From: Octopus bimaculoides
Lineage: Eukaryota
Reading direction: 5' to 3'
DNA length: 64,000 bases
Assembly (NCBI RefSeq): GCF_001194135.2
Contig: NC_068982.1
Coordinates: 95,839,464-95,903,463, forward strand
Shown: positions 1-64,000 of the stretch, piece by piece
Numbering within the stretch: position 1 is the first letter of the stretch
Layout of the letters: the number at the start of each line of letters is the position of its first letter
The notes under the pieces: generated by a model
What the model was told of the DNA's origin: nothing
Seen by the model: the letters and a program-made list of their open reading frames with translations, nothing else
The model's database searches: none
Made by a program: the position numbers and the translations under genes

Positions 1-66
<66 letters not shown>

Positions 67-2559
67 TTGTCCTCATGCCATCGCTTGACAACCAATGTTG
101 GTATGCTTATGTCCCCGTAACTTAACGGTTCGGTAAAAGACACCGACAGAATAAGTACGATGCTTGCAAAGAATAAGTCTTGGGATCCATTTCTTCGACT
201 AAAACCCTTCAAGGCGATACTCCAGCATGGCCGCAGTCAAATGATGGAAACAAAAGAAGAGATATATATAGGTAGGTAGGTAGGTAGGTAGGTAGGTAGG
301 TAAGTTGGTAGGCAGGTAGGTAAGCAGGTAGGTAGGTAGGTAGGTAGAGAGTTACACTGTGTGAGGAGTGAATTTGGTTTTGTGCCCTACCACAGCTTGA
401 CAACCACTGTTGGTTTGTTTATGTCCCCGTAAATGAGCGGTTTGGCAAAAGAGACCGACAGAATAAGTATCAGATTTAAGTACTGCCGTTAATTTATTCG
501 ACTAAACCCTTCAAGGTGATGCCCCAGCATGGCCGCAGTCAAATGACTGAATCAGGTAAAAGGAAGATATAAGTACATTTTACAATTGATCACTGAAATT
601 CTGCTTAAAATTTAAAGTGAAATGAAAATACTCCTAGCGATAACACAATTTTTTGTTTTTTTTTTTAATCAAAAACATACCTATTCCAAACACAGAAAGT
701 AACACTCAGATTTTTTTAAAATAAAAAACACACAATAAATTTCGTCCAAAGAAATGAAAACTTCGTGAGTAAATGTGGAAAGTGTTGTTCTTTGAGAAAG
801 AAAATTGTGACCAACTTTTGAAATAAAAACTAGCTTCAAGCCATACAAACCTCACCTCCCCCATCACCACTAACCAAGCTATTTACGAAATAAGTTTAAA
901 TTTTCGACAAACGTTTAAGAACAAAACTAAAACATTCAAAACGCAAAAATACCATGTGACAAAAGTCTTCTTTATTAGCCACTAAAGCCAATTACATTCA
1001 AAGCATTTGTAAATGTTAAAACTATGGGGTTTTGTAGAACAAACAAGTTATATGAAAATGAGGTGGTAGGTCAAGGACGTTAGACAAAGAAATGCGTTAA
1101 AATTTCGTGAGAAACAAAAGATAGCTATGTGGCTAAGAAGTTCACTTCGCATCACGTGGTTTCGGTTTCTATCCCACAGTGAAGCACCTTGAACAACAGT
1201 CTTTTACTATACCCATACCCCAACAAATGATTTGTTAGTGAATTTGGTTGACAGAAACAATGGGGAAACCTGTCGTATATATATGTGTGTGTCTATATTT
1301 GCATCACCACTCCAGTCGCTTGACAACCGGTATCGGTTTGTATACGTACTGGCAACTTAGCAACTCGGCAAAAAGGAGCGTGATAGAATAGGTATCAGAC
1401 TTAAAATAAATACTGGGATTGATTTGTTCGACTAAATTCTTTAAAGTTGTGCCCTAGTATGGCAGCAGTTCAATTACCGAAACAAGTAAAAGAATAACAA
1501 GACGTATAATAAATATGTAGCCACCGGACTACATCTCATTTTTGGTTATTTCGGCCGTAACAGCCTTCTTGTATCGGAACCCCATACTCACAGCGCACAT
1601 CCATATTGTGACTCAAATTTTGTACTTCAACCCGTCCTATGTTATTGAAGACAATCCTAAGGCAAATCATAAAAGAATATATACCACCAGAGTAGAAAAA
1701 AAGTTGTCCAGGTACCTTTAAGAAATACTGGGTATCTCCAAGAAATACCAAATCCCCCTAATCAAATGGGTCCCAAAATATAACCTGTGTCCCAAAATAT
1801 AACTTGTGTCCTAAAATATAACTTAACTAACTTTTGTAAGCGGTGCTATTACGTTTAGCATGGTTGGGGTTAATGTTGAACGAAGCATATCTAAGTTGCC
1901 TATTTGGTGCACAAATTAACCCCTACAGACTGTCTTCCTGAAAAAGTTGGTATTAATGCGGCTACCCTCTTTGATATTTAGCCGAAAATTGAGGATAGGC
2001 AAACAGATAGACAGAAACCGCATACATGGACCATTGTTACTGATCCATACATGTAATGGCAAATAAACTTGGCAGATGGTCCCATTTGTTGTCACAATAT
2101 TTGTTTACATATGTAGTCATCGGAATCGAAGTAGGTGTACCTCGTAATAATAGTCACCGACTGGTGAACTTCTGTGAGGCAGAAGCAGAGAAGATTGCAA
2201 TAAATGGTGTGATCGGTCACCAGGTTGATAACCAGAAAGGTAGACACAAAGACGTAGAGGGAAATTACGTCTGGACTAAAATGTTTTAATGTGGGAGATC
2301 AAGATCATTGAGTATACTGGAGATGTCGTTGGAGATATTTACATTTTTGGAGATAGTATGGAGAACAGAGTTAATCATTTTAAACAGGCGCCAGGATATT
2401 TTAAATACCAACTTACTGAGAAAACCTGTCTGAAGAGTTCATCTCTGCGCTCTACCAATCAGAGCCAAAGTTACCAACCTGCCGCATAAATAACAAATTC
2501 AGCGAAACGGAAATAGAACAAACAAAAAAGTGCTTGTGCATAACGATTACTTTTACTTC

Positions 2560-2942
2560 GTGGAGGGGCAATGGCCAGTGGTTAGGGCAGCGGACGCGCG
2601 GTCATAGGATCGCGGTTTCGATTCCAAGACCGGGCGTTGTGAGTGTTTATTGAGCGAAAACACCTAAAGCTCCACGAGGCTCCGGCGGGGAATGGTGGCG
2701 AACTCTGTTGTACACTTTCACCACAACTTTCTCTCACTCTTTCTTCCTGTTTCTGTTATACCTGTATTTCAAAGGGCTAGCCTTGTCACACTGTGTCACG
2801 CTGAATATCCCCGAGAACTATGTTAAGGGTACACGTGTCTGTAGAGTGCTCAACCACTTACACGTTAATTTCACGAGCAGGCTGTTTCGTTGATCGAATC
2901 AACTGGAACCCTCGACGTCGTAAGCGATGGAGTGCCAACAAC
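2560..2942 (+). mobile_element. tRNA-derived SINE family A, full length
   Basis: tRNA-like head with A/B-box-like motifs (GGCCAGTGGTTAGG, GGTTTCGATTCC), (CAA)n tail, 11-bp TSD ACTTTTACTTC (2549-2559 / 2943-2953). Confidence 0.9.
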
Positions 2943-3829
2943 ACTTTTACTTCACACCGATCAGTAACAATAACCGCAATTTTTTTTCTTAACCGTCACA
3001 CTTTCATTATACAACCTCTACTGCGATCCACCAGGTAATCCGTAAGGAGAAACAAGACATACAGCTGGCGCACTTTGAATGATCCGTGAGGTGTTTGTCT
3101 GGAAATCAGGATATACATTGCTAGAATACCAGTGCGCAAGCTAGCTATCTCATCAAGAATATGAACATGTTTGCGAGCACACGTGTACCACACAGCATGT
3201 AATAGATGTAGTAGACTTTACATCGAAAACTGCCATCTTAAACTCCAATCCGCATAAAATATCTTATTCTTCCGTTTAGAAACACCCACACAAAATATTA
3301 CGAGGACAATTCAAGCCACGAAACGGAATACTGAAAGTTTGAAGGTTAAGGAGGCTCTCTTTATGATGAATCCTTATATTAACAATAGAAAATAATTCTG
3401 CAACGCTATTTGAGTAATTTAACACTACATGTATTGCACCCCATCAATTCAGTCCAAGCCTGTAACGCCATTTTATCTTGATATGAGGTTTCGAATCTGA
3501 AATATCGAAGTTTACGATAAAATTGCAAACAGTTGCTTCTTCTGCTTTCATTCTTTCATTTCTAATTGCATTGTAATGGCTTTCTTTAAAATGGTGAATA
3601 GATGTGTGTATGTTTATGGGGGGGGGGGACAGAGACAGAGAGACAGACAAACAGAGAGACAGACAAACAGACAGAGACAGAGAAAACTGTTCCACAAAGT
3701 CACAAGACTGGAGACCGAAAATGAAGGAATGATAACAAAAGCAAAATACAAAGAACGATTTACACTTATACATTGCATTTCAACATTTCAGATAGTGTGC
3801 GTGGTGTTTTAAAGACACATTCGCACGCA

Positions 3830-3889
<60 letters not shown>

Positions 3890-4139
3890 ATGTACACATA
3901 CACATATATATTCATACACACACATATATATATATATATATATAAATATATATATATATAATGTGGGTGGGTGTATCTGTTTGTAACAGATTTCCAAGGA
4001 ATCGGCTACTCTTTGTATGATTAGAATGAGAATTAGATTACATTTCAATAGAGTAATGCGAAATCTGTGTTCTTGCCATATAGTTTCTGGTAGAAATAAC
4101 CTCTTACATTATCATCTACAGTATTTCCTTTTTCTTCTA

Positions 4140-4194
4140 CAACTTGTACAACTACAACTACTACTACTACTACTACTACCACTACTGCTGCTGC

Positions 4195-4241
<47 letters not shown>

Positions 4242-4262
4242 TTAATAGCAATAACAACTTAC
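4140..4262 (+). repeat. Compound trinucleotide microsatellite (CTA)n(CTG)n(AAT)n
   Basis: Directly visible. Other SSRs: (GT)n 1-65, (TAGG)n about 268-347, (TG)n 3833-3888, (TGCG)n 6345-6405, (GA)n 7760-7820, (TA)n 8362-8401, TA/TG mosaics 48930-49320 and 51299-51985. Confidence 0.95.
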
Positions 4263-4946
4263 TAATATTATTTATCATTTCCTCCTCCTCTTTTCGTTTC
4301 CGCCTCTGTCTTTCTCTCTTTATTTTCCCCGTCTGCTTTAACTCTTCCACCATATTCTCCTATGTCTCTTCCTTTCAGTCTTCTTTCCTTTTCCCTTCTT
4401 CATTCTCAACAGACTTGTAGTGAGAAAATTGTTTTCGTTTAACACGGTCAAACTTTAACGTAAATTCTTCTTGTCGATGTAAAATATATACATATATATA
4501 TATTGTGTGTGTGTGTTTGTGTGTGTGTGTGCGTGTGCGTGCGTACGTACATACCTTCATACATACATACTGCCTCAACAAAAACCTGGAAAAATTAGGG
4601 TTCTCAAAACCTGAAAGAAAAAAGCTGATTAGAAGACTACAGATTCAAGCCATCAATGGAACTGTAAAGATATGTAAAACTTTTCAAAAATTTAGCACAT
4701 AAATACATATGCATGTATCTAGACATGAAAATATATACATAAAAACGCATCCATAAAACAAACATACAAATCTGCGCATACACTAACACCAAATACTGCA
4801 CACACACACATATGCACAAATACCTAGATGATGTTGATAAAAGTTCCAATGAAGGAGCCTTGAATCTATGTTAGAGTCCGGCTCTTTCTCTATGGACAAG
4901 AAATACAGAAATGAAACTGATTGACATACATACATACATACATACG

Positions 4947-5575
4947 NNNNNNNNNNNNNNNNNNNNNNNNNNNNNNNNNNNNNNNNNNNNNNNNNNNNNN
5001 NNNNNNNNNNNNNNNNNNNNNNNNNNNNNNNNNNNNNNNNNNNNNNNNNNNNNNNNNNNNNNNNNNNNNNNNNNNNNNNNNNNNNNNNNNNNNNNNNNNN
5101 NNNNNNNNNNNNNNNNNNNNNNNNNNNNNNNNNNNNNNNNNNNNNNNNNNNNNNNNNNNNNNNNNNNNNNNNNNNNNNNNNNNNNNNNNNNNNNNNNNNN
5201 NNNNNNNNNNNNNNNNNNNNNNNNNNNNNNNNNNNNNNNNNNNNNNNNNNNNNNNNNNNNNNNNNNNNNNNNNNNNNNNNNNNNNNNNNNNNNNNNNNNN
5301 NNNNNNNNNNNNNNNNNNNNNNNNNNNNNNNNNNNNNNNNNNNNNNNNNNNNNNNNNNNNNNNNNNNNNNNNNNNNNNNNNNNNNNNNNNNNNNNNNNNN
5401 NNNNNNNNNNNNNNNNNNNNNNNNNNNNNNNNNNNNNNNNNNNNNNNNNNNNNNNNNNNNNNNNNNNNNNNNNNNNNNNNNNNNNNNNNNNNNNNNNNNN
5501 NNNNNNNNNNNNNNNNNNNNNNNNNNNNNNNNNNNNNNNNNNNNNNNNNNNNNNNNNNNNNNNNNNNNNNNNNNN
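4947..5575. other. Assembly gap (one of seven: 4947-5575, 6613-7038, 17996-18005, 30275-30790, 48504-48513, 49015-49119, 50704-51298)
   Basis: Runs of N. Confidence 1.
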
Positions 5576-6347
5576 TCATACATACATACTGCCTCAACAA
5601 AAACCTGGAAAAATTAGGGTTCTCAAAACCTGAAAGAAAAAAGCTGATTAGAAGACTACAGATTCAAGCCATCAATGGAACTGTAAAGATATGTAAAACT
5701 TTCCAAAAATTTAGCACATAAATACATATGCATGCATCTAGACATAAAAACGCATCCATAAAACAAACATACAAATCTGCGCATACACTAACACCAAATA
5801 CTGCACACACACACATATGCACAAATACCTAGATGATGTTGATAAAAGTTCCAATGAAGGAGCCTTGAATCTATGTTAGAGTCCGGCTCTTTCTCTATGG
5901 ACAAGAAATACAGAAATGAAACTGATTGACATACATACATACATACATACGTGCATGGATTACCGTCGGTTTTGACGACGGGGGTTCAACTGTTTGATAA
6001 AACAAATTTAAAAATTGCCTGTTCATTAAATTAGCATATGAAGTGACTGAGCATTCCAGACACATGTACCTTTAACGTAATTCTCTGGCAAAATCAACGA
6101 GACACAGTGACAAGGCTGTACCTTACAATTACATGTATAATGCAACCGAGAGGTTTCTGTAAAGTTTCTAGATAGAAAGCCCTCGGATGGATTATACTCA
6201 ATTTCACTTACAAGTTTTCGATAAAAATCTTCAGGCAATGATTAAAAAAAAAAAACATTGGCCCACGGTGCCATGCAGCAGGATAAAACCTGTGTACTTC
6301 ATGGCTGCGAAGCAAAACTTCCAAGCCATTCGGCCGCGCACGCGCGC

Positions 6348-6405
<58 letters not shown>

Positions 6406-7759
6406 TGTTTACTTCATAAGAATTTTGAATCTTTTTGAGACGTGAAATAAATCGTTTTTAATGATGGAAACCGAAGTAGATAAAGCTATAAATAAATATT
6501 GAGTACATCAGCTTCTAGTTGCATCGTTAAAAACGACTTATTTCATGTGTCTCAAAGTTTCTAAATTCTTACGATGTGAACCACGTACAATTCTTGCTAA
6601 AAACAGAGCTTCNNNNNNNNNNNNNNNNNNNNNNNNNNNNNNNNNNNNNNNNNNNNNNNNNNNNNNNNNNNNNNNNNNNNNNNNNNNNNNNNNNNNNNNN
6701 NNNNNNNNNNNNNNNNNNNNNNNNNNNNNNNNNNNNNNNNNNNNNNNNNNNNNNNNNNNNNNNNNNNNNNNNNNNNNNNNNNNNNNNNNNNNNNNNNNNN
6801 NNNNNNNNNNNNNNNNNNNNNNNNNNNNNNNNNNNNNNNNNNNNNNNNNNNNNNNNNNNNNNNNNNNNNNNNNNNNNNNNNNNNNNNNNNNNNNNNNNNN
6901 NNNNNNNNNNNNNNNNNNNNNNNNNNNNNNNNNNNNNNNNNNNNNNNNNNNNNNNNNNNNNNNNNNNNNNNNNNNNNNNNNNNNNNNNNNNNNNNNNNNN
7001 NNNNNNNNNNNNNNNNNNNNNNNNNNNNNNNNNNNNNNGACTGCGGCCATGCTGGAGCACCGCCTTTAGTTGAGTAAATCGACCCCAGGACTTATTCTTT
7101 GTAAGCCTAGTACTTACTCTATCGGTCTCTTTTGCCGAGCCGCTAAGTTACAGGGGACGTAAACACACCAGCATCGGTTGTCAAGCGATGTTGTGGGGAC
7201 AAACAGACACACAAACATACACATATATATATATACATATATACGACGGGCTTCTTTCAGTTTCCGTCTACCAAATCCACTCACAAGGCTTTGGTCGGCC
7301 CGAGGCTCTAGTAGAAGACACTTGCCCAAGGTGCCACGCAGTGGGACGTGCGCCCATTCACACACGGTGATTCAGAAGTCCCTTTAACACCAATATAACC
7401 CAGCTAACAACTGAGGTCCATTGAGGTCAAGTGAGCTTCTCAAAGTACGTCTTGTCTACATATCTCCTGTCCCTCACTTACCCATCAAACCTTCATATCA
7501 CAGCCTTCACCCACCTCCCAACCGCATTCTTCAAACGTCATCCTCGACCCCAGTTTCCCTGTTCATTGCTTCGACTCAGAGATTAATGGATAGCTGGCCT
7601 ACCGCCCTACTGTTCATACTGCCAGCTACTCGGACCACTTTGAACTAGGTATGCTCGAACAAGTTACCGGGATTACCTATATATTGGGCCATTTTAGGAC
7701 AATGAATATTCCCTCATCTTTTGATAAAAATATTTTTCTAATATGTGTATGGGGGGGTG

Positions 7760-7800
<41 letters not shown>

Positions 7801-8360
7801 GAGAGATAGAGAGAGAGAGAAAAGATATTCACTGCATGTTATTATTAACGGTGAATAGAAGCATTAAAAATATAATAAAAAAAAGTGACAAAATAGATAT
7901 ACAAAAAAATATACAAGGCTATTCAGAAATTTGTTTAGCATTTAAATAATCTATACAAATTTTCTTAATATACTTCCAAAACTGAAATGCATTCTTTTAG
8001 ACGTGGCTATTAAGTTGTGTGCGTGCTTGCGTGCATACGTACGAGCGTGGCTTGGTCAGTTATCATATTCAGTAGTTATTCATCAACTCAAAAATTTCAA
8101 ATTTTGTGCGCATAATACTGAAGACATGAAATTATCACGTTTTTGCATGCGAATTGGTTAATAGATCGTGTATTTTACTTATGACAATTGAATAGATTGT
8201 TGTGTGGTACATTTTCTAAATGTTTTTAGCACCCAAATCGTGATTACTAATCATATTTCCATGTCTTTATAAATATTTTTGCATTGTTATGCAGCTTTCC
8301 TACTCAACCATTCCAGTGATAGGGTGTGACATACAGTTACGATGCAAGCTCTTTCCCAAG

Positions 8361-8403
<43 letters not shown>

Positions 8404-8789
8404 GCAAGAGAGTTAGGGGTCGAGGATTCAACCCACTAAGGGATAGTATCTATCCAATATACTGCTGGGAGGGTACCCCATTATTGTTACACTAGTGTTA
8501 TACCAAGTGTAATAAGTGAGTGCGGGTCAAGGGGGTTATTTTACCCTAAATTTATATAGCAATATATATACACACACACACAAATGAGTGTGTGTGTACG
8601 AGCGCGCTTATGTTCATGTGTAAGGGGTGATGTATGTTAGCCTGTGTATATTATATGCGCTGGTAAGTGAATATCAATTATAATAATAATCCTTTCTACT
8701 AAAGGCACAAGGCCTGAAATTTGGGGGAGGGGTAAGTTGATTGCATCGACTCCAGTACTCAACTGGCACTTATTTCATCGATCCCGAAA

Positions 8790-9075
8790 CTCGCGGACGG
8801 AGGATCGCGGTTTCGATTCCCAGACCGGGCGTTGTGTGTGTTTATTGAGCGAAAACACCTAAAGCTCCACGAGGCTCTGGCAGGGGGTGGTGGTGACCCC
8901 TGTTGTACTCTTTCGCCCCAACTTTCTCTCACTCTTACTTTCTGTTTCTTGGGTTAAAGCTGCGATGGACTGGCATCCCGCCCAGCTGGGAAGGGAGAAC
9001 ACATACGCCATAGAAACCGGGAAACCGAGCCCATGAGCCTGGCTAGGCTTTAACAAAGGGTGCATAAATAAATAA
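8790..9075 (+). mobile_element. SINE with family-A 5' half and a different 3' half
   Basis: Matches family A to ...CTCTTACTTTCTGTTTC, then continues CTGCGATGGACTGGCATCCC...CATAGAAACCGGG...GGTGCATAAATAAATAA. Confidence 0.7.
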
Positions 9076-9513
9076 TATATATATATATATATATATCTTC
9101 TTCGGCCCACAAGGTGATCATCGATCAACGTACAATTAGCAGTATACCACTCAGTGGATATCGGACATGGGGCGTACTTATCGAGTGTCTCAGCCTCGTC
9201 TGCTAGCGCTGAGTATCATACCTTCAATTCTTTTGTAGTTGGTCTTTGTATGTTCGTTGTAAATGTTGTTACCCTCAGAGAGAATGCTCTACAATTATTT
9301 GATAAGTGACATCACTGCCAGTTGCTTATCACAAACAGTGAAATCGGTTACAGTGAGTGGGACACTAGCACTCCACTTCCTTTTTGGTGGAGCTGACCAC
9401 TTTTATTTGGATGGTGTTGATAGTCACCCTACCTTAGCATTCACTCTCGTTGTTAAGGTAAGGACAGCCCGAAGAGCGTTCTGAGAATAAACCACTAGAT
9501 CACAGTATTTTGG

Positions 9514-9945
9514 TGTATAGGAAAGTTGGTTATACATCATTAGATGTATACCTGACTTTCCTATATAAAATTAGAGAATATAACGGAACGCTGAACTCCA
9601 GACTATCAACTTAAACAACATTTATTCAGGTGGTAAATATATACATCTTTAGCTCTTGTTTGTTGTTACAGCTTCTGTGTGTGTGAGCATTGTTGTTGGG
9701 ACGTTTGGTATGTAGATGCAAGCGAGCTGTCGAGCGTAAGTTCGAAAGATGAAGAGAGACAGCTAAACACGTAAAGAGACTGTCTCCAGAGTTGGAATGT
9801 TGGAGACACTGCTTGACACGTCCATGCTCATGGCTGGCCGACCGAGAAAGAGATAGAATAGAAGCGGGAACGCTTGGTTGTTTAATTCCACGCATGCGTG
9901 AGACTACGCATGCGTGAGACTACGCATGCGCACGGCGTTACTACA
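9514..9945 (-). mobile_element. Solo-LTR candidate
   Basis: TGTA...TACA termini, minus-strand AATAAA near 9622, CpG-rich body and a 16-bp tandem (ACGCATGCGTGAGACT x2.5, about 9890-9932). TSD not unambiguous. Confidence 0.45.
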
Positions 9946-11329
9946 GGTGTAATACAACACCAACACTCGCTCTCTACAATATCTGACGGTTGCATGGGGC
10001 CTCTTGATGTTAGAAGGGTTGCCACTATCAGGCTGCTGCTAAGTTAACTATCGGTATGGAGAAGTCTGGTGGCACACATGAGAAACATATTAAAGAGCAC
10101 TGCAGCAAGCACAACCTCTGTCTCACCCTTGTACGTGCAAGTAATCCCTCGTTCTCTTGTCCTTCAGAGGTCATCCGAGCAGTTGAACATCCACACGGTA
10201 CTCTTTTTAACAGACACGGTGACTACACAGATGTTCCGATGTTGGTTAATAAAAGATTGTGATAACTTTTGGTAAGAACGGTCTCCAATTGAATAGTCTT
10301 GAACAAGATTCAAAAACTTTTCAAAAGTAAAGGAAAGGAGGTTTTCAATTTATCTAGACTGAAATTTGTGAAACTACAGTCATCTTGCCATAGGCTACAT
10401 CTGAAAAATCCTAATTAGAAATGCAATAATAGTGATGATAGTCGACGAAATTATTTGCGCCCTCCTCTTCACATATTCTACTTCGTTCTATTTCGCTTTC
10501 TTTATCTCTGTCTGCATCTACCTCTTGCTTTCATTTACTAAGTTCTTCGGTTAGCTAAGACATGCACGCACAAGCAATATATGTGTACAGAAAAGCCTGC
10601 GCGTATGAGTTTTTATATACTTTATTTCTTCTCTCTCTCACACACACACACAACACTTTCACCACATTTGCACTATACCGCCATTAGCTTCGTACTTCGT
10701 GAATAAGTCAAAAAGCGAATTCATGAACAAACGGATAATCAGTTTGCATTGCATGTCACTGATGTGAATAAAACGACAAATTTCGAAACAACGAATAAGC
10801 CTTTGCGAGGTCTCTTGGACTGTTAGAAATAGCATCTAAATTTCCTTCTTAAAAGATACATTGGATAATGTGGTTTTGAATTCCCTGCACATAGGGAAAA
10901 GAAAGGATGATCACAGCTGGAATGCATCCGTTCATAGATTTGCTCAATCAAGGTTGACCTGGGGTTAAACAACAACAAAAACAATGGTTTCTGATTTAGA
11001 TACAAGGCCAGCAATTTAGAAAGGGAAAGATCAGTTCATACTGCATGGACCCCGTACCTAAGCAGTACTTTATTTTATCGACACTGAAAGGATGAAAAGC
11101 AAAGTTCACTTTGGCGGGATTTGAATTCAGAACGAATGCTGCAAAGTAATTTATTCGAACTATTTTGCCAGCTCACCACCTTACATACAATAACTACAAC
11201 TACAGGATACTTTCTGTTCCGCATTCTCAAACTTAGTTACTCTCTATTTCTGCTAAGGGTAATGTTATTGAGCAATAAGAAATGTTGTTCAATTCAACAG
11301 ACCTTATTCAAGGACAATCACAAGTAGTG

Positions 11330-11500
11330 AATTCACCATTTCAGATGACGATTTCTGTTAGAGTTGCTAAAAGAGAAGACACATCCCTGCATCGTCTTTC
11401 ACATAGCGCACGAATACAAGCTGGATTAAACTGGAAACGTCGGCGGTCTCATAGCTGAATTTTGCTGGGCTTGAAATCAGATCTGCAACTTCAAAAAGGA
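11330..11500 (-). mobile_element. hAT (Buster/ZBED5-like) transposase relic
   Basis: Minus-strand translation VADLISSPAKFSYETADVSSLIQLVFVRYVKDD resembles the hAT motif FSLQLDETTDVSxxxQLxVFVRYV; stops follow. Confidence 0.6.
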
Positions 11501-13611
11501 ATTTAGTGAAATCAAAAATTGAATGGTGAGATGTTGCATCCACTTCACTATTATTTTTTATATGCAGAAGGCATTTCTAGATATTTTTTCCTTAATCATT
11601 TTGTGACACTAACCATTGGTTATCCATTCAAAGTCATCTAAAGTCTGGCTAGTAGTGGTTAGATTGTTTCATTGAAGAGGTCTAACAAGACCGAAAGATG
11701 TCTGGAGTTATAAATGCCAAGGATCACACTCGCTATATACTGCAGTCTCTAATTCAATTTTCAATTAGTTTAAATTCTGGAAATGGCTTCCTTACCTTTC
11801 TTGACATTTAAACATTATGCTAATAGTAATTTTTCCTCATAATGAGCGAAATTTTAATTAAAATGGGTTGGCCTTCAAACTTAAGTTTATAACTTCCACT
11901 TCAGTGCCTGCTTTGAAAGTGACGTTATTTGAGTTATTTCCCTTGGTTCAATGTTGTGCATTTGCTTAACGTTAAAAATGTTCGACGATACTTGTAGATA
12001 TCTGTCAAAGGCAAAGTGTTAACGTGTGCTTTTTGGTTGAAAGTTCATTTTCAGACAAGTAAAAAGATGTTTATAAATATCTTAGCTTTGAACCATGTAG
12101 AAATATTTTGATATTTGAGCGGTATAGATACAGAGCAAAATAGTTTCCTTCAACTGTGATTTAGATATTTTTAAAACTGTCTGTTTTGGGGAAACTGAAA
12201 AGCAGAATAATTTGCAATATCTTCCCACAAGTACGATAAATTAATTAATATAAAGGTATTCATTGTCTCATTACTGAAAGTTTAAAAACAATGAAAGACA
12301 ATGACATTTGACAGTAAATCTACTTGAACATTGCTTGCAGGAGCTAGAATAAAAATAACAAAAACAGAGGACAACATTCAGCTACTGTCTGTCAGTGAGT
12401 GTAGAAAGTTTCGTGACAGTTTATATCCGACTTAGGTATTACAATATTGATGAACAGCCTACAACCATTTCAAATGATATTCTGAAGTTGAAGCACGCTA
12501 AATTAGCCTTTGATGATAATTTTCTGTATTAACACCCGCACGATTTACACTAAGAAAAAAAAAATAGAAAGTTGGATTTTTTGCGTGCGATCAAGTACCC
12601 TGAACTCCAAATATGCCGCAAATCCCTTATTTTGATTCGGAAAAAAGGAGGGGCGAGTAGGGGGGACCCATCCCGGATTTAAACAGATTTAAACAGATTT
12701 ATTTGACAAACAGATTTAAAATATCGAAAATTTAACTCGTAAAGATTAGGTTAAGAACCTGGAAAAATATAATCTTATTAGCGACTATACATCCTTTAAC
12801 TTTTAAATAATTCATTTATTCTATCATATATTTTAAATTTCTACTGAAGACATCTTTACTGAAGTCACTAATGATATTTTAACTATTGCGATGAAGTTAT
12901 CCACAACTCACTGTTACCAATTAGCAATTTCAATACAAGCGAAACTTCCATGCAAAGATGCAGAGAATGTATGAATTTGTTTATCTCAAGTAAATCCCAG
13001 TATTATACGATAAACTTCTTGAAATTAGTTTCGTATGAAGAAATCACCTAAAAGATATCTTTTTGGTTCAATTGGCTGTTTCGATTAAATGTGATAGCAT
13101 CCATCATTATATTATTAATGTACCTCATGCTTCAAATTAAAAAGAAAAAGTTTTGTTATCAAGCAAAGTATCCAGTTCCAAACTTTCTAGATGCAAAATC
13201 TAGAGATGCAAGTAGTAACAATACTGAAAAGTAATGTATGTTGGCACTTCATCATGGCTGTTCCGTACGGAAGGACGTTAACACTATTTTTTAAGCCCAG
13301 GAGAACACCTTCTCCAGCTGTTTAACAGCACAACCTGTATCCCATATATTGCAAGCAGGGGAACGTACCCCTACCATATAGTGATTTGACAAGATCAGTA
13401 GACCAACCTGGTTTCAGGATATTTGCTCTTCCTCAATACTGGACACCTGTCCCTGGCAACAAACATTACTTTTCAGTTTTGTTTTGTGGACGTTGCTAGT
13501 GACCCTTCCAGATAGACTCTTCCAGATAGACAGGTAAGACTACCGTAATTCTCTCTCTGCTTTCGTCTTTTCCTCCTTCACATCACAAGCTTTTTCGGCT
13601 CAAAATAAAAA

Positions 13612-15276
13612 ATGATGGGTATGGTCCGCGTTTCGAACGAGACGGTTAGGCCATTTTGCGGCAAGGGAGACGTCGCCGCTTGGTTGAAAAAAAATTAAGT
13701 TGGTGGCAAGACTCCACAGTATAGATGACCTAGCGAGTTTCATATCATTGTACCTTGATGGATCGGCGTTGGCGCTATACCTGAAAATGGAGGAGAAGGA
13801 CCAGTTAAACACAGAAAAAATAGAAATCCCGCTGATGGAGGCTTTAATGGGAGGGCCATTCATGGTATATGGTCGACTGGGGAAAGCGAAGTGGACGGGT
13901 GAACAGGTCGATGTGTTTGCCAACGAAATCAGGAGGTTGGCCAATTTGCAGAATACAAAGACGAGGCACTGGAACAAACAGTTAAATTAGCGTTTGTGAC
14001 TGAATTTCCTGACCACATGTCGGTCGAACTGCAAATACTGCCGAATATTCACTCCATGGCGATCGAAGAGGTAATATCTCGGGCCAGAGTCCTCACCTTG
14101 TGTTGCAGGACGACACCGCTAGCAGTGACTGCAACAACGAGAAGGGGTCAAAGAGCGGCGGAGAGGGGTCGAACAAGGAACGTGGAAAGGACAGTGGAAT
14201 GGTACTGGAAGGGAGATCCTTCAACGTTGAAAAATGCAGTAGGCTGCTATTACCATACCCTGAAAGGGAATGCCAGAAGTGAGTTCGAGGGAGAGGTGGA
14301 ACGATGGATCAAGGAAGGCATTATGATCCCTTGGAAGGAAGAAGTTGAGAGTGGAGTGCTACCGCTGATGGCAGTGGTGCAGCCGGCGAAGTATAAAGTC
14401 AGGCCAGTATTAGATTTTCGAGAGCTGAACAACCACGTATTGTGCCATACGGGCGGCGAAGTCACGGACATTTGCAGCGAAACCTTGAGAGAGTGGAGGC
14501 AGATGATAGGGGCCTCAACAATCGTCGATTTGAAGTCGGCATACCTGCAGCTGTATGTGGCTGAGAAACTGAGGAAACATCAGCTAGTAAGGTACAAGGG
14601 TTGGACATACTGCCTGACCAGGTTGGGATTCGGGCTGAATTCAGCACCGAAGATTATAGTGACGATTTTCAAAACCATCCTGGGAAAATTGGACAAAATG
14701 AAAAGAGCCACCAATTCCTATATTGACGACATCCTAGTGGACGAGAGCATAGTGTCGGCAAAGGAGGTCATAAGCCACCTGAAGAGTTTCGGGCTAAGTG
14801 CCAAAACACCGGAGACGATGGAAGGGGGAGCTGCATTGGAACTCAAGCTACGGAGAGACAAGACCGGCGCGTTGGTGTTTCGGAGAAAGAATGAGATCCC
14901 AGAACTAGGCACCAAGACGAGTAAGCGAGAACTGTTTTCTATGTGTGGGAATCTGCTGGGACACTACCCGATTGTAGGATGGCTCTGGACAGCATGCAAC
15001 TTCATCAAGAGGCGAGCTGAAGGAGTGAGGTGGAGTAACAAAGTGAGTGAGAAGACAACTGCTATGATGCAATAAGTCTTGAAGAGAGTGACTGCGGAGG
15101 ACCTAGTGAGAGGAAACTGGTGTGTGCCCAAATTGAAGAATGAGATCGTGTGGTGTGATGCTAGCAGCATAGCAACGGGAGATGTCCTGGAAAGTGGAGG
15201 TATCGGAGTGGAGAATGCGGCCTGGCTCAGGAAGAAGGACGACTGCAACTACATCAACGTGGCGGAGCTGGATGCC
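13612..15276 (+). mobile_element. Gypsy/Ty3 LTR-retrotransposon internal region, degenerate (gag, RT, partial RNase H)
   Basis: gag-like MVRVSNETVRPFCGKGDVAAWLKK/IKLVARL...YLDGSALALY with a frameshift; RT motifs VRPVLDFRELN, DLKSAYLQL, LGFGLNSAP, YIDDILV; RNase H WCDASS...INVAELDA. No recognisable protease or integrase. Confidence 0.9.
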
Positions 15277-17065
15277 TGTTACATAGTTACGAGGATGTCT
15301 GTACTGTTACATAGTTTGGGGGAGTCAAATTTGGTCAGCATAGTTGTTATTGACGTTGAGAGAGTTTGGAACATAGTTAACTGACAAGTACTTTTTTTTT
15401 TCAATAAATTCTTCTTCAACATTGACCCGATTATAATTGTAGCTGGATAATTTTTGGTGTTTAACAATCAAAAAGTTCTCTTTGTTGGAGTCCAAGTCTA
15501 TTTTTTTCCCACACTAATGACTAATTTGATAATTTTCAATATTCAAAGAAATATCTAAACTGGAGCAAAATGAGTAATGACTAATTTCAATATGGATCTT
15601 TTTGCAAATGTAAAGAACTGAAAAAACAAATTTACCTTCATTCGTTGGACTCATTTTGCCCCACCTAAATTTCTATTTTGTATTCCCAGAGAACAGAGAT
15701 AATTTTCTGAAATAGTGTTCTGAATATGTTACATTGTTTTTAATGCATTTAGAGGTCATTTGCTTAGCTGATGTAGTTTTTGTGAGATAGTGAACAGCTG
15801 TAAAAAAAACCTTTACTTTTTTTTTCCGAAAGTTAAAAATGCAGGAAATATAACTCATTGTACCCCAACCCCTATTGTTTTTCCTTTTCGTTGTTTTATT
15901 TATACCCCACAATCTGAAATACTTGTAATTCGCCTTCTCTTCATTGTACCTTTCACGATTAAAATCATACACTACAAGTGGATGTGTGAAAAACAAAATT
16001 TGAATTTTTAATGCAGTATGTATAAAACGATAATTTCAGTAGTTTAAAATGTAGAAAGTAAGTTTTAATTGAAAAAAGTATAATGGGACCAAAAATATCT
16101 TTCGTTTCCCTGTCTATCATTGTAAGTTCGTTGTAGCAGCACTTTGTTCTAAATGAAACGGTATATATTTTTTTGTTTGTTTGTTTCTCTTGTGTGGGAG
16201 ATGGAAAAATAGATCTTTTCTGTTTTCTTCCAACCACTTGGAGAAAAATAAATCAGAAATTACCAATTTTGTTCCAGCCACCCCTATATTTTGCTGTTCC
16301 AAAGGTACAATGGTGACTGAGACAACGTTTAAAAAACATGGCTTTAAAATTTTTTTTAAGGCTTTCTCTGTAATGTTTCGTAATGTGCGATACAAAAAAT
16401 AAGCTGGAAAAATCCCGACCAAAACGAAAAAATTCTAACATATATAGGGCAGCAACTCCGGGGGGTCCGCCCTTATTTCTTACATATAATGAATAATCTC
16501 AGCATATTCAAGTTCCGAGTTGGAAGCTCAGTGTAGGAGAGAAAAGAATGTACATAAAGAAAATTAATGAACCTAGAAATTATAGTAAGCATGTATACAC
16601 ACACGTTTTATATATATGTACAAAATTGATTCACAACTGGATCTTTCCTGCCTTGGAAACAATTATTTAAAGATGCTTACCTTCTAAGGTCAAGAAAGTC
16701 TTATTAAACATGTAAAGGTTTGCGCCAAAAAGTTTTAGTGCGTTTAGTTAAACGTTCCTGGGGAGAATAAGAACCTGACGTTTCTTCGTAACAGACAATC
16801 GTCTGAGAAAGAGAAACATCAGTTGAACAGATGTCTCACTCTTTTTATTTTATCTAGTTATTGCTTTCTCTTCTCTATATAGCCATCTCTTTCTCCTATA
16901 CTCTCTCAGATAAAAGCAATCCTGAAATGTCAAAGTCTCTGTCTTCCTATAGTAGACGATCACTCAACTAGTGACGATTCTCAGTAAGACTGGTTGCTGC
17001 AAGCATTATTCTGAGTAAAGTAACTCTACGGATTCTAATTCAAAATATTTCTTCGCCACCCCACC

Positions 17066-17218
17066 CACTAGCTTAGCTGGGAGAAGGCCGTAGGGGCGGT
17101 CCGCCCCGGGCAACACTTTTAAAGGAGCACCACTTTTGGGTCTGCGTTTTTTTGTGGGGTCCAGAGGCGGCAAACGGAAGGGCTGCCCCGGCCGGCACAC
17201 ACTCCAGCTACGCTAGTG
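17066..17218. mobile_element. GC-rich 153-bp MITE
   Basis: 15-bp TIR CACTAGCTTAGCTGG / CCAGCTACGCTAGTG (1 mismatch); TSD unclear. Confidence 0.7.
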
Positions 17219-17493
17219 CCCCAATCAAATGTATGCCATGCGGCAATCAGCGACGAGAAAATACCTTTTAGTCAGCTGTCGAGTAGTTAATAAACTCTTA
17301 CTGGGTTACAAAGTTACACTAGCATTATTAAACGTGTAACAGCTCCAAATATGTTTTACAGCTGCATTTAGAATATTAGATGCTAAGAACTCATAAAAGC
17401 AAAGCTAAAAATGAATAAAGATTAAGCTTGATAAGCATAACTATAACCAAAGATGTTTCAATAATCCAGTCTTTTTTTTTTTTTTCAGACAGT

Positions 17494-17878
17494 ATTATTT
17501 CATTCTTTTACTTGTTTCAGTCATTTGACTGCGGCCATGCCGGAGCACCGCCTTTAGTTGAACAAATCGGCCACATGAATGATTCTTTGTAAGCCGAGTA
17601 CTTATTCTGTCGGCCTCTTTTGCCGAACCGCTATGTTACGGGGACGTAAACACACCAACACCGGCTGCCAACACACCAGCATGGGTGGAGACACAAACAT
17701 ATATATATATATATATGACAGGCTTCTTTTAGTTTCCGTCTACCAAATCCACTCACAAGGCTTTGGTCGGCCCCAGGCTATAGTAGAAGACATTTGCCCA
17801 AGGTACCACGAAGTGGAACTGAATACGGAACCATGTGGTTGAGAAGCAAGCTTCTTACCACACAGTCACGCCTGTGCC
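17494..17878 (-). mobile_element. tRNA-derived SINE family B (representative copy)
   Basis: Head GGCGTGACTGTGTGGTAAGAAGCTT..., central (TA)/(TG) tract, tail GCATGGCCGCAGTCAAATGACTGAAACAAGTAAAAGA. Other copies or fragments at about 64-257, 362-560, 1120-1497, 7039-7348, 24520-24670, 34391-34762, 34810-34960, 42250-42380, 43455-43862, 57300-57440 and 62590-62750. Confidence 0.85.
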
Positions 17879-18134
17879 TTATTAAAGTATATTAAAGGTA
17901 AATTTCTGTATTAACACCAGCACGATTTTCACTAAGAAAAAAAAACTCGGATTTTTACGTGCAATCAAGTACCCTGACCTAATATGCTGTAAATCNNNNN
18001 NNNNNTCGGCCCCAGGCTATAGTAGAAGACATTTGCCCAAGGTACCACGAAGTGGAACTGAATACGGAACCATGTGGTTGAGAAGCAAGCTTCTTACCAC
18101 ACAGTCACGCCTGTGCCTTATTAAAGTATATTAA

Positions 18135-18541
18135 AGGTAAATTTCTGTATTAACACCAGCACGATTTTCACTAAGAAAAAAAAACTCGGATTTTTACGTG
18201 CAATCAAGTACCCTGATCTAATATGCTGCAAATCCCTTATTTAGGTTCGGAAAAGGGGGGCGTTTCCCCTCCCCCTTTTTTCGTGCGAGTGAAAAGATCC
18301 ACCTCACCCCACCCCGATTTTGTAGCATATTAGGTCACAGTAATTCATTCATCGAAAAAAACTTTTCCAATGATTCCGGGATGGGTCCCCCCCCCCTACT
18401 CGCCCCTCCTTTTTTCCGAATCAAAATAAGGGATTTGCAGCATATTTGGAGTTCAGGGTACTTGATCGCACGCAAAAAATCCAACTTTCTTTTTTTTTTT
18501 CTTAGTGTAAATCGTGCGGGTGTTAATACAGAAATTTGCCT
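18135..18541. mobile_element. MITE with long TIRs (Kolobok-like AGG...CCT ends)
   Basis: Left AGGTAAATTTCTGTATTAACACC and right GGTGTTAATACAGAAATTTGCCT, with about 120 bp of imperfect inverted arms; TTAA on the left flank only. A one-arm relative lies at about 12518-12680. Confidence 0.75.
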
Positions 18542-19978
18542 TTTCTTATTGCTTCAATAGTAAAGAAGGTAGCGCCATGTCAGCCATGAACGAGCAAAGC
18601 TATAAAAGACCATCCTATTTTTCTTTTGGAGTATCTAGGAATATGTTAACCCCTGTGTCGTTCCATTTATAAAACGGTAGGGCAATGATTCTCAATTCGT
18701 GGTGTGCTTCACATGGAAAGTTTTTAAATAATCGTCATCAAATAAAATTTAAAAAAGGAGGAAAGTTAAGAAAAATCTCTTTCATACTTTTCAAAACGCT
18801 CAAATACAGTAATAGTTGATTATTTTCTGCTGTTTTAAAGAAGGTATTGGTAACCCTTTTTCGAGAAGCGGGTGGCAAGACACAGTTCATCATCAGGCAG
18901 ACAGCATTACTAAAAAAAGGCCTCGAGGTAATTTTTCGTCAGGTCTGCTACTCAGAAATTTCTGAGAGCTGCAGATTGGCTATGACTGAAAAATGTTTTA
19001 CGTTGTTTTGTTTGTTTGTTTGTTTGTTTAATCTGTGGCACACCGTTTGAAAACCATTGCAAATAAAGTACGATTTAAGACATTTGGCTTCTATTTCTAG
19101 CATACCGAGTACTCACATAAGGGTCTATCTTAATAAAAAAAAAAGTTGTGTTCTTGGGTGCGAGAAAATTATGAAAGTAACTTTTAAATTAACTCTTCTG
19201 GATAGTAACATTAGTTAATAATCAGTTAGCTCTGCACGACAAGTTAAAGCCTTCCAGCTGCATCTAATATGCAGGTAATTAAACGGAATTTTTTCTATTT
19301 CTAGTATTTTTCCTCGTTTAGCGTTTAGATGGGAACAATTACCGTGTAAAACGTATTTCGTGGTTAAAATAAAACAATGGTCACTAAATAAATATTAATT
19401 TAGTAACGGTGAACAATTTCTTAAAGAATGAAGCAAGTAAAAAGAGAAAACTATCAATCTTTTAATAATCTCATTCATTTAGGAAAAGATGATTTATATT
19501 TCAGGAACAGGTGTTGGAAAAGTTTCCCCACGAAGACGTCATAGGTTATAGGACACACTTTATAACTTCTCTCTGGGAGAGTTCAATTTTCAAGTGGAGA
19601 TTATGATAAAGTGGCTTAATTGAATATTGAGTGGAGGGTTTCGGAATACAGGTTCGAACTATATGGGAAGAAAATGTCAAATATTTACAATCTGTTGAAT
19701 AAAAACCATTCCATATTGAAGATCAATCAATAAAACGAGACAAGTAAACAAACCCACCGAATTATGTTTGTCAGGAAAAAAAATTTAAACAAATCTGCGA
19801 AAAATAATTTGAAATAATGGAAAAACGATACCATTTTACTGATGTATAAACCTTTACTTTCTTTGTAAACAAGATTGATGATTATGTTGGTGGTAGGAGT
19901 GGTTGAGAGGCAAAAATAGTCAAAACAAACTAAAGGCGACAAATGTGTTCCATCAAGTACAAGTAAGAGTAATAATCT

Positions 19979-20938
19979 TCACAGTGGACAATATTCTCGA
20001 ATAATGTTACCTCCAGAATTTGAAACAGGTCTCAAATAACCGCTGTTGCCAGAAAGCCATTCTATATATTCTGCTTGTGTTGAGTCAAATGGTGAGGAGA
20101 GAGTTTCTGTCAGTACTTGGTCAGTGGTGTCATTGGCTCCATTGAAAATTCCGGTCCAACAGAACGGGTACATAGAGAGTAATTGAATATCCTGCTCATT
20201 TTCAAACTCGTTCTTAATGTAAGAGGAGAGGATATCTCTCAGTTGTAGTTTTTTCATGAAACGCTGTCTACCTGACTCCATTTCTGATTGCTCGAACTTG
20301 CCATGCTTTGAGTCTAATTTCGAAACAGCTTCATTGTTAATCTTTGACCGTCTATTTCGAGTTTCTCGTTGCTTTTCACAATGTCCCACATTAGCTAGTT
20401 TTTCTTCTTCTAGACTGTTATTGTTTTTATTCAGTGCCGCATGGAAATCAGGGGGTAATTCCTCGGAATAATCAAATTCATCAGGGTCCCTCTTTAGTTT
20501 CAGAGATCTTCGGCTAACACGTTGACCGAAGCCACATTTATAAAAAGGTATGGTTTTCCGCCTGGTCTTTATATTTGCTAATAAATCCTGCCGGCCTCTT
20601 CGAAAGTAAGGGTGGCTGAATGAAAAAACACCTCTAGAAGACACATGCCAGCCAAAACTATATTCGCGGAAAAGACGCCTCAGGTTAGTAAACTGTGGAA
20701 TTTGAACAAAGCCTGGATATAAGTCCATTACTAAAGCTTCATAGTTTTTAGGTCCAGGATTTTCTTCAATTAAGGAATTTGAAGCATTTTGTTGTGTAGG
20801 AAAGCCTAGTGATATTCTTACGCCATTACTGTCCCACCGAAGAATACGGCCGTCCTCAACTACTGCATAAAGTTTCTCTGGAAATTTGTCACCACGCTGA
20901 AGATAAAGGCGGACCTTTTGCTTTCTTTCTGGATTCAT
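19979..20938 (-). CDS. Intronless HSF-type DNA-binding-domain protein (divergent, HSF5/HSFY-like architecture), 319 aa
   Basis: Uninterrupted ORF; first ATG at 20938 (the ORF track starts 9 codons earlier at a TTG). N-terminal motifs FPEKLYAVVED..ILRWDSNG, FTNLRRLFREYSF and FSHPYFRRGRQDLLANIKTRRK line up with HSF DBD helix 1/W-G, helix 3 (canonical SFVRQLNMYGF) and the C-terminal F.HP.F.RG...LL..IKR. Confidence 0.85.
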   Translation of the reverse strand: MNPERKQKVRLYLQRGDKFPEKLYAVVEDGRILRWDSNGVRISLGFPTQQNASNSLIEENPGPKNYEALVMDLYPGFVQIPQFTNLRRLFREYSFGWHVSSRGVFSFSHPYFRRGRQDLLANIKTRRKTIPFYKCGFGQRVSRRSLKLKRDPDEFDYSEELPPDFHAALNKNNNSLEEEKLANVGHCEKQRETRNRRSKINNEAVSKLDSKHGKFEQSEMESGRQRFMKKLQLRDILSSYIKNEFENEQDIQLLSMYPFCWTGIFNGANDTTDQVLTETLSSPFDSTQAEYIEWLSGNSGYLRPVSNSGGNIIREYCPL

Positions 20939-20939
20939 T

Positions 20940-21320
20940 TTAACTTGGTATAATTTAGTTGGCAAACATATATATTGTTTTATGATTCTTTTTCCGTATA
21001 CTACATAGCAACATAGTGCAGCGAAACATGAGTCTCACTGAACGCATGTCCGTTAGTTCTTTGCTCGTGGGGTTTTCACGAGTAAACCGGATGTTAGCCA
21101 TGTGACTGCGTTTCAGAAGTAGATTTTAACACATTTTAATATATGTATCGTCAAACACAAGGCAAATCTAAGAATAAATCTATGAATTTACAAGGTCATT
21201 TTTCGTAAGTATTTTGTCTCACTGTAATTAATCTTAATAGAACGAAATACCATTTAAGCTAAAAACGAACACCACATGTTTGAAGTCCTCAAGTATCGGA
21301 TAGCAAAGACGGTGAGGGTA
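20940..21320. promoter_or_regulatory. Candidate bidirectional promoter / MARF1 non-coding first exon
   Basis: CpG-retaining, repeat-free DNA directly upstream of the HSF-like ATG; two plus-strand donor-like sites ACG|GTGAGG (GT at 21312) and AGG|GTAAGA (GT at 21318); CpG depletion begins shortly downstream. Confidence 0.4.
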
Positions 21321-23877
21321 AAGAATACGCACACCTGGTGTTTATGGTTAGGCTGAAAAAGGGTGGTATGCGTAGTCTTTACCCCCGCCGCAAAGAGAAT
21401 GTGATCAAGTCTAGACCAGTGAACAGTGCAAGTTAAATTAAACTTTCATGCTAGACATTCTTATATCTATATTTACGGAGACATTCATCGGCTATTTCCT
21501 AGCCTCTTAAATCTGGTCAAAAGAACTTTTAAAATGGGCCATCTAACGAAAAATCGATTTCTCAAATGTTTGAACAAAATGGAAAATGGAATGTTGTTGT
21601 GCCCATGCCTCTACTAATGACCTCAGTATGTTGAAACAACAAAACGTAAAAATTGACTACCCTCTTTTATTCTATGAGGCTCGATAATTCAAAATATATA
21701 GAGAATCCTGAAAATTTTGTGTAAGGTGAAATCACTTTAATTCCACAAATATTTTAAAGCTTTTGGTAGTAAATTTACACTAGAATATTCGTTGCCAACA
21801 GCATTTCTTCCATAAAATTGTTTCTTTTTTTCAAGAGCGTTTGTAAATGAAAAAAAATTGTCTTGCTTATATATAAATTGCACTACATGTGAGTGTCATC
21901 ACAGCATGTCAGAGTGTGCAGTGCGGTCCTTGGTTAGGAAGAGATATACATTGTGTATCAAGAGACATTGTAAAAACAATATATATATTGTTTATGCGTC
22001 CACTTGTCTCCGTTTTCTTGCGATAGAACCTTCGGTGCTTTTAGCATATCGAAAATTAATATCAAGACAAAACAGTACATCAAGCTACCTGTCGAAAATT
22101 TGGACCGTTCGCCTGACGTGACTGACGTTGCATTTATCTATAGCAAAATAAGTCAACTCTTACAGGCCCAGTACACCTAGAAGTCCTAATTTAACAGACC
22201 CATGATCAAAGGCATTCCAACCGTAACTATCGTCTTACTCCTAGACATATTGTGCCCAGAAACACCTAATATAAGATGTCCTTTTTACCTAGGAAACTAG
22301 AGGGAAATTTGAGATAAATTTGGCTGCTTTTTTTTTTTTTTTTTTGTAGATCGAACTTGTAGACGCTACCATTCATCTATCTCCGATGTAGATATTTAGA
22401 TACATTCCCTCACTAATACTAAGTGCAAAAGAACAGCTACCGTCGAGCTCAGCTGAGTCCACCACCAGAAACTACATTCCTTTAGAAATCAACTGGACAG
22501 TGGAGAGAGTGTATCTCCGGACTGTCACATTGCAGTGCAGTCCTTGGTTAGGAAGAGACATTGTATATCAGGAACAACAAATGTGAACTGTAAAAACCAC
22601 ATGATCAGTGAAATATCTAATTTGGCATAATATTCACACCTTTACATCTCTTTTATTGCTGTGTAATGCTCAGTAATTAATTCCAACAGTAACTTGAAAA
22701 CTTATTCCCCTAAATGTCTGGCTATGTGCCAATGTTAGAAACTATATAAAAGGACATAAAAACAGAATCTTCTATATTGTAATAAATTCAAATTAATTAT
22801 ACTTACATTTCACTAGCCTAGAAAAATTTAAACTATACTCTGAAAGACACTACCTTTGTCGTACCAACTATTGATGTTTATGTAATTGGAAGCTGAAAGG
22901 TAATTTAACATTAGAACATTAATCTAAGGATTTTGGTTAAACTGCATCTAATAATTTTTTCATGATCACTAATTGCTACAGTTATCTCTATTTTAGGTGG
23001 TGGTAGCAAGGGTCATGTTAATAGCAATCATGATAATGGTAGCAGTGTTTGGAATCATTGTAGTGGTGATGATAGTTGGCAAGATCAGAATAATATCAGT
23101 AATTAGAATGACAGTGAGTTGCTGTGATCAGTACATTACTGCAAGTGTGGCACAGAGATTAGATCAGGCATAGGCAACTTTTTATGCAAAGTGGGCTACA
23201 TGAGACATGTCTTACCTGCAGGTGAGTTACACTACTAAAAATTCAAGATAATTTTTCATTAGGGACACTATTCAGAAAGTCCCATAGATTGTCCATGACT
23301 GTGTTAGCTATTGTCAACCAGTTTTGATACAGAAAATATCTTACATAGTATTTTGTTTTAGCAATGTCAGTGTACCATACAGCTGGATTAACTAAGATCA
23401 CTTTTGGTTCAGCTGGACTTTCAGTGCACGTGGTCAATTCTGATACAGCAAGTTTCTCAAAGATTTGCTGAAACAACAGTCTACTAGATTGAGTGTTGGA
23501 GTATCAGCGTGAAATCCAATGCGGGATTTTTGTTACTGCTATGAAGCCCTAATGATCTCTGATCAAGCAAAAGTATGATCAAAAGCATTCCAGCCATGAC
23601 TATCTCATCTTGTTTCTATTCTACATCCAGGTCTATATTCCATTTTTTAAAAGAAAAGTCTGTATTATCTGTTGTGTCCCTTTTTACCATTTCAGTAAGG
23701 TGACTTGATAATAATTTGGCTGCTATTTGTAGAACGTTGACAGGCCTTATAGATGCAGCTTGGCTACCATGAATAAGTAGTGCACAAGTGTCTATTCAAA
23801 AGAATATTTTTTTGTTAAAACTTGTGCTTAGTCCAGAAGAAGCCAATTCAGTTCACTGTCTGTTTATAAAAAAATTA

Positions 23878-24262
23878 GTGGAGGTGCAATGGCCCAGTGG
23901 TTAGGGCAGTGGACTCGCGGTCATAGGATCACGGTTTCAATTCCCAGACCAGGCATTGTGAGTGTTTATTGAGCGAAAACACCAAAAGCTCCACGAGGCT
24001 CTGGCAGGGGATAGTGGCAAACCCTGCTGTACTCTTCCACCTCAACTTTCTCTCACTCTTTCTTCCTATTTCTGTTGTGCCTGTAACTCAAAAGGTCAGC
24101 CTTGTCACACTTTGTCACGCTGAATATCCCAAAGAACTACGTTAAGGGTACACGTGTCTGGAGTGCTCAGCCACTTGCACGTTAATTTCACAAGCAGGCT
24201 GTTCCGTTGATTGAATCAACTGGAACCCTCGACATCATAAGCGATGGAGTGCCAACAACAAC
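23878..24262 (+). mobile_element. SINE family A, full length, CpG-decayed
   Basis: Same consensus; flanked by an ATAAAAAAA(A)TTA duplication. Confidence 0.9.
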
Positions 24263-25419
24263 ATAAAAAAAATTACCTTTTACCTTCCATTTGGCTTGTT
24301 ACTACCATCATTTTTAACATCCACTTTTCCATACTTGCTTGCATCAGATGAAGTTTGAGATAGATCTATTATAGCTGATTGCATTTCCTGTCACCAACCA
24401 CCATTTGTTTCCAAACAAGGTAATATTTCCCAATGGTCACATGTTTCCACAATATCGGAAATAAATGATACTGCTTGTGTGACAGTAACACAAGGAGAAA
24501 CAAGCATACATGTACACACACAATGAGATTCTTTCAGTTTCCATTTACCAAATCCACTCACAAGGCTTTGGTCTGCCCAGTGCTATAGAAGACAATTCCC
24601 TAGGTGCTATGCTGTGGTACTGAACCCAAGACTATGTGGTTGGGAAACAAACTTCTTAACCACATAGCCATCCCTATATCTACAAATTCATTTTAATTAA
24701 CCTATTAATGATCTTAAAAAAATAACAAAACATTGTTATTCTTTTAGTGTGTGGAGGAGATGTAAAACTTCCAGTCAGAAAAATCTGCAACCAGTTTCAA
24801 ATCTTTATGGGATCCAAAAACAGGTCTCAGAAAAAATAGATTTTTAGTTTTTGCCATAAATATTTTAACCAGAAGCTATATTACAAATCTAAAAAATTAG
24901 ATTAAACCAATGTGCTTTTTTTTTTTTTTAAAGAACAGAGAGTAGCTCAAAAGATTTGGCTATTTTTACCTCTGGGAAATCAGTGCCTTAAGAAATAGCA
25001 AAACAGACTGGATAGAGGAGAAAATGCAACAGGCCCATACAATAAAGAGCCTCTACATAAACAATTGACATGCTAGAAATAGCAGCTGAATCATCCTTAA
25101 ATCATAATTTCTTTAATAAAAATGTAAGTACACATTGAACAATGTAGCTGTAGATATGCAAAAGACAGGATAGTCACAATGGTAATACCCTTTAAATTTT
25201 AGGTTCATTTAACTGGACTTCACTTGGAACAACTATTGTAGGAACAGTGTGTCGTTTTCAAATTGACAGAGGTAAAATATAGCTAGAGAACTGGCTCTAC
25301 AGATCTCATTGAGTTGCTCAGCCAACTACCTTTGTGCTATAGTTCTCAAATAGAATATGTTACATCTACATGGCATCATATCATCTTGAAATAAATTGAT
25401 ATTTATCTCAACACCCTGT

Positions 25420-26800
25420 GTCTATGCTATGTGTCTTGTGTTTTTGTTTTTGCAATTTTGTGTTTATGCTTTTTTGTGACTGTATATCTGAGTGTTTGTG
25501 TATCTGTGAGTGTCTGTTTGTGTGACTGTAAATCTGCAGGTTTCGTTAGTACGTCTGTCCTTTTCGGTTTCTGTAATTCTTGTTTTTCTAGCGTCTGTTT
25601 GTTTATATTTCTGTGTCTCTGCCTATCTTCCTGTTTATGTGTGTGGGTCTGAATTTTTGTGTGCTTAGAAGTCTGTATGTTTGTCTAGCATTGTCCCGTC
25701 TGTGTCATTTTTAACTGGAGATCCTATTGGTGTACTCTTTTTACTTAACATTGCTGGTTGGTCTGTTTCTTTTGTTCCATCATCGTTGACGACCTCTTCC
25801 TCTCTTTTTCTCGATTTTACCTCCACGAAATCTTGTTCCATCAGCTGTTCCTCCTCATTCCTTTTCTTGATTTTCAGTTTCTGCTATTTCATTCACTATC
25901 CTCGGGCACTTCCTTTTTAAGTGCCTCCCTTTCGCCGCACTCATAACACTTAGGTCTTCCCCCACCAACATTATCTCCAGCTTATCCCCATTGGGAAGCT
26001 CCAAAGTCTCTAGCATCTTTTTATACCGATCCTGGCACATCACGTACTCCTACCAATTCATTAGTTGGGTTCGGTTCATCAATATTATCCTTAATTTTTC
26101 ATTGTTCTTATCTTTATCATCCGAAAAAATTCCTGTGATAATCCATTCAGGATCAATGCGTGTTGGAATCCTGCCCAGCCTAACTGTATATACACTCATC
26201 CGTCAAAATTGGGCATCAATATCCATTTGTCGCCGAACTTTACCTCAGAGGCGTATTTTTCTGCATCTTCCTCTTGCACAAAAGTAATCTCCACTGATGC
26301 GTATGCTTTACTTCTCGTATAGAAAGAGGTTTTGTCTTTAAAATAATCCTCTATTACTTCATCTATTTCTTCTTGTAGCGCATTTTGAGTTTTCTACTCT
26401 TGTTCGAAAAAGTTCTGTATGTTATTGTTCCGTTCTCCATTTTCAATTTTTCTCCCCCTGGTAGGGTCAACCTAATATTCGACCCCTCTCTCCTCGCCAG
26501 GTTTTTGTATTTCTTGTACAGCTCTTCCTTACCACGCCACAATTCCTGCTTCAGCACCCTCGCGCCGATAGAAGGTCGGCTCTTCGTTGCCACAGCATAA
26601 CTCTTCATATCACCGAAAATTCACCACCACCAAACACTGATGGCTTTACACAAAAAATTGCTGCAAGCAGTACCAAAAACAACACCAACCGTTTACACAA
26701 AAACTTTTAGCAAAAATAAATGACACGCACCTCAAAAAAAGGAGACAAACATAATTAAAATCCTATTTCTTTTTTGCCCACAAGGGAACAATACAAAAAT
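25420..26800 (-). mobile_element. LINE ORF1-like unit 2 (divergent paralogue of unit 1), frameshifted, no ORF2
   Basis: Fragments VEITFVQEEDAEKYASEVKFGDKWILMP, VYTVRLGRIPTRIDPEWIITGIF and GRPKCYECGER/HLKRKCP (about 25900-25965); ends in an ACAC/AGAC-rich tract. Confidence 0.6.
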
Positions 26801-26829
26801 ATGTGGTGACACACAGCACGAAAAAATAC

Positions 26830-28310
26830 AATAAAATATAATATGAAAATGATAATGAAAATGTGTTGCTTGCCTCACGTCAAGCCGCATCACTTACTTC
26901 CATTTTATCTTTTAAATCTTGAGTCTTTCCGTATATCTATACCGTATTCTTCCTTTAGCTCCTTGTATGTCACATTGTCCTGTATTTTATCAATATCCAC
27001 GCTTATCCTCCGACATTCCTGTCCTTTCTTAAATTTAGCTATTTCTTCCTTTTTGTTTTTCTGACATCAGTATATACAGGTGCCATCCTACGTTCGTGCA
27101 CTCCTATAATTCTACAAACTTTACATTTTTCCACGTTGTTATTTTTGTTAAGTAGTTCCTCATCTATATCCTCCGTAATTATACAAGCACAACATATCTC
27201 ACCGCGAGGGGTATTTTGTACATTGTTGTGACTGTTTTTCTTTCTCTGTGTATCTGTGTAGGAGGGGAATGGAGGTTTGGTGTCTGCGGAGGGTATGGGT
27301 GGGATGGGTGTTGGTTGGGTTTCCTGTTCATCTTCACTTTTTTCCCTTTTTCTCTGCTTCACCACCTTCCATAATTCTTCCTTCTCTGGTCCCTTCCGTT
27401 CTTCCGGCTTTCTTTTTCTCAGGGCAGTCTGCTCTGTTGTAGCCCTTTTGGCAACATTTGTAGCAGCGAGGGATTCTACGTTTCACAGTCAACACGACTT
27501 CACCTATGGTTATGGTCTACCATTTTTTCCAGATATTTCGTAGCGCACTGAATTATGATTTCGAGAGCCTTACCTTGCCAGTTCGTGGCCTCTGTATTTG
27601 TGGCCTGGATGATTGTCACTTCCTCTTTGCTTCCCAGAAACACTGCTGCCGCCACCCAAGCCACGTTTATTTCCGAGGGAATTCCTTCCACCTTGACTCT
27701 GGCAGCCCTTCTTCCCAAGTACATTGGAAGGAGGACAACTTTGTCCGTCTTCAGAGGTGTTACTGAGTGTTCCCTTGCTTTCTCGATGCTTTTGAAATGA
27801 ACGTTCACTGTTCCGAAACGGCATCCTCTGGCAAGGTAAGTTATATATCGCCAAATTGGCCTGTACTCTCTCGATTACTTCTGTTGACTCTAAAGTGAGC
27901 TTTTCTTCCACTGAGTACACCTAGTAGACAATGATCTCTCCATTTTCCCATTATTTCCTCGAGTGGTGACAATTTAACATCACCACCATCTCTATCCACC
28001 ATGTTTTCGAACCTTCTCAAATTCTTCACATTTACCTCCTTTTTACGAATTTCTGTGGCTTCCGCGAAGGTCTTTCCTTCCAAACGCCTATCCATTTTCT
28101 TCCCCGCTCTCACGAGCTCCTCCTCTAATGACAACAATTCGCTGATATCCGAATAAACAGAGTTAGTTGAGTAATACCCTGCCACCTCTCACGGAGAGAA
28201 AGCACAACTGAACCGCTGCTAAGCAGCAAAAACAGTAAAAACTTTCAAGCAAACAAAATCAACACTATGCAGCACAAAAAAGAGAAGGAAAAAAAAAAAG
28301 GCGACCCGAC
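26830..28310 (-). mobile_element. LINE ORF1-like unit 1 (RRM-like region + CCHC-type knuckle), frameshifted, no ORF2
   Basis: Fragments VHFKSIEKAREHS...LLPMYLGRRAARVKVEGIPSEINVAWV and RCYKCCQKGYNRADCP (about 27422-27468); T-rich 5' leader. Confidence 0.65.
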
Positions 28311-28605
28311 AAACATAATTGCATAGTAATTTCGTTGCTTCTTTTCCTCTTTCTTTAGGGAGGTTACACTTTAAAACTTGTTGGGTGTTGATATGCAAAT
28401 TTTATTTCCTAGTCACAATATTTAAATGAGAAAGAAGTTGCATTATTTTTCTTTTTTTTTATATCCAGAGTGCTTATAACTTTTAATGATTTCTTCTCTG
28501 AAGATTCAGTGTGTGAACTGCACCTAAAAATAGTAAATTTTTACTTTTCATCCATTTTAAATTACTGAACATTTGGAAAGAGAACAAAACTAAAATTAAT
28601 TCACA

Positions 28606-28702
28606 ATGAATGACCTTCAAAATTTTTACAAAGATTTCTCTTGTGAATACTCTTTTATTTTACCACCAATATCACCAAGTTTAGATATGCCTTCCATATC
28701 AG
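28606..28702 (+). CDS. MARF1: MARF1 candidate first coding exon ([32 protein letters not shown]), ending at a GC donor
   Basis: ATG at 28606 in ACAATGA context, in-frame TAA at 28597, 32 open codons, then CAG|GCAAGT (GC-AG donor consensus) in phase 1, matching the phase-1 acceptor at 29317. Confidence 0.55.
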
Positions 28703-31086
28703 GCAAGTATCTTTATAATACATTATTGCTAAGGAGATAAATTTGTTTTAAGAAAATAATAACCTGCATTGTTTTTATGTTCTATGTTGAAGATAATTTT
28801 AATTATATCATTGATATAAGTCTTTTGAATTTTTTTTTTCTCAAAATACTTTTAAACAAGGTTGTTTTTTATCTGGAATGAATTTTTTTTTAATTTTGTT
28901 AGATACTGTAGGTACTGAAGTTTGTCATTTTTCTTTTTTTTTTACCATTACTAAAATTAAAGTAAATATCTGTGTATTATTTTAAATATATATGTTTCAT
29001 GTTATGAAGTTTTGTTTAATGTTCTTCATATATTAATTTAAAATAAAGTAGATCATTCTTCAATTAATTTCTGAAAATAGAATTCAATTCCGAATTAATT
29101 GAAATCAATTATTTACTAGAAATTTTGCTTATTTTATCCTACTTTTCCTATCAATAAAGTTATAAGATTACATGGTTATCTTTTTAAATTATACTTCAAT
29201 CTAAATTTATTCAAAGTGAATAATTTACTCTGATACTGTTTCATTTATAGCATCAAATTTTCATAAAGAATTACAATTATCTACGTCTTCAGTTTTTCTT
29301 TTTTTTTTTTCTACAGACTCTAAAATATCTGGATCGAACTCGAATAGCAATTTTGATGATGGAACTTTTTACCATAACCCAGATAGCAATTTGCCAGAGT
29401 CCTCACACAAAAATCACATCAATGCTGTTAAAGAAAGTGTCAAGTCTTCCTATAAAACCAATATAGACAAAGATAATTTTTCTAATATTTTTAAACAAAA
29501 TAGCATTCAAAAAGAACTAATTGAAGAAGTCAGTAGTCCTAGTTTACAACCTGGATTACTAGAAAATCCAAGATCCAATACATGTGATCCTTTAAACAAT
29601 TTTAGGAATCAATCTGAAAAATATTCTGCCACCCATAGCTTGTACACCCATCAAAACCCACTTAAAAATTCATTTCATCCTGTGAAAGCAAGAACACCAA
29701 ATTCCCAAATACCAAACACCAATCCAGTCTTATGGTCAGACTCTGAAAAATGTACTGTATTAGATTCTGTGGAAGTACTTGTTAGTAATCTTGACTATAA
29801 CATTAGTCCAAGAGAGTGGAAAGAAATTCTCTCTTCAACTTTTCGAGCTGCAGTTATGGTAAGATTTTCAGAAGTTATTATACTTAGTTCTTTATAGCAA
29901 CATAGATGGGGTGGATGGATGGTTATGTTCATATGTATATTCAACCACGGTAGTGGTTGAATATATTCTTAAGTTCACCATTTCGTCAATTGCAGCAGCT
30001 TCCAAGCTTCACCACTAATTCATTTCGCAACTAAATTACAAACTATCAATAGTTTTAAAGAGGACACCTCCTCAGCTACACTTTGGCATAAATAGTTTGA
30101 GATTTGGTTCTGTAGAAAAAAAGTTACATCAAAATATCTGCGACCTCAAGGGGGGGGGCAGTAAAGAAGATATTCATCTTAAATTAACATAAATTTTTTA
30201 ATTTTAAATTAAAAGTATACTTTTCTTAGGCTTAAATGAAAGGAAAATGCATGAAAAATTCAGAAACATTAGTCNNNNNNNNNNNNNNNNNNNNNNNNNN
30301 NNNNNNNNNNNNNNNNNNNNNNNNNNNNNNNNNNNNNNNNNNNNNNNNNNNNNNNNNNNNNNNNNNNNNNNNNNNNNNNNNNNNNNNNNNNNNNNNNNNN
30401 NNNNNNNNNNNNNNNNNNNNNNNNNNNNNNNNNNNNNNNNNNNNNNNNNNNNNNNNNNNNNNNNNNNNNNNNNNNNNNNNNNNNNNNNNNNNNNNNNNNN
30501 NNNNNNNNNNNNNNNNNNNNNNNNNNNNNNNNNNNNNNNNNNNNNNNNNNNNNNNNNNNNNNNNNNNNNNNNNNNNNNNNNNNNNNNNNNNNNNNNNNNN
30601 NNNNNNNNNNNNNNNNNNNNNNNNNNNNNNNNNNNNNNNNNNNNNNNNNNNNNNNNNNNNNNNNNNNNNNNNNNNNNNNNNNNNNNNNNNNNNNNNNNNN
30701 NNNNNNNNNNNNNNNNNNNNNNNNNNNNNNNNNNNNNNNNNNNNNNNNNNNNNNNNNNNNNNNNNNNNNNNNNNNNNNNNNNNNNNNNNNTATATATACA
30801 TTTTACACATGTAAAAAAAAACCTCATCACGCAATCGAACTGATGAAAGAGCCTCGACCTGGTCGTTCGACATGCTAAAAATAGCAACCTAAATCACATG
30901 CCCATTGGATGTAATGTCCTACGTTATCCCTAAAAAGACGGTTTGCTGAAGGCTGGAATGTCATTGATGATAGGTTTACAGTAAAGAATAAGTTTCGTAT
31001 TCTTTACTAGAAGTAATAGCTTGTCCTATACTTTTACAGGTTTATAATCTTAAGAATATTACTTTTTATGCTTGCATTTTTCCATG

Positions 31087-31127
<41 letters not shown>

Positions 31128-34100
31128 TATATATGTATATGTATTATTGTGTCTGAGGAGAGCCAAATATAAAAACGAACATATATATATATACACACAC
31201 ACACAGATGTAGTTGTCTTATAGTAATAAGACAAACATAGAAGTATTAGGATGTATATTTAGGGTGTCATACAAATTCCCATACACTATCATCATTCCCA
31301 TTTTACATTCATTTTTCATACTATTATGTGTTGGACAGGTCATTGCTCTCTTAAACGGATTGGAGAACAATGACTTGCATGTAAATTTCATTTTTGCCTT
31401 GGTTTCTGCAGCTGGATGTGCTTTCTAATGCTAACCACTTTACAGTGCACAATATGCATTTTATTGCAACACCAGCATTAGACAGAATGGAAATAGGAGA
31501 GTGGTGGATAGCAAAAGATGAATAAATTAGTGAATGATGGCTATTGATACTACAATGCCAGTGGAAGACAATATGGGTCAAGTATATGGTACACATGCTG
31601 ATCTGAGGAGTTCCTATATGCATATACATCAAGATAGGTATAAGTTAGTGATAAAGTTAAAAGTATTTATTTCACATTTACAGTGCTATTTATAAAATAT
31701 CTTTGTTTCAGATATTTAGTGATTTGATTTGAGATTTTAATCCTGAGACTAAAATAATTACATTGTTGTAATAATTTTAGCCATTAAGTTTTGTTATACA
31801 TTGTCTGGAGAAACTGGTGACTGATGTGGTCCTTGAAATACATAGGCAGGGAAGAAATTCCTGAGTATTCATATTCTAGATAGGAACAATTGGTGATAGT
31901 GCTTGGTGGGGAACAGGAGTATGCAAGAGTCAGGTAATCCTAGATGTGGGTAAATAAAAACTGGCCAGCTCAAAGAATAGAAGCCACTATAATAGCAGTG
32001 AAGACAGTGAGGAGATTTCACATTTGTGAACTAAAAGTTGAAAATTCTATGCTAATTAATTAGATGGCATTTTGTATGTGGTTTATGTATGTATTAGCAA
32101 CAGCACTGTCTTGGATTGGGAGAAGTATTACAATGTATGTTAGCAACTGTTGGAAAGATAGAGAATTCTATCCTTGAAGATGAAGGCTAGTCTTTGAGAT
32201 ATAGGTTTGCTATGTTGTAAATGTGACATAGTTAATGTATTGATACTTACTGTCAATGGCTAAATCATAGATCTGATGAAAGACTTTTACATCCATTTTT
32301 TTTTCCTATGATTTCATGAAACTGCTGTAATGGCTACATAATGCAAATAATAGAAAAATTATAAGGTAACATATTTTTAAAATACTGCTTTTCATTTTCT
32401 TGTCAATATTCAGTACATTATTTCTGTCAAGTCATTCTCATAGCATTTTTGCCATTGGGGCACTTCAGTTTTGTTTTTAACAATATTCCTTTCAGTTTTT
32501 GACTTTCAATTGAGATGAGTGGAAAGTAATACAATTGTTATAAAAATTTTCTACAAGAATCATAAAAGTGACATATCTTTAAAAATGTTCAGTATAGAAT
32601 TAAATATTGATATAACTTTCATTCACTTGCTTCATGGGTTTGGTAATCTATCTCTTCCCCCAAGGTGTGGTGCCATAATGAAGCTCATCTGCCTTTGATA
32701 AGTTTGGTTTTATTATTCTGCTGGATGTTCACACACTCTTTGAGAAAATTCTTTTGGGAACTGTTTATTCACCATCCACTTAACTATGAACAGTTAGTAT
32801 TGCTATTGGTAGCAAGTTTTCATCAGCCTGTAATAGAATTGGTCCTGACCTGACAACTATTTCTGTATTATTGCTGTATAAAATTGCTACTTAATTCACT
32901 TAAGTAGGCTCAGTAATCAAAAATCTAATTGATAGAATATTTATCTTAGCATGGTTTGACCAAACAATTACCAAGTCCTGTTTCTTAACTAGTTGCAAAA
33001 AGAAAATAAAATCCATACCATGTTCCCTTTTTTATGCTGGCATAGGTTGCACAGGAGTTTTTGAGGCATTTTTTTTTTTTTTTAAGCTAGATGCCCATCC
33101 TGAGGTCTACTCTTGGTGGTCTAACACTGGGATTCAGTTTGCTTATTGGGTTTCTCATGGATAAATATTACATTAGATATACTGACTGTAACTTTATGAA
33201 GCTGAGAAAAAATAATGTAACTATCATGTAGTCATCTACAGTTCCTTGAATTCAGTTTTGTCTAAAGCTCTCTTGAAATAATTGTATGATGTATACAGTT
33301 TGGTGAGCAAAAAGCTTAGGCTCCAAATCATAGCTTCCAGTAAAATCAATTTTATTTTATGCAAGTTTTTTTTTTTTTTTTTTTTACCAACGTGGTATTT
33401 TCAGAAGGTTATTCAGCCACTAAAAACAAATTATTGAAAGGCCACATTGTAATAAAATTTTGACATAATACTGAAGTGACCAACAACCAGTGTGTTGTCA
33501 AAATGACCCACCCAAAGTATAACATTATCTAATCTTTTTTCTCTGCTTTAGTTTCATTGTATTTTGTTTATCAGGTTATTGATGTAACAGTCAAAGCACA
33601 ATCTGATAATTCAAACTTGGCCATTGTGCGGGTACCAACAACTGATGATGCCAGATTTGCCATATCTCAATTTCATGGAAAGAAAATTGGTTATAAAAGA
33701 GTACATGTGTGTTTAAAGTCTGAAGGAAATTTGAATCAGTCTAGCATAAGGTATGTTTTCTCTTTTTCATTGTCAGAAAGAGTCCTACAGATTTAAACTA
33801 ATTTATAAACTTCCTTATTAAATTAACCTCAAATGTTTTGTTTATATTTTTTAGACAAGTAGCTTATCGAGGGAATAAGAAATTATGTAACACGATCTTG
33901 TTTGACCCCAGGTGAGGCCTAAAGAAACAGACCTATGATCAAAAGCATTCCAGCCATGACTATCTCATCTTAAGAATTTCATATCTGGGAATACATTGTG
34001 TGTCGTCAGGTTCAGAGGTGTAGTATAAGGAAGATTCGCCTATTTCTTGTAGGTCAAGTGACTAGACAGTGGCCCTGTTACTGGCTAGTTTATAATATTA

Positions 34101-37100
34101 ACAATGATGGTGAAATCAATACAACTACAACCACAAATAAAATCTGAACCATAAACTTAGTTTGATAAGTTTACCCTACAGTATTGTCTAATTTAACATA
34201 TAAGAGCAGCTTTCTACCAATGAAATACTAAATAATGTTTACCTGTTATGTAAGTTATGAAACGGTGAAAAAACAAAAAACAAAAGCACATCACCACTTT
34301 GCTACTTCTCATATGAACTTGAATCAACAAGCTAATTGCAGTAATTATTAGATGTGCAAGACTTGTAAGATTCTCTTATACTAATACTAGATGCAGGCAT
34401 GGCTGTGTGGTAAGAAGCTTCCTGACCATATGGTTCCAGGTTCAGTCCCACTACATGGCACCTTGGGCAAATGTCTACTATAGCCTCAGGCTGACCAAAG
34501 CCTTATTAGTGGATTTAATAAATGGAAACTGAAAGAAGCCTGTCATGTATTTGTGTGTGTGTTTGTCCTCCCCTCCATCAACTGACAACCGATGCTAGTA
34601 TGTTTGTCCCCTTAGCAGTTCAGCAAAAGAGACTGATAGAATAAGTACTAAACTTATAAAGAATGTCCTGGCAGGGAGTCGATTTCTTCAACTAAAACCC
34701 TTTAAAGTGGTGCTTAGGCATGGCCGCAGTAAAATAACTGAAATGAGTTAAAGAATAAAAGAATCTTGCAAAAATAGATAATAAAATAAAAGCGAAATTA
34801 GATATGATAATGCAGGCATGGCTGGTTAAGAAGTTCACTTTGCAGTCTCATGGATTCAGGTTCAGTCCATGGTGTGGCACTTTGGACAAGTGTCTTCTAC
34901 GGTAACCCTGAGCCAACCAAATCAGTGAGTGGATTTGGTCGATGAAAACTGAAAGAAACTTGTGATTGTGCCTTGTTTTGACATTGCCTGATAGTTGTAA
35001 AATGAGTATTCTGTCATACAAGCAATGTCATTTGTTTCCAGTCTCCTATGAAAAACATATGGTGACAATGGGGGGAGGGGAATCACCTTGCTTGGAAACA
35101 GGTTTGGTGACAGGGAGAGTATTTGACCATAGAATATCTGCCTCAAGGAATTCTGACCCATACAAGCATGGAAATGAGGTTAAAATGATGTATAGGTAGT
35201 AAGGAAGGATAGAAACACACCATGCTTTACTGCAACCATTTGGACTCCTTGGTTTTGTATCAAAGTTCTGCCATGGGTCTTTTTTTTTTTTTCTGTTAAC
35301 TTCTCTGAAGTTAAAATATATAACACAGGTTTTATTCTGTTGGTTATGTGATAAAGTGGAAAATTATCCTGCCTTATCAAAAAATAGTTTACTTTATATT
35401 TATCATGGAGGAGGGATGTTAACACTAGAAGGACCAGACTTTTCTCCTATCTTTAAGGTCCAGAATGTGTCAATTGATGCAAAGATGTATTCCAGTTAGA
35501 AAGGGAAAAGAAAGAAAACCTTTATTAAATGTATTAATCTATTGAATTTTATGAATTCAGTTTTTGAATTGTGTGCAATTAAGATTTCAAAAGGCATTAA
35601 TTGACACACTTGGTCCTTCTAGTGTTGAATGATGATGATGATATATAAGTAAAATGGTTTAAATTATTTGGGGAATTAACTGTTAAAATTTTTCTGTAGA
35701 TGAAGAAAATGATTAATGAAGAACTAAACCATTTGCTTCTTAGTATTGTAACTTATCTTATTACATGAAAATTCTACCTAGATCAGTAACATGTTAAGTT
35801 AATTCAATTATGTCCTTTTAAATAATTATATTTAGTCAAAAGTAAATTGATGGCAATGTAAACACCTGCAAATGTTTTCTAGTTGAATGCTAAAGTTTTT
35901 ATCTTTCGATTTTTTTTTTTCTTTTTTCTTTGTTAAATCTAATAGCAATTCATTTTCTTCCTAAACCTGAGATCTTACTCCACGTAAGAAATTCAATTCT
36001 ACAAATTATTAAACATTTAAATTTGCATGTAACGCACAAGGTAAATGTTTGTGATGTTGAAAAGAAAGCAAATTTTATTCATTCTGGTAAACATTCCATA
36101 CAAGATTTTGTTCAAATTATGAAAATTTTTTAAAGTCAATACTTTTATAGTTTGTTATGACTCTTTTTGCTATTGTTTAATCACATATCAGCCTTAATCA
36201 AAGACTTGTAAATCAAAGCTGTTCCAGCTTTGACTGTCCCATATTTTTCCAAACCCTTTTGTCAATGATTTGGTCTTGAAGAAGCCATGTCCAAAGTGTT
36301 CACTGACCCTCCAAAGATGTCATAGCTCATAGGACTACATTATCTCATTTCATTAAGAGTGATTTTCTGATTGGTCAAACAGTGGGAGCAGAATCTCCCT
36401 TGTTATCTTCATTACTTTCCAACTTAAAGCATATTTGAAATAATTCTCTTCTCTTTTCTGAGTATTACCAATTCATTTGATCACTGACACAATACCACTT
36501 ACCTTGCTGCTGGTCTGTCTTCCAACAAGGGCCATCTAGTCATCCTAAGATAGGAAGATGTTTGGGATGTGTGATACCTTGACCATAGCAATGAAAGGCC
36601 ACTGTCTGTTTGTCCAAGAAGTTTCAGCCATCAGTAATCAGTCTGTGACTATGCAGCCCTTCCAAAAGGGATGCAGTCATGAGGAGGACCAGAGAAATGC
36701 AATTGCTCTTACCTGTGCTGCTACTTCCATGTGCTTGAAACCATGGAAGTGAAGGTGTTTCATTGTTGCAGATGTGCTACCAGACTATCCAGTCTTTGGT
36801 TGCAGATGTCAGTTGTGTGCTTGCAATCATACCTGAATAGGGGGGAGTGAACAATGATTAATGACTTGTACAACAAGTTTGATTGAAGTGATAATGAGTT
36901 ATGAACTTTCACCCTCACTTTTTCTGGTTCCTATGTTGATTCAGTGGCAGGACAATTGTTGCAATGGCTGGAGGTGAGGTCAGGTACAGTAGAAGAGCCA
37001 GTCAATGGGATATGGCCTTGTGGTTAGGGTGTACTTTTCTAGGGAGTATTCCTCAAAAGTGATATCCAAGAATTGGAGTGGTTGTGAAAGCTCAAAGCTC

Positions 37101-40100
37101 AAGTTAAATGGAGTGTGATGCAATGATGTTTTTTTATGAGTAACATTTGGCATCCCTTTATTAGAGGATGCTTTTGAGGTCTCTGTTCAAGGAGCTGGTG
37201 TAGTTTTGGCATATAGTTTTGAGATTGTAATGGATGATGTGTAGTTAGAGAATGTTGGGAGAAATAAAGGATAGTGTCATCTACATTAGAGTAGGTGTTG
37301 TTGGATGTGACAGCAAGTTAGTCATTGATGAATAGAAGGAAGAGGGTGGAGATAAATCTGAACCCTATAAAATGCCTTTATAAGCGGAATGATGAACAGA
37401 ATGAGCTCCATCAAAACATGCAACACTGCAATTCGACAGGAAGCTTTCAATCCAAGAAATGAGACATGTGGTGACCATAGGTTATCAGTTTTCTTATTCA
37501 CATGCCTGGCACAGACAAAACTTTTGCTGACATGAAGGGCAACCACATTGCTTTCACCAAATTTGTTCAAGAGCCAACTGATGAGTGATTGAGTAAGCCA
37601 CTAGTGAATCTGACTTTACAGAAATTGTATTGGTGGTCATTAAGAGGAAGATTAAAGTCGTTGGAGAGGCATTAATGACTCTACATTACCTAAGATTTTA
37701 GAAGTGAGTGCAAAATTCCAATAGACAGCAGTGAGGGTGCTGTTTTTGAAAATGGGACACACTGTAGCATGTTTCTAAAGAAAGGGATAGATCCTTGTAG
37801 AGAGTAAGATTAAAGAGCCTGGTGAATAGAGGGGCAAGTTCTGGAGCACAGTGCTTGAGATTTACTAGAAAAGACATTGTTAGGACTATAAATTAGATTC
37901 AGGCTATAAATTAGATTTAGAAAAGAGGAAAAGATCACTGGTGTTTTGACTGTCTGGGTATCAATCTGGGACACATGTAGTGGGTAAGACAAATTGATGC
38001 TGGCAAGAGGTTCAGATTCTGCACAGATGGCATCAATGTGGAGTAAATGAGAGAATCACAAGGAGTTGTGAATGTTAAAGCCACTAAGAACAACTTTAGA
38101 GGGAAATGAAGAAAGATGTCTTCAGTGCAAGAGGAGGTAGGGTCAAGGATTTTGGTGGTTTGAAGAATTAGAAGAGTAATAAAAGATGCAGCTGTATTTG
38201 GGGGAGTGAAGGAGGGAGAATTGAATCCTGATAACTTGTTTTTATTGCTTGCATTTATAGTTGTTGTCTCAAAGAGGACTAGGTTTTATGGTCTGAGTAG
38301 GATTGAGAGTGGAATGATTTTAGACACTGGAGAGAAAATTGTCTGGAGGTTTTACTTCTGGATTTATGTATTTTGAGTAAGAGGGTGGCGGTGCATTGAA
38401 AGAAAGGTCATGACAACTCCTGGACCAAATGCTTGGAATATAGCAAACTCTACTTAAGGCACCCAACGACCAACTTGGACATGGCTCCTTCTCCACTACA
38501 AAAAATGTCTTTAACAAAGGTATTTTTTTGCAAGACTGAAGAATGTTTTCTGATATTCATTAAAGTAAATAATCTAGTGTATGACAATGAATTTTTGAGA
38601 AAAATAACTTACCATGATTGACAATTCAATGTAATTGTGTACATCAGTAATAAAAATACTTTATGAAGATATATAAATTTGTTCCAAGCAGATCAGAAGC
38701 AATAGCCATACTAAAAGAAGCAAAAGGACATGTTTTGCCACTGTTTAAGTTCATTGAACACTTTGACAGAAGGTAAGATACATATTTTAATCTAACATCT
38801 ATTTTTGTTAATGTGAAATTTATTATCAGTTGTGATGCCCTTACTCTGAATGAGTTTGCTGAATAAACGTTACTGTCTTCTGCTGTGGTGGTAAATAGAG
38901 AAGCTGTATGACACTCTAGTGGTGAGTGAGGATGTGTCTGTCTCTCTGTCTCTCTCTCTCTCTCTGGTAGAGGCAGCAGAGTGAAGGGTGTGTGTGTGCA
39001 ATGAGGAGTGGAAGTGAAGCTGCATGCCTCTCTCTCCTTTTGGCATTGGGTAAAGCCATGTATGTATCATTGTTGCAGGGGAGGAAATAAAGGTTGTGCA
39101 ATGCTATTGCATTTCTTCCTTTTTTTAATTTTTCTCTTGTGCTTTGTATACAATGATCCCTACTGTGATCCAACAATTTGTTCATTTCCAACATTCAAGA
39201 CCTATTCCCAGCCCTACATTTTCAGTAGTTCAGCATTTTACCAAGAAAATATAAGAAACAGCTTTCTGTATTTATCTTGTGTAAGAGAATGCTTGTGTTG
39301 AGATGTGTGGGTTATCTTTCAAGTCTGATAGGATTACAAATAGAGCTTATCCATTATCTTGATTGTAATTAAACTGAATACACAAATAACAATGTCTGCA
39401 ATATTTAATGTGAGCAATGTAATTATCACAACTTCCAGGATGTAACATGTAATTAGTAAGAGATGCATAATTAGTGTGTATGATTATTTCAACTTGAGAT
39501 TGAAATGCTTAATATTATAGCACAGATGATATAATTTAGTGTCTAGAGTTTGTTCACAAAATTTCAGTTAACTTTATTTGCCATTCTTCTGGAATTGAAA
39601 TATGTATCAGTATCAGCTATGATTTAATCTCTTAGATATAGACCCTTGTTACTAGACAGTATCATAGACCAACTTCCAGCAAACAGTTCATAACTTAATT
39701 CAATTTCCTAATTAAAGATATTTCAATTAACATTTGCTAACCCTTACAAGGCCATCAATGTCATTTCCACAAGTTGTAAATCATTGTGTATCAAAATATT
39801 AACTACTAGTGCTTCCTTCTAAGATAGGTGTAAAGCCATAAATTTGAGGAAGTATTGTAATGTTCTTGCTTGGCTGGCTGATGTAAAATTGGATACACTG
39901 AAAAGCTATAATCTCAACACAGTATACAATTATGCTAACCACAATGCCACACTGTTGACCGGAAGCAGACTAGGTTCTAATTCGATCATTTCTAATGACT
40001 CCTGTGTAACAAACTATTTTTGCAACAAACTCTCATCAAGTCCACCTTGCATATTGCACTGACAACCACCAGGGTTTTGTACAAGAAACTGGGAAGCAAA

Positions 40101-43100
40101 ATAGACACAATATTTCCAGACTGCCATTCACACTCCAAACTTTTTGAAATGTATCGTTCTCATACCATACAACAGCTAGCTAGGGCTACTCAAAGATTTA
40201 AAAATTGATTTTATATGGGTGCAAATATAGGTGTGTGGTTAAGAATTTTTCTTCACATCTACATGGTTTCAGGTTCCCTTTTCACAGCTTCTTGAATAGG
40301 TTTTTTTTTAAAACCTATCAGGAACCATTCTTGTATTTCGATGATGGACTGACTATATTGCTTAAGACTATCAACTAGTCCATGGGTGCTTTCAGCTGAG
40401 CCTACTCAGGCTACTTTGAAATAATTCGCTCACTGGTCTTTGAAAAGAGTCAAAAGTAGCCACAATTTTTCCTTAGCTATAAAGGAAATTGACAAGTTTT
40501 TAAGGAGGCCTGAAAATTCTGACTTTTCACTATGCATGCCTTTCTTAAAGGAATTAGTTATTACAAAGGGGTTTTAAGTTGAAATCAGAACCAGCTCAGC
40601 CTTCTCTGACCTATGCGAACATGCAGTCAAGTGTCTGCATTTGTATGATTTTTTTAACTTCTGATTTAAGATCAATAAATCAAAATGTGTGTGAGCTGGT
40701 GTAATGCAGGGACTTTGCTGATAAAATTACACATAGTAATTATAACCAATTTAAGAAATTCTAATAGAGCTGGCATTTTCTGTACTTCAGGTATTAGCAT
40801 TAAATGAAAATTAGTTTTAAAATTTAGACAGCAGCATCATATGCAAATTCTCTAACACTGAAATCCATAAATATCCACTCATTTACAAACTTTCACTCCC
40901 ACGCTCTCTTTCTCTGTATTCCCACTCAACTCCTCCCCACACACACACACACACCTTGTATATCTTCCCTCTCGCTATCCATTTCCTTCTCCCTCTGTAT
41001 CTCTTTGTCTCTCTTTCCTTTCCCCTTTCTGGTAATTGTTTGATGTCAGTTCTAATTGCAGAGGTGTCAGATAATGATTTATGACCAAAAACGAGTGGGT
41101 CGGATATTTATGAAACCATAGTTTGAGATTTGACAGCTACATTGTGCAGGACAAGCAAAACTGTCTGAGATTGTGTTGTCGCTTTGTAAAATTAAGAAAA
41201 GAACTTAAACTAGTAACAAAATTTCTTCCATTTTTAGAACAGTTAGAAGGGCTACTATAGAACTGGTTTGAAATTAAATTTCATCCAAAATATATTTAAC
41301 AAGTGTGAGCAAGGCTGAATGATAAACGTTCATTTCCTGACCACTTGGTTCTGGGTCTGTCCCATTGTGTGGTGCATTGAACAAATGTTTTATACTAGAG
41401 CCCTGGGCCAAGTAGGTCTAGTAAATGGAAGCTAAAGAAAACGTATGTGTGAATTCCTATTTTCAACATTTTTACATGTGTTCACTGGTTATAAACAATG
41501 GCTTCACTGTGGTGTCATTTGCTTGCAGTCCACCACAAAAACATGTCCAGGCTTTTTAACATGTGCAACCTTTGTAAATGAAACGAAAGGCTTATTCATA
41601 CAGTATTGTTTGTTTCCAGTTCTCCACGTAATTATGTTCAGGATGTTGGTTGTTTGATAGACTGGAAGATTATTACCTTGCTTGGAAACAGGTGAGGGGT
41701 GGCATCAAGAAAGGTATCCAACTGTAGAAAATTCTGTACCAGTGTACTCATATCTTACCTATACAAGCATGGGAAAATAGACAGTAATATATTGTTTTAA
41801 ACAACTTGAAGCTTCTATTAGTCAGTATTGATCATTTATCTACATCAGCATATACAGTCCTGAACAAGGTATTTTGTGGAAAACTAGCCATTGCCTATGT
41901 ATACAAGTCTATCCTCTTCATGCCCCTCATATGATTTGAAGGAAAGGTGGCAAGTTTTAGGGCTGATACAGCTTATCATTGTTCTCACAGGTATTATGGC
42001 AAAGTGCAAATAGCTGAAACAGATACAAGGTATCTCATCTGATGCTCTCACACTTCTGCCAATCTATCAACCTCAAGTGGTTCATGTCTTTTATCAACTG
42101 AATTTGAAATTAGAGCACAGATTTGGAACAAATACTTTGTGGTATTCAATCCAATGCTCAATTAACTTTGCCAGTTCACCACCTGAATCTCAGAATACTA
42201 TCATTGAAGTCCTTTCTGATAGGTTTTGATTAAAATTTATTTAAACTATTGCTGGTATGGCTGTGTGATTAAGAACCTTGCTTTGCAAGCACATGGTTTC
42301 AGGTTTAGTTTCAGTGAAGCATCTTAGGCAAGTGTCTTCTACTATAGCCCCAGTCTGACCAATGTTTTGTGGGTGGGTTTGGTAAACAGGCATAGGTTGA
42401 AGTGGCCCAGTTATAAAGAAGTGTTTTACAACTGGATGTGCTTACCCTGAAACTGAGATAGAATGTTATCTATTGATAACCTTCTAATCATTGAAATAGG
42501 TTGATTTGGTTAAACTTAATTTTCACCTTGTTCAAAATGACTATAGCCTTAACTCTGTATTGATTTCTTTCGAGGCCACTTTGGCAATTCTATCAATGCC
42601 ACACAGTGGTCTACTGAACTATAATGAAAGGGTTTAGATGTAAAGGATGTGATGTTGTCATTATTATTCAAGTAGCACAATTTTGTTAAGGACTAACCAT
42701 TGATAAATTAAGCAAAAAATATCCCACTATTATGATACCTTATGCTTCATATAACAGCCTTCATTACATAGAGAATCATTACTGCACCAAACAAAATTCT
42801 TAGTGGCATTTCATCCCATCTTTACATTTTGAGTTCAAATTCCACTGAGAGTGACTTTGCCTATCTTTATAGTGTTGATAAAATAAGTACTAAGTCAAGC
42901 ATTAGGGTTAGTGCAATTGACTCACCCCGTCGTCAAAACTTCAGGCTTTGTGCCTATAGTAAAAAGGATTATATAGCAAAGTATGTCATTATGCTATTAT
43001 TTAACATTATTTAGCAATGCAAATATTCCAGGTAGACAGCACATTGTGGTAAATGCCACATAGCTTTATCAACCACTTTACTCCTGACAATACTGTTTCA

Positions 43101-43668
43101 ATAACTTTTCAAGACCTTTAGTAGTTCATTAAATCCTTCTTCTGTTGGTCATCTCTTAGTAAATTTTAAGACATTTTAGATTTTTTTCAATTAATGACTA
43201 GAATCAAATATTTATAGTGCAAAAAGTCTGCAATTTGTTGAAGTAGTTGAAACTTCTTTCTTTTTGGCAGATATATTCGTATCTCTAACTGTAGTTGGTC
43301 AAACCTGAGGGAATGAGCAAAACTTCTTTTCATGGTTAAGGCACAAATGAATTTACAGAACCTTTTTCAAAAATGATAATAGTGATGATAATTTTAACAT
43401 TTTCTGTGTCCTTTCAATACTCTTGAATCAGATACATTAAGTTCGTTGATGCTACTCTCTTTTACTCTTTTACTTGTTTGTCATTTGACTGCGGCCATGC
43501 TGGAGCACTGCCTTTAGTCAAGCAAATCGACCCCACGACTTATTCTTTGGAAACCTAGTACTTATTCTATCGGTTCTTTTGCCGAAGCGCTAAGTTACGG
43601 GGACGTAAACACACCAGCATCAGTTGTCAAGCAATGTTGGGAGGACAAACACAGACACACAAACATAT

Positions 43669-43699
<31 letters not shown>

Positions 43700-46600
43700 C
43701 GACGGGCTTCTTTCAGTTTCCGTCTACCAAATCCACTCACAAGGTTTTGGTCGGCCTGAGGCTATAGTAGAAGACACTTGCCCAAGGTGCCACGCAGTGA
43801 GTCTGAACCCAGAACCATATGGTTGGTAACCAAGCTACTTACCACACAGCCACTCCTGTGCCTATATTGTTGTGGCAAAACAGATTGTAATTTAATTTGA
43901 ATGAAAGAATGTGAAATTAGAAGTCCTTCAGTATTTTAGATAGAAACTATTTCCTAATATTGATTAGGAGATGCTATAGGCTACTCTTTCATTTCTTTAA
44001 ATTTTCGCACACTCCCTCTGAATTTTAGTTGTGCTAATATTCATTTTGTTGTTACATTAAATTTTCAATTTCATTTTCTCTAAACTATAACAGAAAATAA
44101 TAGGCTATGAGAATACTTTCTCCCTCTTTATTTCTCTCTCCCACCTGTGTTAATTTTAAACAATTATTAATTCAATGTAGGTGGAGAACATTCCCTAGAA
44201 AAAGAATCTTTAGTTAATTGTTGTTGTTGTTGGCACTCCGTCGCTTACGACGACGAGGGTTCCAGTTGATCCAATCAACGGAACAGCCTGCTCGTGAAAT
44301 TAACGTGCAAGTGGCTGAGCACTCCACAGACATGTGTACCCTTAACGTAGTTCTTGGGGATATTCAGCGTGACACAGTGTGACAAGGCTGACCCTTTGAA
44401 TTACAGGCACAACAGAAACAGGAAAAAAGAGTGAGAGAAAGTTGTGGTGAAAGAGTGCAGCAGGTTTCACCACCATCCCCTGCTGGAGCCACATGGAGCT
44501 TTAGGTGTTTTCGCTGAAACACTCACAACGCCCGGGCTGGGAATCGAAACTGCAATCCTATGACCCCGAGTTCACTGCCCTAACCATTGGGCCATTGCGC
44601 CTCCACTTTAGTTAATAACAAATACCAAATCTGGAGAATGCTTACTCTAAATGCATTACAGCACACTTGTTTCCAAGTTCAAATCCTATAATTGCCTTTT
44701 TTTCTTTATCTCTTTAGGTTTGAAATATTACAACTGATTTCAGCCCTAATGTGAAACTAAATTATAATTGAAATTATATGTAAACAATTTCTTTTTCAGT
44801 TGTTAACAAATATGTGAAAATTTAAGAAAATATTGTATTCAAACGTTATAGTTGTAATAGTTATAGTAGTTTCTTATTGTTACATAATTTTGGATAAAAT
44901 TTTTTTTTTAATTGCATAAAACAGCCATTTTAAAATGGAAATCCTTTATTTTTGAGCAAATATGGTCACTTTTAGTGCTGGAAATTAATATCCAAATCAA
45001 TATCAGAATCACTTATCTAAAAGCCTCTTTTACAAGTATTATAACTGTTTATAATGATTCACTTGATTCTTCTTGCCCCCCCCCCCCCTTAAAAAAAAAA
45101 ACAATACTCACTAAAAATTCGACTGCAACTTTTTGGAATTCCTTCTTTGCCCATATTTTCTCAACAGGTGTCAGCGTTTTAGTAAAGTTGATAGGCATTG
45201 CACTCCTTTTTTTAACATAGTGTACAAATAACATAGAAATATCCCTCTGAAAGTCTGAAATAAACTAGTTATAATTGTGAATATCTGAAATAATTTCATT
45301 TTACTCTTTTGCCAATCACACAACTGCTTTAACATGAAATATAACCTTTCTCATTTTAATTGAATTCTACATTGTTTTACAGGCATCACCGTTCTATCAC
45401 TGTATCAGAATTGTATAAAATGAAAGGCATTCTTGAGATTAGAGAGCAAGGTGGAGCTGGAAGAATGGTTCATTTAACAGCATCATTTATTGCTTCTCAA
45501 AAAGAGGATACCAAGGTAAAGTTAACATTTACCTCTTTTAACTTAATTGTTCCTTACACTTAGATTATTATCTCTAGCATTTTTTTTCATTCCCAACTGT
45601 CATCTCATTCAATTTGCTAGTATGCTTTGTAGAAGTCATGAATATTACTATAATCATTTCCTTCTTTTTCTAAGGTCAATACTTCTAATTACTCATTGAT
45701 GGGTTATATCACATTAATGCATTATACAAATATTTATCAAAAAAGTTTCTTTCATTCACACTAAAACAGTTCTTAAATTCTAAATAGGTCTTCATTAACA
45801 TGCCTATGAATTTTCTGTAAACTTATTTTCCAGATACAAGACTCTCTAGAATCTTCTATCTGTCCGATCCATTGTATTGGAAGTATGACTGAAATAGTGC
45901 AAACGCTTTCAAGTAACTTTCTCCCAAATGTGAAAATCAGACGCACTGATCTGGCATCCCAGCTGAAAATTCTATTAGAGAAACATAGAGGCAGCATCCC
46001 ATTAATGAGGTATGGTTTTTTTTGTTTTGTCTTGATTTTGTTTTGTTTTCCAACCTTTCAGCATCAAAATAAACTTTTGTCAATCTTGTTAACCACCAAC
46101 ATAAAAGAACATGTTAACTGTTGTGGCATGTTACAACGTATTAATTTTCACCCTAGTTTCAAGAATTAAAAACAGAAGCTACAATATCATTGCATTGGTA
46201 AGAACTTCCACTTTGAATATTTATCTGCAAGTGGGAGCATTATCAAATGGCTAGATGCTTGGTTAAGCATGAGGCAGAAAGGAAGGGACTTGCCCATGAT
46301 TGCAAACTGAAGTTCAGAAGCATGAAATGTTTAGAATTACAAGACTGTTAGTGAGAAGGAAGATATCATGGGTGAAAAGTGTTTACAGAATGATGAATGC
46401 ATAAGTGCCATTGATATGGAAGACAAAGTGGTATGAAAGTGCATTTATAGCAGGTTGCTGAATGTGGAGAATTTTTTGGAAAAAGAGGGGCTTCTTTATG
46501 CTGATCCTATTCGGGTACCAGCAATTCAAGCTGACAGCAGCATGTTAGATAAAGCTATTAAAGACATGAAGAGAAAGTTAAGAGTAAACCACAATCTCTA

Positions 46601-48963
46601 GTATTTGTTGACGACTTGGAGAGGGTATTTGAAAGGATACTATATTGTATTTGGTGGTTATTAAGGAATCTGTGTAGCTAAATGGCTTGTGAGGGCTGTA
46701 CAAGCTATGTACAATGATGCAATGAATAGTCAATAATGATTACAGTGACAAATTTAGCATGAAGGTAGGACTCCATCAAAGCTAAGCACTCTCTTTTTCC
46801 TCATAGTCCTGCAAGCTATTACAAGTTTCAGACTGGCTGTCTATAGGAACCCCTATATGCTGATAGTCTAGTTCTCATAGCTAAATTTATAGTAAAATTA
46901 GAGGAAATTTCAATCATGGAAACTAAACAAAGAATTAAGATGTCTTGAGATAAACTTGGCAGAGCCTATGGTATTAGTGAGTAGGAAAGAAGACAGGACT
47001 CTGATATCATCAGGGTTCTGCTCAATATGCTTAAAAGGAGTAGGTATAAACTACATATGTTGTACCCATTGTAAGATTTAAACACAGGAGATATAGTGGA
47101 ATCTCAGGCAAACTAACAAAGTAAGTTGCAGATGTGACAGATGCACTGGAGTAGTATACTTTATGAACATACCAGAAATATTCTCTTAAATGTCCAGATG
47201 GCTCACTAAAATTAGTGAATAGCTTTTGTTACATGGGTGTAATTATCAAGGGAGATGGTTGCTCTGAAAGTATTGCAGCCTGAATAAGAAGTTGGGAAAA
47301 GTCGAGGGAGCTTCTACCATTGTTGGAAGCAAGTCTTTTCGTTCAAGTGAAGAGTAGATTGTATGATGTTTGTATTGGAACTACAATGTTACATGGTAAT
47401 GAGTTTTGGACCTTAAATGCAGAGAACTTGAAAAGACTGGAAAGAAATGAAGCTAACATTCTGTTAGACGTATAATGTAAGTGTGCATGAAAGACAATGT
47501 ATTGAGACAAAAACTTGGCATAAGAGGATTCAGATGTAGTATGCAAGAAGACTGCTGGTATGGATATGTGGTGTATATGGATGAGGACAGTTGTATAAAG
47601 TGCTGATTACTTAATGTGGATGGAGCTTGTGGAAGAGGGAGAACCAGGAATACACAAGATGAACTGATGAATAATCTCAGCACCTTGAACCTCATGGAGA
47701 TGACAAAGAACTGGGGTGACTGGCAATATGCAGTTCTCAAGAAGGTTCACATATCTGGGCAAAACTGACCTTCTCATACAGTCTGTCTTTTACTCTGAGT
47801 GAGAGGCCCTTTGTCACCATCAGAAGTAAGAGCTCTCTAAACTTTGCCCAGGCTATTCTTATTCTAGCAGCTACACTTTCAGTGCACCCTCCCCCGCTAC
47901 TAACTTGGTCACCTAGGTAGAGGAAGCTATCAACTACTTCTAGTTTTTCTCCCTGGAGTGTGGCAAAGGTTGTTTTCTGCACATTTTCAGTGTTTATTGC
48001 TCCTTAGCATCTGCCACATACAAAAACTGTCTTCCCAGTTAGCCTTCCTTTGATATTGCTGCACCTTTTATGTGTCCATAGCTTGCACTGAATACATCTT
48101 ATAGAGTTTCTACCTATGTTTTCTCTACAGATTGAGCAGGGCCATCTACCTGAAGCGGTTTGTATTTTGTCTACCTTCCTACTTATTAGGACTTTGGTTT
48201 TAGCTAGGTTGACTCTAAGGCCCTTCAATTTTAGTCCTTGCTTCCACACCTGAAACTTCTCTGGTTCTGATAGTGACTCAGCAATTAGGGCAAGGTCATC
48301 AGCAAAGAGGAGCTCCCAGTGGCATCCCGTCTTGAATTCCTGTGTTATTGACTGGAGGACTATGATAAATATGAGGGGGCTGAGGACTGAACATTCGTGG
48401 ACTCCTACCTCTACTTGGAATTCTTCACTGTACTCGTTGCCAACCCTCACCTTACTGACAGCGTCCTTGTACATGGCTTGCACAGCTCTCACTAACCACT
48501 CATNNNNNNNNNNTTACTGACAGCGTCCTTGTACATGGCTTGCACAGCTCTCACTAACCACTCATCTATCCCTAGTTTCCTCATTGACCACCAGATAAGG
48601 GAGTGGGGAACCCTATCAAAGGCATTCTCCATGTCAACGAAAGCCAGGTACAGAGGTTTATCTTTGGTTGGGTATTTCTCCTGCAGCTGTCTTACTAGAA
48701 ATATAGCATCAGTGGTGCTTTTCCTTGGAATGAACCCAAACTGCATCTCATCTAAACTGAATCTCTCCCTAATTTGTTGGGCTATGACCCTCTCGGTGAC
48801 CTTCATTACCTGGTCCAACAATTTGATACTTCTGTAATTGTTTTTTGTCTAAAGCCTCACCTTTACCTTTGTAGCGGTTGACTATGGTGCTGCTACACCA
48901 GTCATTGGGTATGACTCCTTCATGTAAGATATGTGTATCTGTGTGTGTGTGTGTGTGTATGTG

Positions 48964-49014
<51 letters not shown>

Positions 49015-49119
49015 NNNNNNNNNNNNNNNNNNNNNNNNNNNNNNNNNNNNNNNNNNNNNNNNNNNNNNNNNNNNNNNNNNNNNNNNNNNNNNNNNNNNNN
49101 NNNNNNNNNNNNNNNNNNN

Positions 49120-49173
<54 letters not shown>

Positions 49174-49728
49174 GATAGATAGATAGATAGATAGATATGT
49201 GTATCTAATATATATATAATGGGTGTGTGTATATATATGTGTGTGTGTATCTGTGTATATATATATATACACGTATATGTGTATATATATATAGATGTGT
49301 ATCTGTGTATATATATCAATATCTATAAAACAGATGTTTGTGTGTGTGTGTGTGTGTGTGTACGTGAATGTGATTTATACACGTCCACAAATTAGCACGC
49401 ATGTCACTCCAATTTTAGAAGATTCGGAATGACCCTATGTGCATTTTAGTGAACTTTCTCTCTGAGGTACTCGCGTATACCTGTAAAAATCGATAAACTT
49501 TTACCAATTTTGAAGTTTGTTGACATGGCGAAGTCAAATTTGTGTGTACGCGCTGAAGTAGAGAGAGAGAGAGAGAAATTATGTTTGTGAGAGGGAGGGT
49601 GAAGGAGAGATACATTTTTTTGCCAGCGTCTGTGTGGTAAGCAGCAATCAAACAGAAAAAAATACCCTCTCTCTCTCTATCTATCTCTCCCTCCCTTACA
49701 TACACATGCCAGTTATCTCTCTTTCTTT

Positions 49729-49763
<35 letters not shown>

Positions 49764-50236
49764 CACATGTTGCCAAAAAGAAATAGATGCTTTCTTTTTA
49801 TAGTGAGTATGCCAGACAGAAAGTGTGGTGTGTATGTGAAGTTGTTTTGTTAGTGTGTGAGAGCAGCATGTGTGTGTGTAATGTTGCTGTGTGTGTGAGA
49901 CAGGGAGAGAGAGAGAAAGAAAGAGATAAATGTGTGTAAGGGAGGGAGAGAGATAGAGAGGGAGAAGCGCTCTCTCTATCTCTGCCGAATTGATGTAAAC
50001 AAACCCATGTGGTCTGATTTTCATGTTTCTAGGTATTGTACCGTAAATCGCCATTTCCAAAATATATTTATTTCAAATCATTTATCCGTATATATATGTA
50101 AGGCAAGGTGTGTGTGTGTTTTGTTGATATACGGGCAACATACACACACACACATACGAACATGTATGCGTACAAAAAATATGTATGCAATTGGTGTGCA
50201 TACGTGCGTGTGTGTCTGTATGTGTTGCTCATATAA

Positions 50237-50279
<43 letters not shown>

Positions 50280-51357
50280 GATAGGATGATAAATTGAATT
50301 TTAATTCAATTTAAAACCAAGTGGCCTAGCATATAACAAATCTGAAAATTCAGAAAAAATTGTATTACACGTGTATAAGGGATGACCACTAGGTGGATAT
50401 CCAATATGCTAAAAAGAGGTCATCAACGACCCAACCACAAAGAAAAATGTTCTCAGAGTTCCTAACCCATGAGCAAAGAAGGGTTAGATGATAGCGGTGG
50501 TGTTTTCAAAGGGATGGCATGTGTAACCTGATCACCTCTGCCGATCAAACTCTCAACCCATGCGCTCCAGTTGCAACACTGATTCTGCCCAAATTTGACG
50601 TCATGTTACTTAGTTTGGTTTGAAATAAAGAACTTGATTAGCTTAATAATCCCAACTTAATCCCGGGCAAAGCCGGGCTATACTGCTAATATATATATAT
50701 ATANNNNNNNNNNNNNNNNNNNNNNNNNNNNNNNNNNNNNNNNNNNNNNNNNNNNNNNNNNNNNNNNNNNNNNNNNNNNNNNNNNNNNNNNNNNNNNNNN
50801 NNNNNNNNNNNNNNNNNNNNNNNNNNNNNNNNNNNNNNNNNNNNNNNNNNNNNNNNNNNNNNNNNNNNNNNNNNNNNNNNNNNNNNNNNNNNNNNNNNNN
50901 NNNNNNNNNNNNNNNNNNNNNNNNNNNNNNNNNNNNNNNNNNNNNNNNNNNNNNNNNNNNNNNNNNNNNNNNNNNNNNNNNNNNNNNNNNNNNNNNNNNN
51001 NNNNNNNNNNNNNNNNNNNNNNNNNNNNNNNNNNNNNNNNNNNNNNNNNNNNNNNNNNNNNNNNNNNNNNNNNNNNNNNNNNNNNNNNNNNNNNNNNNNN
51101 NNNNNNNNNNNNNNNNNNNNNNNNNNNNNNNNNNNNNNNNNNNNNNNNNNNNNNNNNNNNNNNNNNNNNNNNNNNNNNNNNNNNNNNNNNNNNNNNNNNN
51201 NNNNNNNNNNNNNNNNNNNNNNNNNNNNNNNNNNNNNNNNNNNNNNNNNNNNNNNNNNNNNNNNNNNNNNNNNNNNNNNNNNNNNNNNNNNNNNNNNTTT
51301 CTCTCTCTCTCTTTCTCTCTCTCTCTCTTTCTCTCTCTCTCTTTCTCTCTCTCTCTT

Positions 51358-51403
<46 letters not shown>

Positions 51404-51491
51404 CGTGTGTGTATATAGATAGATATGTGTATCTGTGTGTGTATACATATGTGTATGTGTGTATATATATATTGATATGTGTATCTGTATG

Positions 51492-51527
<36 letters not shown>

Positions 51528-51899
51528 TATAGGTGTGTGTGTGTGTATAGATATGTGTATGGGTGTATGTTTATTTATTTATTCTATATATATATGTGTG
51601 TGTGTATATGTATATATAGTGTGTATTTTTGTGTATAGATATTGATATGTGTATCTGTGTGCGTGTGTGTGTATATATATATATATGTAAATATATGCAT
51701 ATATCCATACATATCTGTACATAGCTACATCTATATGTATACATACAAGCATATATGGGTACATATATATACATATATATATACATATATATATACACAT
51801 ATATATATATACATGTGTGTGTATATATATGTATATATATATGTAGATAGATTTGTGCATCTGTGTGTATGCATATATATAGATATATGTATATATGTA

Positions 51900-51940
<41 letters not shown>

Positions 51941-54900
51941 TTATATAGATAGATAGATAGATAGATATGTGTATCTGTGTATGATAGAATATAAATAGAT
52001 TGTAGCTACAGCCAGCTGGTAGAAATTATACTCCAAGAACTGCTTGAGTAATGTTTGTAAGAATTATTTGGTAAGTGTGAAATAGAAGTTATGCTAGTTA
52101 TTGCCTTAAGTCTGAACAACTTTTATATATTTCTGTCTGCCAGGTGTTCAATAAGACAGGAATAAATGTTTGAATGATGCTTTAGAAAAAAACCTTGTCA
52201 GAATTGTCATCCCTACATCAATCTTATCTGTTCAGTGTTGTTGGAACAAAATTTGTTGGTCCATATTTCTAACTGCCATTATTCAGCTCAAATGTTGTAC
52301 TTGAAAAGCCTTTCACCAAGATAGTAAGTGGAAGATATATGGCAAGAAATATATCAAATTGAAACTTGTTCAAAACTCTGCCTGTATCCAACATATCTTC
52401 ATGAAATCATTTTCAAATATCGTACTTAGTTTGTATAGCTGCACCAATTATTTTAAAGATATTAGGGGTTCTTTGTGCTTGCTTGTTTAGCAGCAATTTC
52501 AATACTACAGTTCTGTGTAAAAATTCTTGTAAGAAACCAGATGTTTGGATAGGCTGCCCTTAAATATTCAGCATCATATTCTGGTAGTAATTGTTGGCAC
52601 TCCATCGCTTACTACATCGAGGGTTCCAGTTGATCTGATCAACGGAACAGCCTGCTTGTGAAATTAACGTGCAAGTGGCTGAGCGCTCCACAGACACGTG
52701 TACCCTTAACGTAGTTCTCGGGGATGTTCAGCATGACACACTGTGACAAGGCTGACCCTTTGAATTATAGGCACAACAGAAACAGGAAGTAAGAGTGAGA
52801 GAAAGTTGTGGTGAAAGAGTACAGCAGGGTTCGCCACCATCCCCTGCCAGAGCCTCATGGAGCTTTAGGTGTTTTTGCTCAATAAACACTCAGAACACCC
52901 GGTCTGGGAATCAAAACCGCGATCCTATGACCACGAGTCCGCTGCCCTAACCACTGGGCCATTGCGCCTCCGCACTGGTAGTAATTACCAAAGTTAAATC
53001 TACAAGCTGAATGAAATTGTACTTAGCCTTAACTCTCCTATTTTACTCTCTCTGTATGTGTGTGTGTGTGTATTTTTATCGTGTCATTATCCGTGTTGTT
53101 TTATAGCCACTTTCCTTGCAAACTGGTTTCCTAAAGTTGCAAGTTGTCATGCACATCACAACCCTTATTCTGTATACCATAACACTATCCCACATGAACC
53201 CCAAAGAAGAGGCCATTGCAGTGTTATCTAAATTATCTACCAACTACAATAATGAGGTCACTGTTATTTGTTTTGAGCATGGTCTACAGGTCTCATAGAA
53301 GCAGTCTTTCTATACATCTGCCAATACTAAGTGCATCGTGTAATTTGCCTTTGTCACTTTCATGTCATCACCAAAGCAGTCATTCATTAACAACAAATCT
53401 TTGTAATTGTGACTGTCACTTCAGTAATAGATTCTCATTAAGCATTTAAATTTTCATCTCTGTTAAGACTGAAGTTGTATTATAGTTTTGTTTCTTTCAG
53501 CAGCATTACTTTTTTTATATAATCTTTTCCTAAACATTTAGTAAAGGACATGTGATCACCTGATCAATTCTTGTTTACATGTTAGGTCTGTCCTTCGAGC
53601 ATTTATAAGACTTTTTTTTTAAATTTCTTTTACCATCGACCTTTTACCATTTTAAGGTCATGAACTTGTCAGACATAAATAAGCAAGAGGAAGAGAAACA
53701 GGAACTTGGCACCAAATAAAAGTGCACTCAACAGAAGGAAAAACCAGTAGTGCCAGACAAGAGCTCCTTCAGATGAAGTCACTGTATGTTTGACTACAAC
53801 TCCCACGTGGGCCTCTACAGCCACAGCAGATGCTGCACCACCATCAACAGCTGACACGATTTTTTGGGGTGCAGATCTATGGTCTCTTGAGACCAACAGA
53901 TGCCTACTACTATTACATTTTTTCTAGATTTCTTGCAGTTCTCACTAGAGACACATTTCTTCCCAGTTTCTTTTCATCTGTTATAGTTTTGTGCTAGTTA
54001 TTTCCCATATCTGGACTGAAGCATCAACGTTATTACTAAACTATGGTATTGAAATCAGTGCCTGTCTATTGTTGATTAAAGTAGATACCAGTCATGTATT
54101 AGAATTGATTTATTTGACAATGCTTCTTGAATTATTTGGCCTTCTGCTAAAAATTACAAACTATTGTGGATAGTCATGAATTTTGGAAAAATCTGAGCAC
54201 CAGACTAAATTCCTTAGTTTCATATTTCCATAATCAAATACTGCTGGTGTGAGCCACTTTTTACTCTTCTATTGTTCAGTACCCTGGCTTATACTCTCTT
54301 CATTGTATATAAAACTGTCAAGTGAAATTAGCAGGGCATTGTAAATCAGTAGCTAGAGCACACCAAATGAAATGCTTAAGTATTCAAAGTCTCACCGTGG
54401 AGGAGCAATGGCCCAGTGGTTAGGGCAGCGGACTCGCGGTCATTGGATCGCGGTTTCGATTCCCAGACTGGGAGTTGTGAGTGTTTGAGTGAAAACACCT
54501 AAAGCTTCATGAGGCTCCGGCAGGGGATGGTGGCGAACCCTGCTGTACTCTTTCACCACAACTTTCTCTCACTCTTTCTTCCTGTTTCTGTTGTGCCTGT
54601 AATTCAAAGGGTCAGCCTCGTCACACTGTGTCACACTGAATATCCCTGAGAACTATGTTAAGTCTCACCAAGATTGACTTAGTCTCTTATCTCCTTATGG
54701 AGCCAGTAAGTACCAGTAATATGCGAATATTGATATTATCTTGTTTAAAGATTTTATTCATCGTAATTGCTTTCCTCCCATATTCCTGAAACCTGATAGT
54801 TTCTTAAACCAATACATAACATCCAAATTGGAATTCTTAGGCAAGTTTTGATTTATAGCTAACACTGGAAGTCAGAGAAGTCTTGAGACATAAACATTAT

Positions 54901-57900
54901 AAAAACATTCCAGTAGGTTGCCTATCATGATAAACATTCACAACATTGTTTATGAGTATAGTTAAAATTATGTACTTCTGGAAAGAATTTCTATACTGTT
55001 TGATTTGCTACTTTGCATGTCAGATCTTTGTATAAAGTAATTTTGAGTGAACAAAACAAATACAGTGGTTGTACAATGAATTGAATACTGCGAATTAAAA
55101 ACCAGAGTTCATAGTCAGCCATTTTATTTCCTTTAGGAAAGACTTGGGTATTACTTTTCTACCTTCACAGAATACAAAAGTCAAATATCAACCAAAGAGC
55201 AATCACCCTGTCAACATAACACTGAAAACAGTAGCCAAAATTTTAATTATATAGATGTAAATTTATCTTTAGATACAATGATGAAGATATAACTGATAGT
55301 TCTCCTGCTTTCATTCAATAAGCATGATATCCTAGTTCACCTTCAACGTACGCACAATATCCTGGCCCTCCCTCAGTGTACACACAATATCTTAAACATG
55401 ATCACTGCTGTAAAGGTGGACATGTACCTAGAGTTAGTCGTATAACAAAGTTATTTCGCCAGCTAGAGATAGCAGCCAAATCTCTCGTATGACACATGGA
55501 AAGGAGATAATGGATATTGTAGTTCTAGGTACACTATGCCTGAAAAAAAATCTTGGCTTGATTAACTTTGATAATAGTCTGCTCAGAGCTGGCCTAGGGT
55601 TAAAGAACAGTAACTCAGGTGGGAGAGAATGCCTGGACTATTGAAGGAACAATTGTGAGTCTAACAATTTAGCATTTATTGAATCAAATACAACCCTAAC
55701 TGAAATTCACTATTAAATAAAGCATAAGGAATGTATTTTTCACTTACTGCCTTGCTTGTTCATTACTTTATAATTAGTTTATTAGTTTATAACTTTAAAC
55801 TAATTATTTTATTAGCTTTCTGTTCTAACTCATGTTGGATGCATTTGTAATGAATCTTCTGATGAATCTCAGTATTAGATTTGACTTTTTAAATAATTTG
55901 TTGCTCCCCCTATTACTAATCACTACCATGGCGCAAGTTTGGTAAAATCGTTTTGGCAAAATACCAGTTTTCAAATTTAGGAATTCCTCTTGCCATGTCA
56001 ATTGAAATAAGAATTTGATCAGGTGGCTATATATAAACTAATCAGTATTTCTCATTAAATGGCATGAAATAATTGTTTTTCAACAGTTGGTTATGATTTG
56101 TAATATTTTAATTAATATTAAAGACTTTTATCTTTTACATTTCAAAGATTACAAATTTAACATTTTTTTTCTTTTTAGTTTCCCTGTTTGTTATTCTTTG
56201 GAAATCCACCCACTTGAGATTTTTAATAATGATGGTGTGAACTTGGAACATCTAATTAGTACAATCCCTGGTATCAAAATTTCAAGTGGAAAATTGGGAG
56301 TGAAGAAGATTCAGTATGCAGAAAGCAAGTCAAATCAATTTGTTTTATCAAGCCATAGTTCTAACACCAATGGTATATCAAGATCTTTGTTTTTCATCTC
56401 TCCATTATTTTCAGAATTTTAATTTTTCTACAGGATTTCAAAGCTCTATAGACTAAACATGTACCTAGAGTCATTCTTACAACAAAGTTATTTGACCAGC
56501 TAGAGATAGCAGCCAAATCTCACTCATATAACACATGGAAAGAAGATAATGGATATTGTAGTTCTAGGTACACTATGCCTGAAAAAAACCTTGGCTTGAT
56601 TAATTTTGATAATAGTCTGCTCAGAGCTGGCCTAGGGCTAAAAGAACAGTAACTCAGGTGGGAGAGAATGCCTGGACTATTGAAGGAACAATTGTGAGTT
56701 TAACAAGTTGGAGTTTATTGAATCAAATTGTCCTTCAATTAGGTATTTACCTAGTTATTTATGTTACCTTTCTCTCAAAGGTGTTCTATATAGTAAAGCT
56801 GAACTGAAAGTCCTCTGAGTCTCTAAATAGGATGATAGTCTGAATTAAGTTACATCATATGAGTACTGCAACTCACACCTCCATGTTAATGAAACCTTTG
56901 TCTCACATACAAACTGTTGTGAACTGCAACTTTTCAATGATTTAGCTAGGTGTACACTCAGCTTTGAGAAAAGTGTCTTGTCCAAAAATAGAACATCATC
57001 TACAATAAAATATAGACTGTCAACCAGTAGAGAAATGTTGGCTAATCTATAAGATGTAGTGTTTTAAATGCTTCATATTCCATTTCTTCATTTAACATCC
57101 ACTGTTCCATGCTTGCATGTGTCAGATAGAATTTGTTGAGGCAGATTTTCTATGACTGGATGCCTTTCCTGTCATTCACACATGCTTCTAAGCAAAGTAA
57201 TATTCTTTCTGTAGCCAAACACATTTTTCACAGAAGACAGGAAACTAACAATATTGCTTGTATAACAGTGATGCTCATTTACAACCACAGTTTCAAGACG
57301 AGGACAAACTAGTTTCTTTCAGTTTTTCTACCAAATCCATTCAGAAAACTTTGGTCAACCTAGGGCTGTAGTAGCAGGCTCTTGCTCAAGATCATATACT
57401 TGGGAGATAAGCTTCTTAGCCACAGAACCATACTTGTGACTATGAAGCAATATTTAGTTTTAGAACAACTTGTAGCTTGACTTTGATGAAATATAAATTC
57501 TAGTTTTTTTTTTTAGTGTTTGATTTTGAATTATCATTCCCTTCCGAAATCAGAAAATGTATATAAATTTAGACAGTGGAATATTTTTTCAAATTCCAAA
57601 TTATATATATATTGAAATTAGTTCTTCATTGTTTAACTCCCAAGCCAGTCCTGATTGGACAGACCTATTATCAAAACTATTTCTAGATACACCGACCTAA
57701 CTTTTTCAGATATTGAACTTTAGATGCATTGTTTTGTTTCATTGCTATGCTATATCTACTTTTTAGCCATCACTTTTTATGACTGGATGTTAACATATCT
57801 CTATACTTTTTGTGATAGGGAAGCTGGGAAAAGCCAAACCTACTTCAACCCTTGAATTAGGATTTTGTCAGCAATTGTGCTCCATCTTTTACTGTTGGTT

Positions 57901-60900
57901 TAAAAAAAAATCTGTTAAATTATATTGTACAATATGGCAATGAAACAAAGCATTTAACACAGCAGTAATCATATTTGAACTAGCTGCTTAGAAAGCATTA
58001 TATATTCAAATTAGGCTATCCAGTTTACTTAACAGTGGGTTATAAGCAGTGTACTCATGAACTGTATAAAGTGTGCACAATCCCTGATAAAAACTAAATC
58101 CACGGATTGAAACATGGCAAAAGTATGTTTTCACATTTGTTAAATACAGTTAGTTTTAAATAAATATCCATAGATATGATACAGTTGGCACTCCGTCGCT
58201 TACGACGTCGAGGGTTCCAGTTGATCCGATCAACGGAACAGCCTGCTCGTGAAATTAACGTGCAAATGGCTGAGCACTCCACAGACGCGTGTACCCTTAA
58301 CGTAGTTCTCGGGGATATTCAGCGTGACACAGTGTGACAAGACTGACCCTTTGAATTACAGGCACAACAGAAACAGGAAGTAAGAATGAGAGAAAGTTGT
58401 GGTGAAAGAGTACCGCAGGGTTCACCACCATCCCCTGCCGGAGCCTCATGGAGCTTTAGGTGTTTTCGCTCAATAAACATTCACAACGCCCAGTCTGGGA
58501 ATCGAAACCGCGATCCTATGACCGCGAGTCCGCTGCCCTAACCACTGGGCCATTGCACCTCCACTGATATGATACAGTATACAAATGTCATATCAAATCC
58601 ATCAAGGACTGTATCATCCAGCTTTTCCTTTTAGGTAGCAGGTTGCCAAATGTTTTACATCTCACAATATTGGAAAGCTTGTTACTGATATTTTAAGCTT
58701 GTTACTGATATTGAAAGTACTTTTCTGATTGTTCCCATCTAAAATATTATTTACTAATGTTGAATGGAATATCATTTACTTGATGAATAATATTTGAATT
58801 TTATATAAACATTGTTGATAGATATGTAAAGTTTTTAATTGGAATGTTTTCTTAATAAAGATATTGATTTCAATGCAGATACGGCTGAATGGACTTATAC
58901 ACCTCCGAATAATTCCTCTTTTACACAACAACTTAATCAGATCAGTAGAGAAGTGGTAGATCTGCTTAAACATGCTCCAAACTGCCAGATACCGTTCAGT
59001 AAATTTATTCCAGAATATCACCACCATTTTGGTCGACAATGCCGAGTAGCTGACTATGGCTATACCAAATTAGTTGAACTTTTGGAGGCCATTCCTCACG
59101 TTGTACAGGTTAGTATCTTGAAAGATCTGTTTACCTTTTTTTCGTACTTTTATTTGGGGTAGTGGAAATTTTCCTATTTTCTCTTATTCTTTAATAATGT
59201 CATGTTAAATATTGGTAACATTTATTAGATCCTTGGAAATGGTGAAAAGCGAGTACTTACGCTTAGCCACAAAGCACAAATACGCCGGTTTACAGCAGAT
59301 CTACTGAAAGTTTTAAAACTTCAAAGCAATAAGGAAATAAGCCTTTCAGAATTTCCTTCAGCTTATGGTAAGAAATTTAACTTAATTCTTTTTGTTGTAC
59401 ATAAATTACAAATTTCTTTCACTTGCAAAACATAGATGTTTGATTTTATCATAATCTTGTATTCTTTCATTTCTTTGACTTTTAATTAATTACATGGGAT
59501 AATTCAGATTGTTGAGATACCTCTCCGCTGCCCATTTTTAGTAAGATAAAGCTATTAAAGAAATATTAGGTGGAAGTTTAAACTAATAGCTTTCAATGAC
59601 ATCAGTTATGTGATGCAAGTTAAATATTGATGGTAAACTCTTGCATTAACCACTAAAGGATTAAGAAAGAGTATTTGCTATTTTGGAACTTAAGTTTGTG
59701 TTCTATTTTACATCGACGTATACATTATAAATGATATACATATTATTTTAGTCTAGTGTTGTCTAGTGCGTATATCGATCCAAGTTATATATATTTGTAT
59801 ATACAAGATGTGATGAGTAAGTTGTCACCATTTTATATTTTTAATTTTGTGCATGTGCTTTTTTTTTTTTTTTTTTTTTTTTTTGCTACACAATATAGTA
59901 GGGCCAGTTGGTCACCATCTGTGAGACAAACAGCACCATAACACAATTTACTCTGCCAGAAATTTATAAACAACATGCTGTACTGCTTGGCATTCATGCC
60001 AGTAGCTCCAATATGACCATTTCAGAGTGTTTGGGTGTCAATTTGAGTACAGTGCAGAAGATTTAGAAAGAGTTGGATGAGTCTTATGGTGATTACAAAG
60101 GTACAGTAGCTTGGAAAACTCACTCTGATCATTCTGATCTGAAAAGCACTCCTGAATTTGTTAGTGATTGCCAAGCCATGATTGGCAACAATCTCTCCAA
60201 GTCAATCAGGTCCATCACCAGGGACATGGAAGTTTCTTAACAGGCAGGTAGTGCATGAATACATTTGGTATTCTCATGCAAGATGAGAAAGGGCCAACTT
60301 TTATCCCAAGCCATCAATAACAAGAGGAAAGCCTGCTACAAAGCTTTTCAACAACCTCAAGCATCCTTTCCAACCAAACATGCTTTCGTACTTCTTAGAC
60401 GAGAAAAATTTGTCAGAATCAGATGGTGAACACACAGGACAACCATTGTTTTGCCATGTCCCCAAAACATGTACCAAGAGTGATAAAGTCAAACATCCAA
60501 TAAACATCATGGTGTTTGGAGTGATCACTAATGATGGCAATGTTATGCCTCCATTCATCTTCCCACAGCTTCACTCAACATGGATGCCTACATCAAGTGC
60601 CTGGAGGAGGTAGTGCTGCCTTGGGTCAAGAGAGTGGCTGCTGGAAGACCCTATGTCTGGCAACAGGACTCTGCACCATGTCATATGAGCAGGAAAACCC
60701 AGTCATGGCCATCAGACAATTTCTACAACCACATCACCCCTAGCATCTGGCCATCTAACTCCCCAGACTGCAAACCCTCTTGATTATGTGTGGGACGCAG
60801 TTGAGTGAGAGATCAACAAAACTCCTTGTAACACCAGAGATGAACTGAAGGCAAGAATTATAGCAGCATTCACCAACTTAAGCAAGGACACCATCCAGAA

Positions 60901-62056
60901 GAGTTGCAGGAGATTCCGAAGTCGTCTGGAGGCCATGGTTGGTGCCAATGGCGATTTTATTGAATGAATATACTCCTTAGTATTTCAAGATGTTTTTATG
61001 TAATTTTGGTAAATATATTTGTTAAAATGAGATGTCTGTGTTGTTTTCATTTTTGCATAATTTAGACAGCAATTTACCACACCCAGTATGTGTGTGTGTG
61101 TGTGTGTGTGTGCATATTTGGAAGCTATATCTCTGTGAAGTTTATCAAATTAATTCCTGGCACTCAATGGTTTATGAAACAAAGGCCCAGTTCAATTAAA
61201 ACTTGGATGGAGGATGAAAGTTGAGAACAAGTGTTTAGACTGGCTGATGAAAGCTACATTGGGAAGAATTCCAGCAGTTAATCATTTCCTGTTGTTTAAT
61301 GTTATAAAGTGGACAGGAAAATAAGTAATATGCCATGAATTGTTTAATATTAAAATACTAAGTTCTGCTTATTGATTTTTTTTTTCTCTTTTTCACTGTT
61401 ATCATCATTAGAGAGAATTCTAGAAAAACCATGGAATGTAAAAGAATATGGTGTTTGTTACATTGAAGATCTCCTCTCAGACGTTCCACCTGCAACATTA
61501 TTGGTAAATCTCGGGTTTTTGTTTTATTTGCAGCCATTACAGCTAAGACAAGCACATTTTTTAGTCATTTTTCTTTTTCATTTTTAAACCATATATACTA
61601 CAGAGCAAAATTATATTTTTTTCTTTGCTTAAAATAATTTGAGATTAACACATACTTTAGAGAGGAATTATTATGCCTAATGTAAGCAAAAATCAAAATC
61701 TACTTTTGTTTTTAAATGCCAATGTTTTTTTCTATAGAGAATTTTAGATAGCTTTCTTAAACGATTCATAAGTTATGTAACTAACTAAAATTAACTTCTG
61801 TATCTTATCTCTCTGATTAATTGGCATTTCTTACCACAACCATCTTGAGTTTATACAATTTGAATATTTTAAGAGTCAGACTTCAAATAACCACATTTAC
61901 CACACTTTGTTAATTTACACACCAGTTATCTTATCCTTGAGAACTTTGAAAGTGATATCATTGTCCCTGACATTAGCAAACCTTATGACCATGCTTTGTG
62001 TAAGAACTTTCTAGCTAACCTAACCAGTTATCAATTTTACCTGTCTTGGTCTGAAA

Positions 62057-62113
<57 letters not shown>

Positions 62114-63046
62114 TGAGAGTTGGTATGTGAAAGCACGTGGTTGGATGTATAAAACACAAAATAGTATGAAAAACTACAGAAGACTTGTATTATATGGTTA
62201 AAGAATATATTTAAATCATGTTAAGAAAATGTTATAAAATTTTGTGTGTAGTGACATTGTTTTTGGAGAAATATCTGGTTTTGTATTTTCTTTTCAAATT
62301 TCTCATTTTTTACCGATATTGTCATCTCCTCGCTATATGTCTGTATATACGTCTATATCAATATACCTCTAAACTGATACAATTGATTTAACATCCACTT
62401 TTCCCTGCTTGCATGAGTCAGATGGAATCTTTTGAGGCAGACTTTTTGCAGATGGATGTCTTTCTTGTCTCCAACCTTCACTTGTTTTATAACCAAACAT
62501 GTTTTCACTAAAGATTGGAATCAAATGACACCACTTGTATGATGGTGATACTCATTTACAACTATCATGTGATGTCTAGTCAAGGCAGCTCACACACACA
62601 GGCTTCTTTCAATTTACCATCTCCATTTACAAGGCTTTGGTCAGCCCAGGGCTATAATAGACACCTTTCTGAGGTGCTGTGCAATAGAACTGAACCTAAA
62701 ACATGGTTGGAAAGGAGAACACTTAACCACACAGTTATGGCTGCATCTTCAGCATAGATCATGTTCTCTGAGACTTAAAGTAAATACCACTGGCATGATT
62801 AAGTGTTTATTAGGAAAATGTAGCCATAAGGCAGTTAACTATTGATGTTGCTCAATGTCACCTACAAATATAAAACGTGTTGGACAATATATTCAACATT
62901 TTTATAATTCCTATAATAAAGAAATTTGAATTAAAGTATATCATTTGTAGATGGATATTTTGTCTGTTTGCATGTGATAATACTGAAGGTTTTATAATTC
63001 CAGGTGAACGAAGATTCAGACCCAATCCTCTCAGCACCCAAAAGAA
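28606..63046 (+). CDS. MARF1: MARF1 / Limkain-b1 (RRM + multiple LOTUS/OST-HTH domains); multi-exon gene, 3' end beyond window
   Basis: Eleven exons join in consistent phases (1903 coding nt in window). Peptides [60 protein letters not shown] and [54 protein letters not shown] match the MARF1 RRM2 and LOTUS repeats as I recall them from vertebrate MARF1. Confidence 0.93.
29317..29858 (+). CDS. MARF1: MARF1 exon: low-complexity linker and start of RRM
   Basis: Poly-T tract + CTACAG acceptor; open frame ending ...[28 protein letters not shown]|GTAAGA donor, phase 0. Confidence 0.88.
33575..33750 (+). CDS. MARF1: MARF1 exon: RRM C-terminal half
   Basis: TCAG acceptor; [59 protein letters not shown]; AG|GTATGT donor, phase 2. 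Confidence 0.92.
34391..34762 (+). mobile_element. SINE family B, full length, CpG-decayed
   Basis: Colinear with family B; many TG/CA at positions that are CG in the 7039 and 17494 copies. Confidence 0.85.
36470..38340 (-). mobile_element. Degenerate CR1/Jockey-like LINE (APE-RT remnants)
   Basis: Minus-strand [19 protein letters not shown] resembles the RT motif VALDISKAFDRVWH; upstream [11 protein letters not shown] resembles APE GDFNxH. Heavily decayed. Confidence 0.55.
38692..38772 (+). CDS. MARF1: MARF1 81-nt symmetric exon: first half of LOTUS 1
   Basis: Not in the ORF track; read directly: GCAG|A TCA GAA GCA... = [27 protein letters not shown], donor AG|GTAAGA; phase 2-2. Confidence 0.9.
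43455..43862 (-). mobile_element. SINE family B, full length
   Basis: Colinear with the family B consensus from head to (TAAAAGAG)n tail. Confidence 0.88.
44219..44606 (-). mobile_element. SINE family A, full length
   Basis: TSD TTTAGTTAAT (44209-44218 / 44607-44616). Confidence 0.9.
45383..45515 (+). CDS. MARF1: MARF1 exon: second half of LOTUS 1
   Basis: TTTTACAG acceptor; [44 protein letters not shown]; AAG|GTAAAG donor. Confidence 0.9.
45834..46009 (+). CDS. MARF1: MARF1 exon: linker and start of LOTUS 2
   Basis: TTTTCCAG acceptor; [14 protein letters not shown]...[29 protein letters not shown]; AG|GTATGG donor, phase 2. Confidence 0.88.
46280..47735 (+). mobile_element. Older, heavily decayed RTE LINE 3' portion
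   Basis: Colinear remnants of the same RT and 3' region (e.g. gtgagggctgtacaagctatgtac, ccctatatgctgatagtctagttctcatagc, agattgtatgatg) with many stops. Confidence 0.75.
47737..48925 (-). mobile_element. RTE-clade LINE ORF2 fragment (RT + C4HC3 PHD-like zinc finger)
   Basis: [37 protein letters not shown]; CSIC..CIQC..H..C..CGRC; then [17 protein letters not shown]. Frameshifts present and a 10-N gap inside. Confidence 0.92.
49322..50689 (+). mobile_element. Non-autonomous Helitron-like element with internal microsatellites
   Basis: Starts A|TCTATAAAA and ends with hairpin CCCGGGC-AAA-GCCGGG followed about 8 nt later by CTAA|T (CTRR end, A-T target). CpG-rich relative to the surrounding intron. 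Confidence 0.6.
52593..52974 (-). mobile_element. SINE family A, full length
   Basis: TSD CTGGTAGTAATT (52581-52592 / 52975-52986). Confidence 0.9.
54397..54659 (+). mobile_element. SINE family A, 3'-truncated but TSD-flanked
   Basis: Head intact, ends at ...GAACTATGTT; TSD AAGTCTCACC (54387-54396 / 54660-54669). Confidence 0.88.
55421..56728 (+). repeat. About 270-bp direct repeat pair (55421-55689 and 56458-56728) bracketing a MARF1 exon
   Basis: Both copies run CATGTACCTAGAGT...TATTGAATCAAAT with long identical stretches. Confidence 0.9.
56179..56372 (+). CDS. MARF1: MARF1 exon: rest of LOTUS 2
   Basis: CTTTTTAG acceptor; (S)[46 protein letters not shown]...; G|GTATAT donor, phase 1. 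Confidence 0.88.
58186..58565 (-). mobile_element. SINE family A, near-consensus copy
   Basis: TSD GATATGATACAGT (58173-58185 / 58566-58578); CpGs largely intact. Confidence 0.9.
58879..59108 (+). CDS. MARF1: MARF1 exon: LOTUS 3
   Basis: TGCAG acceptor; [60 protein letters not shown]; CAG|GTTAGT donor. Confidence 0.95.
59229..59367 (+). CDS. MARF1: MARF1 exon: start of LOTUS 4
   Basis: Not in the ORF track; TTAG|ATC CTT GGA = [46 protein letters not shown]; G|GTAAGA donor after a 120-nt intron. Confidence 0.92.
59890..61088 (+). mobile_element. Tc1/mariner DD37D (maT-type) transposon relic
   Basis: LDEK first Asp, [18 protein letters not shown]...[12 protein letters not shown] with 37 residues between the 2nd and 3rd Asp; 3' end ...ACCACACCCAG followed by TA; 5' TIR not found. 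Confidence 0.88.
61412..61503 (+). CDS. MARF1: MARF1 exon: rest of LOTUS 4
   Basis: (E)[30 protein letters not shown]; TTG|GTAAAT donor; phase 1 in, phase 0 out. Confidence 0.9.
63004..63046 (+). CDS. MARF1: MARF1 43-nt exon
   Basis: TTCCAG|GTG AAC GAA... = [14 protein letters not shown]; A|GTAAGT donor; consistent with the preceding phase 0. Confidence 0.8.
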
Positions 63047-63409
63047 GTAAGTATATATTCTGTTAATCTTTCACTAGTTTTTCATTGGATTATGACCATG
63101 CTGGGGTACAATCTTTAAGAATTGTAGCTGATTGTATTTACTCCAGTACTTATTTCAATCTGGTAGTTATTCTGTTTATCAGTTACTTTTTTATGTAAAT
63201 GGAAGTAACTTGATGCATGCACAAATGCCACATGCATTGCATGTACGTCATGTACATTGCACACGTGACAAGCTCACCCCATGTATTTCACATGCACTGC
63301 ACGTACACGTGCTACACATCCCAACCCACCATGTATGCCTTAATCTCCCACCACACTTGCACACCTGTTACATGTGCATGCTACTTACAAGTACAGTGGC
63401 TGTCATGCA

Positions 63410-63455
<46 letters not shown>

Positions 63456-64000
63456 TGTAAAGCATTGAGGTATTCTGGGATTCTATGCAGTTTTTAACTA
63501 TCAAATTTCCCTTATTTGCCTATGGTACTGCAGAGTGGGATTGAACCCATAATCTTGCTGCTGTCAAACTTCTTAACCACATTGTCTGTGCCTATATCTT
63601 AATTTTGTCACTTTGTCTGAGAGATGAGCTATTAGTAGTCTAGGAAGTGGCACACATTTGATTCATGAATTTATGGCTATGCAGTTTGAATTTTCTGTAA
63701 AATAAAAATATCCACTTGGATGTTAAGCCATAGCTAGTGGTCATCTTATTGAATGAGCAGATGTATGTTATGTACAGCTTGTTATATGCACATTCTACTC
63801 TTAAAAGTCTACTGAAGTGGGGGGGTTAAAACAGCTACTGTTATTCACCTAATTCAGAGGAGATAGTAGTTCATATAAACAAGTAGATTGTATGAGGAAA
63901 GAATTAGGATAGTAATCAGGTAGGCAGATGTAGAGCAAATAACTTGTGACAAGGTAGCTGAATGAGATTTTATGGAATTGTCAATCCAATTAAACAGCAC

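Follow-up and report, generated by a model that had tools for sequence, protein, structure and literature searches.

An intact single-exon octopus gene from an old mollusc-wide branch of the HSF superfamily with an unusual recognition helix

An intact open reading frame (ORF) of Octopus bimaculoides encodes a protein with the DNA-binding domain (DBD) of heat-shock factors (HSFs), and the gene belongs to an old mollusc-wide branch of the HSF superfamily that is probably annelid-wide as well. The frame lies in the window, by which we mean the whole 64,000-nucleotide stretch of contig NC_068982.1 that was analysed. We find it fairly probable that this ORF is a functional single-exon gene for a sequence-specific DNA-binding protein of the HSF type, the octopus orthologue of an old spiralian HSF-like family. 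A previous reading of the same DNA, made from the letters alone (hereafter, the sequence-only reading), had proposed an intact HSF-superfamily paralogue. The Pfam match, the orthologues and dN/dS ratios indicating purifying selection on a single-exon coding sequence (CDS) bear this out. The features on which the analysis draws are collected in Table 1.

Table 1. The HSF-like gene, its parts and its neighbour, in window positions
Feature	Position	Strand	Remarks
Complete single-exon CDS	19979..20938	-	319 codons; ATG 20938-20936; TGA stop 19979-19981
HSF-type winged helix-turn-helix DBD	20552..20884	-	aa 19-129; Pfam, AlphaFold2, Foldseek, dN/dS
Loop insertion between b2 and a2, GFPTQQNASNSLIEENPGP	20750..20806	-	aa 45-63; cephalopod-specific in the alignments
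Recognition helix a3 and C-cap, FTNLRRLFREYSF	20654..20692	-	aa 83-95; HMMER alignment to HSF2
Reduced wing, turn SSRGV between b3 and b4	20627..20641	-	aa 100-104; 5 residues; model
Basic C-terminal DBD tail K-T-R-R-K	20555..20569	-	aa 124-128
Second conserved module, LQLRDILSSYIKNEFENEQDIQL	20180..20248	-	aa 231-253; predicted helix, K-N-E core then acidic residues
Cephalopod-conserved C-terminal tail, YIEWLSGNSGYLRPVSNSGGNIIREYCPL	19982..20068	-	aa 291-319; predicted beta-hairpin
Intergenic region, head-to-head with MARF1	20939..23108	.	~2.2 kb
Neighbour MARF1 exons	23108..59432	+	context; not part of the HSF-like gene
MARF1 RRM-like exon	33533-33793	+	
MARF1 OST-HTH/LOTUS exon	58839-59159	+	Pfam OST-HTH 56.6 bits

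The 319-residue open frame of the sequence-only reading is exact, with 319 codons plus a stop. That reading had named no strand, and the correct one is minus. A plus-strand reading of the same interval was rejected, as its translation is full of stops. The longest ATG-initiated ORF obtained from 200 block-shuffled versions of the window had 232 amino acids, and none (0/200) reached 319. The surroundings are AT-rich and repeat-dense, as had been described, with a local GC content of 0.36-0.37 and with dispersed repeats and RT ORFs close to the gene.

Single-exon gene models of orthologues are found in Octopus vulgaris (963 nt, 320 amino acids, 97% identity) and Argonauta hians (960 nt, 319 amino acids, 74% identity). 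The dN/dS ratio is 0.20 against O. vulgaris. Against Argonauta it is 0.116 for the entire protein (0.067 for the DBD and 0.135 for the remainder), values that are approximate because dS, at 1.1, is near saturation. The gene is under purifying selection. These values bear directly on the possibility that the ORF is non-functional and decaying, either a pseudogene or a transposon-borne DBD that merely happens to be still open. A decayed partial DBD copy in another octopod (P0099 cluster) speaks for this explanation. However, ratios of 0.07-0.2, together with the retention of full length, start and stop over a dS of ~1.1, speak against it, as do the occurrence of just one copy in the window and at each orthologous locus (O. 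vulgaris and Argonauta), the lack of adjoining transposon genes and an ORF length beyond chance. We therefore give decay almost no credence.

The single-exon state was checked in four cases, namely the window, O. vulgaris, Argonauta and the gastropod Littorina, whose homologue is a single exon of 1500 nt encoding 499 amino acids. Because the Littorina homologue lacks introns too, intron loss predates the cephalopod-gastropod split, and since the CDS is a single exon in both Argonauta and Littorina, any retroposition would be ancient. The sequence-only reading had instead suggested a cephalopod-specific young retrocopy of a canonical HSF gene that diverged fast. Such an origin would fit the single-exon CDS, the repeat-rich DNA with RT ORFs within the window and a Pfam score of 29 bits, which is low for an HSF DBD. 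It is nevertheless very unlikely. The helix-3 signature and the KNE motif (both described below) occur in gastropods and a bivalve, with a near variant of the helix in an annelid; the Littorina homologue is also single-exon; and Octopus and Argonauta share both the position of the gene and its MARF1 neighbour at a dS of ~1.1. The flanks of the gene carry neither a poly(A) tract nor a target-site duplication, only short low-complexity direct repeats, which likewise counts against a young copy. For an ancient event of the age implied by the Littorina homologue, such remnants would not be expected to survive. The first minus-strand AATAAA past the stop is 3.1 kb away, which is uninformative.

Both profile searches and structure prediction place the N-terminal part of the protein among HSF DBDs. 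All skeleton motifs quoted in the sequence-only reading are present, namely FPEKL at residues 19-23, W35..NG, and FSHPYFRRGRQDLLANIK at residues 107-124. The Pfam profile PF00447 (HSF_DNA-bind) matches residues 19-125 with 29.1 bits, above the gathering cut-off of 22 (E 1.5e-6), and the match covers nearly the whole profile (positions 1-99 of 100). An AlphaFold2 model of residues 1-135, computed from 100 sequences (pLDDT 78.5, pTM 0.70), recovers the winged-helix fold with its elements in the order a1 (residues 19-29), b1 (33-35), b2 (41-44), a2 (63-73), a3 (83-92), b3 (96-99) and b4 (105-109), followed by short helices at residues 117-129. When this model was used as a Foldseek query against the PDB, the top 43 matches were all DBDs of HSF1, HSF2, HSF4, HSF5 or Skn7, which superpose with a target-normalised TM-score of ~0.8 and an rmsd of 1.7-2.5 Å. 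A sequence profile of the family, searched against the PDB, matched HSF2 at 4e-10, HSF4 at 5.7e-9, HSF1 at 1.6e-8 and HSF5 at 8.7e-4; matches to the first three proteins extend from 4e-10 to 6e-8.

Two of the peculiarities reported by the sequence-only reading lie in loops of this domain, and both are real. An insertion of about 20 residues after the second strand is present at residues 45-63. It corresponds to a 17-column gap in gastropod and bivalve relatives and is shared by Argonauta and the relative P0003. Its residues 48-58 have pLDDT values below 50 and are modelled as disordered. The very short wing, GWHVSSRGV at residues 96-104, is reduced in the model to a five-residue turn, and the HMMER alignment makes it 9 residues shorter than the HSF2 wing. 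Logan contigs with the P0003 homologue (L004-L009) have identical ends and start with T21; they may be either transcripts or genomic unitigs and were left aside as evidence of expression. At its C-terminal end, the DBD closes with the basic K-T-R-R-K tail, located at the position of the segment that holds HSF1 Arg117 and HSF2 Arg109, whose role has been described (PMC8379338). T125 and R127 of this tail are invariant in both alignments (A1 and A2), and across the family the counts are 73/95 for the threonine and 79/95 for the arginine. The tail is also a likely nuclear localisation signal.

The claim that helix 3 has been rewritten holds only in part. The helix is strongly altered, reading N-L-R-R-L-F-R-E-Y-S-F where canonical HSFs have S-F-V-R-Q-L-N-x-Y-G-F. 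It is not altered fully, however, because the arginine that reads guanine is kept as R88. In a HMMER alignment to HSF2, R88 is the counterpart of HSF1 Arg71 and HSF2 Arg63, the residue that makes the bidentate contact with the guanine of GAA (PMC8379338), and by this alignment the guanine-contacting arginine of HSF helix 3 is conserved. The same alignment places R91 at HSF1 Asn74 and R87 at HSF1 Val70. Asn74 of HSF1, like Asn66 of HSF2, forms a water bridge to the base preceding GAA (PMC8379338). Among 95 family domains, the residues of the octopus helix recur in nearly all: N85 in 95, R87 in 86, R88 in 94, R91 in 92 and Y93 in 93, and the F95 column is filled by phenylalanine in 93, the remaining 2 being gaps. 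With Arg88, Tyr93 and Phe95 retained, ordinary GAA recognition is compatible with the helix.

Judged from these columns, the unusual helix 3 is a signature of the whole family, which can be written F-x-N-[FL]-R-R-[LQ]-[FLM]-R-E-Y-[GS]-F-x-W and is preceded by Y-P-G-F-V-Q-I. The octopus protein conforms to it with YPGFVQIPQFTNLRRLFREYSFGW. The family proved wider than the cephalopods, with ~90 clusters at 50% identity. The family profile retrieves 128 representatives below 1e-10, 40 of them below 1e-30. The signature occurs in cephalopods, in the gastropods Littorina, Nucella, Pomacea and Plakobranchus, and in the bivalve Pinctada, and a close variant of the helix (NFRRQLREYGF) occurs in the annelid Ridgeia, the single named protein on which the spread outside molluscs is based. 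The protein is thus no cephalopod novelty, and in that sense it is not lineage-specific. On the sequences compared, its only cephalopod-specific parts are the loop insertion and the C-terminal tail.

Database entries of the same family include KAK3100314.1 (Pinctada imbricata), PVD30299.1 (Pomacea canaliculata), V1264_013068 (Littorina), ACOMHN_028606 (Nucella), KAK2182127.1 (Ridgeia piscesae) and the Lottia tag LOTGIDRAFT_159233. The mollusc and annelid HSF-type entries share the helix-3 signature, the short wing and the basic K-T-R-R-K tail with the octopus protein, and the mollusc entries, which are 300-500 residues long, also have the KNE motif ~100 (to 130) residues past the DBD. In contrast, these mollusc and annelid entries do not have the cephalopod loop insertion or the C-terminal GYLRP...PL tail. 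Annelid-type members further differ by keeping glutamine at position 89 (R-R-Q-L-R-E-Y) and by lacking the KNE motif. Some relatives (P0004, P0008 and P0009) carry two DBDs in tandem. Our literature search found no paper describing this mollusc/annelid HSF-like family or its function. In an oyster study, an HSF-family gene (LOC105331364), which may or may not be a member of the present family, is among the gonad sex-biased factors (PMC12111275).

Beyond the DBD, the sequence-only reading saw no obvious HR-A/B heptads, and our analysis agrees. A scan for heptad a/d positions found no HR-A/B heptads, with a maximum of 0.5 compared with 1.0 for P0094, a canonical multi-DBD HSF; this crude scan is a weak test because a plant-type HSF reached only 0.7. 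Proline and glycine follow directly after the DBD (residues 131-164). A full-length AlphaFold model, computed from 7 sequences and used only for rough secondary structure (pLDDT 38.6), has no long helix before residue 224. The same low-confidence model places a helix at residues 224-256, which spans the second conserved module. Within this module, cephalopods and gastropods share L233, K242, N243 and E244 without exception (alignment A1), and ~24 of the 100 highest-ranked family representatives have [KR]N[ED] in the same context, almost always together with the RRL type of helix 3. Residues 231-253 may constitute an effector or partner-binding motif. We also considered the KNE motif as a remnant of HSF1 HR-C, which contains KNELSD. 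This candidate was rejected, as a BLASTP comparison with an HR-C segment yielded an E of 2.9, and Pfam Vert_HS_TF had no match at E values up to 10. The C-terminal tail is kept in Argonauta and P0003 as EW..G..GYLRP....G.I.R.Y.PL, and the pLDDT of the full-length model is highest, at ~62, in the strands of this tail (residues 300-306 and 312-318).

The neighbouring gene is MARF1, which lies head-to-head with the HSF-like gene in three octopods (the window, O. vulgaris and Argonauta). In O. vulgaris and Argonauta, the adjacent gene has both a MARF1_LOTUS and an OST-HTH domain, and the blocks at window positions 28581-28719, 29772-29871 and 33557-33725 are conserved with Argonauta. The intergenic region is collinear with positions 7430-10000 of the O. 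vulgaris locus (L001) at 86-91% identity and might act as a bidirectional promoter. No neighbour was called within 10 kb of the Littorina homologue, and the MARF1 linkage is seen within octopods only.

Among proteins of solved structure, canonical HSF1, HSF2 and HSF4 match best in sequence, and their DBDs (PDB 5d8k, 5hdk, 7dct and 6j6v) have this winged helix-turn-helix fold with its elements in the same order. The octopus protein shares with them the guanine-reading arginine, the Tyr/Phe core and the C-terminal H-P-x-F-x-R-G-x-x-x-L-L block. Identity is only 22-24%, however, and the octopus protein differs in having arginine for Asn74, a wing that is 9 residues shorter, a disordered loop of 17-19 residues past b2, a single-exon CDS and neither HR-A/B nor HR-C. 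Plant HSFs have a very short b3-b4 turn, observed in this analysis in one plant-type tandem protein, P0117 (F-R-K-V-E-A-D-K-W-E-F), and a stub wing thus has a precedent within the HSF superfamily. Unlike the octopus protein, plant HSFs keep S-F-V-R-Q-L-N-x-Y-G-F and have HR-A/B right behind the DBD.

Vertebrate HSF5 offers the best functional analogy for the octopus protein. HSF5 lacks HR-A/B, binds a single GAA under non-stress conditions and acts in meiosis; its wing is poorly conserved or absent, and its DBD contains a disordered insertion (PDB 8zys; PMC11059408). These similarities raise the question of whether the gene is simply the spiralian orthologue of HSF5 (or of HSFY/HSFX), a known germline HSF under another name. 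The absence of HR-A/B from both proteins (PMC11059408), the common F-P-x-K-L-[WY] start of helix 1 (F-P-x-K-L-W in HSF5, PDB 8zys, compared with F-L-S-K-L-W in HSF2) and the location of the octopus gene next to the meiosis gene MARF1 would all agree with such a relationship. However, HSF5 keeps S-F-I-R-Q-L-N-L-Y-G-F where the family has N-[FL]-R-R-[LQ]-x-R-E-Y, and its own insertion falls between helices 2 and 3, whereas that of the octopus protein lies between b2 and helix 2 and is confined to cephalopods. In addition, of the HSFs matched by the family profile, HSF5 scores lowest, behind HSF2, HSF4 and HSF1. An HSF5-type protein (P0102) that matches 8zys at 1.2e-26 reaches only 1.6e-13 with the family profile, far below members of the family. 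The N-terminal half alone, searched against the PDB as a probe of HSF5 affinity, returned only noise. Orthology with HSF5 is not supported by these comparisons, which covered HSF5 among the vertebrate germline HSFs, and we regard a germline HSF under another name as improbable.

We propose the following mode of action for a protein of this old spiralian HSF-like family. Helix 3 (residues 83-93) would enter the major groove, where the retained Arg88 would read guanine as in HSF1 and HSF2, and Arg91 (for the water-bridging Asn74) and Arg87 (for Val70) would shift the preference for flanking bases. The retention of R88 beside the family-specific R91 and R87 suggests a DNA target that is probably related to, and not identical with, nGAAn. 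Likewise, the lack of an HR-A/B coiled coil and the stub wing make it improbable that heat-activated trimers of the protein assemble on three-site heat-shock elements (HSEs). It would more likely occupy one site or a pair of sites, either as a monomer or by way of other contacts, and the tandem-DBD relatives fit this type of binding. The KNE/acidic helix (residues 231-253) and the cephalopod C-terminal hairpin would be the likely effector or partner-binding parts. The new DNA specificity or non-heat-shock role suggested by the sequence-only reading are both plausible. By analogy, a constitutive developmental or germline role, and not one in stress, seems most likely, the two grounds for it being the HSF5 comparison and the conserved head-to-head position of MARF1.

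Alternatively, the protein could be a conventional heat-shock factor that binds HSEs, relies on a partner for oligomerisation, such as a canonical HSF in a heteromer, and serves heat-shock biology. In favour of this, helix 3 retains its hydrophobic core as well as the arginine that reads the base (Arg88), and heteromerisation of HSF1 and HSF2 is known (reviewed in PMC12366260). The octopus protein nevertheless lacks HR-A/B, the very region through which HSF1 and HSF2 heteromerise, and the replacement of Asn74 and two extra arginines in helix 3 are family-wide. The canonical three-site HSE (GAAnnTTCnnGAA) occurs 0 times in the window, including upstream of the gene, which is a weak point, by itself uninformative, because only 0.7 occurrences are expected by chance. 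On this evidence, we consider such a heat-shock factor unlikely.

More speculatively, the preferred reading of an old HSF-like family can be extended into a fuller proposal. The family would then be an ancient, undescribed spiralian HSF branch that lost trimerisation and uses its Arg-Arg-x-x-Arg helix to recognise a motif other than the HSE, either as monomers or, in some relatives, through two DBDs in tandem. In octopods, one divergent promoter would control the gene jointly with MARF1 within a germline or meiotic programme. This combination is conceivable, and we hold it only tentatively, with the chances weighing against it. If true, the octopus protein would be an independently arisen functional analogue of vertebrate HSF5.

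HSFs are usually viewed as proteins with one conserved nGAAn-reading helix and a trimerisation coiled coil. Vertebrate HSF5 is a member without the coiled coil that runs a meiotic programme on different sites (PMC11059408). The family delimited here spans molluscs and at least one annelid, is without a coiled coil, retains only a remnant of the wing, is encoded by intronless CDSs in the members checked and carries near-invariant substitutions at an auxiliary base-contacting position of helix 3. The practical gain is modest at present. The family adds a group of transcription factors to cephalopod and mollusc gene catalogues, in which its members so far appear simply as "hypothetical" or "HSF-type DNA-binding domain-containing". 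It represents a natural experiment on the re-coding of specificity within the HSF fold.

The open reading frame (ORF) picked out by the sequence-only reading is present exactly where that reading placed it, carries every motif cited, and lies on the minus strand, the one detail missing from an otherwise accurate observation. The plus-strand translation of the same interval contains stops throughout. The 319-aa frame is not a chance product, given that block-shuffling the window 200 times produced no ATG-started ORF longer than 232 aa. The sole other real ORF of comparable length in the window encodes a retrotransposon reverse transcriptase.

Features of the window and of the 319-aa HSF-like protein (aa, residue of that protein; family counts are from 95 domains)
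Feature	Position	Strand	Details
HSF-like ORF	19979-20938	minus	ATG at 20938, TGA 19981-19979, 319 codons
MARF1 exons	about 23108-59432	plus	fill much of the window, head-to-head with the HSF-like gene
MARF1 RRM-like exon	33533-33793	plus	
MARF1 OST-HTH/LOTUS exon	58839-59159	plus	56.6 bits
Retrotransposon remnant	13996-15075	plus	359-aa ORF, RVT_1 and DUF7047
Retrotransposon remnant	48004-48492	minus	162-aa ORF, RVT_1 then PHD-type zinc finger
Runs of N (assembly gaps)	4947-5575, 6613-7038, 30275-30790, 49015-49119, 50704-51297		
DBD elements in order (AlphaFold model, residues 1-135)	a1 aa 19-29, b1, b2, a2 aa 63-73, a3 aa 83-92, b3 aa 96-99, b4 aa 105-109		
Asn85	aa 85		HSF1 Ser68; 95/95
Arg87	aa 87		HSF1 Val70; 86/95, plus 8 Lys
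Arg88	aa 88		HSF1 Arg71; 94/95
Leu89	aa 89		HSF1 Gln72
Arg91	aa 91		HSF1 Asn74; 92/95
Tyr93	aa 93		93/95, remaining 2 gaps
Phe95	aa 95		93/95, remaining 2 gaps
Trp97	aa 97		75/95
K124-T-R-R-K128	aa 124-128		HSF1 segment around Arg117
KNE motif LQLRDILSSYIKNEFENEQDIQL	aa 231-253		centered on K242-N243-E244; invariant from cephalopods to gastropods

On either side of this ORF, the window matches Octopus vulgaris chromosome OX597815.1 at 86-92% identity, and full-length single-exon orthologues, of 320 aa in O. vulgaris and 319 aa in Argonauta hians, occupy syntenic positions. The O. vulgaris protein is 97% identical to that of the window, with 13 synonymous and 10 non-synonymous differences (dS 0.066; dN/dS 0.20 by Nei-Gojobori, as for all ratios given here). 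Against Argonauta, dN/dS is 0.116 over the whole gene, at a dS of 1.10 that is close to saturation, and it is 0.067 within the DNA-binding domain (DBD) and 0.135 outside it. The gene is kept by selection. The outcomes named beforehand as refuting did not appear: a Pfam match and a winged-helix fold are present, and the orthologues are intact with dN/dS well under 1.

The proposed HSF-type DBD is borne out by Pfam, a profile search of the PDB, and AlphaFold combined with Foldseek. Residues 19-125 align to Pfam HSF_DNA-bind (PF00447) across positions 1-99 of the 100-position profile with 29.1 bits, which passes the gathering score of 22 yet is very low for an HSF. When a profile of nine family DBDs was searched against the PDB, chains of HSF2, HSF4, and HSF1 were recovered at 4e-10 to 6e-8, and HSF5 at 8.7e-4. 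AlphaFold modeled the full-length protein poorly from 7 sequences (pLDDT 38.6), whereas residues 1-135 with 100 family sequences gave a pLDDT of 78.5 and a pTM of 0.70. The first 43 Foldseek matches in the PDB are all DBDs of HSF1/2/4/5 or Skn7, with target-normalized TM-scores of about 0.8, rmsd of 1.7-2.5 Å, and identities of 20-25%. By profile, predicted fold, and key arginine, the window protein is thus placed in the HSF superfamily.

An exhaustive HMMER search of 1.84 billion representatives with a DBD profile returned 1256 proteins below 1e-3, among them 128 below 1e-10 and 40 below 1e-30. Alignment to the profile of the 95 domains scoring at least 75 bits yields the signature Y-P-G-F-V-Q-I-x-x-F-x-N-[FL]-R-R-[LQ]-[FLM]-R-E-Y-[GS]-F-x-W. 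Fifty domains, including that of the window protein, are of an R-R-L subtype; another 43 are of an R-R-Q subtype (N-F-R-R-Q-L-R-E-Y-G-F), whose helix is visibly intermediate toward the canonical S-F-V-R-Q-L-N-x-Y-G-F. Named members come from cephalopods (O. vulgaris, A. hians), gastropods (Littorina saxatilis, Nucella lapillus, Pomacea canaliculata, Plakobranchus ocellatus), a bivalve (Pinctada imbricata), and an annelid (Ridgeia piscesae), all annotated as hypothetical or as “HSF-type DNA-binding domain-containing protein”; one annotation also mentions a locus tag of Lottia gigantea. The family is a distinct branch, since its profile matches canonical-type HSFs and P0102, an HSF5-type protein with a 1.2e-26 match to PDB 8zys, much more weakly than its members (1e-13 or worse). 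Our literature search found no description of an HSF-like family with an N-[FL]-R-R-[LQ]-x-R-E-Y helix. A more divergent HSF-like group (P0103, P0105, P0108, P0109, P0111, P0114, P0126, and P0134) scores 56-66 bits against the profile and has helix 3 of the S-L-R-R-S-L-R-W-Y-N-F or C-L-R-R-L-F-A-V-Y-E-F type.

This distribution overturns the view of the gene as a lineage-specific paralogue, given that the helix signature is a family trait and not a cephalopod novelty. A lineage-specific retrocopy fares no better: no intron interrupts the coding sequence in the window, O. vulgaris, Argonauta, or Littorina (499 aa from 1500 nt), and the intronless state is therefore older than the cephalopod-gastropod split. 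The gene has neither a poly(A) remnant nor a target-site duplication at its flanks, and an ancient retroposition, though possible, cannot be demonstrated. The window gene is the octopus orthologue of an ancient, uncharacterized, intronless mollusc HSF-like family with relatives in at least one annelid.

In HSF1 and HSF2, Arg71/Arg63 forms bidentate hydrogen bonds to the GAA guanine, Asn74/Asn66 has a water-mediated contact to the base in front of GAA, Arg117/Arg109 contacts the one that precedes TTC, and the wing makes no DNA contact (PMC8379338). Equivalent residues were assigned from the HMMER alignment and from an alignment free of gaps, with the conserved Pro75 and Phe95 as anchors. It follows that the primary guanine reader is kept, while the auxiliary base-contacting position and its neighbors are replaced family-wide. 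The recognition helix is accordingly not wholly rewritten but re-tooled, with Arg91 for Asn74 and Arg87 for Val70. The most economical inference from these alignments is that G recognition would be kept and flanking preference altered.

The insertion after the second strand noted previously lies between b2 and a2, where the cephalopod proteins are 17 residues longer than their gastropod and bivalve relatives; residues 48-58 are disordered in the model. The wing is indeed very short: b3 and b4 are linked by a modeled 5-residue turn, and the HMMER alignment shows a 9-residue gap relative to the HSF2 wing. Downstream of the DBD are charged, weakly conserved segments containing Pro and Gly, and the full-length model predicts no helix ahead of aa 224. 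In a crude heptad a/d scan, the protein peaks at 0.5 compared with 1.0 for a canonical-type control and 0.7 for a plant-type HSF. Although model and scan are both weak tests, we accept that the HR-A/B coiled coil is probably absent, as first suspected. Three relatives (P0004, P0008, and P0009) carry two complete tandem DBDs, both with an N-L-R-R-L-L-R-E-Y helix, an arrangement that would fit a family pairing DBDs without a coiled coil; here the second domain may stand in for the missing oligomerization domain.

About 24 of the top 100 family representatives, nearly all of the R-R-L type, also carry the KNE motif, about 100-130 residues past the DBD. Direct comparison did not support a likeness of this motif to the beginning of HSF1 HR-C (E 2.9). 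Cephalopod proteins share a C-terminal tail, EW..G..GYLRP....G.I.R.Y.PL, modeled as a beta-hairpin. The cephalopod-type homologue P0003 (40% identical, with the insertion and tail) is encoded by the same contig of about 3095 nt in six independent Logan assemblies (ERR12408770/1, ERR12370320/3/4, and ERR12374250); each copy begins with T21 and ends 16 nt past AATAAA, and may be mRNA-derived or a genomic unitig.

The nearest gene in O. vulgaris and Argonauta is MARF1 (MARF1_LOTUS and OST-HTH domains), divergently transcribed 2.6 and 5.7 kb, respectively, from the HSF-like start codon, and the window is collinear. No neighboring gene was called within 10 kb of the Littorina homologue. MARF1 acts in oocyte meiosis and RNA stability, and this conserved head-to-head pairing, the sole pointer to a germline role, is a weak hint. 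In Logan assemblies, 143-aa ORFs (P0099 and P0163-P0165) consist of a decayed copy of the DBD of this gene (aa 64-133, key residues mutated) flanked on both sides by sequences that, as translated, are 74-83% identical to two neighboring pieces of the region between the HSF-like gene and MARF1 (window 23042-23220, minus strand; positions 7315-7496 of the O. vulgaris locus), which suggests that another octopod has a partial, pseudogenized duplicate inserted close to the 5' end of MARF1. Elsewhere in the window, the N runs yield artefactual long “ORFs” of X in every frame, and 48.7-52 kb is rich in (TA)n and (CA)n-type microsatellites.

The window protein departs from canonical HSF1/2/4 in signature helix, wing, and HR-A/B. 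Its closest functional likeness would be vertebrate HSF5, which lacks HR-A/B, has a degenerate wing and a disordered DBD insertion, binds single GAA sites, and works under non-stress conditions in meiosis (PMC11059408). The data do not support orthology to HSF5: the helix and insertion site differ, and of the HSFs, HSF5 gives the weakest sequence match. In Crassostrea gigas, the HSF-family gene LOC105331364, a possible member of the family described here, belongs to a set of transcription factors whose sex-biased expression in the gonad was verified by RT-PCR (PMC12111275). For the octopus protein, it is reasonable to hypothesize that DNA specificity is altered, that binding is not trimeric, and that its role is a non-stress one, possibly in the germline.

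Follow-up and report, generated by a model that had tools for sequence, protein, structure and literature searches.

An octopus MARF1 orthologue that probably lacks the NYN ribonuclease domain and the first RRM

Results

The DNA analysed here, called the window below, is a 64,000-nucleotide (64 kb) stretch of Octopus bimaculoides contig NC_068982.1. Its plus strand, from position 28606 past the right edge, carries a gene that by its sequence is an orthologue of MARF1 (limkain-b1), and an HSF-like gene is located head-to-head with it. The features are as follows.

19979–20938, minus strand: intronless HSF_DNA-bind-like gene, 319 aa, head-to-head with MARF1 (Pfam PF00447, 29.1 bits)
23108–23221, plus strand: candidate distal 5′ exon with ATG 23108 and ATG 23200, strong donor CAG/GTGAGT after 23221 (O. 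vulgaris CDS start)
25400–28188, minus strand: transposon remnant, gag-like ORFs with a CCHC knuckle (ORFs judged by eye)
28390–28513, plus strand: conserved non-coding blocks 5′ of ATG 28606 (alignment with Argonauta)
28591–28599, plus strand: two in-frame TAA stops, 28591–28593 and 28597–28599 (15 and 9 nt before ATG 28606)
28606–28702, plus strand: exon 1, candidate start codon, 32 residues and 1 base; GC donor CAG/GCAAGT at 28703–28704
28632–28633, plus strand: candidate internal acceptor AG, kept in Argonauta; its use would make 28634–28702 a 69-nt phase 1-1 exon
28703–29316, plus strand: intron 1 (GC-AG)
29317–29858, plus strand: exon 2, S/N/P-rich linker and first half of the RRM (AG...GT; alignments of relatives, Pfam)
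29859–33574, plus strand: intron 2, holding the assembly gap 30275–30790 (exon 2/3 junction continuous against relatives)
33575–33750, plus strand: exon 3, second half of the RRM (AG...GT; alignment of relatives, Pfam)
38689–38772, plus strand: exon 4, start of LOTUS1, 84 nt (size equal to the Pecten exon)
45383–45515, plus strand: exon 5, remainder of LOTUS1
45834–46009, plus strand: exon 6, MARF1_LOTUS region
56179–56372, plus strand: exon 7 (continues directly from exon 6 against Argonauta P0003)
58879–59108, plus strand: exon 8, OST-HTH/LOTUS domain
59229–59367, plus strand: exon 9
61412–61503, plus strand: exon 10, the last identified; the gene runs on past the window

The MARF1 model consists of 10 exons that encode 621 aa with zero internal stops, approximately the 5′ two-thirds of the gene; the Argonauta orthologue P0003 extends more than 300 aa beyond the point matching octopus exon 10. 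All borders are AG...GT, the GC donor of exon 1 being the sole exception. The protein starts with about 183 S/N/P-rich residues, followed by one RRM and then by LOTUS/OST-HTH domains. This N-terminus is lineage-specific and opens with the conserved motif DFSCEYSF-x-LPP; in blastp searches with the octopod N-terminus, cephalopod sequences were the only matches. The first recognisable domain is the RRM at aa 186–256 (Pfam RRM_1, 20.9 bits, cut-off 20.7), and MARF1_LOTUS (PF19687) follows directly from aa 274 (93.5 bits, cut-off 27). OST-HTH scored 74.8 bits in the part of the protein encoded in the window and 149.5 bits over three stretches in P0003. In addition, PDB 2DGX (KIAA0430 RRM) aligns to aa 184–262 and PDB 5YAD (MARF1 LOTUS) to aa 266–332. 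By its position the octopus RRM is the equivalent of vertebrate RRM2, each sitting directly before LOTUS1.

The model thus shows the RRM directly before a MARF1-type LOTUS domain that marks the MARF1/limkain-b1 family, as well as its OST-HTH/LOTUS repeat array, the remainder of which lies past the window edge. Among the 1.84 billion representatives searched, the nearest relatives are annotated as MARF1, and the top named matches were MARF1-like proteins of Argonauta, Pecten, Dreissena, Bulinus and Elysia. Pfam domains, PDB matches and nearest named relatives all agree with the preliminary description, which had identified the locus as MARF1 and had placed the RRM2 equivalent as first domain about 190 aa after ATG 28606.

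Seven runs of N interrupt the window. Three are located upstream of MARF1 (4947–5575, 6613–7038 and 17996–18005), three fall in the intron ahead of exon 7 (48504–48513, 49015–49119 and 50704–51297) and one lies within intron 2 (30275–30790). The end of exon 2 and the start of exon 3 are both phase 0, and the joined RRM aligns indel-free to P0001, Argonauta P0003, Pecten and PDB 2DGX (five relatives compared). Because the RRM reads uninterrupted over this phase-0 junction, the alignments indicate that the gap hides no MARF1 coding sequence. Exon order and strand of MARF1 also agree with the gap-free Argonauta locus, consistent with, though in sequence terms no proof of, a physically continuous scaffold.

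We searched for the NYN and RRM1 domains with several approaches. The N-terminal regions of Pecten and Bulinus (NYN-RRM1 and linker) gave no match in the window by tblastn (best E 2.3). A profile of 85 NYN-RRM1 sequences, run with hmmsearch --max on six-frame ORFs of at least 12 aa from both strands of the 64 kb, likewise gave no match (best E 8.5). The same scan detected the domains in the control locus L001 (2e-21 and 5e-13) and in the bryozoan locus L007 (3e-43, 9e-32 and 1e-12), the values of 5e-13 and 1e-12 corresponding to RRM1, which is therefore covered by the profile. With Pfam, neither NYN (PF01936) nor RRM_MARF1 (PF11608) was found in the gene model, and plus-strand ORFs of at least 24 aa between about 17.4 and 28.6 kb, except for a few low-complexity ORFs near 25.2–25.9 kb that were left out, matched nothing. 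A NYN domain with four catalytic Asp, as in vertebrate-type MARF1, was absent from the model, the window and the fetched Argonauta and O. vulgaris stretches, and an RRM1 (PF11608) beside it was absent from the model by Pfam and from the window by the profile scan. The combination seen in the model and in the stretches searched is that of the Drosophila type: no NYN, an RRM and a LOTUS array. The earlier observation that no NYN motifs or RRM1 were found in 1–29316 can thus be extended to the whole 64 kb.

We then compared the locus with those of other octopods. The MARF1 protein of Argonauta hians (GAB1598641.1) has 930 aa and no NYN. In its alignment with residues 1–402 of the window model, encoded by exons 1 to 6, the two sequences pair from residue 1 of each, sharing the same Met. 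The label 'partial' of the Argonauta protein refers to the 3′ end, where no stop follows the last annotated codon. The longest MARF1 product of Octopus vulgaris has 1075 aa and a Pfam record of only MARF1_LOTUS and OST-HTH, where the same kind of record does show NYN for the Pecten product; the annotation collection gives the longest product per gene only. In the octopods, the domain comparison that had been proposed as a check therefore agrees with a NYN-less MARF1. The searches for NYN and RRM1 were also negative in the gap-free O. vulgaris stretch equivalent to 15.3–26.0 kb of the window, in the gap-free 10 kb of Argonauta beyond the HSF-like gene, and in the entire 45-kb gap-free Argonauta MARF1 locus. 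The divergent HSF-like gene is found upstream of MARF1 in all three octopods, in the same position and orientation, and its product in the window shares 97% identity with the O. vulgaris protein and 74% with that of Argonauta. The annotated MARF1 CDS starts of O. vulgaris and Argonauta both lie between this gene and the RRM exon, and the HSF-like gene appears to mark the limit of the MARF1 5′ region.

As described previously, an in-frame stop precedes ATG 28606 by 9 nt (TAA 28597–28599), and a second TAA is present at 28591–28593. In total, six stops occur between 28504 and 28605 in the frame of this ATG, and therefore no upstream coding exon reads through that stretch. The N-terminus of Argonauta P0003 is homologous to octopus exon 1, sharing 23 of 33 residues, and the matching splice site in Argonauta is a GT donor. 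The annotated MARF1 CDS of O. vulgaris starts about 5.5 kb further upstream, at an ATG that aligns to position 23108 of the window. The conserved donor CAG/GTGAGT at 23221 leaves phase 1 when read from ATG 23200 to G 23221, and this fits the acceptors 28634 and 29317, which are both phase 1. No conservation of the candidate exon 23108–23221 was observed in Argonauta. As the O. vulgaris and Argonauta models use different ATGs, either one or both of the annotated starts are wrong, or the two are alternatives. Much of the interval separating the distal exon from the ATG exon is filled by the transposon remnant at 25400–28188, whose ORFs have no Pfam match and which has no counterpart in the Argonauta intergenic region.

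The pyrimidine tract of AG 28632–28633 is weak, comparable to that of the real acceptor of exon 4 when counted from the sequences. The preliminary description had cautioned that this AG could act as an internal acceptor for NYN exons located left of the window. Its conservation in Argonauta keeps the acceptor itself a candidate. However, given the O. vulgaris start at 23108 and the phase-1 donor at 23221, a short start exon inside the window is the likely upstream partner of 28634. We therefore consider two candidate starts: ATG 28606, and a short exon (about 23108–23221) spliced in phase 1 into 28634. Neither adds NYN or any other domain.

Alignment with Argonauta revealed conserved elements 5′ of ATG 28606, namely the octamer ATGCAAAT (28393–28400), which occurs about once per 10 kb, TTTAAAT (28421–28427) and CTCTGAAGATTCAG/T (28496–28509). 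The blocks in 28390–28513 could be a proximal promoter, or could include an acceptor at 28503/28504. The conserved TTCACAATGAATGAC (28600–28614) spans ATG 28606 and could serve as a branch point instead of a start context.

The closest full-length non-cephalopod protein, Pecten maximus XP_033736360.1, is 48% identical from Pecten residue 558 onward, and its NYN (9–146) and RRM1 (184–245) have no counterpart in octopus MARF1. Octopus exon 2 is homologous to the large Pecten exon encoding residues 246–639, and in Pecten NYN and RRM1 are encoded 10.7–15.9 kb upstream of this linker exon. Octopus MARF1 is about 1.5 times more stretched, so that NYN/RRM1 exons would be expected at a distance of about 16–25 kb. 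The window shows 29 kb, and such exons are therefore predicted to lie inside it.

Discussion

MARF1 is an RNA-binding germline regulator that mice need for oocyte meiosis and retrotransposon control. It works as a nuclease in mammals and in a nuclease-free mode in Drosophila, where it acts through the CCR4-NOT deadenylase. The best joint explanation of our data, which we consider probable, is that octopod MARF1 at this locus has a product with neither the NYN endoribonuclease nor RRM1, that the 5′ end of the gene lies within the 7.7 kb separating the divergent HSF-like gene from the ATG exon, and that the protein serves as an adaptor. Whether octopods, possibly all coleoid cephalopods, have lost NYN and RRM1 genome-wide, with the N-terminus swapped for a new exon carrying DFSCEYSF-x-LPP, a motif that could be an effector docking site, we judge to be an even chance. 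As bivalves and gastropods retain the NYN-RRM1 module, its absence here would be a secondary loss.

A NYN-less start exon is by itself no proof of NYN loss, because in Dreissena polymorpha the NYN-less isoforms X2 and X3 stand beside a NYN-bearing X1. The ATG exon, or the 23.1-kb exon, may likewise be an alternative first exon of an octopus gene whose longer isoform has its NYN/RRM1 exons upstream of the HSF-like gene, over 28.6 kb away; in that case the HSF-like gene would be nested in a MARF1 intron. The distant exons would be spliced in phase 1 into 28634 or 29317, both suitable acceptors, the former with its AG kept in Argonauta; moreover, NYN is present in the sampled bivalves and gastropods, and cephalopod introns can be very long. 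We nevertheless regard such an isoform as unlikely. It requires an intron about three times the largest of this gene (about 10 kb), and the scaled Pecten spacing puts the exons inside the window. In addition, the 20 kb of the window left of the HSF-like gene contain no NYN/RRM1, nor do the O. vulgaris and Argonauta stretches beyond it (up to 10 kb), and the longest O. vulgaris product is NYN-less with a CDS start within the interval, as is the Argonauta product.

The preliminary description had proposed either an independent nuclease loss or a gene fission. Loss is consistent with the absence of NYN/RRM1 from the window and with two octopod annotations; fission has found no support. In a fission or relocation, a separate octopod NYN-RRM1 gene would reside elsewhere and this locus would keep the RRM2-LOTUS part only. 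In Elysia marginata, a 270-aa NYN-RRM1 and a 1526-aa RRM2-LOTUS protein are indeed modelled separately on one contig, a split that is either real or an annotation artefact, since annotations can split genes. Molluscan MARF1 models are often split or truncated. Our search with Pecten NYN-RRM1, however, gave 36 matches, among them short stand-alone models of insect, tick and Elysia origin, but no protein of O. vulgaris or A. hians, whose proteomes were both included. As this word-indexed search is incomplete for long proteins and missed the 1829-aa parent of the Pecten query itself, the octopod zero counts only against a short stand-alone model. We rate a separate octopod gene as improbable. Least credible of all is an assembly artefact, in which NYN/RRM1 exons are hidden in scaffold gaps or were lost through a misjoin. 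Three of the seven N runs do lie upstream of MARF1, but the gaps total about 1 kb, whereas Pecten NYN and RRM1 need at least four exons over more than 5 kb. Furthermore, gap 30275–30790 is intronic, and in the gap-free O. vulgaris and Argonauta sequences the HSF-like gene and the HSF-MARF1 interval have the same layout, again free of NYN.

If NYN is indeed absent, octopus MARF1 would be unable to cut RNA itself. Most likely its RRM and LOTUS domains would make it an adaptor that binds mRNAs and passes them on to separate machinery for decay or repression; by analogy with Drosophila, this might involve recruitment of CCR4-NOT. If true, the octopod loss would be another independent shift of MARF1 from nuclease to adaptor, beside Diptera and perhaps flukes. 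With NYN kept in bivalves and gastropods, a clean octopod loss would offer a further natural experiment to separate MARF1 functions that depend on the nuclease from those that do not, and it would matter for a lineage whose genome is very rich in transposons. The octopod structure would also refine molluscan gene annotation.

The nearest full-length non-cephalopod relatives, Pecten XP_033736360.1, Bulinus truncatus KAH9513099.1 and Dreissena X1 (46–48% identity from the linker), share with octopus the exon structure around RRM2 and LOTUS1, including the 84-nt exon. They open with NYN and RRM1, whereas nothing comparable was seen in the octopod loci searched. Dreissena X2 and X3 use a very short alternative internal first exon (MFHFVFRR...) and resemble the NYN-less octopod products, but they coexist with X1 of the same gene and keep the RRM1 tail, whereas in octopods no NYN isoform is recorded. 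In the MARF1 homologues of trematodes (Clonorchis, Opisthorchis and Paragonimus) and of the annelid Dimorphilus gyrociliatus the NYN-RRM1 profile had no match, as in octopus; these spiralian homologues are gene models only and much more divergent (36–40% identity).

Vertebrate MARF1/limkain-b1 has an orthologous RRM2 and LOTUS1, with the RRM directly before the LOTUS array, but also NYN and RRM1, to neither of which the octopus window has a match. The human protein, with a NYN endonuclease at residues 352–500 (Asp358, Asp426, Asp427 and Asp452) and two RRMs, cleaves its targets itself, and the Drosophila MARF1-like protein has multiple LOTUS domains and no NYN (PMC6294520). A second source describes Drosophila MARF1 as an OST- and RRM-containing protein (PMC7122799). 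Octopus and Drosophila thus share the same NYN-less architecture with an RRM and a LOTUS array, but they belong to separate lineages, so that the loss would be independent, and their N-terminal regions are unrelated. Octopus MARF1 is a further case of the NYN-less form already known in Drosophila and not a new kind of system.

The MARF1 gene model

The DNA of the window is AT-rich, repeat-rich and of animal type, with seven runs of N. MARF1 is encoded on the + strand, where it starts at or before 28606 and extends past the right edge of the window. Ten exons were delimited by hand and by script.

MARF1 exons in the window
28606-28702, + strand, exon 1
29317-29858, + strand, exon 2
33575-33750, + strand, exon 3
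38689-38772, + strand, exon 4
45383-45515, + strand, exon 5
45834-46009, + strand, exon 6
56179-56372, + strand, exon 7
58879-59108, + strand, exon 8
59229-59367, + strand, exon 9
61412-61503, + strand, exon 10

The exon borders are AG...GT throughout, with the GC donor of exon 1 (CAG/GCAAGT) as sole exception. At the same site (about 10104) of L003, the Argonauta MARF1 locus, the GC of 28703-28704 is replaced by a canonical GT. The joined coding sequence of 1863 nt (621 codons) is stop-free. In Pfam, the encoded protein matched RRM_1 (aa 186-256), MARF1_LOTUS (93.5 bits) and OST-HTH (74.8 bits), and neither NYN nor RRM_MARF1 was found. Only two solved structures matched the model, 2DGX (KIAA0430/MARF1 RRM) at aa 184-262 and 5YAD (mouse MARF1 LOTUS) at aa 266-332, and the two matches adjoin each other along the protein. 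The RRM thus sits immediately before LOTUS1, which is where the second RRM lies in Pecten; this position agrees with the preliminary description of the domain as the equivalent of vertebrate RRM2.

One assembly gap (30275-30790) falls within intron 2 (29859-33574). The junction of exons 2 and 3 is in phase 0 (...RAAVM / VIDVTVK...), and across it the RRM aligns without indels to the metatranscriptome ORF P0001, the Argonauta protein, Pecten and PDB 2DGX. The Argonauta counterpart of intron 2 is 827 nt long and exon-free. On sequence grounds, no coding sequence is concealed in this gap. Three further gaps (48.5-51.3 kb) fall within the intron that separates exons 6 and 7; comparison with Argonauta shows these two exons to be contiguous.

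The intron between exons 9 and 10 contains frame-shifted, overlapping ORFs (60287-60984, + strand) that on visual inspection resemble a mariner/Tc1 transposase (...WQQDSAPCH...); two of these ORFs gave no Pfam match at E <=0.01. A repeat family with many copies on both strands (for example 2420-3035, 8670-9030, 44280-44470, 52560-53020, 54490-54650 and 58100-58540) yields recurring identical peptides in six-frame translation and is probably a SINE-like element.

Relatives of the octopod protein

In a homologue search against 1.84 billion representatives, the top match was Argonauta hians GAB1598641.1 (930 aa, 59% identity); its residue 1 pairs with residue 1 of the window model, and the alignment covers aa 1-402 of the latter (exons 1-6). 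This protein has RRM_1, MARF1_LOTUS and OST-HTH, and NYN is absent. Its 'partial' label refers to the 3′ end, where the model ends at a donor-like site without a stop codon.

Identity between the window model and the Argonauta protein
aa 1-33: 70%
aa 34-183: 29%
RRM: 82%
LOTUS part: 75%

Molluscan proteins came next. In Pecten maximus XP_033736360.1, NYN spans 9-146, RRM1 184-245 and RRM2 607-678; Bulinus MARF1 also has NYN and RRM1. In Dreissena, the RefSeq models include isoform X1 with NYN and isoforms X2 and X3 without it, which start from a short internal first exon (P0006, P0153 and P0154). The Elysia annotation has one model for NYN-RRM1 and another for RRM2-LOTUS, both on a single contig (P0010 and P0166). 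These isoforms and this split call for caution with MARF1 domain counts derived from annotation. The longest recorded MARF1 product of O. vulgaris has 1075 aa, and its Pfam record lists MARF1_LOTUS and OST-HTH only; such a record is able to show NYN where present, because the same kind of record for Pecten lists NYN and RRM_MARF1.

A word-indexed search with the N-terminus and RRM of the window protein returned only two fragments, P0001 and P0002. Negatives from this search are weak, since it missed both long proteins and close relatives: the 1829-aa parent of the Pecten query was not returned, nor were short near-identical octopod fragments found by exhaustive search. None of the NYN-bearing matches tested continued into the octopod N-terminal region. 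Among the unnamed NYN matches, P0194 comes from a bryozoan metagenome and others look vertebrate by motif; identity to molluscan NYNs failed to separate taxa, and none was taken as cephalopod. A literature search on MARF1 in cephalopods gave nothing relevant.

NYN and RRM1 are absent from the window

It had been noted from the sequence alone that the gene appears to lack the NYN ribonuclease and the first RRM. When the whole window was searched by tblastn with the N-terminal regions of Pecten and Bulinus (NYN-RRM1 plus linker), the best E value was 2.3. Pfam assigned no family to the + strand ORFs of about 17.4-28.6 kb, a few low-complexity ORFs excepted. All six-frame ORFs of at least 12 aa were then compared (hmmsearch --max) with a NYN-RRM1 profile derived from 85 homologues, a scan that also covered the window beyond the part examined with Pfam. 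The best E value was 8.5, and the RRM2 exon gave a genuine but weak match (E 11) to the RRM1 part of the profile. The positive-control loci scored 2e-21 and 5e-13 (L001) and 3e-43, 9e-32 and 1e-12 (the bryozoan L007), and even an RRM1 tail exon of only 20 residues scored 0.02-0.06. As all three tests were negative and the control loci strongly positive, the absence of NYN and RRM1 from the window is real. The same profile had no match in trematode MARF1 homologues or in that of the annelid Dimorphilus.

The upstream neighbour and the start of MARF1

Upstream of MARF1, an ORF on the − strand (19979-20938) represents an intronless gene for a 319-aa HSF_DNA-bind-like protein, with a domain score that is weak and above threshold. 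The protein is 97% identical in O. vulgaris and 74% in Argonauta, with more distant relatives in gastropods. In the window, O. vulgaris and Argonauta the gene stands head-to-head with MARF1. Left of it, a 390-aa ORF (13903-15072, + strand) with RVT_1 (reverse-transcriptase) and DUF7047 matches marks a retrotransposon remnant.

The frame of the candidate start, ATG 28606, is closed by TAA codons at -9 and -15 and contains six stops within 28504-28605. The coding sequence of Argonauta starts at its MND... ATG, 5.7 kb from the HSF-like gene. That annotated for O. vulgaris starts at an ATG aligned to window 23108; this position lies 2.2 kb away from the start of the HSF-like gene and precedes ATG 28606 by 5.5 kb. 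Both Octopus sequences have a consensus donor (CAG/GTGAGT) after 23221. From ATG 23200 to this donor, MRHVLPA plus one base can be read, giving phase 1, compatible with either phase-1 acceptor (28634 or 29317); joining to 28634 restores an identical Asp codon. The exon shows no conservation in Argonauta, where the best local alignment was below shuffled controls. Compared with O. vulgaris (L011), the candidate exon lacks 70 nt at about 23160 in the window; this deletion alters the frame relation of ATGs 23108 and 23200. If the 23.1-kb exon is real, about 2.2 kb could serve the HSF-like gene and MARF1 as a shared bidirectional promoter region.

Conservation with Argonauta in the stretch from the HSF-like gene to exon 2 is confined to 28581-28719 (the exon 1 region) and a short segment of intron 1 (29058-29110). 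Alignment upstream of exon 1 showed further conserved islands, namely a ATGCAAAT octamer, a TTTAAAT box, CTCTGAAGATTCAG/T and TTCACAATGAATGAC. These fit either a proximal promoter with 5′ UTR or the end of an intron (acceptor 28503/28504, branch point for 28634). Because the same blocks could be intronic, before the conserved acceptor 28503/28504, the octamer and TTTAAAT box are kept as a promoter only as a possibility. Translation of MARF1 starts either at ATG 28606 or in the distal 23.1-kb exon, and no domain is gained with either.

Just upstream of the ATG exon, a series of − strand ORFs (about 25400-28188) with a CCHC zinc knuckle is gag/ORF1-like, without Pfam match, and probably derives from a decayed retroelement. 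Nothing corresponds to it between the two genes in Argonauta; O. vulgaris shares its left end (25416-26044).

Interpretation

The octopod MARF1 locus probably encodes a NYN-less protein with a single RRM. A longer isoform, joined to NYN exons far upstream, has a precedent in Dreissena. The NYN and RRM1 exons of Pecten precede the homologous linker exon by 10.7-15.9 kb. As octopus MARF1 is about 1.5-fold more extended across the exons that the two genes share, such exons should fall within the window. Neither domain was found in the 20 kb of the window left of the HSF-like gene, nor in Argonauta (10 kb beyond the HSF-like gene and the 45-kb MARF1 locus). Far-upstream exons are thus unlikely. 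A separate NYN-RRM1 gene elsewhere in the genome, as the split models of Elysia might suggest, is less probable still. In the locus of a probable third cephalopod (L004), NYN and RRM1 were not found within 10 kb either side of the exon 2 homologue, nor was an exon 1 homologue within 10 kb. N gaps are present in the scaffold, and an assembly artefact could be invoked; the O. vulgaris equivalent of window 15.3-26.0 kb is gap-free, and neither this nor the remainder of that locus yielded NYN or RRM1. Such an artefact is very improbable.

The NYN-less octopod MARF1 would be a secondary loss, since bivalves and gastropods retain the NYN-RRM1 module. The protein might then act as an RNA-binding adaptor that works through separate factors for decay or repression, the mode of action attributed to Drosophila MARF1. 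A NYN-less octopod MARF1 would be no surprise for specialists and would help comparative work on the purpose of the nuclease. It would be a further case beside the fluke and annelid models found here and Drosophila MARF1, for which the lack of NYN is established (PMC6294520).
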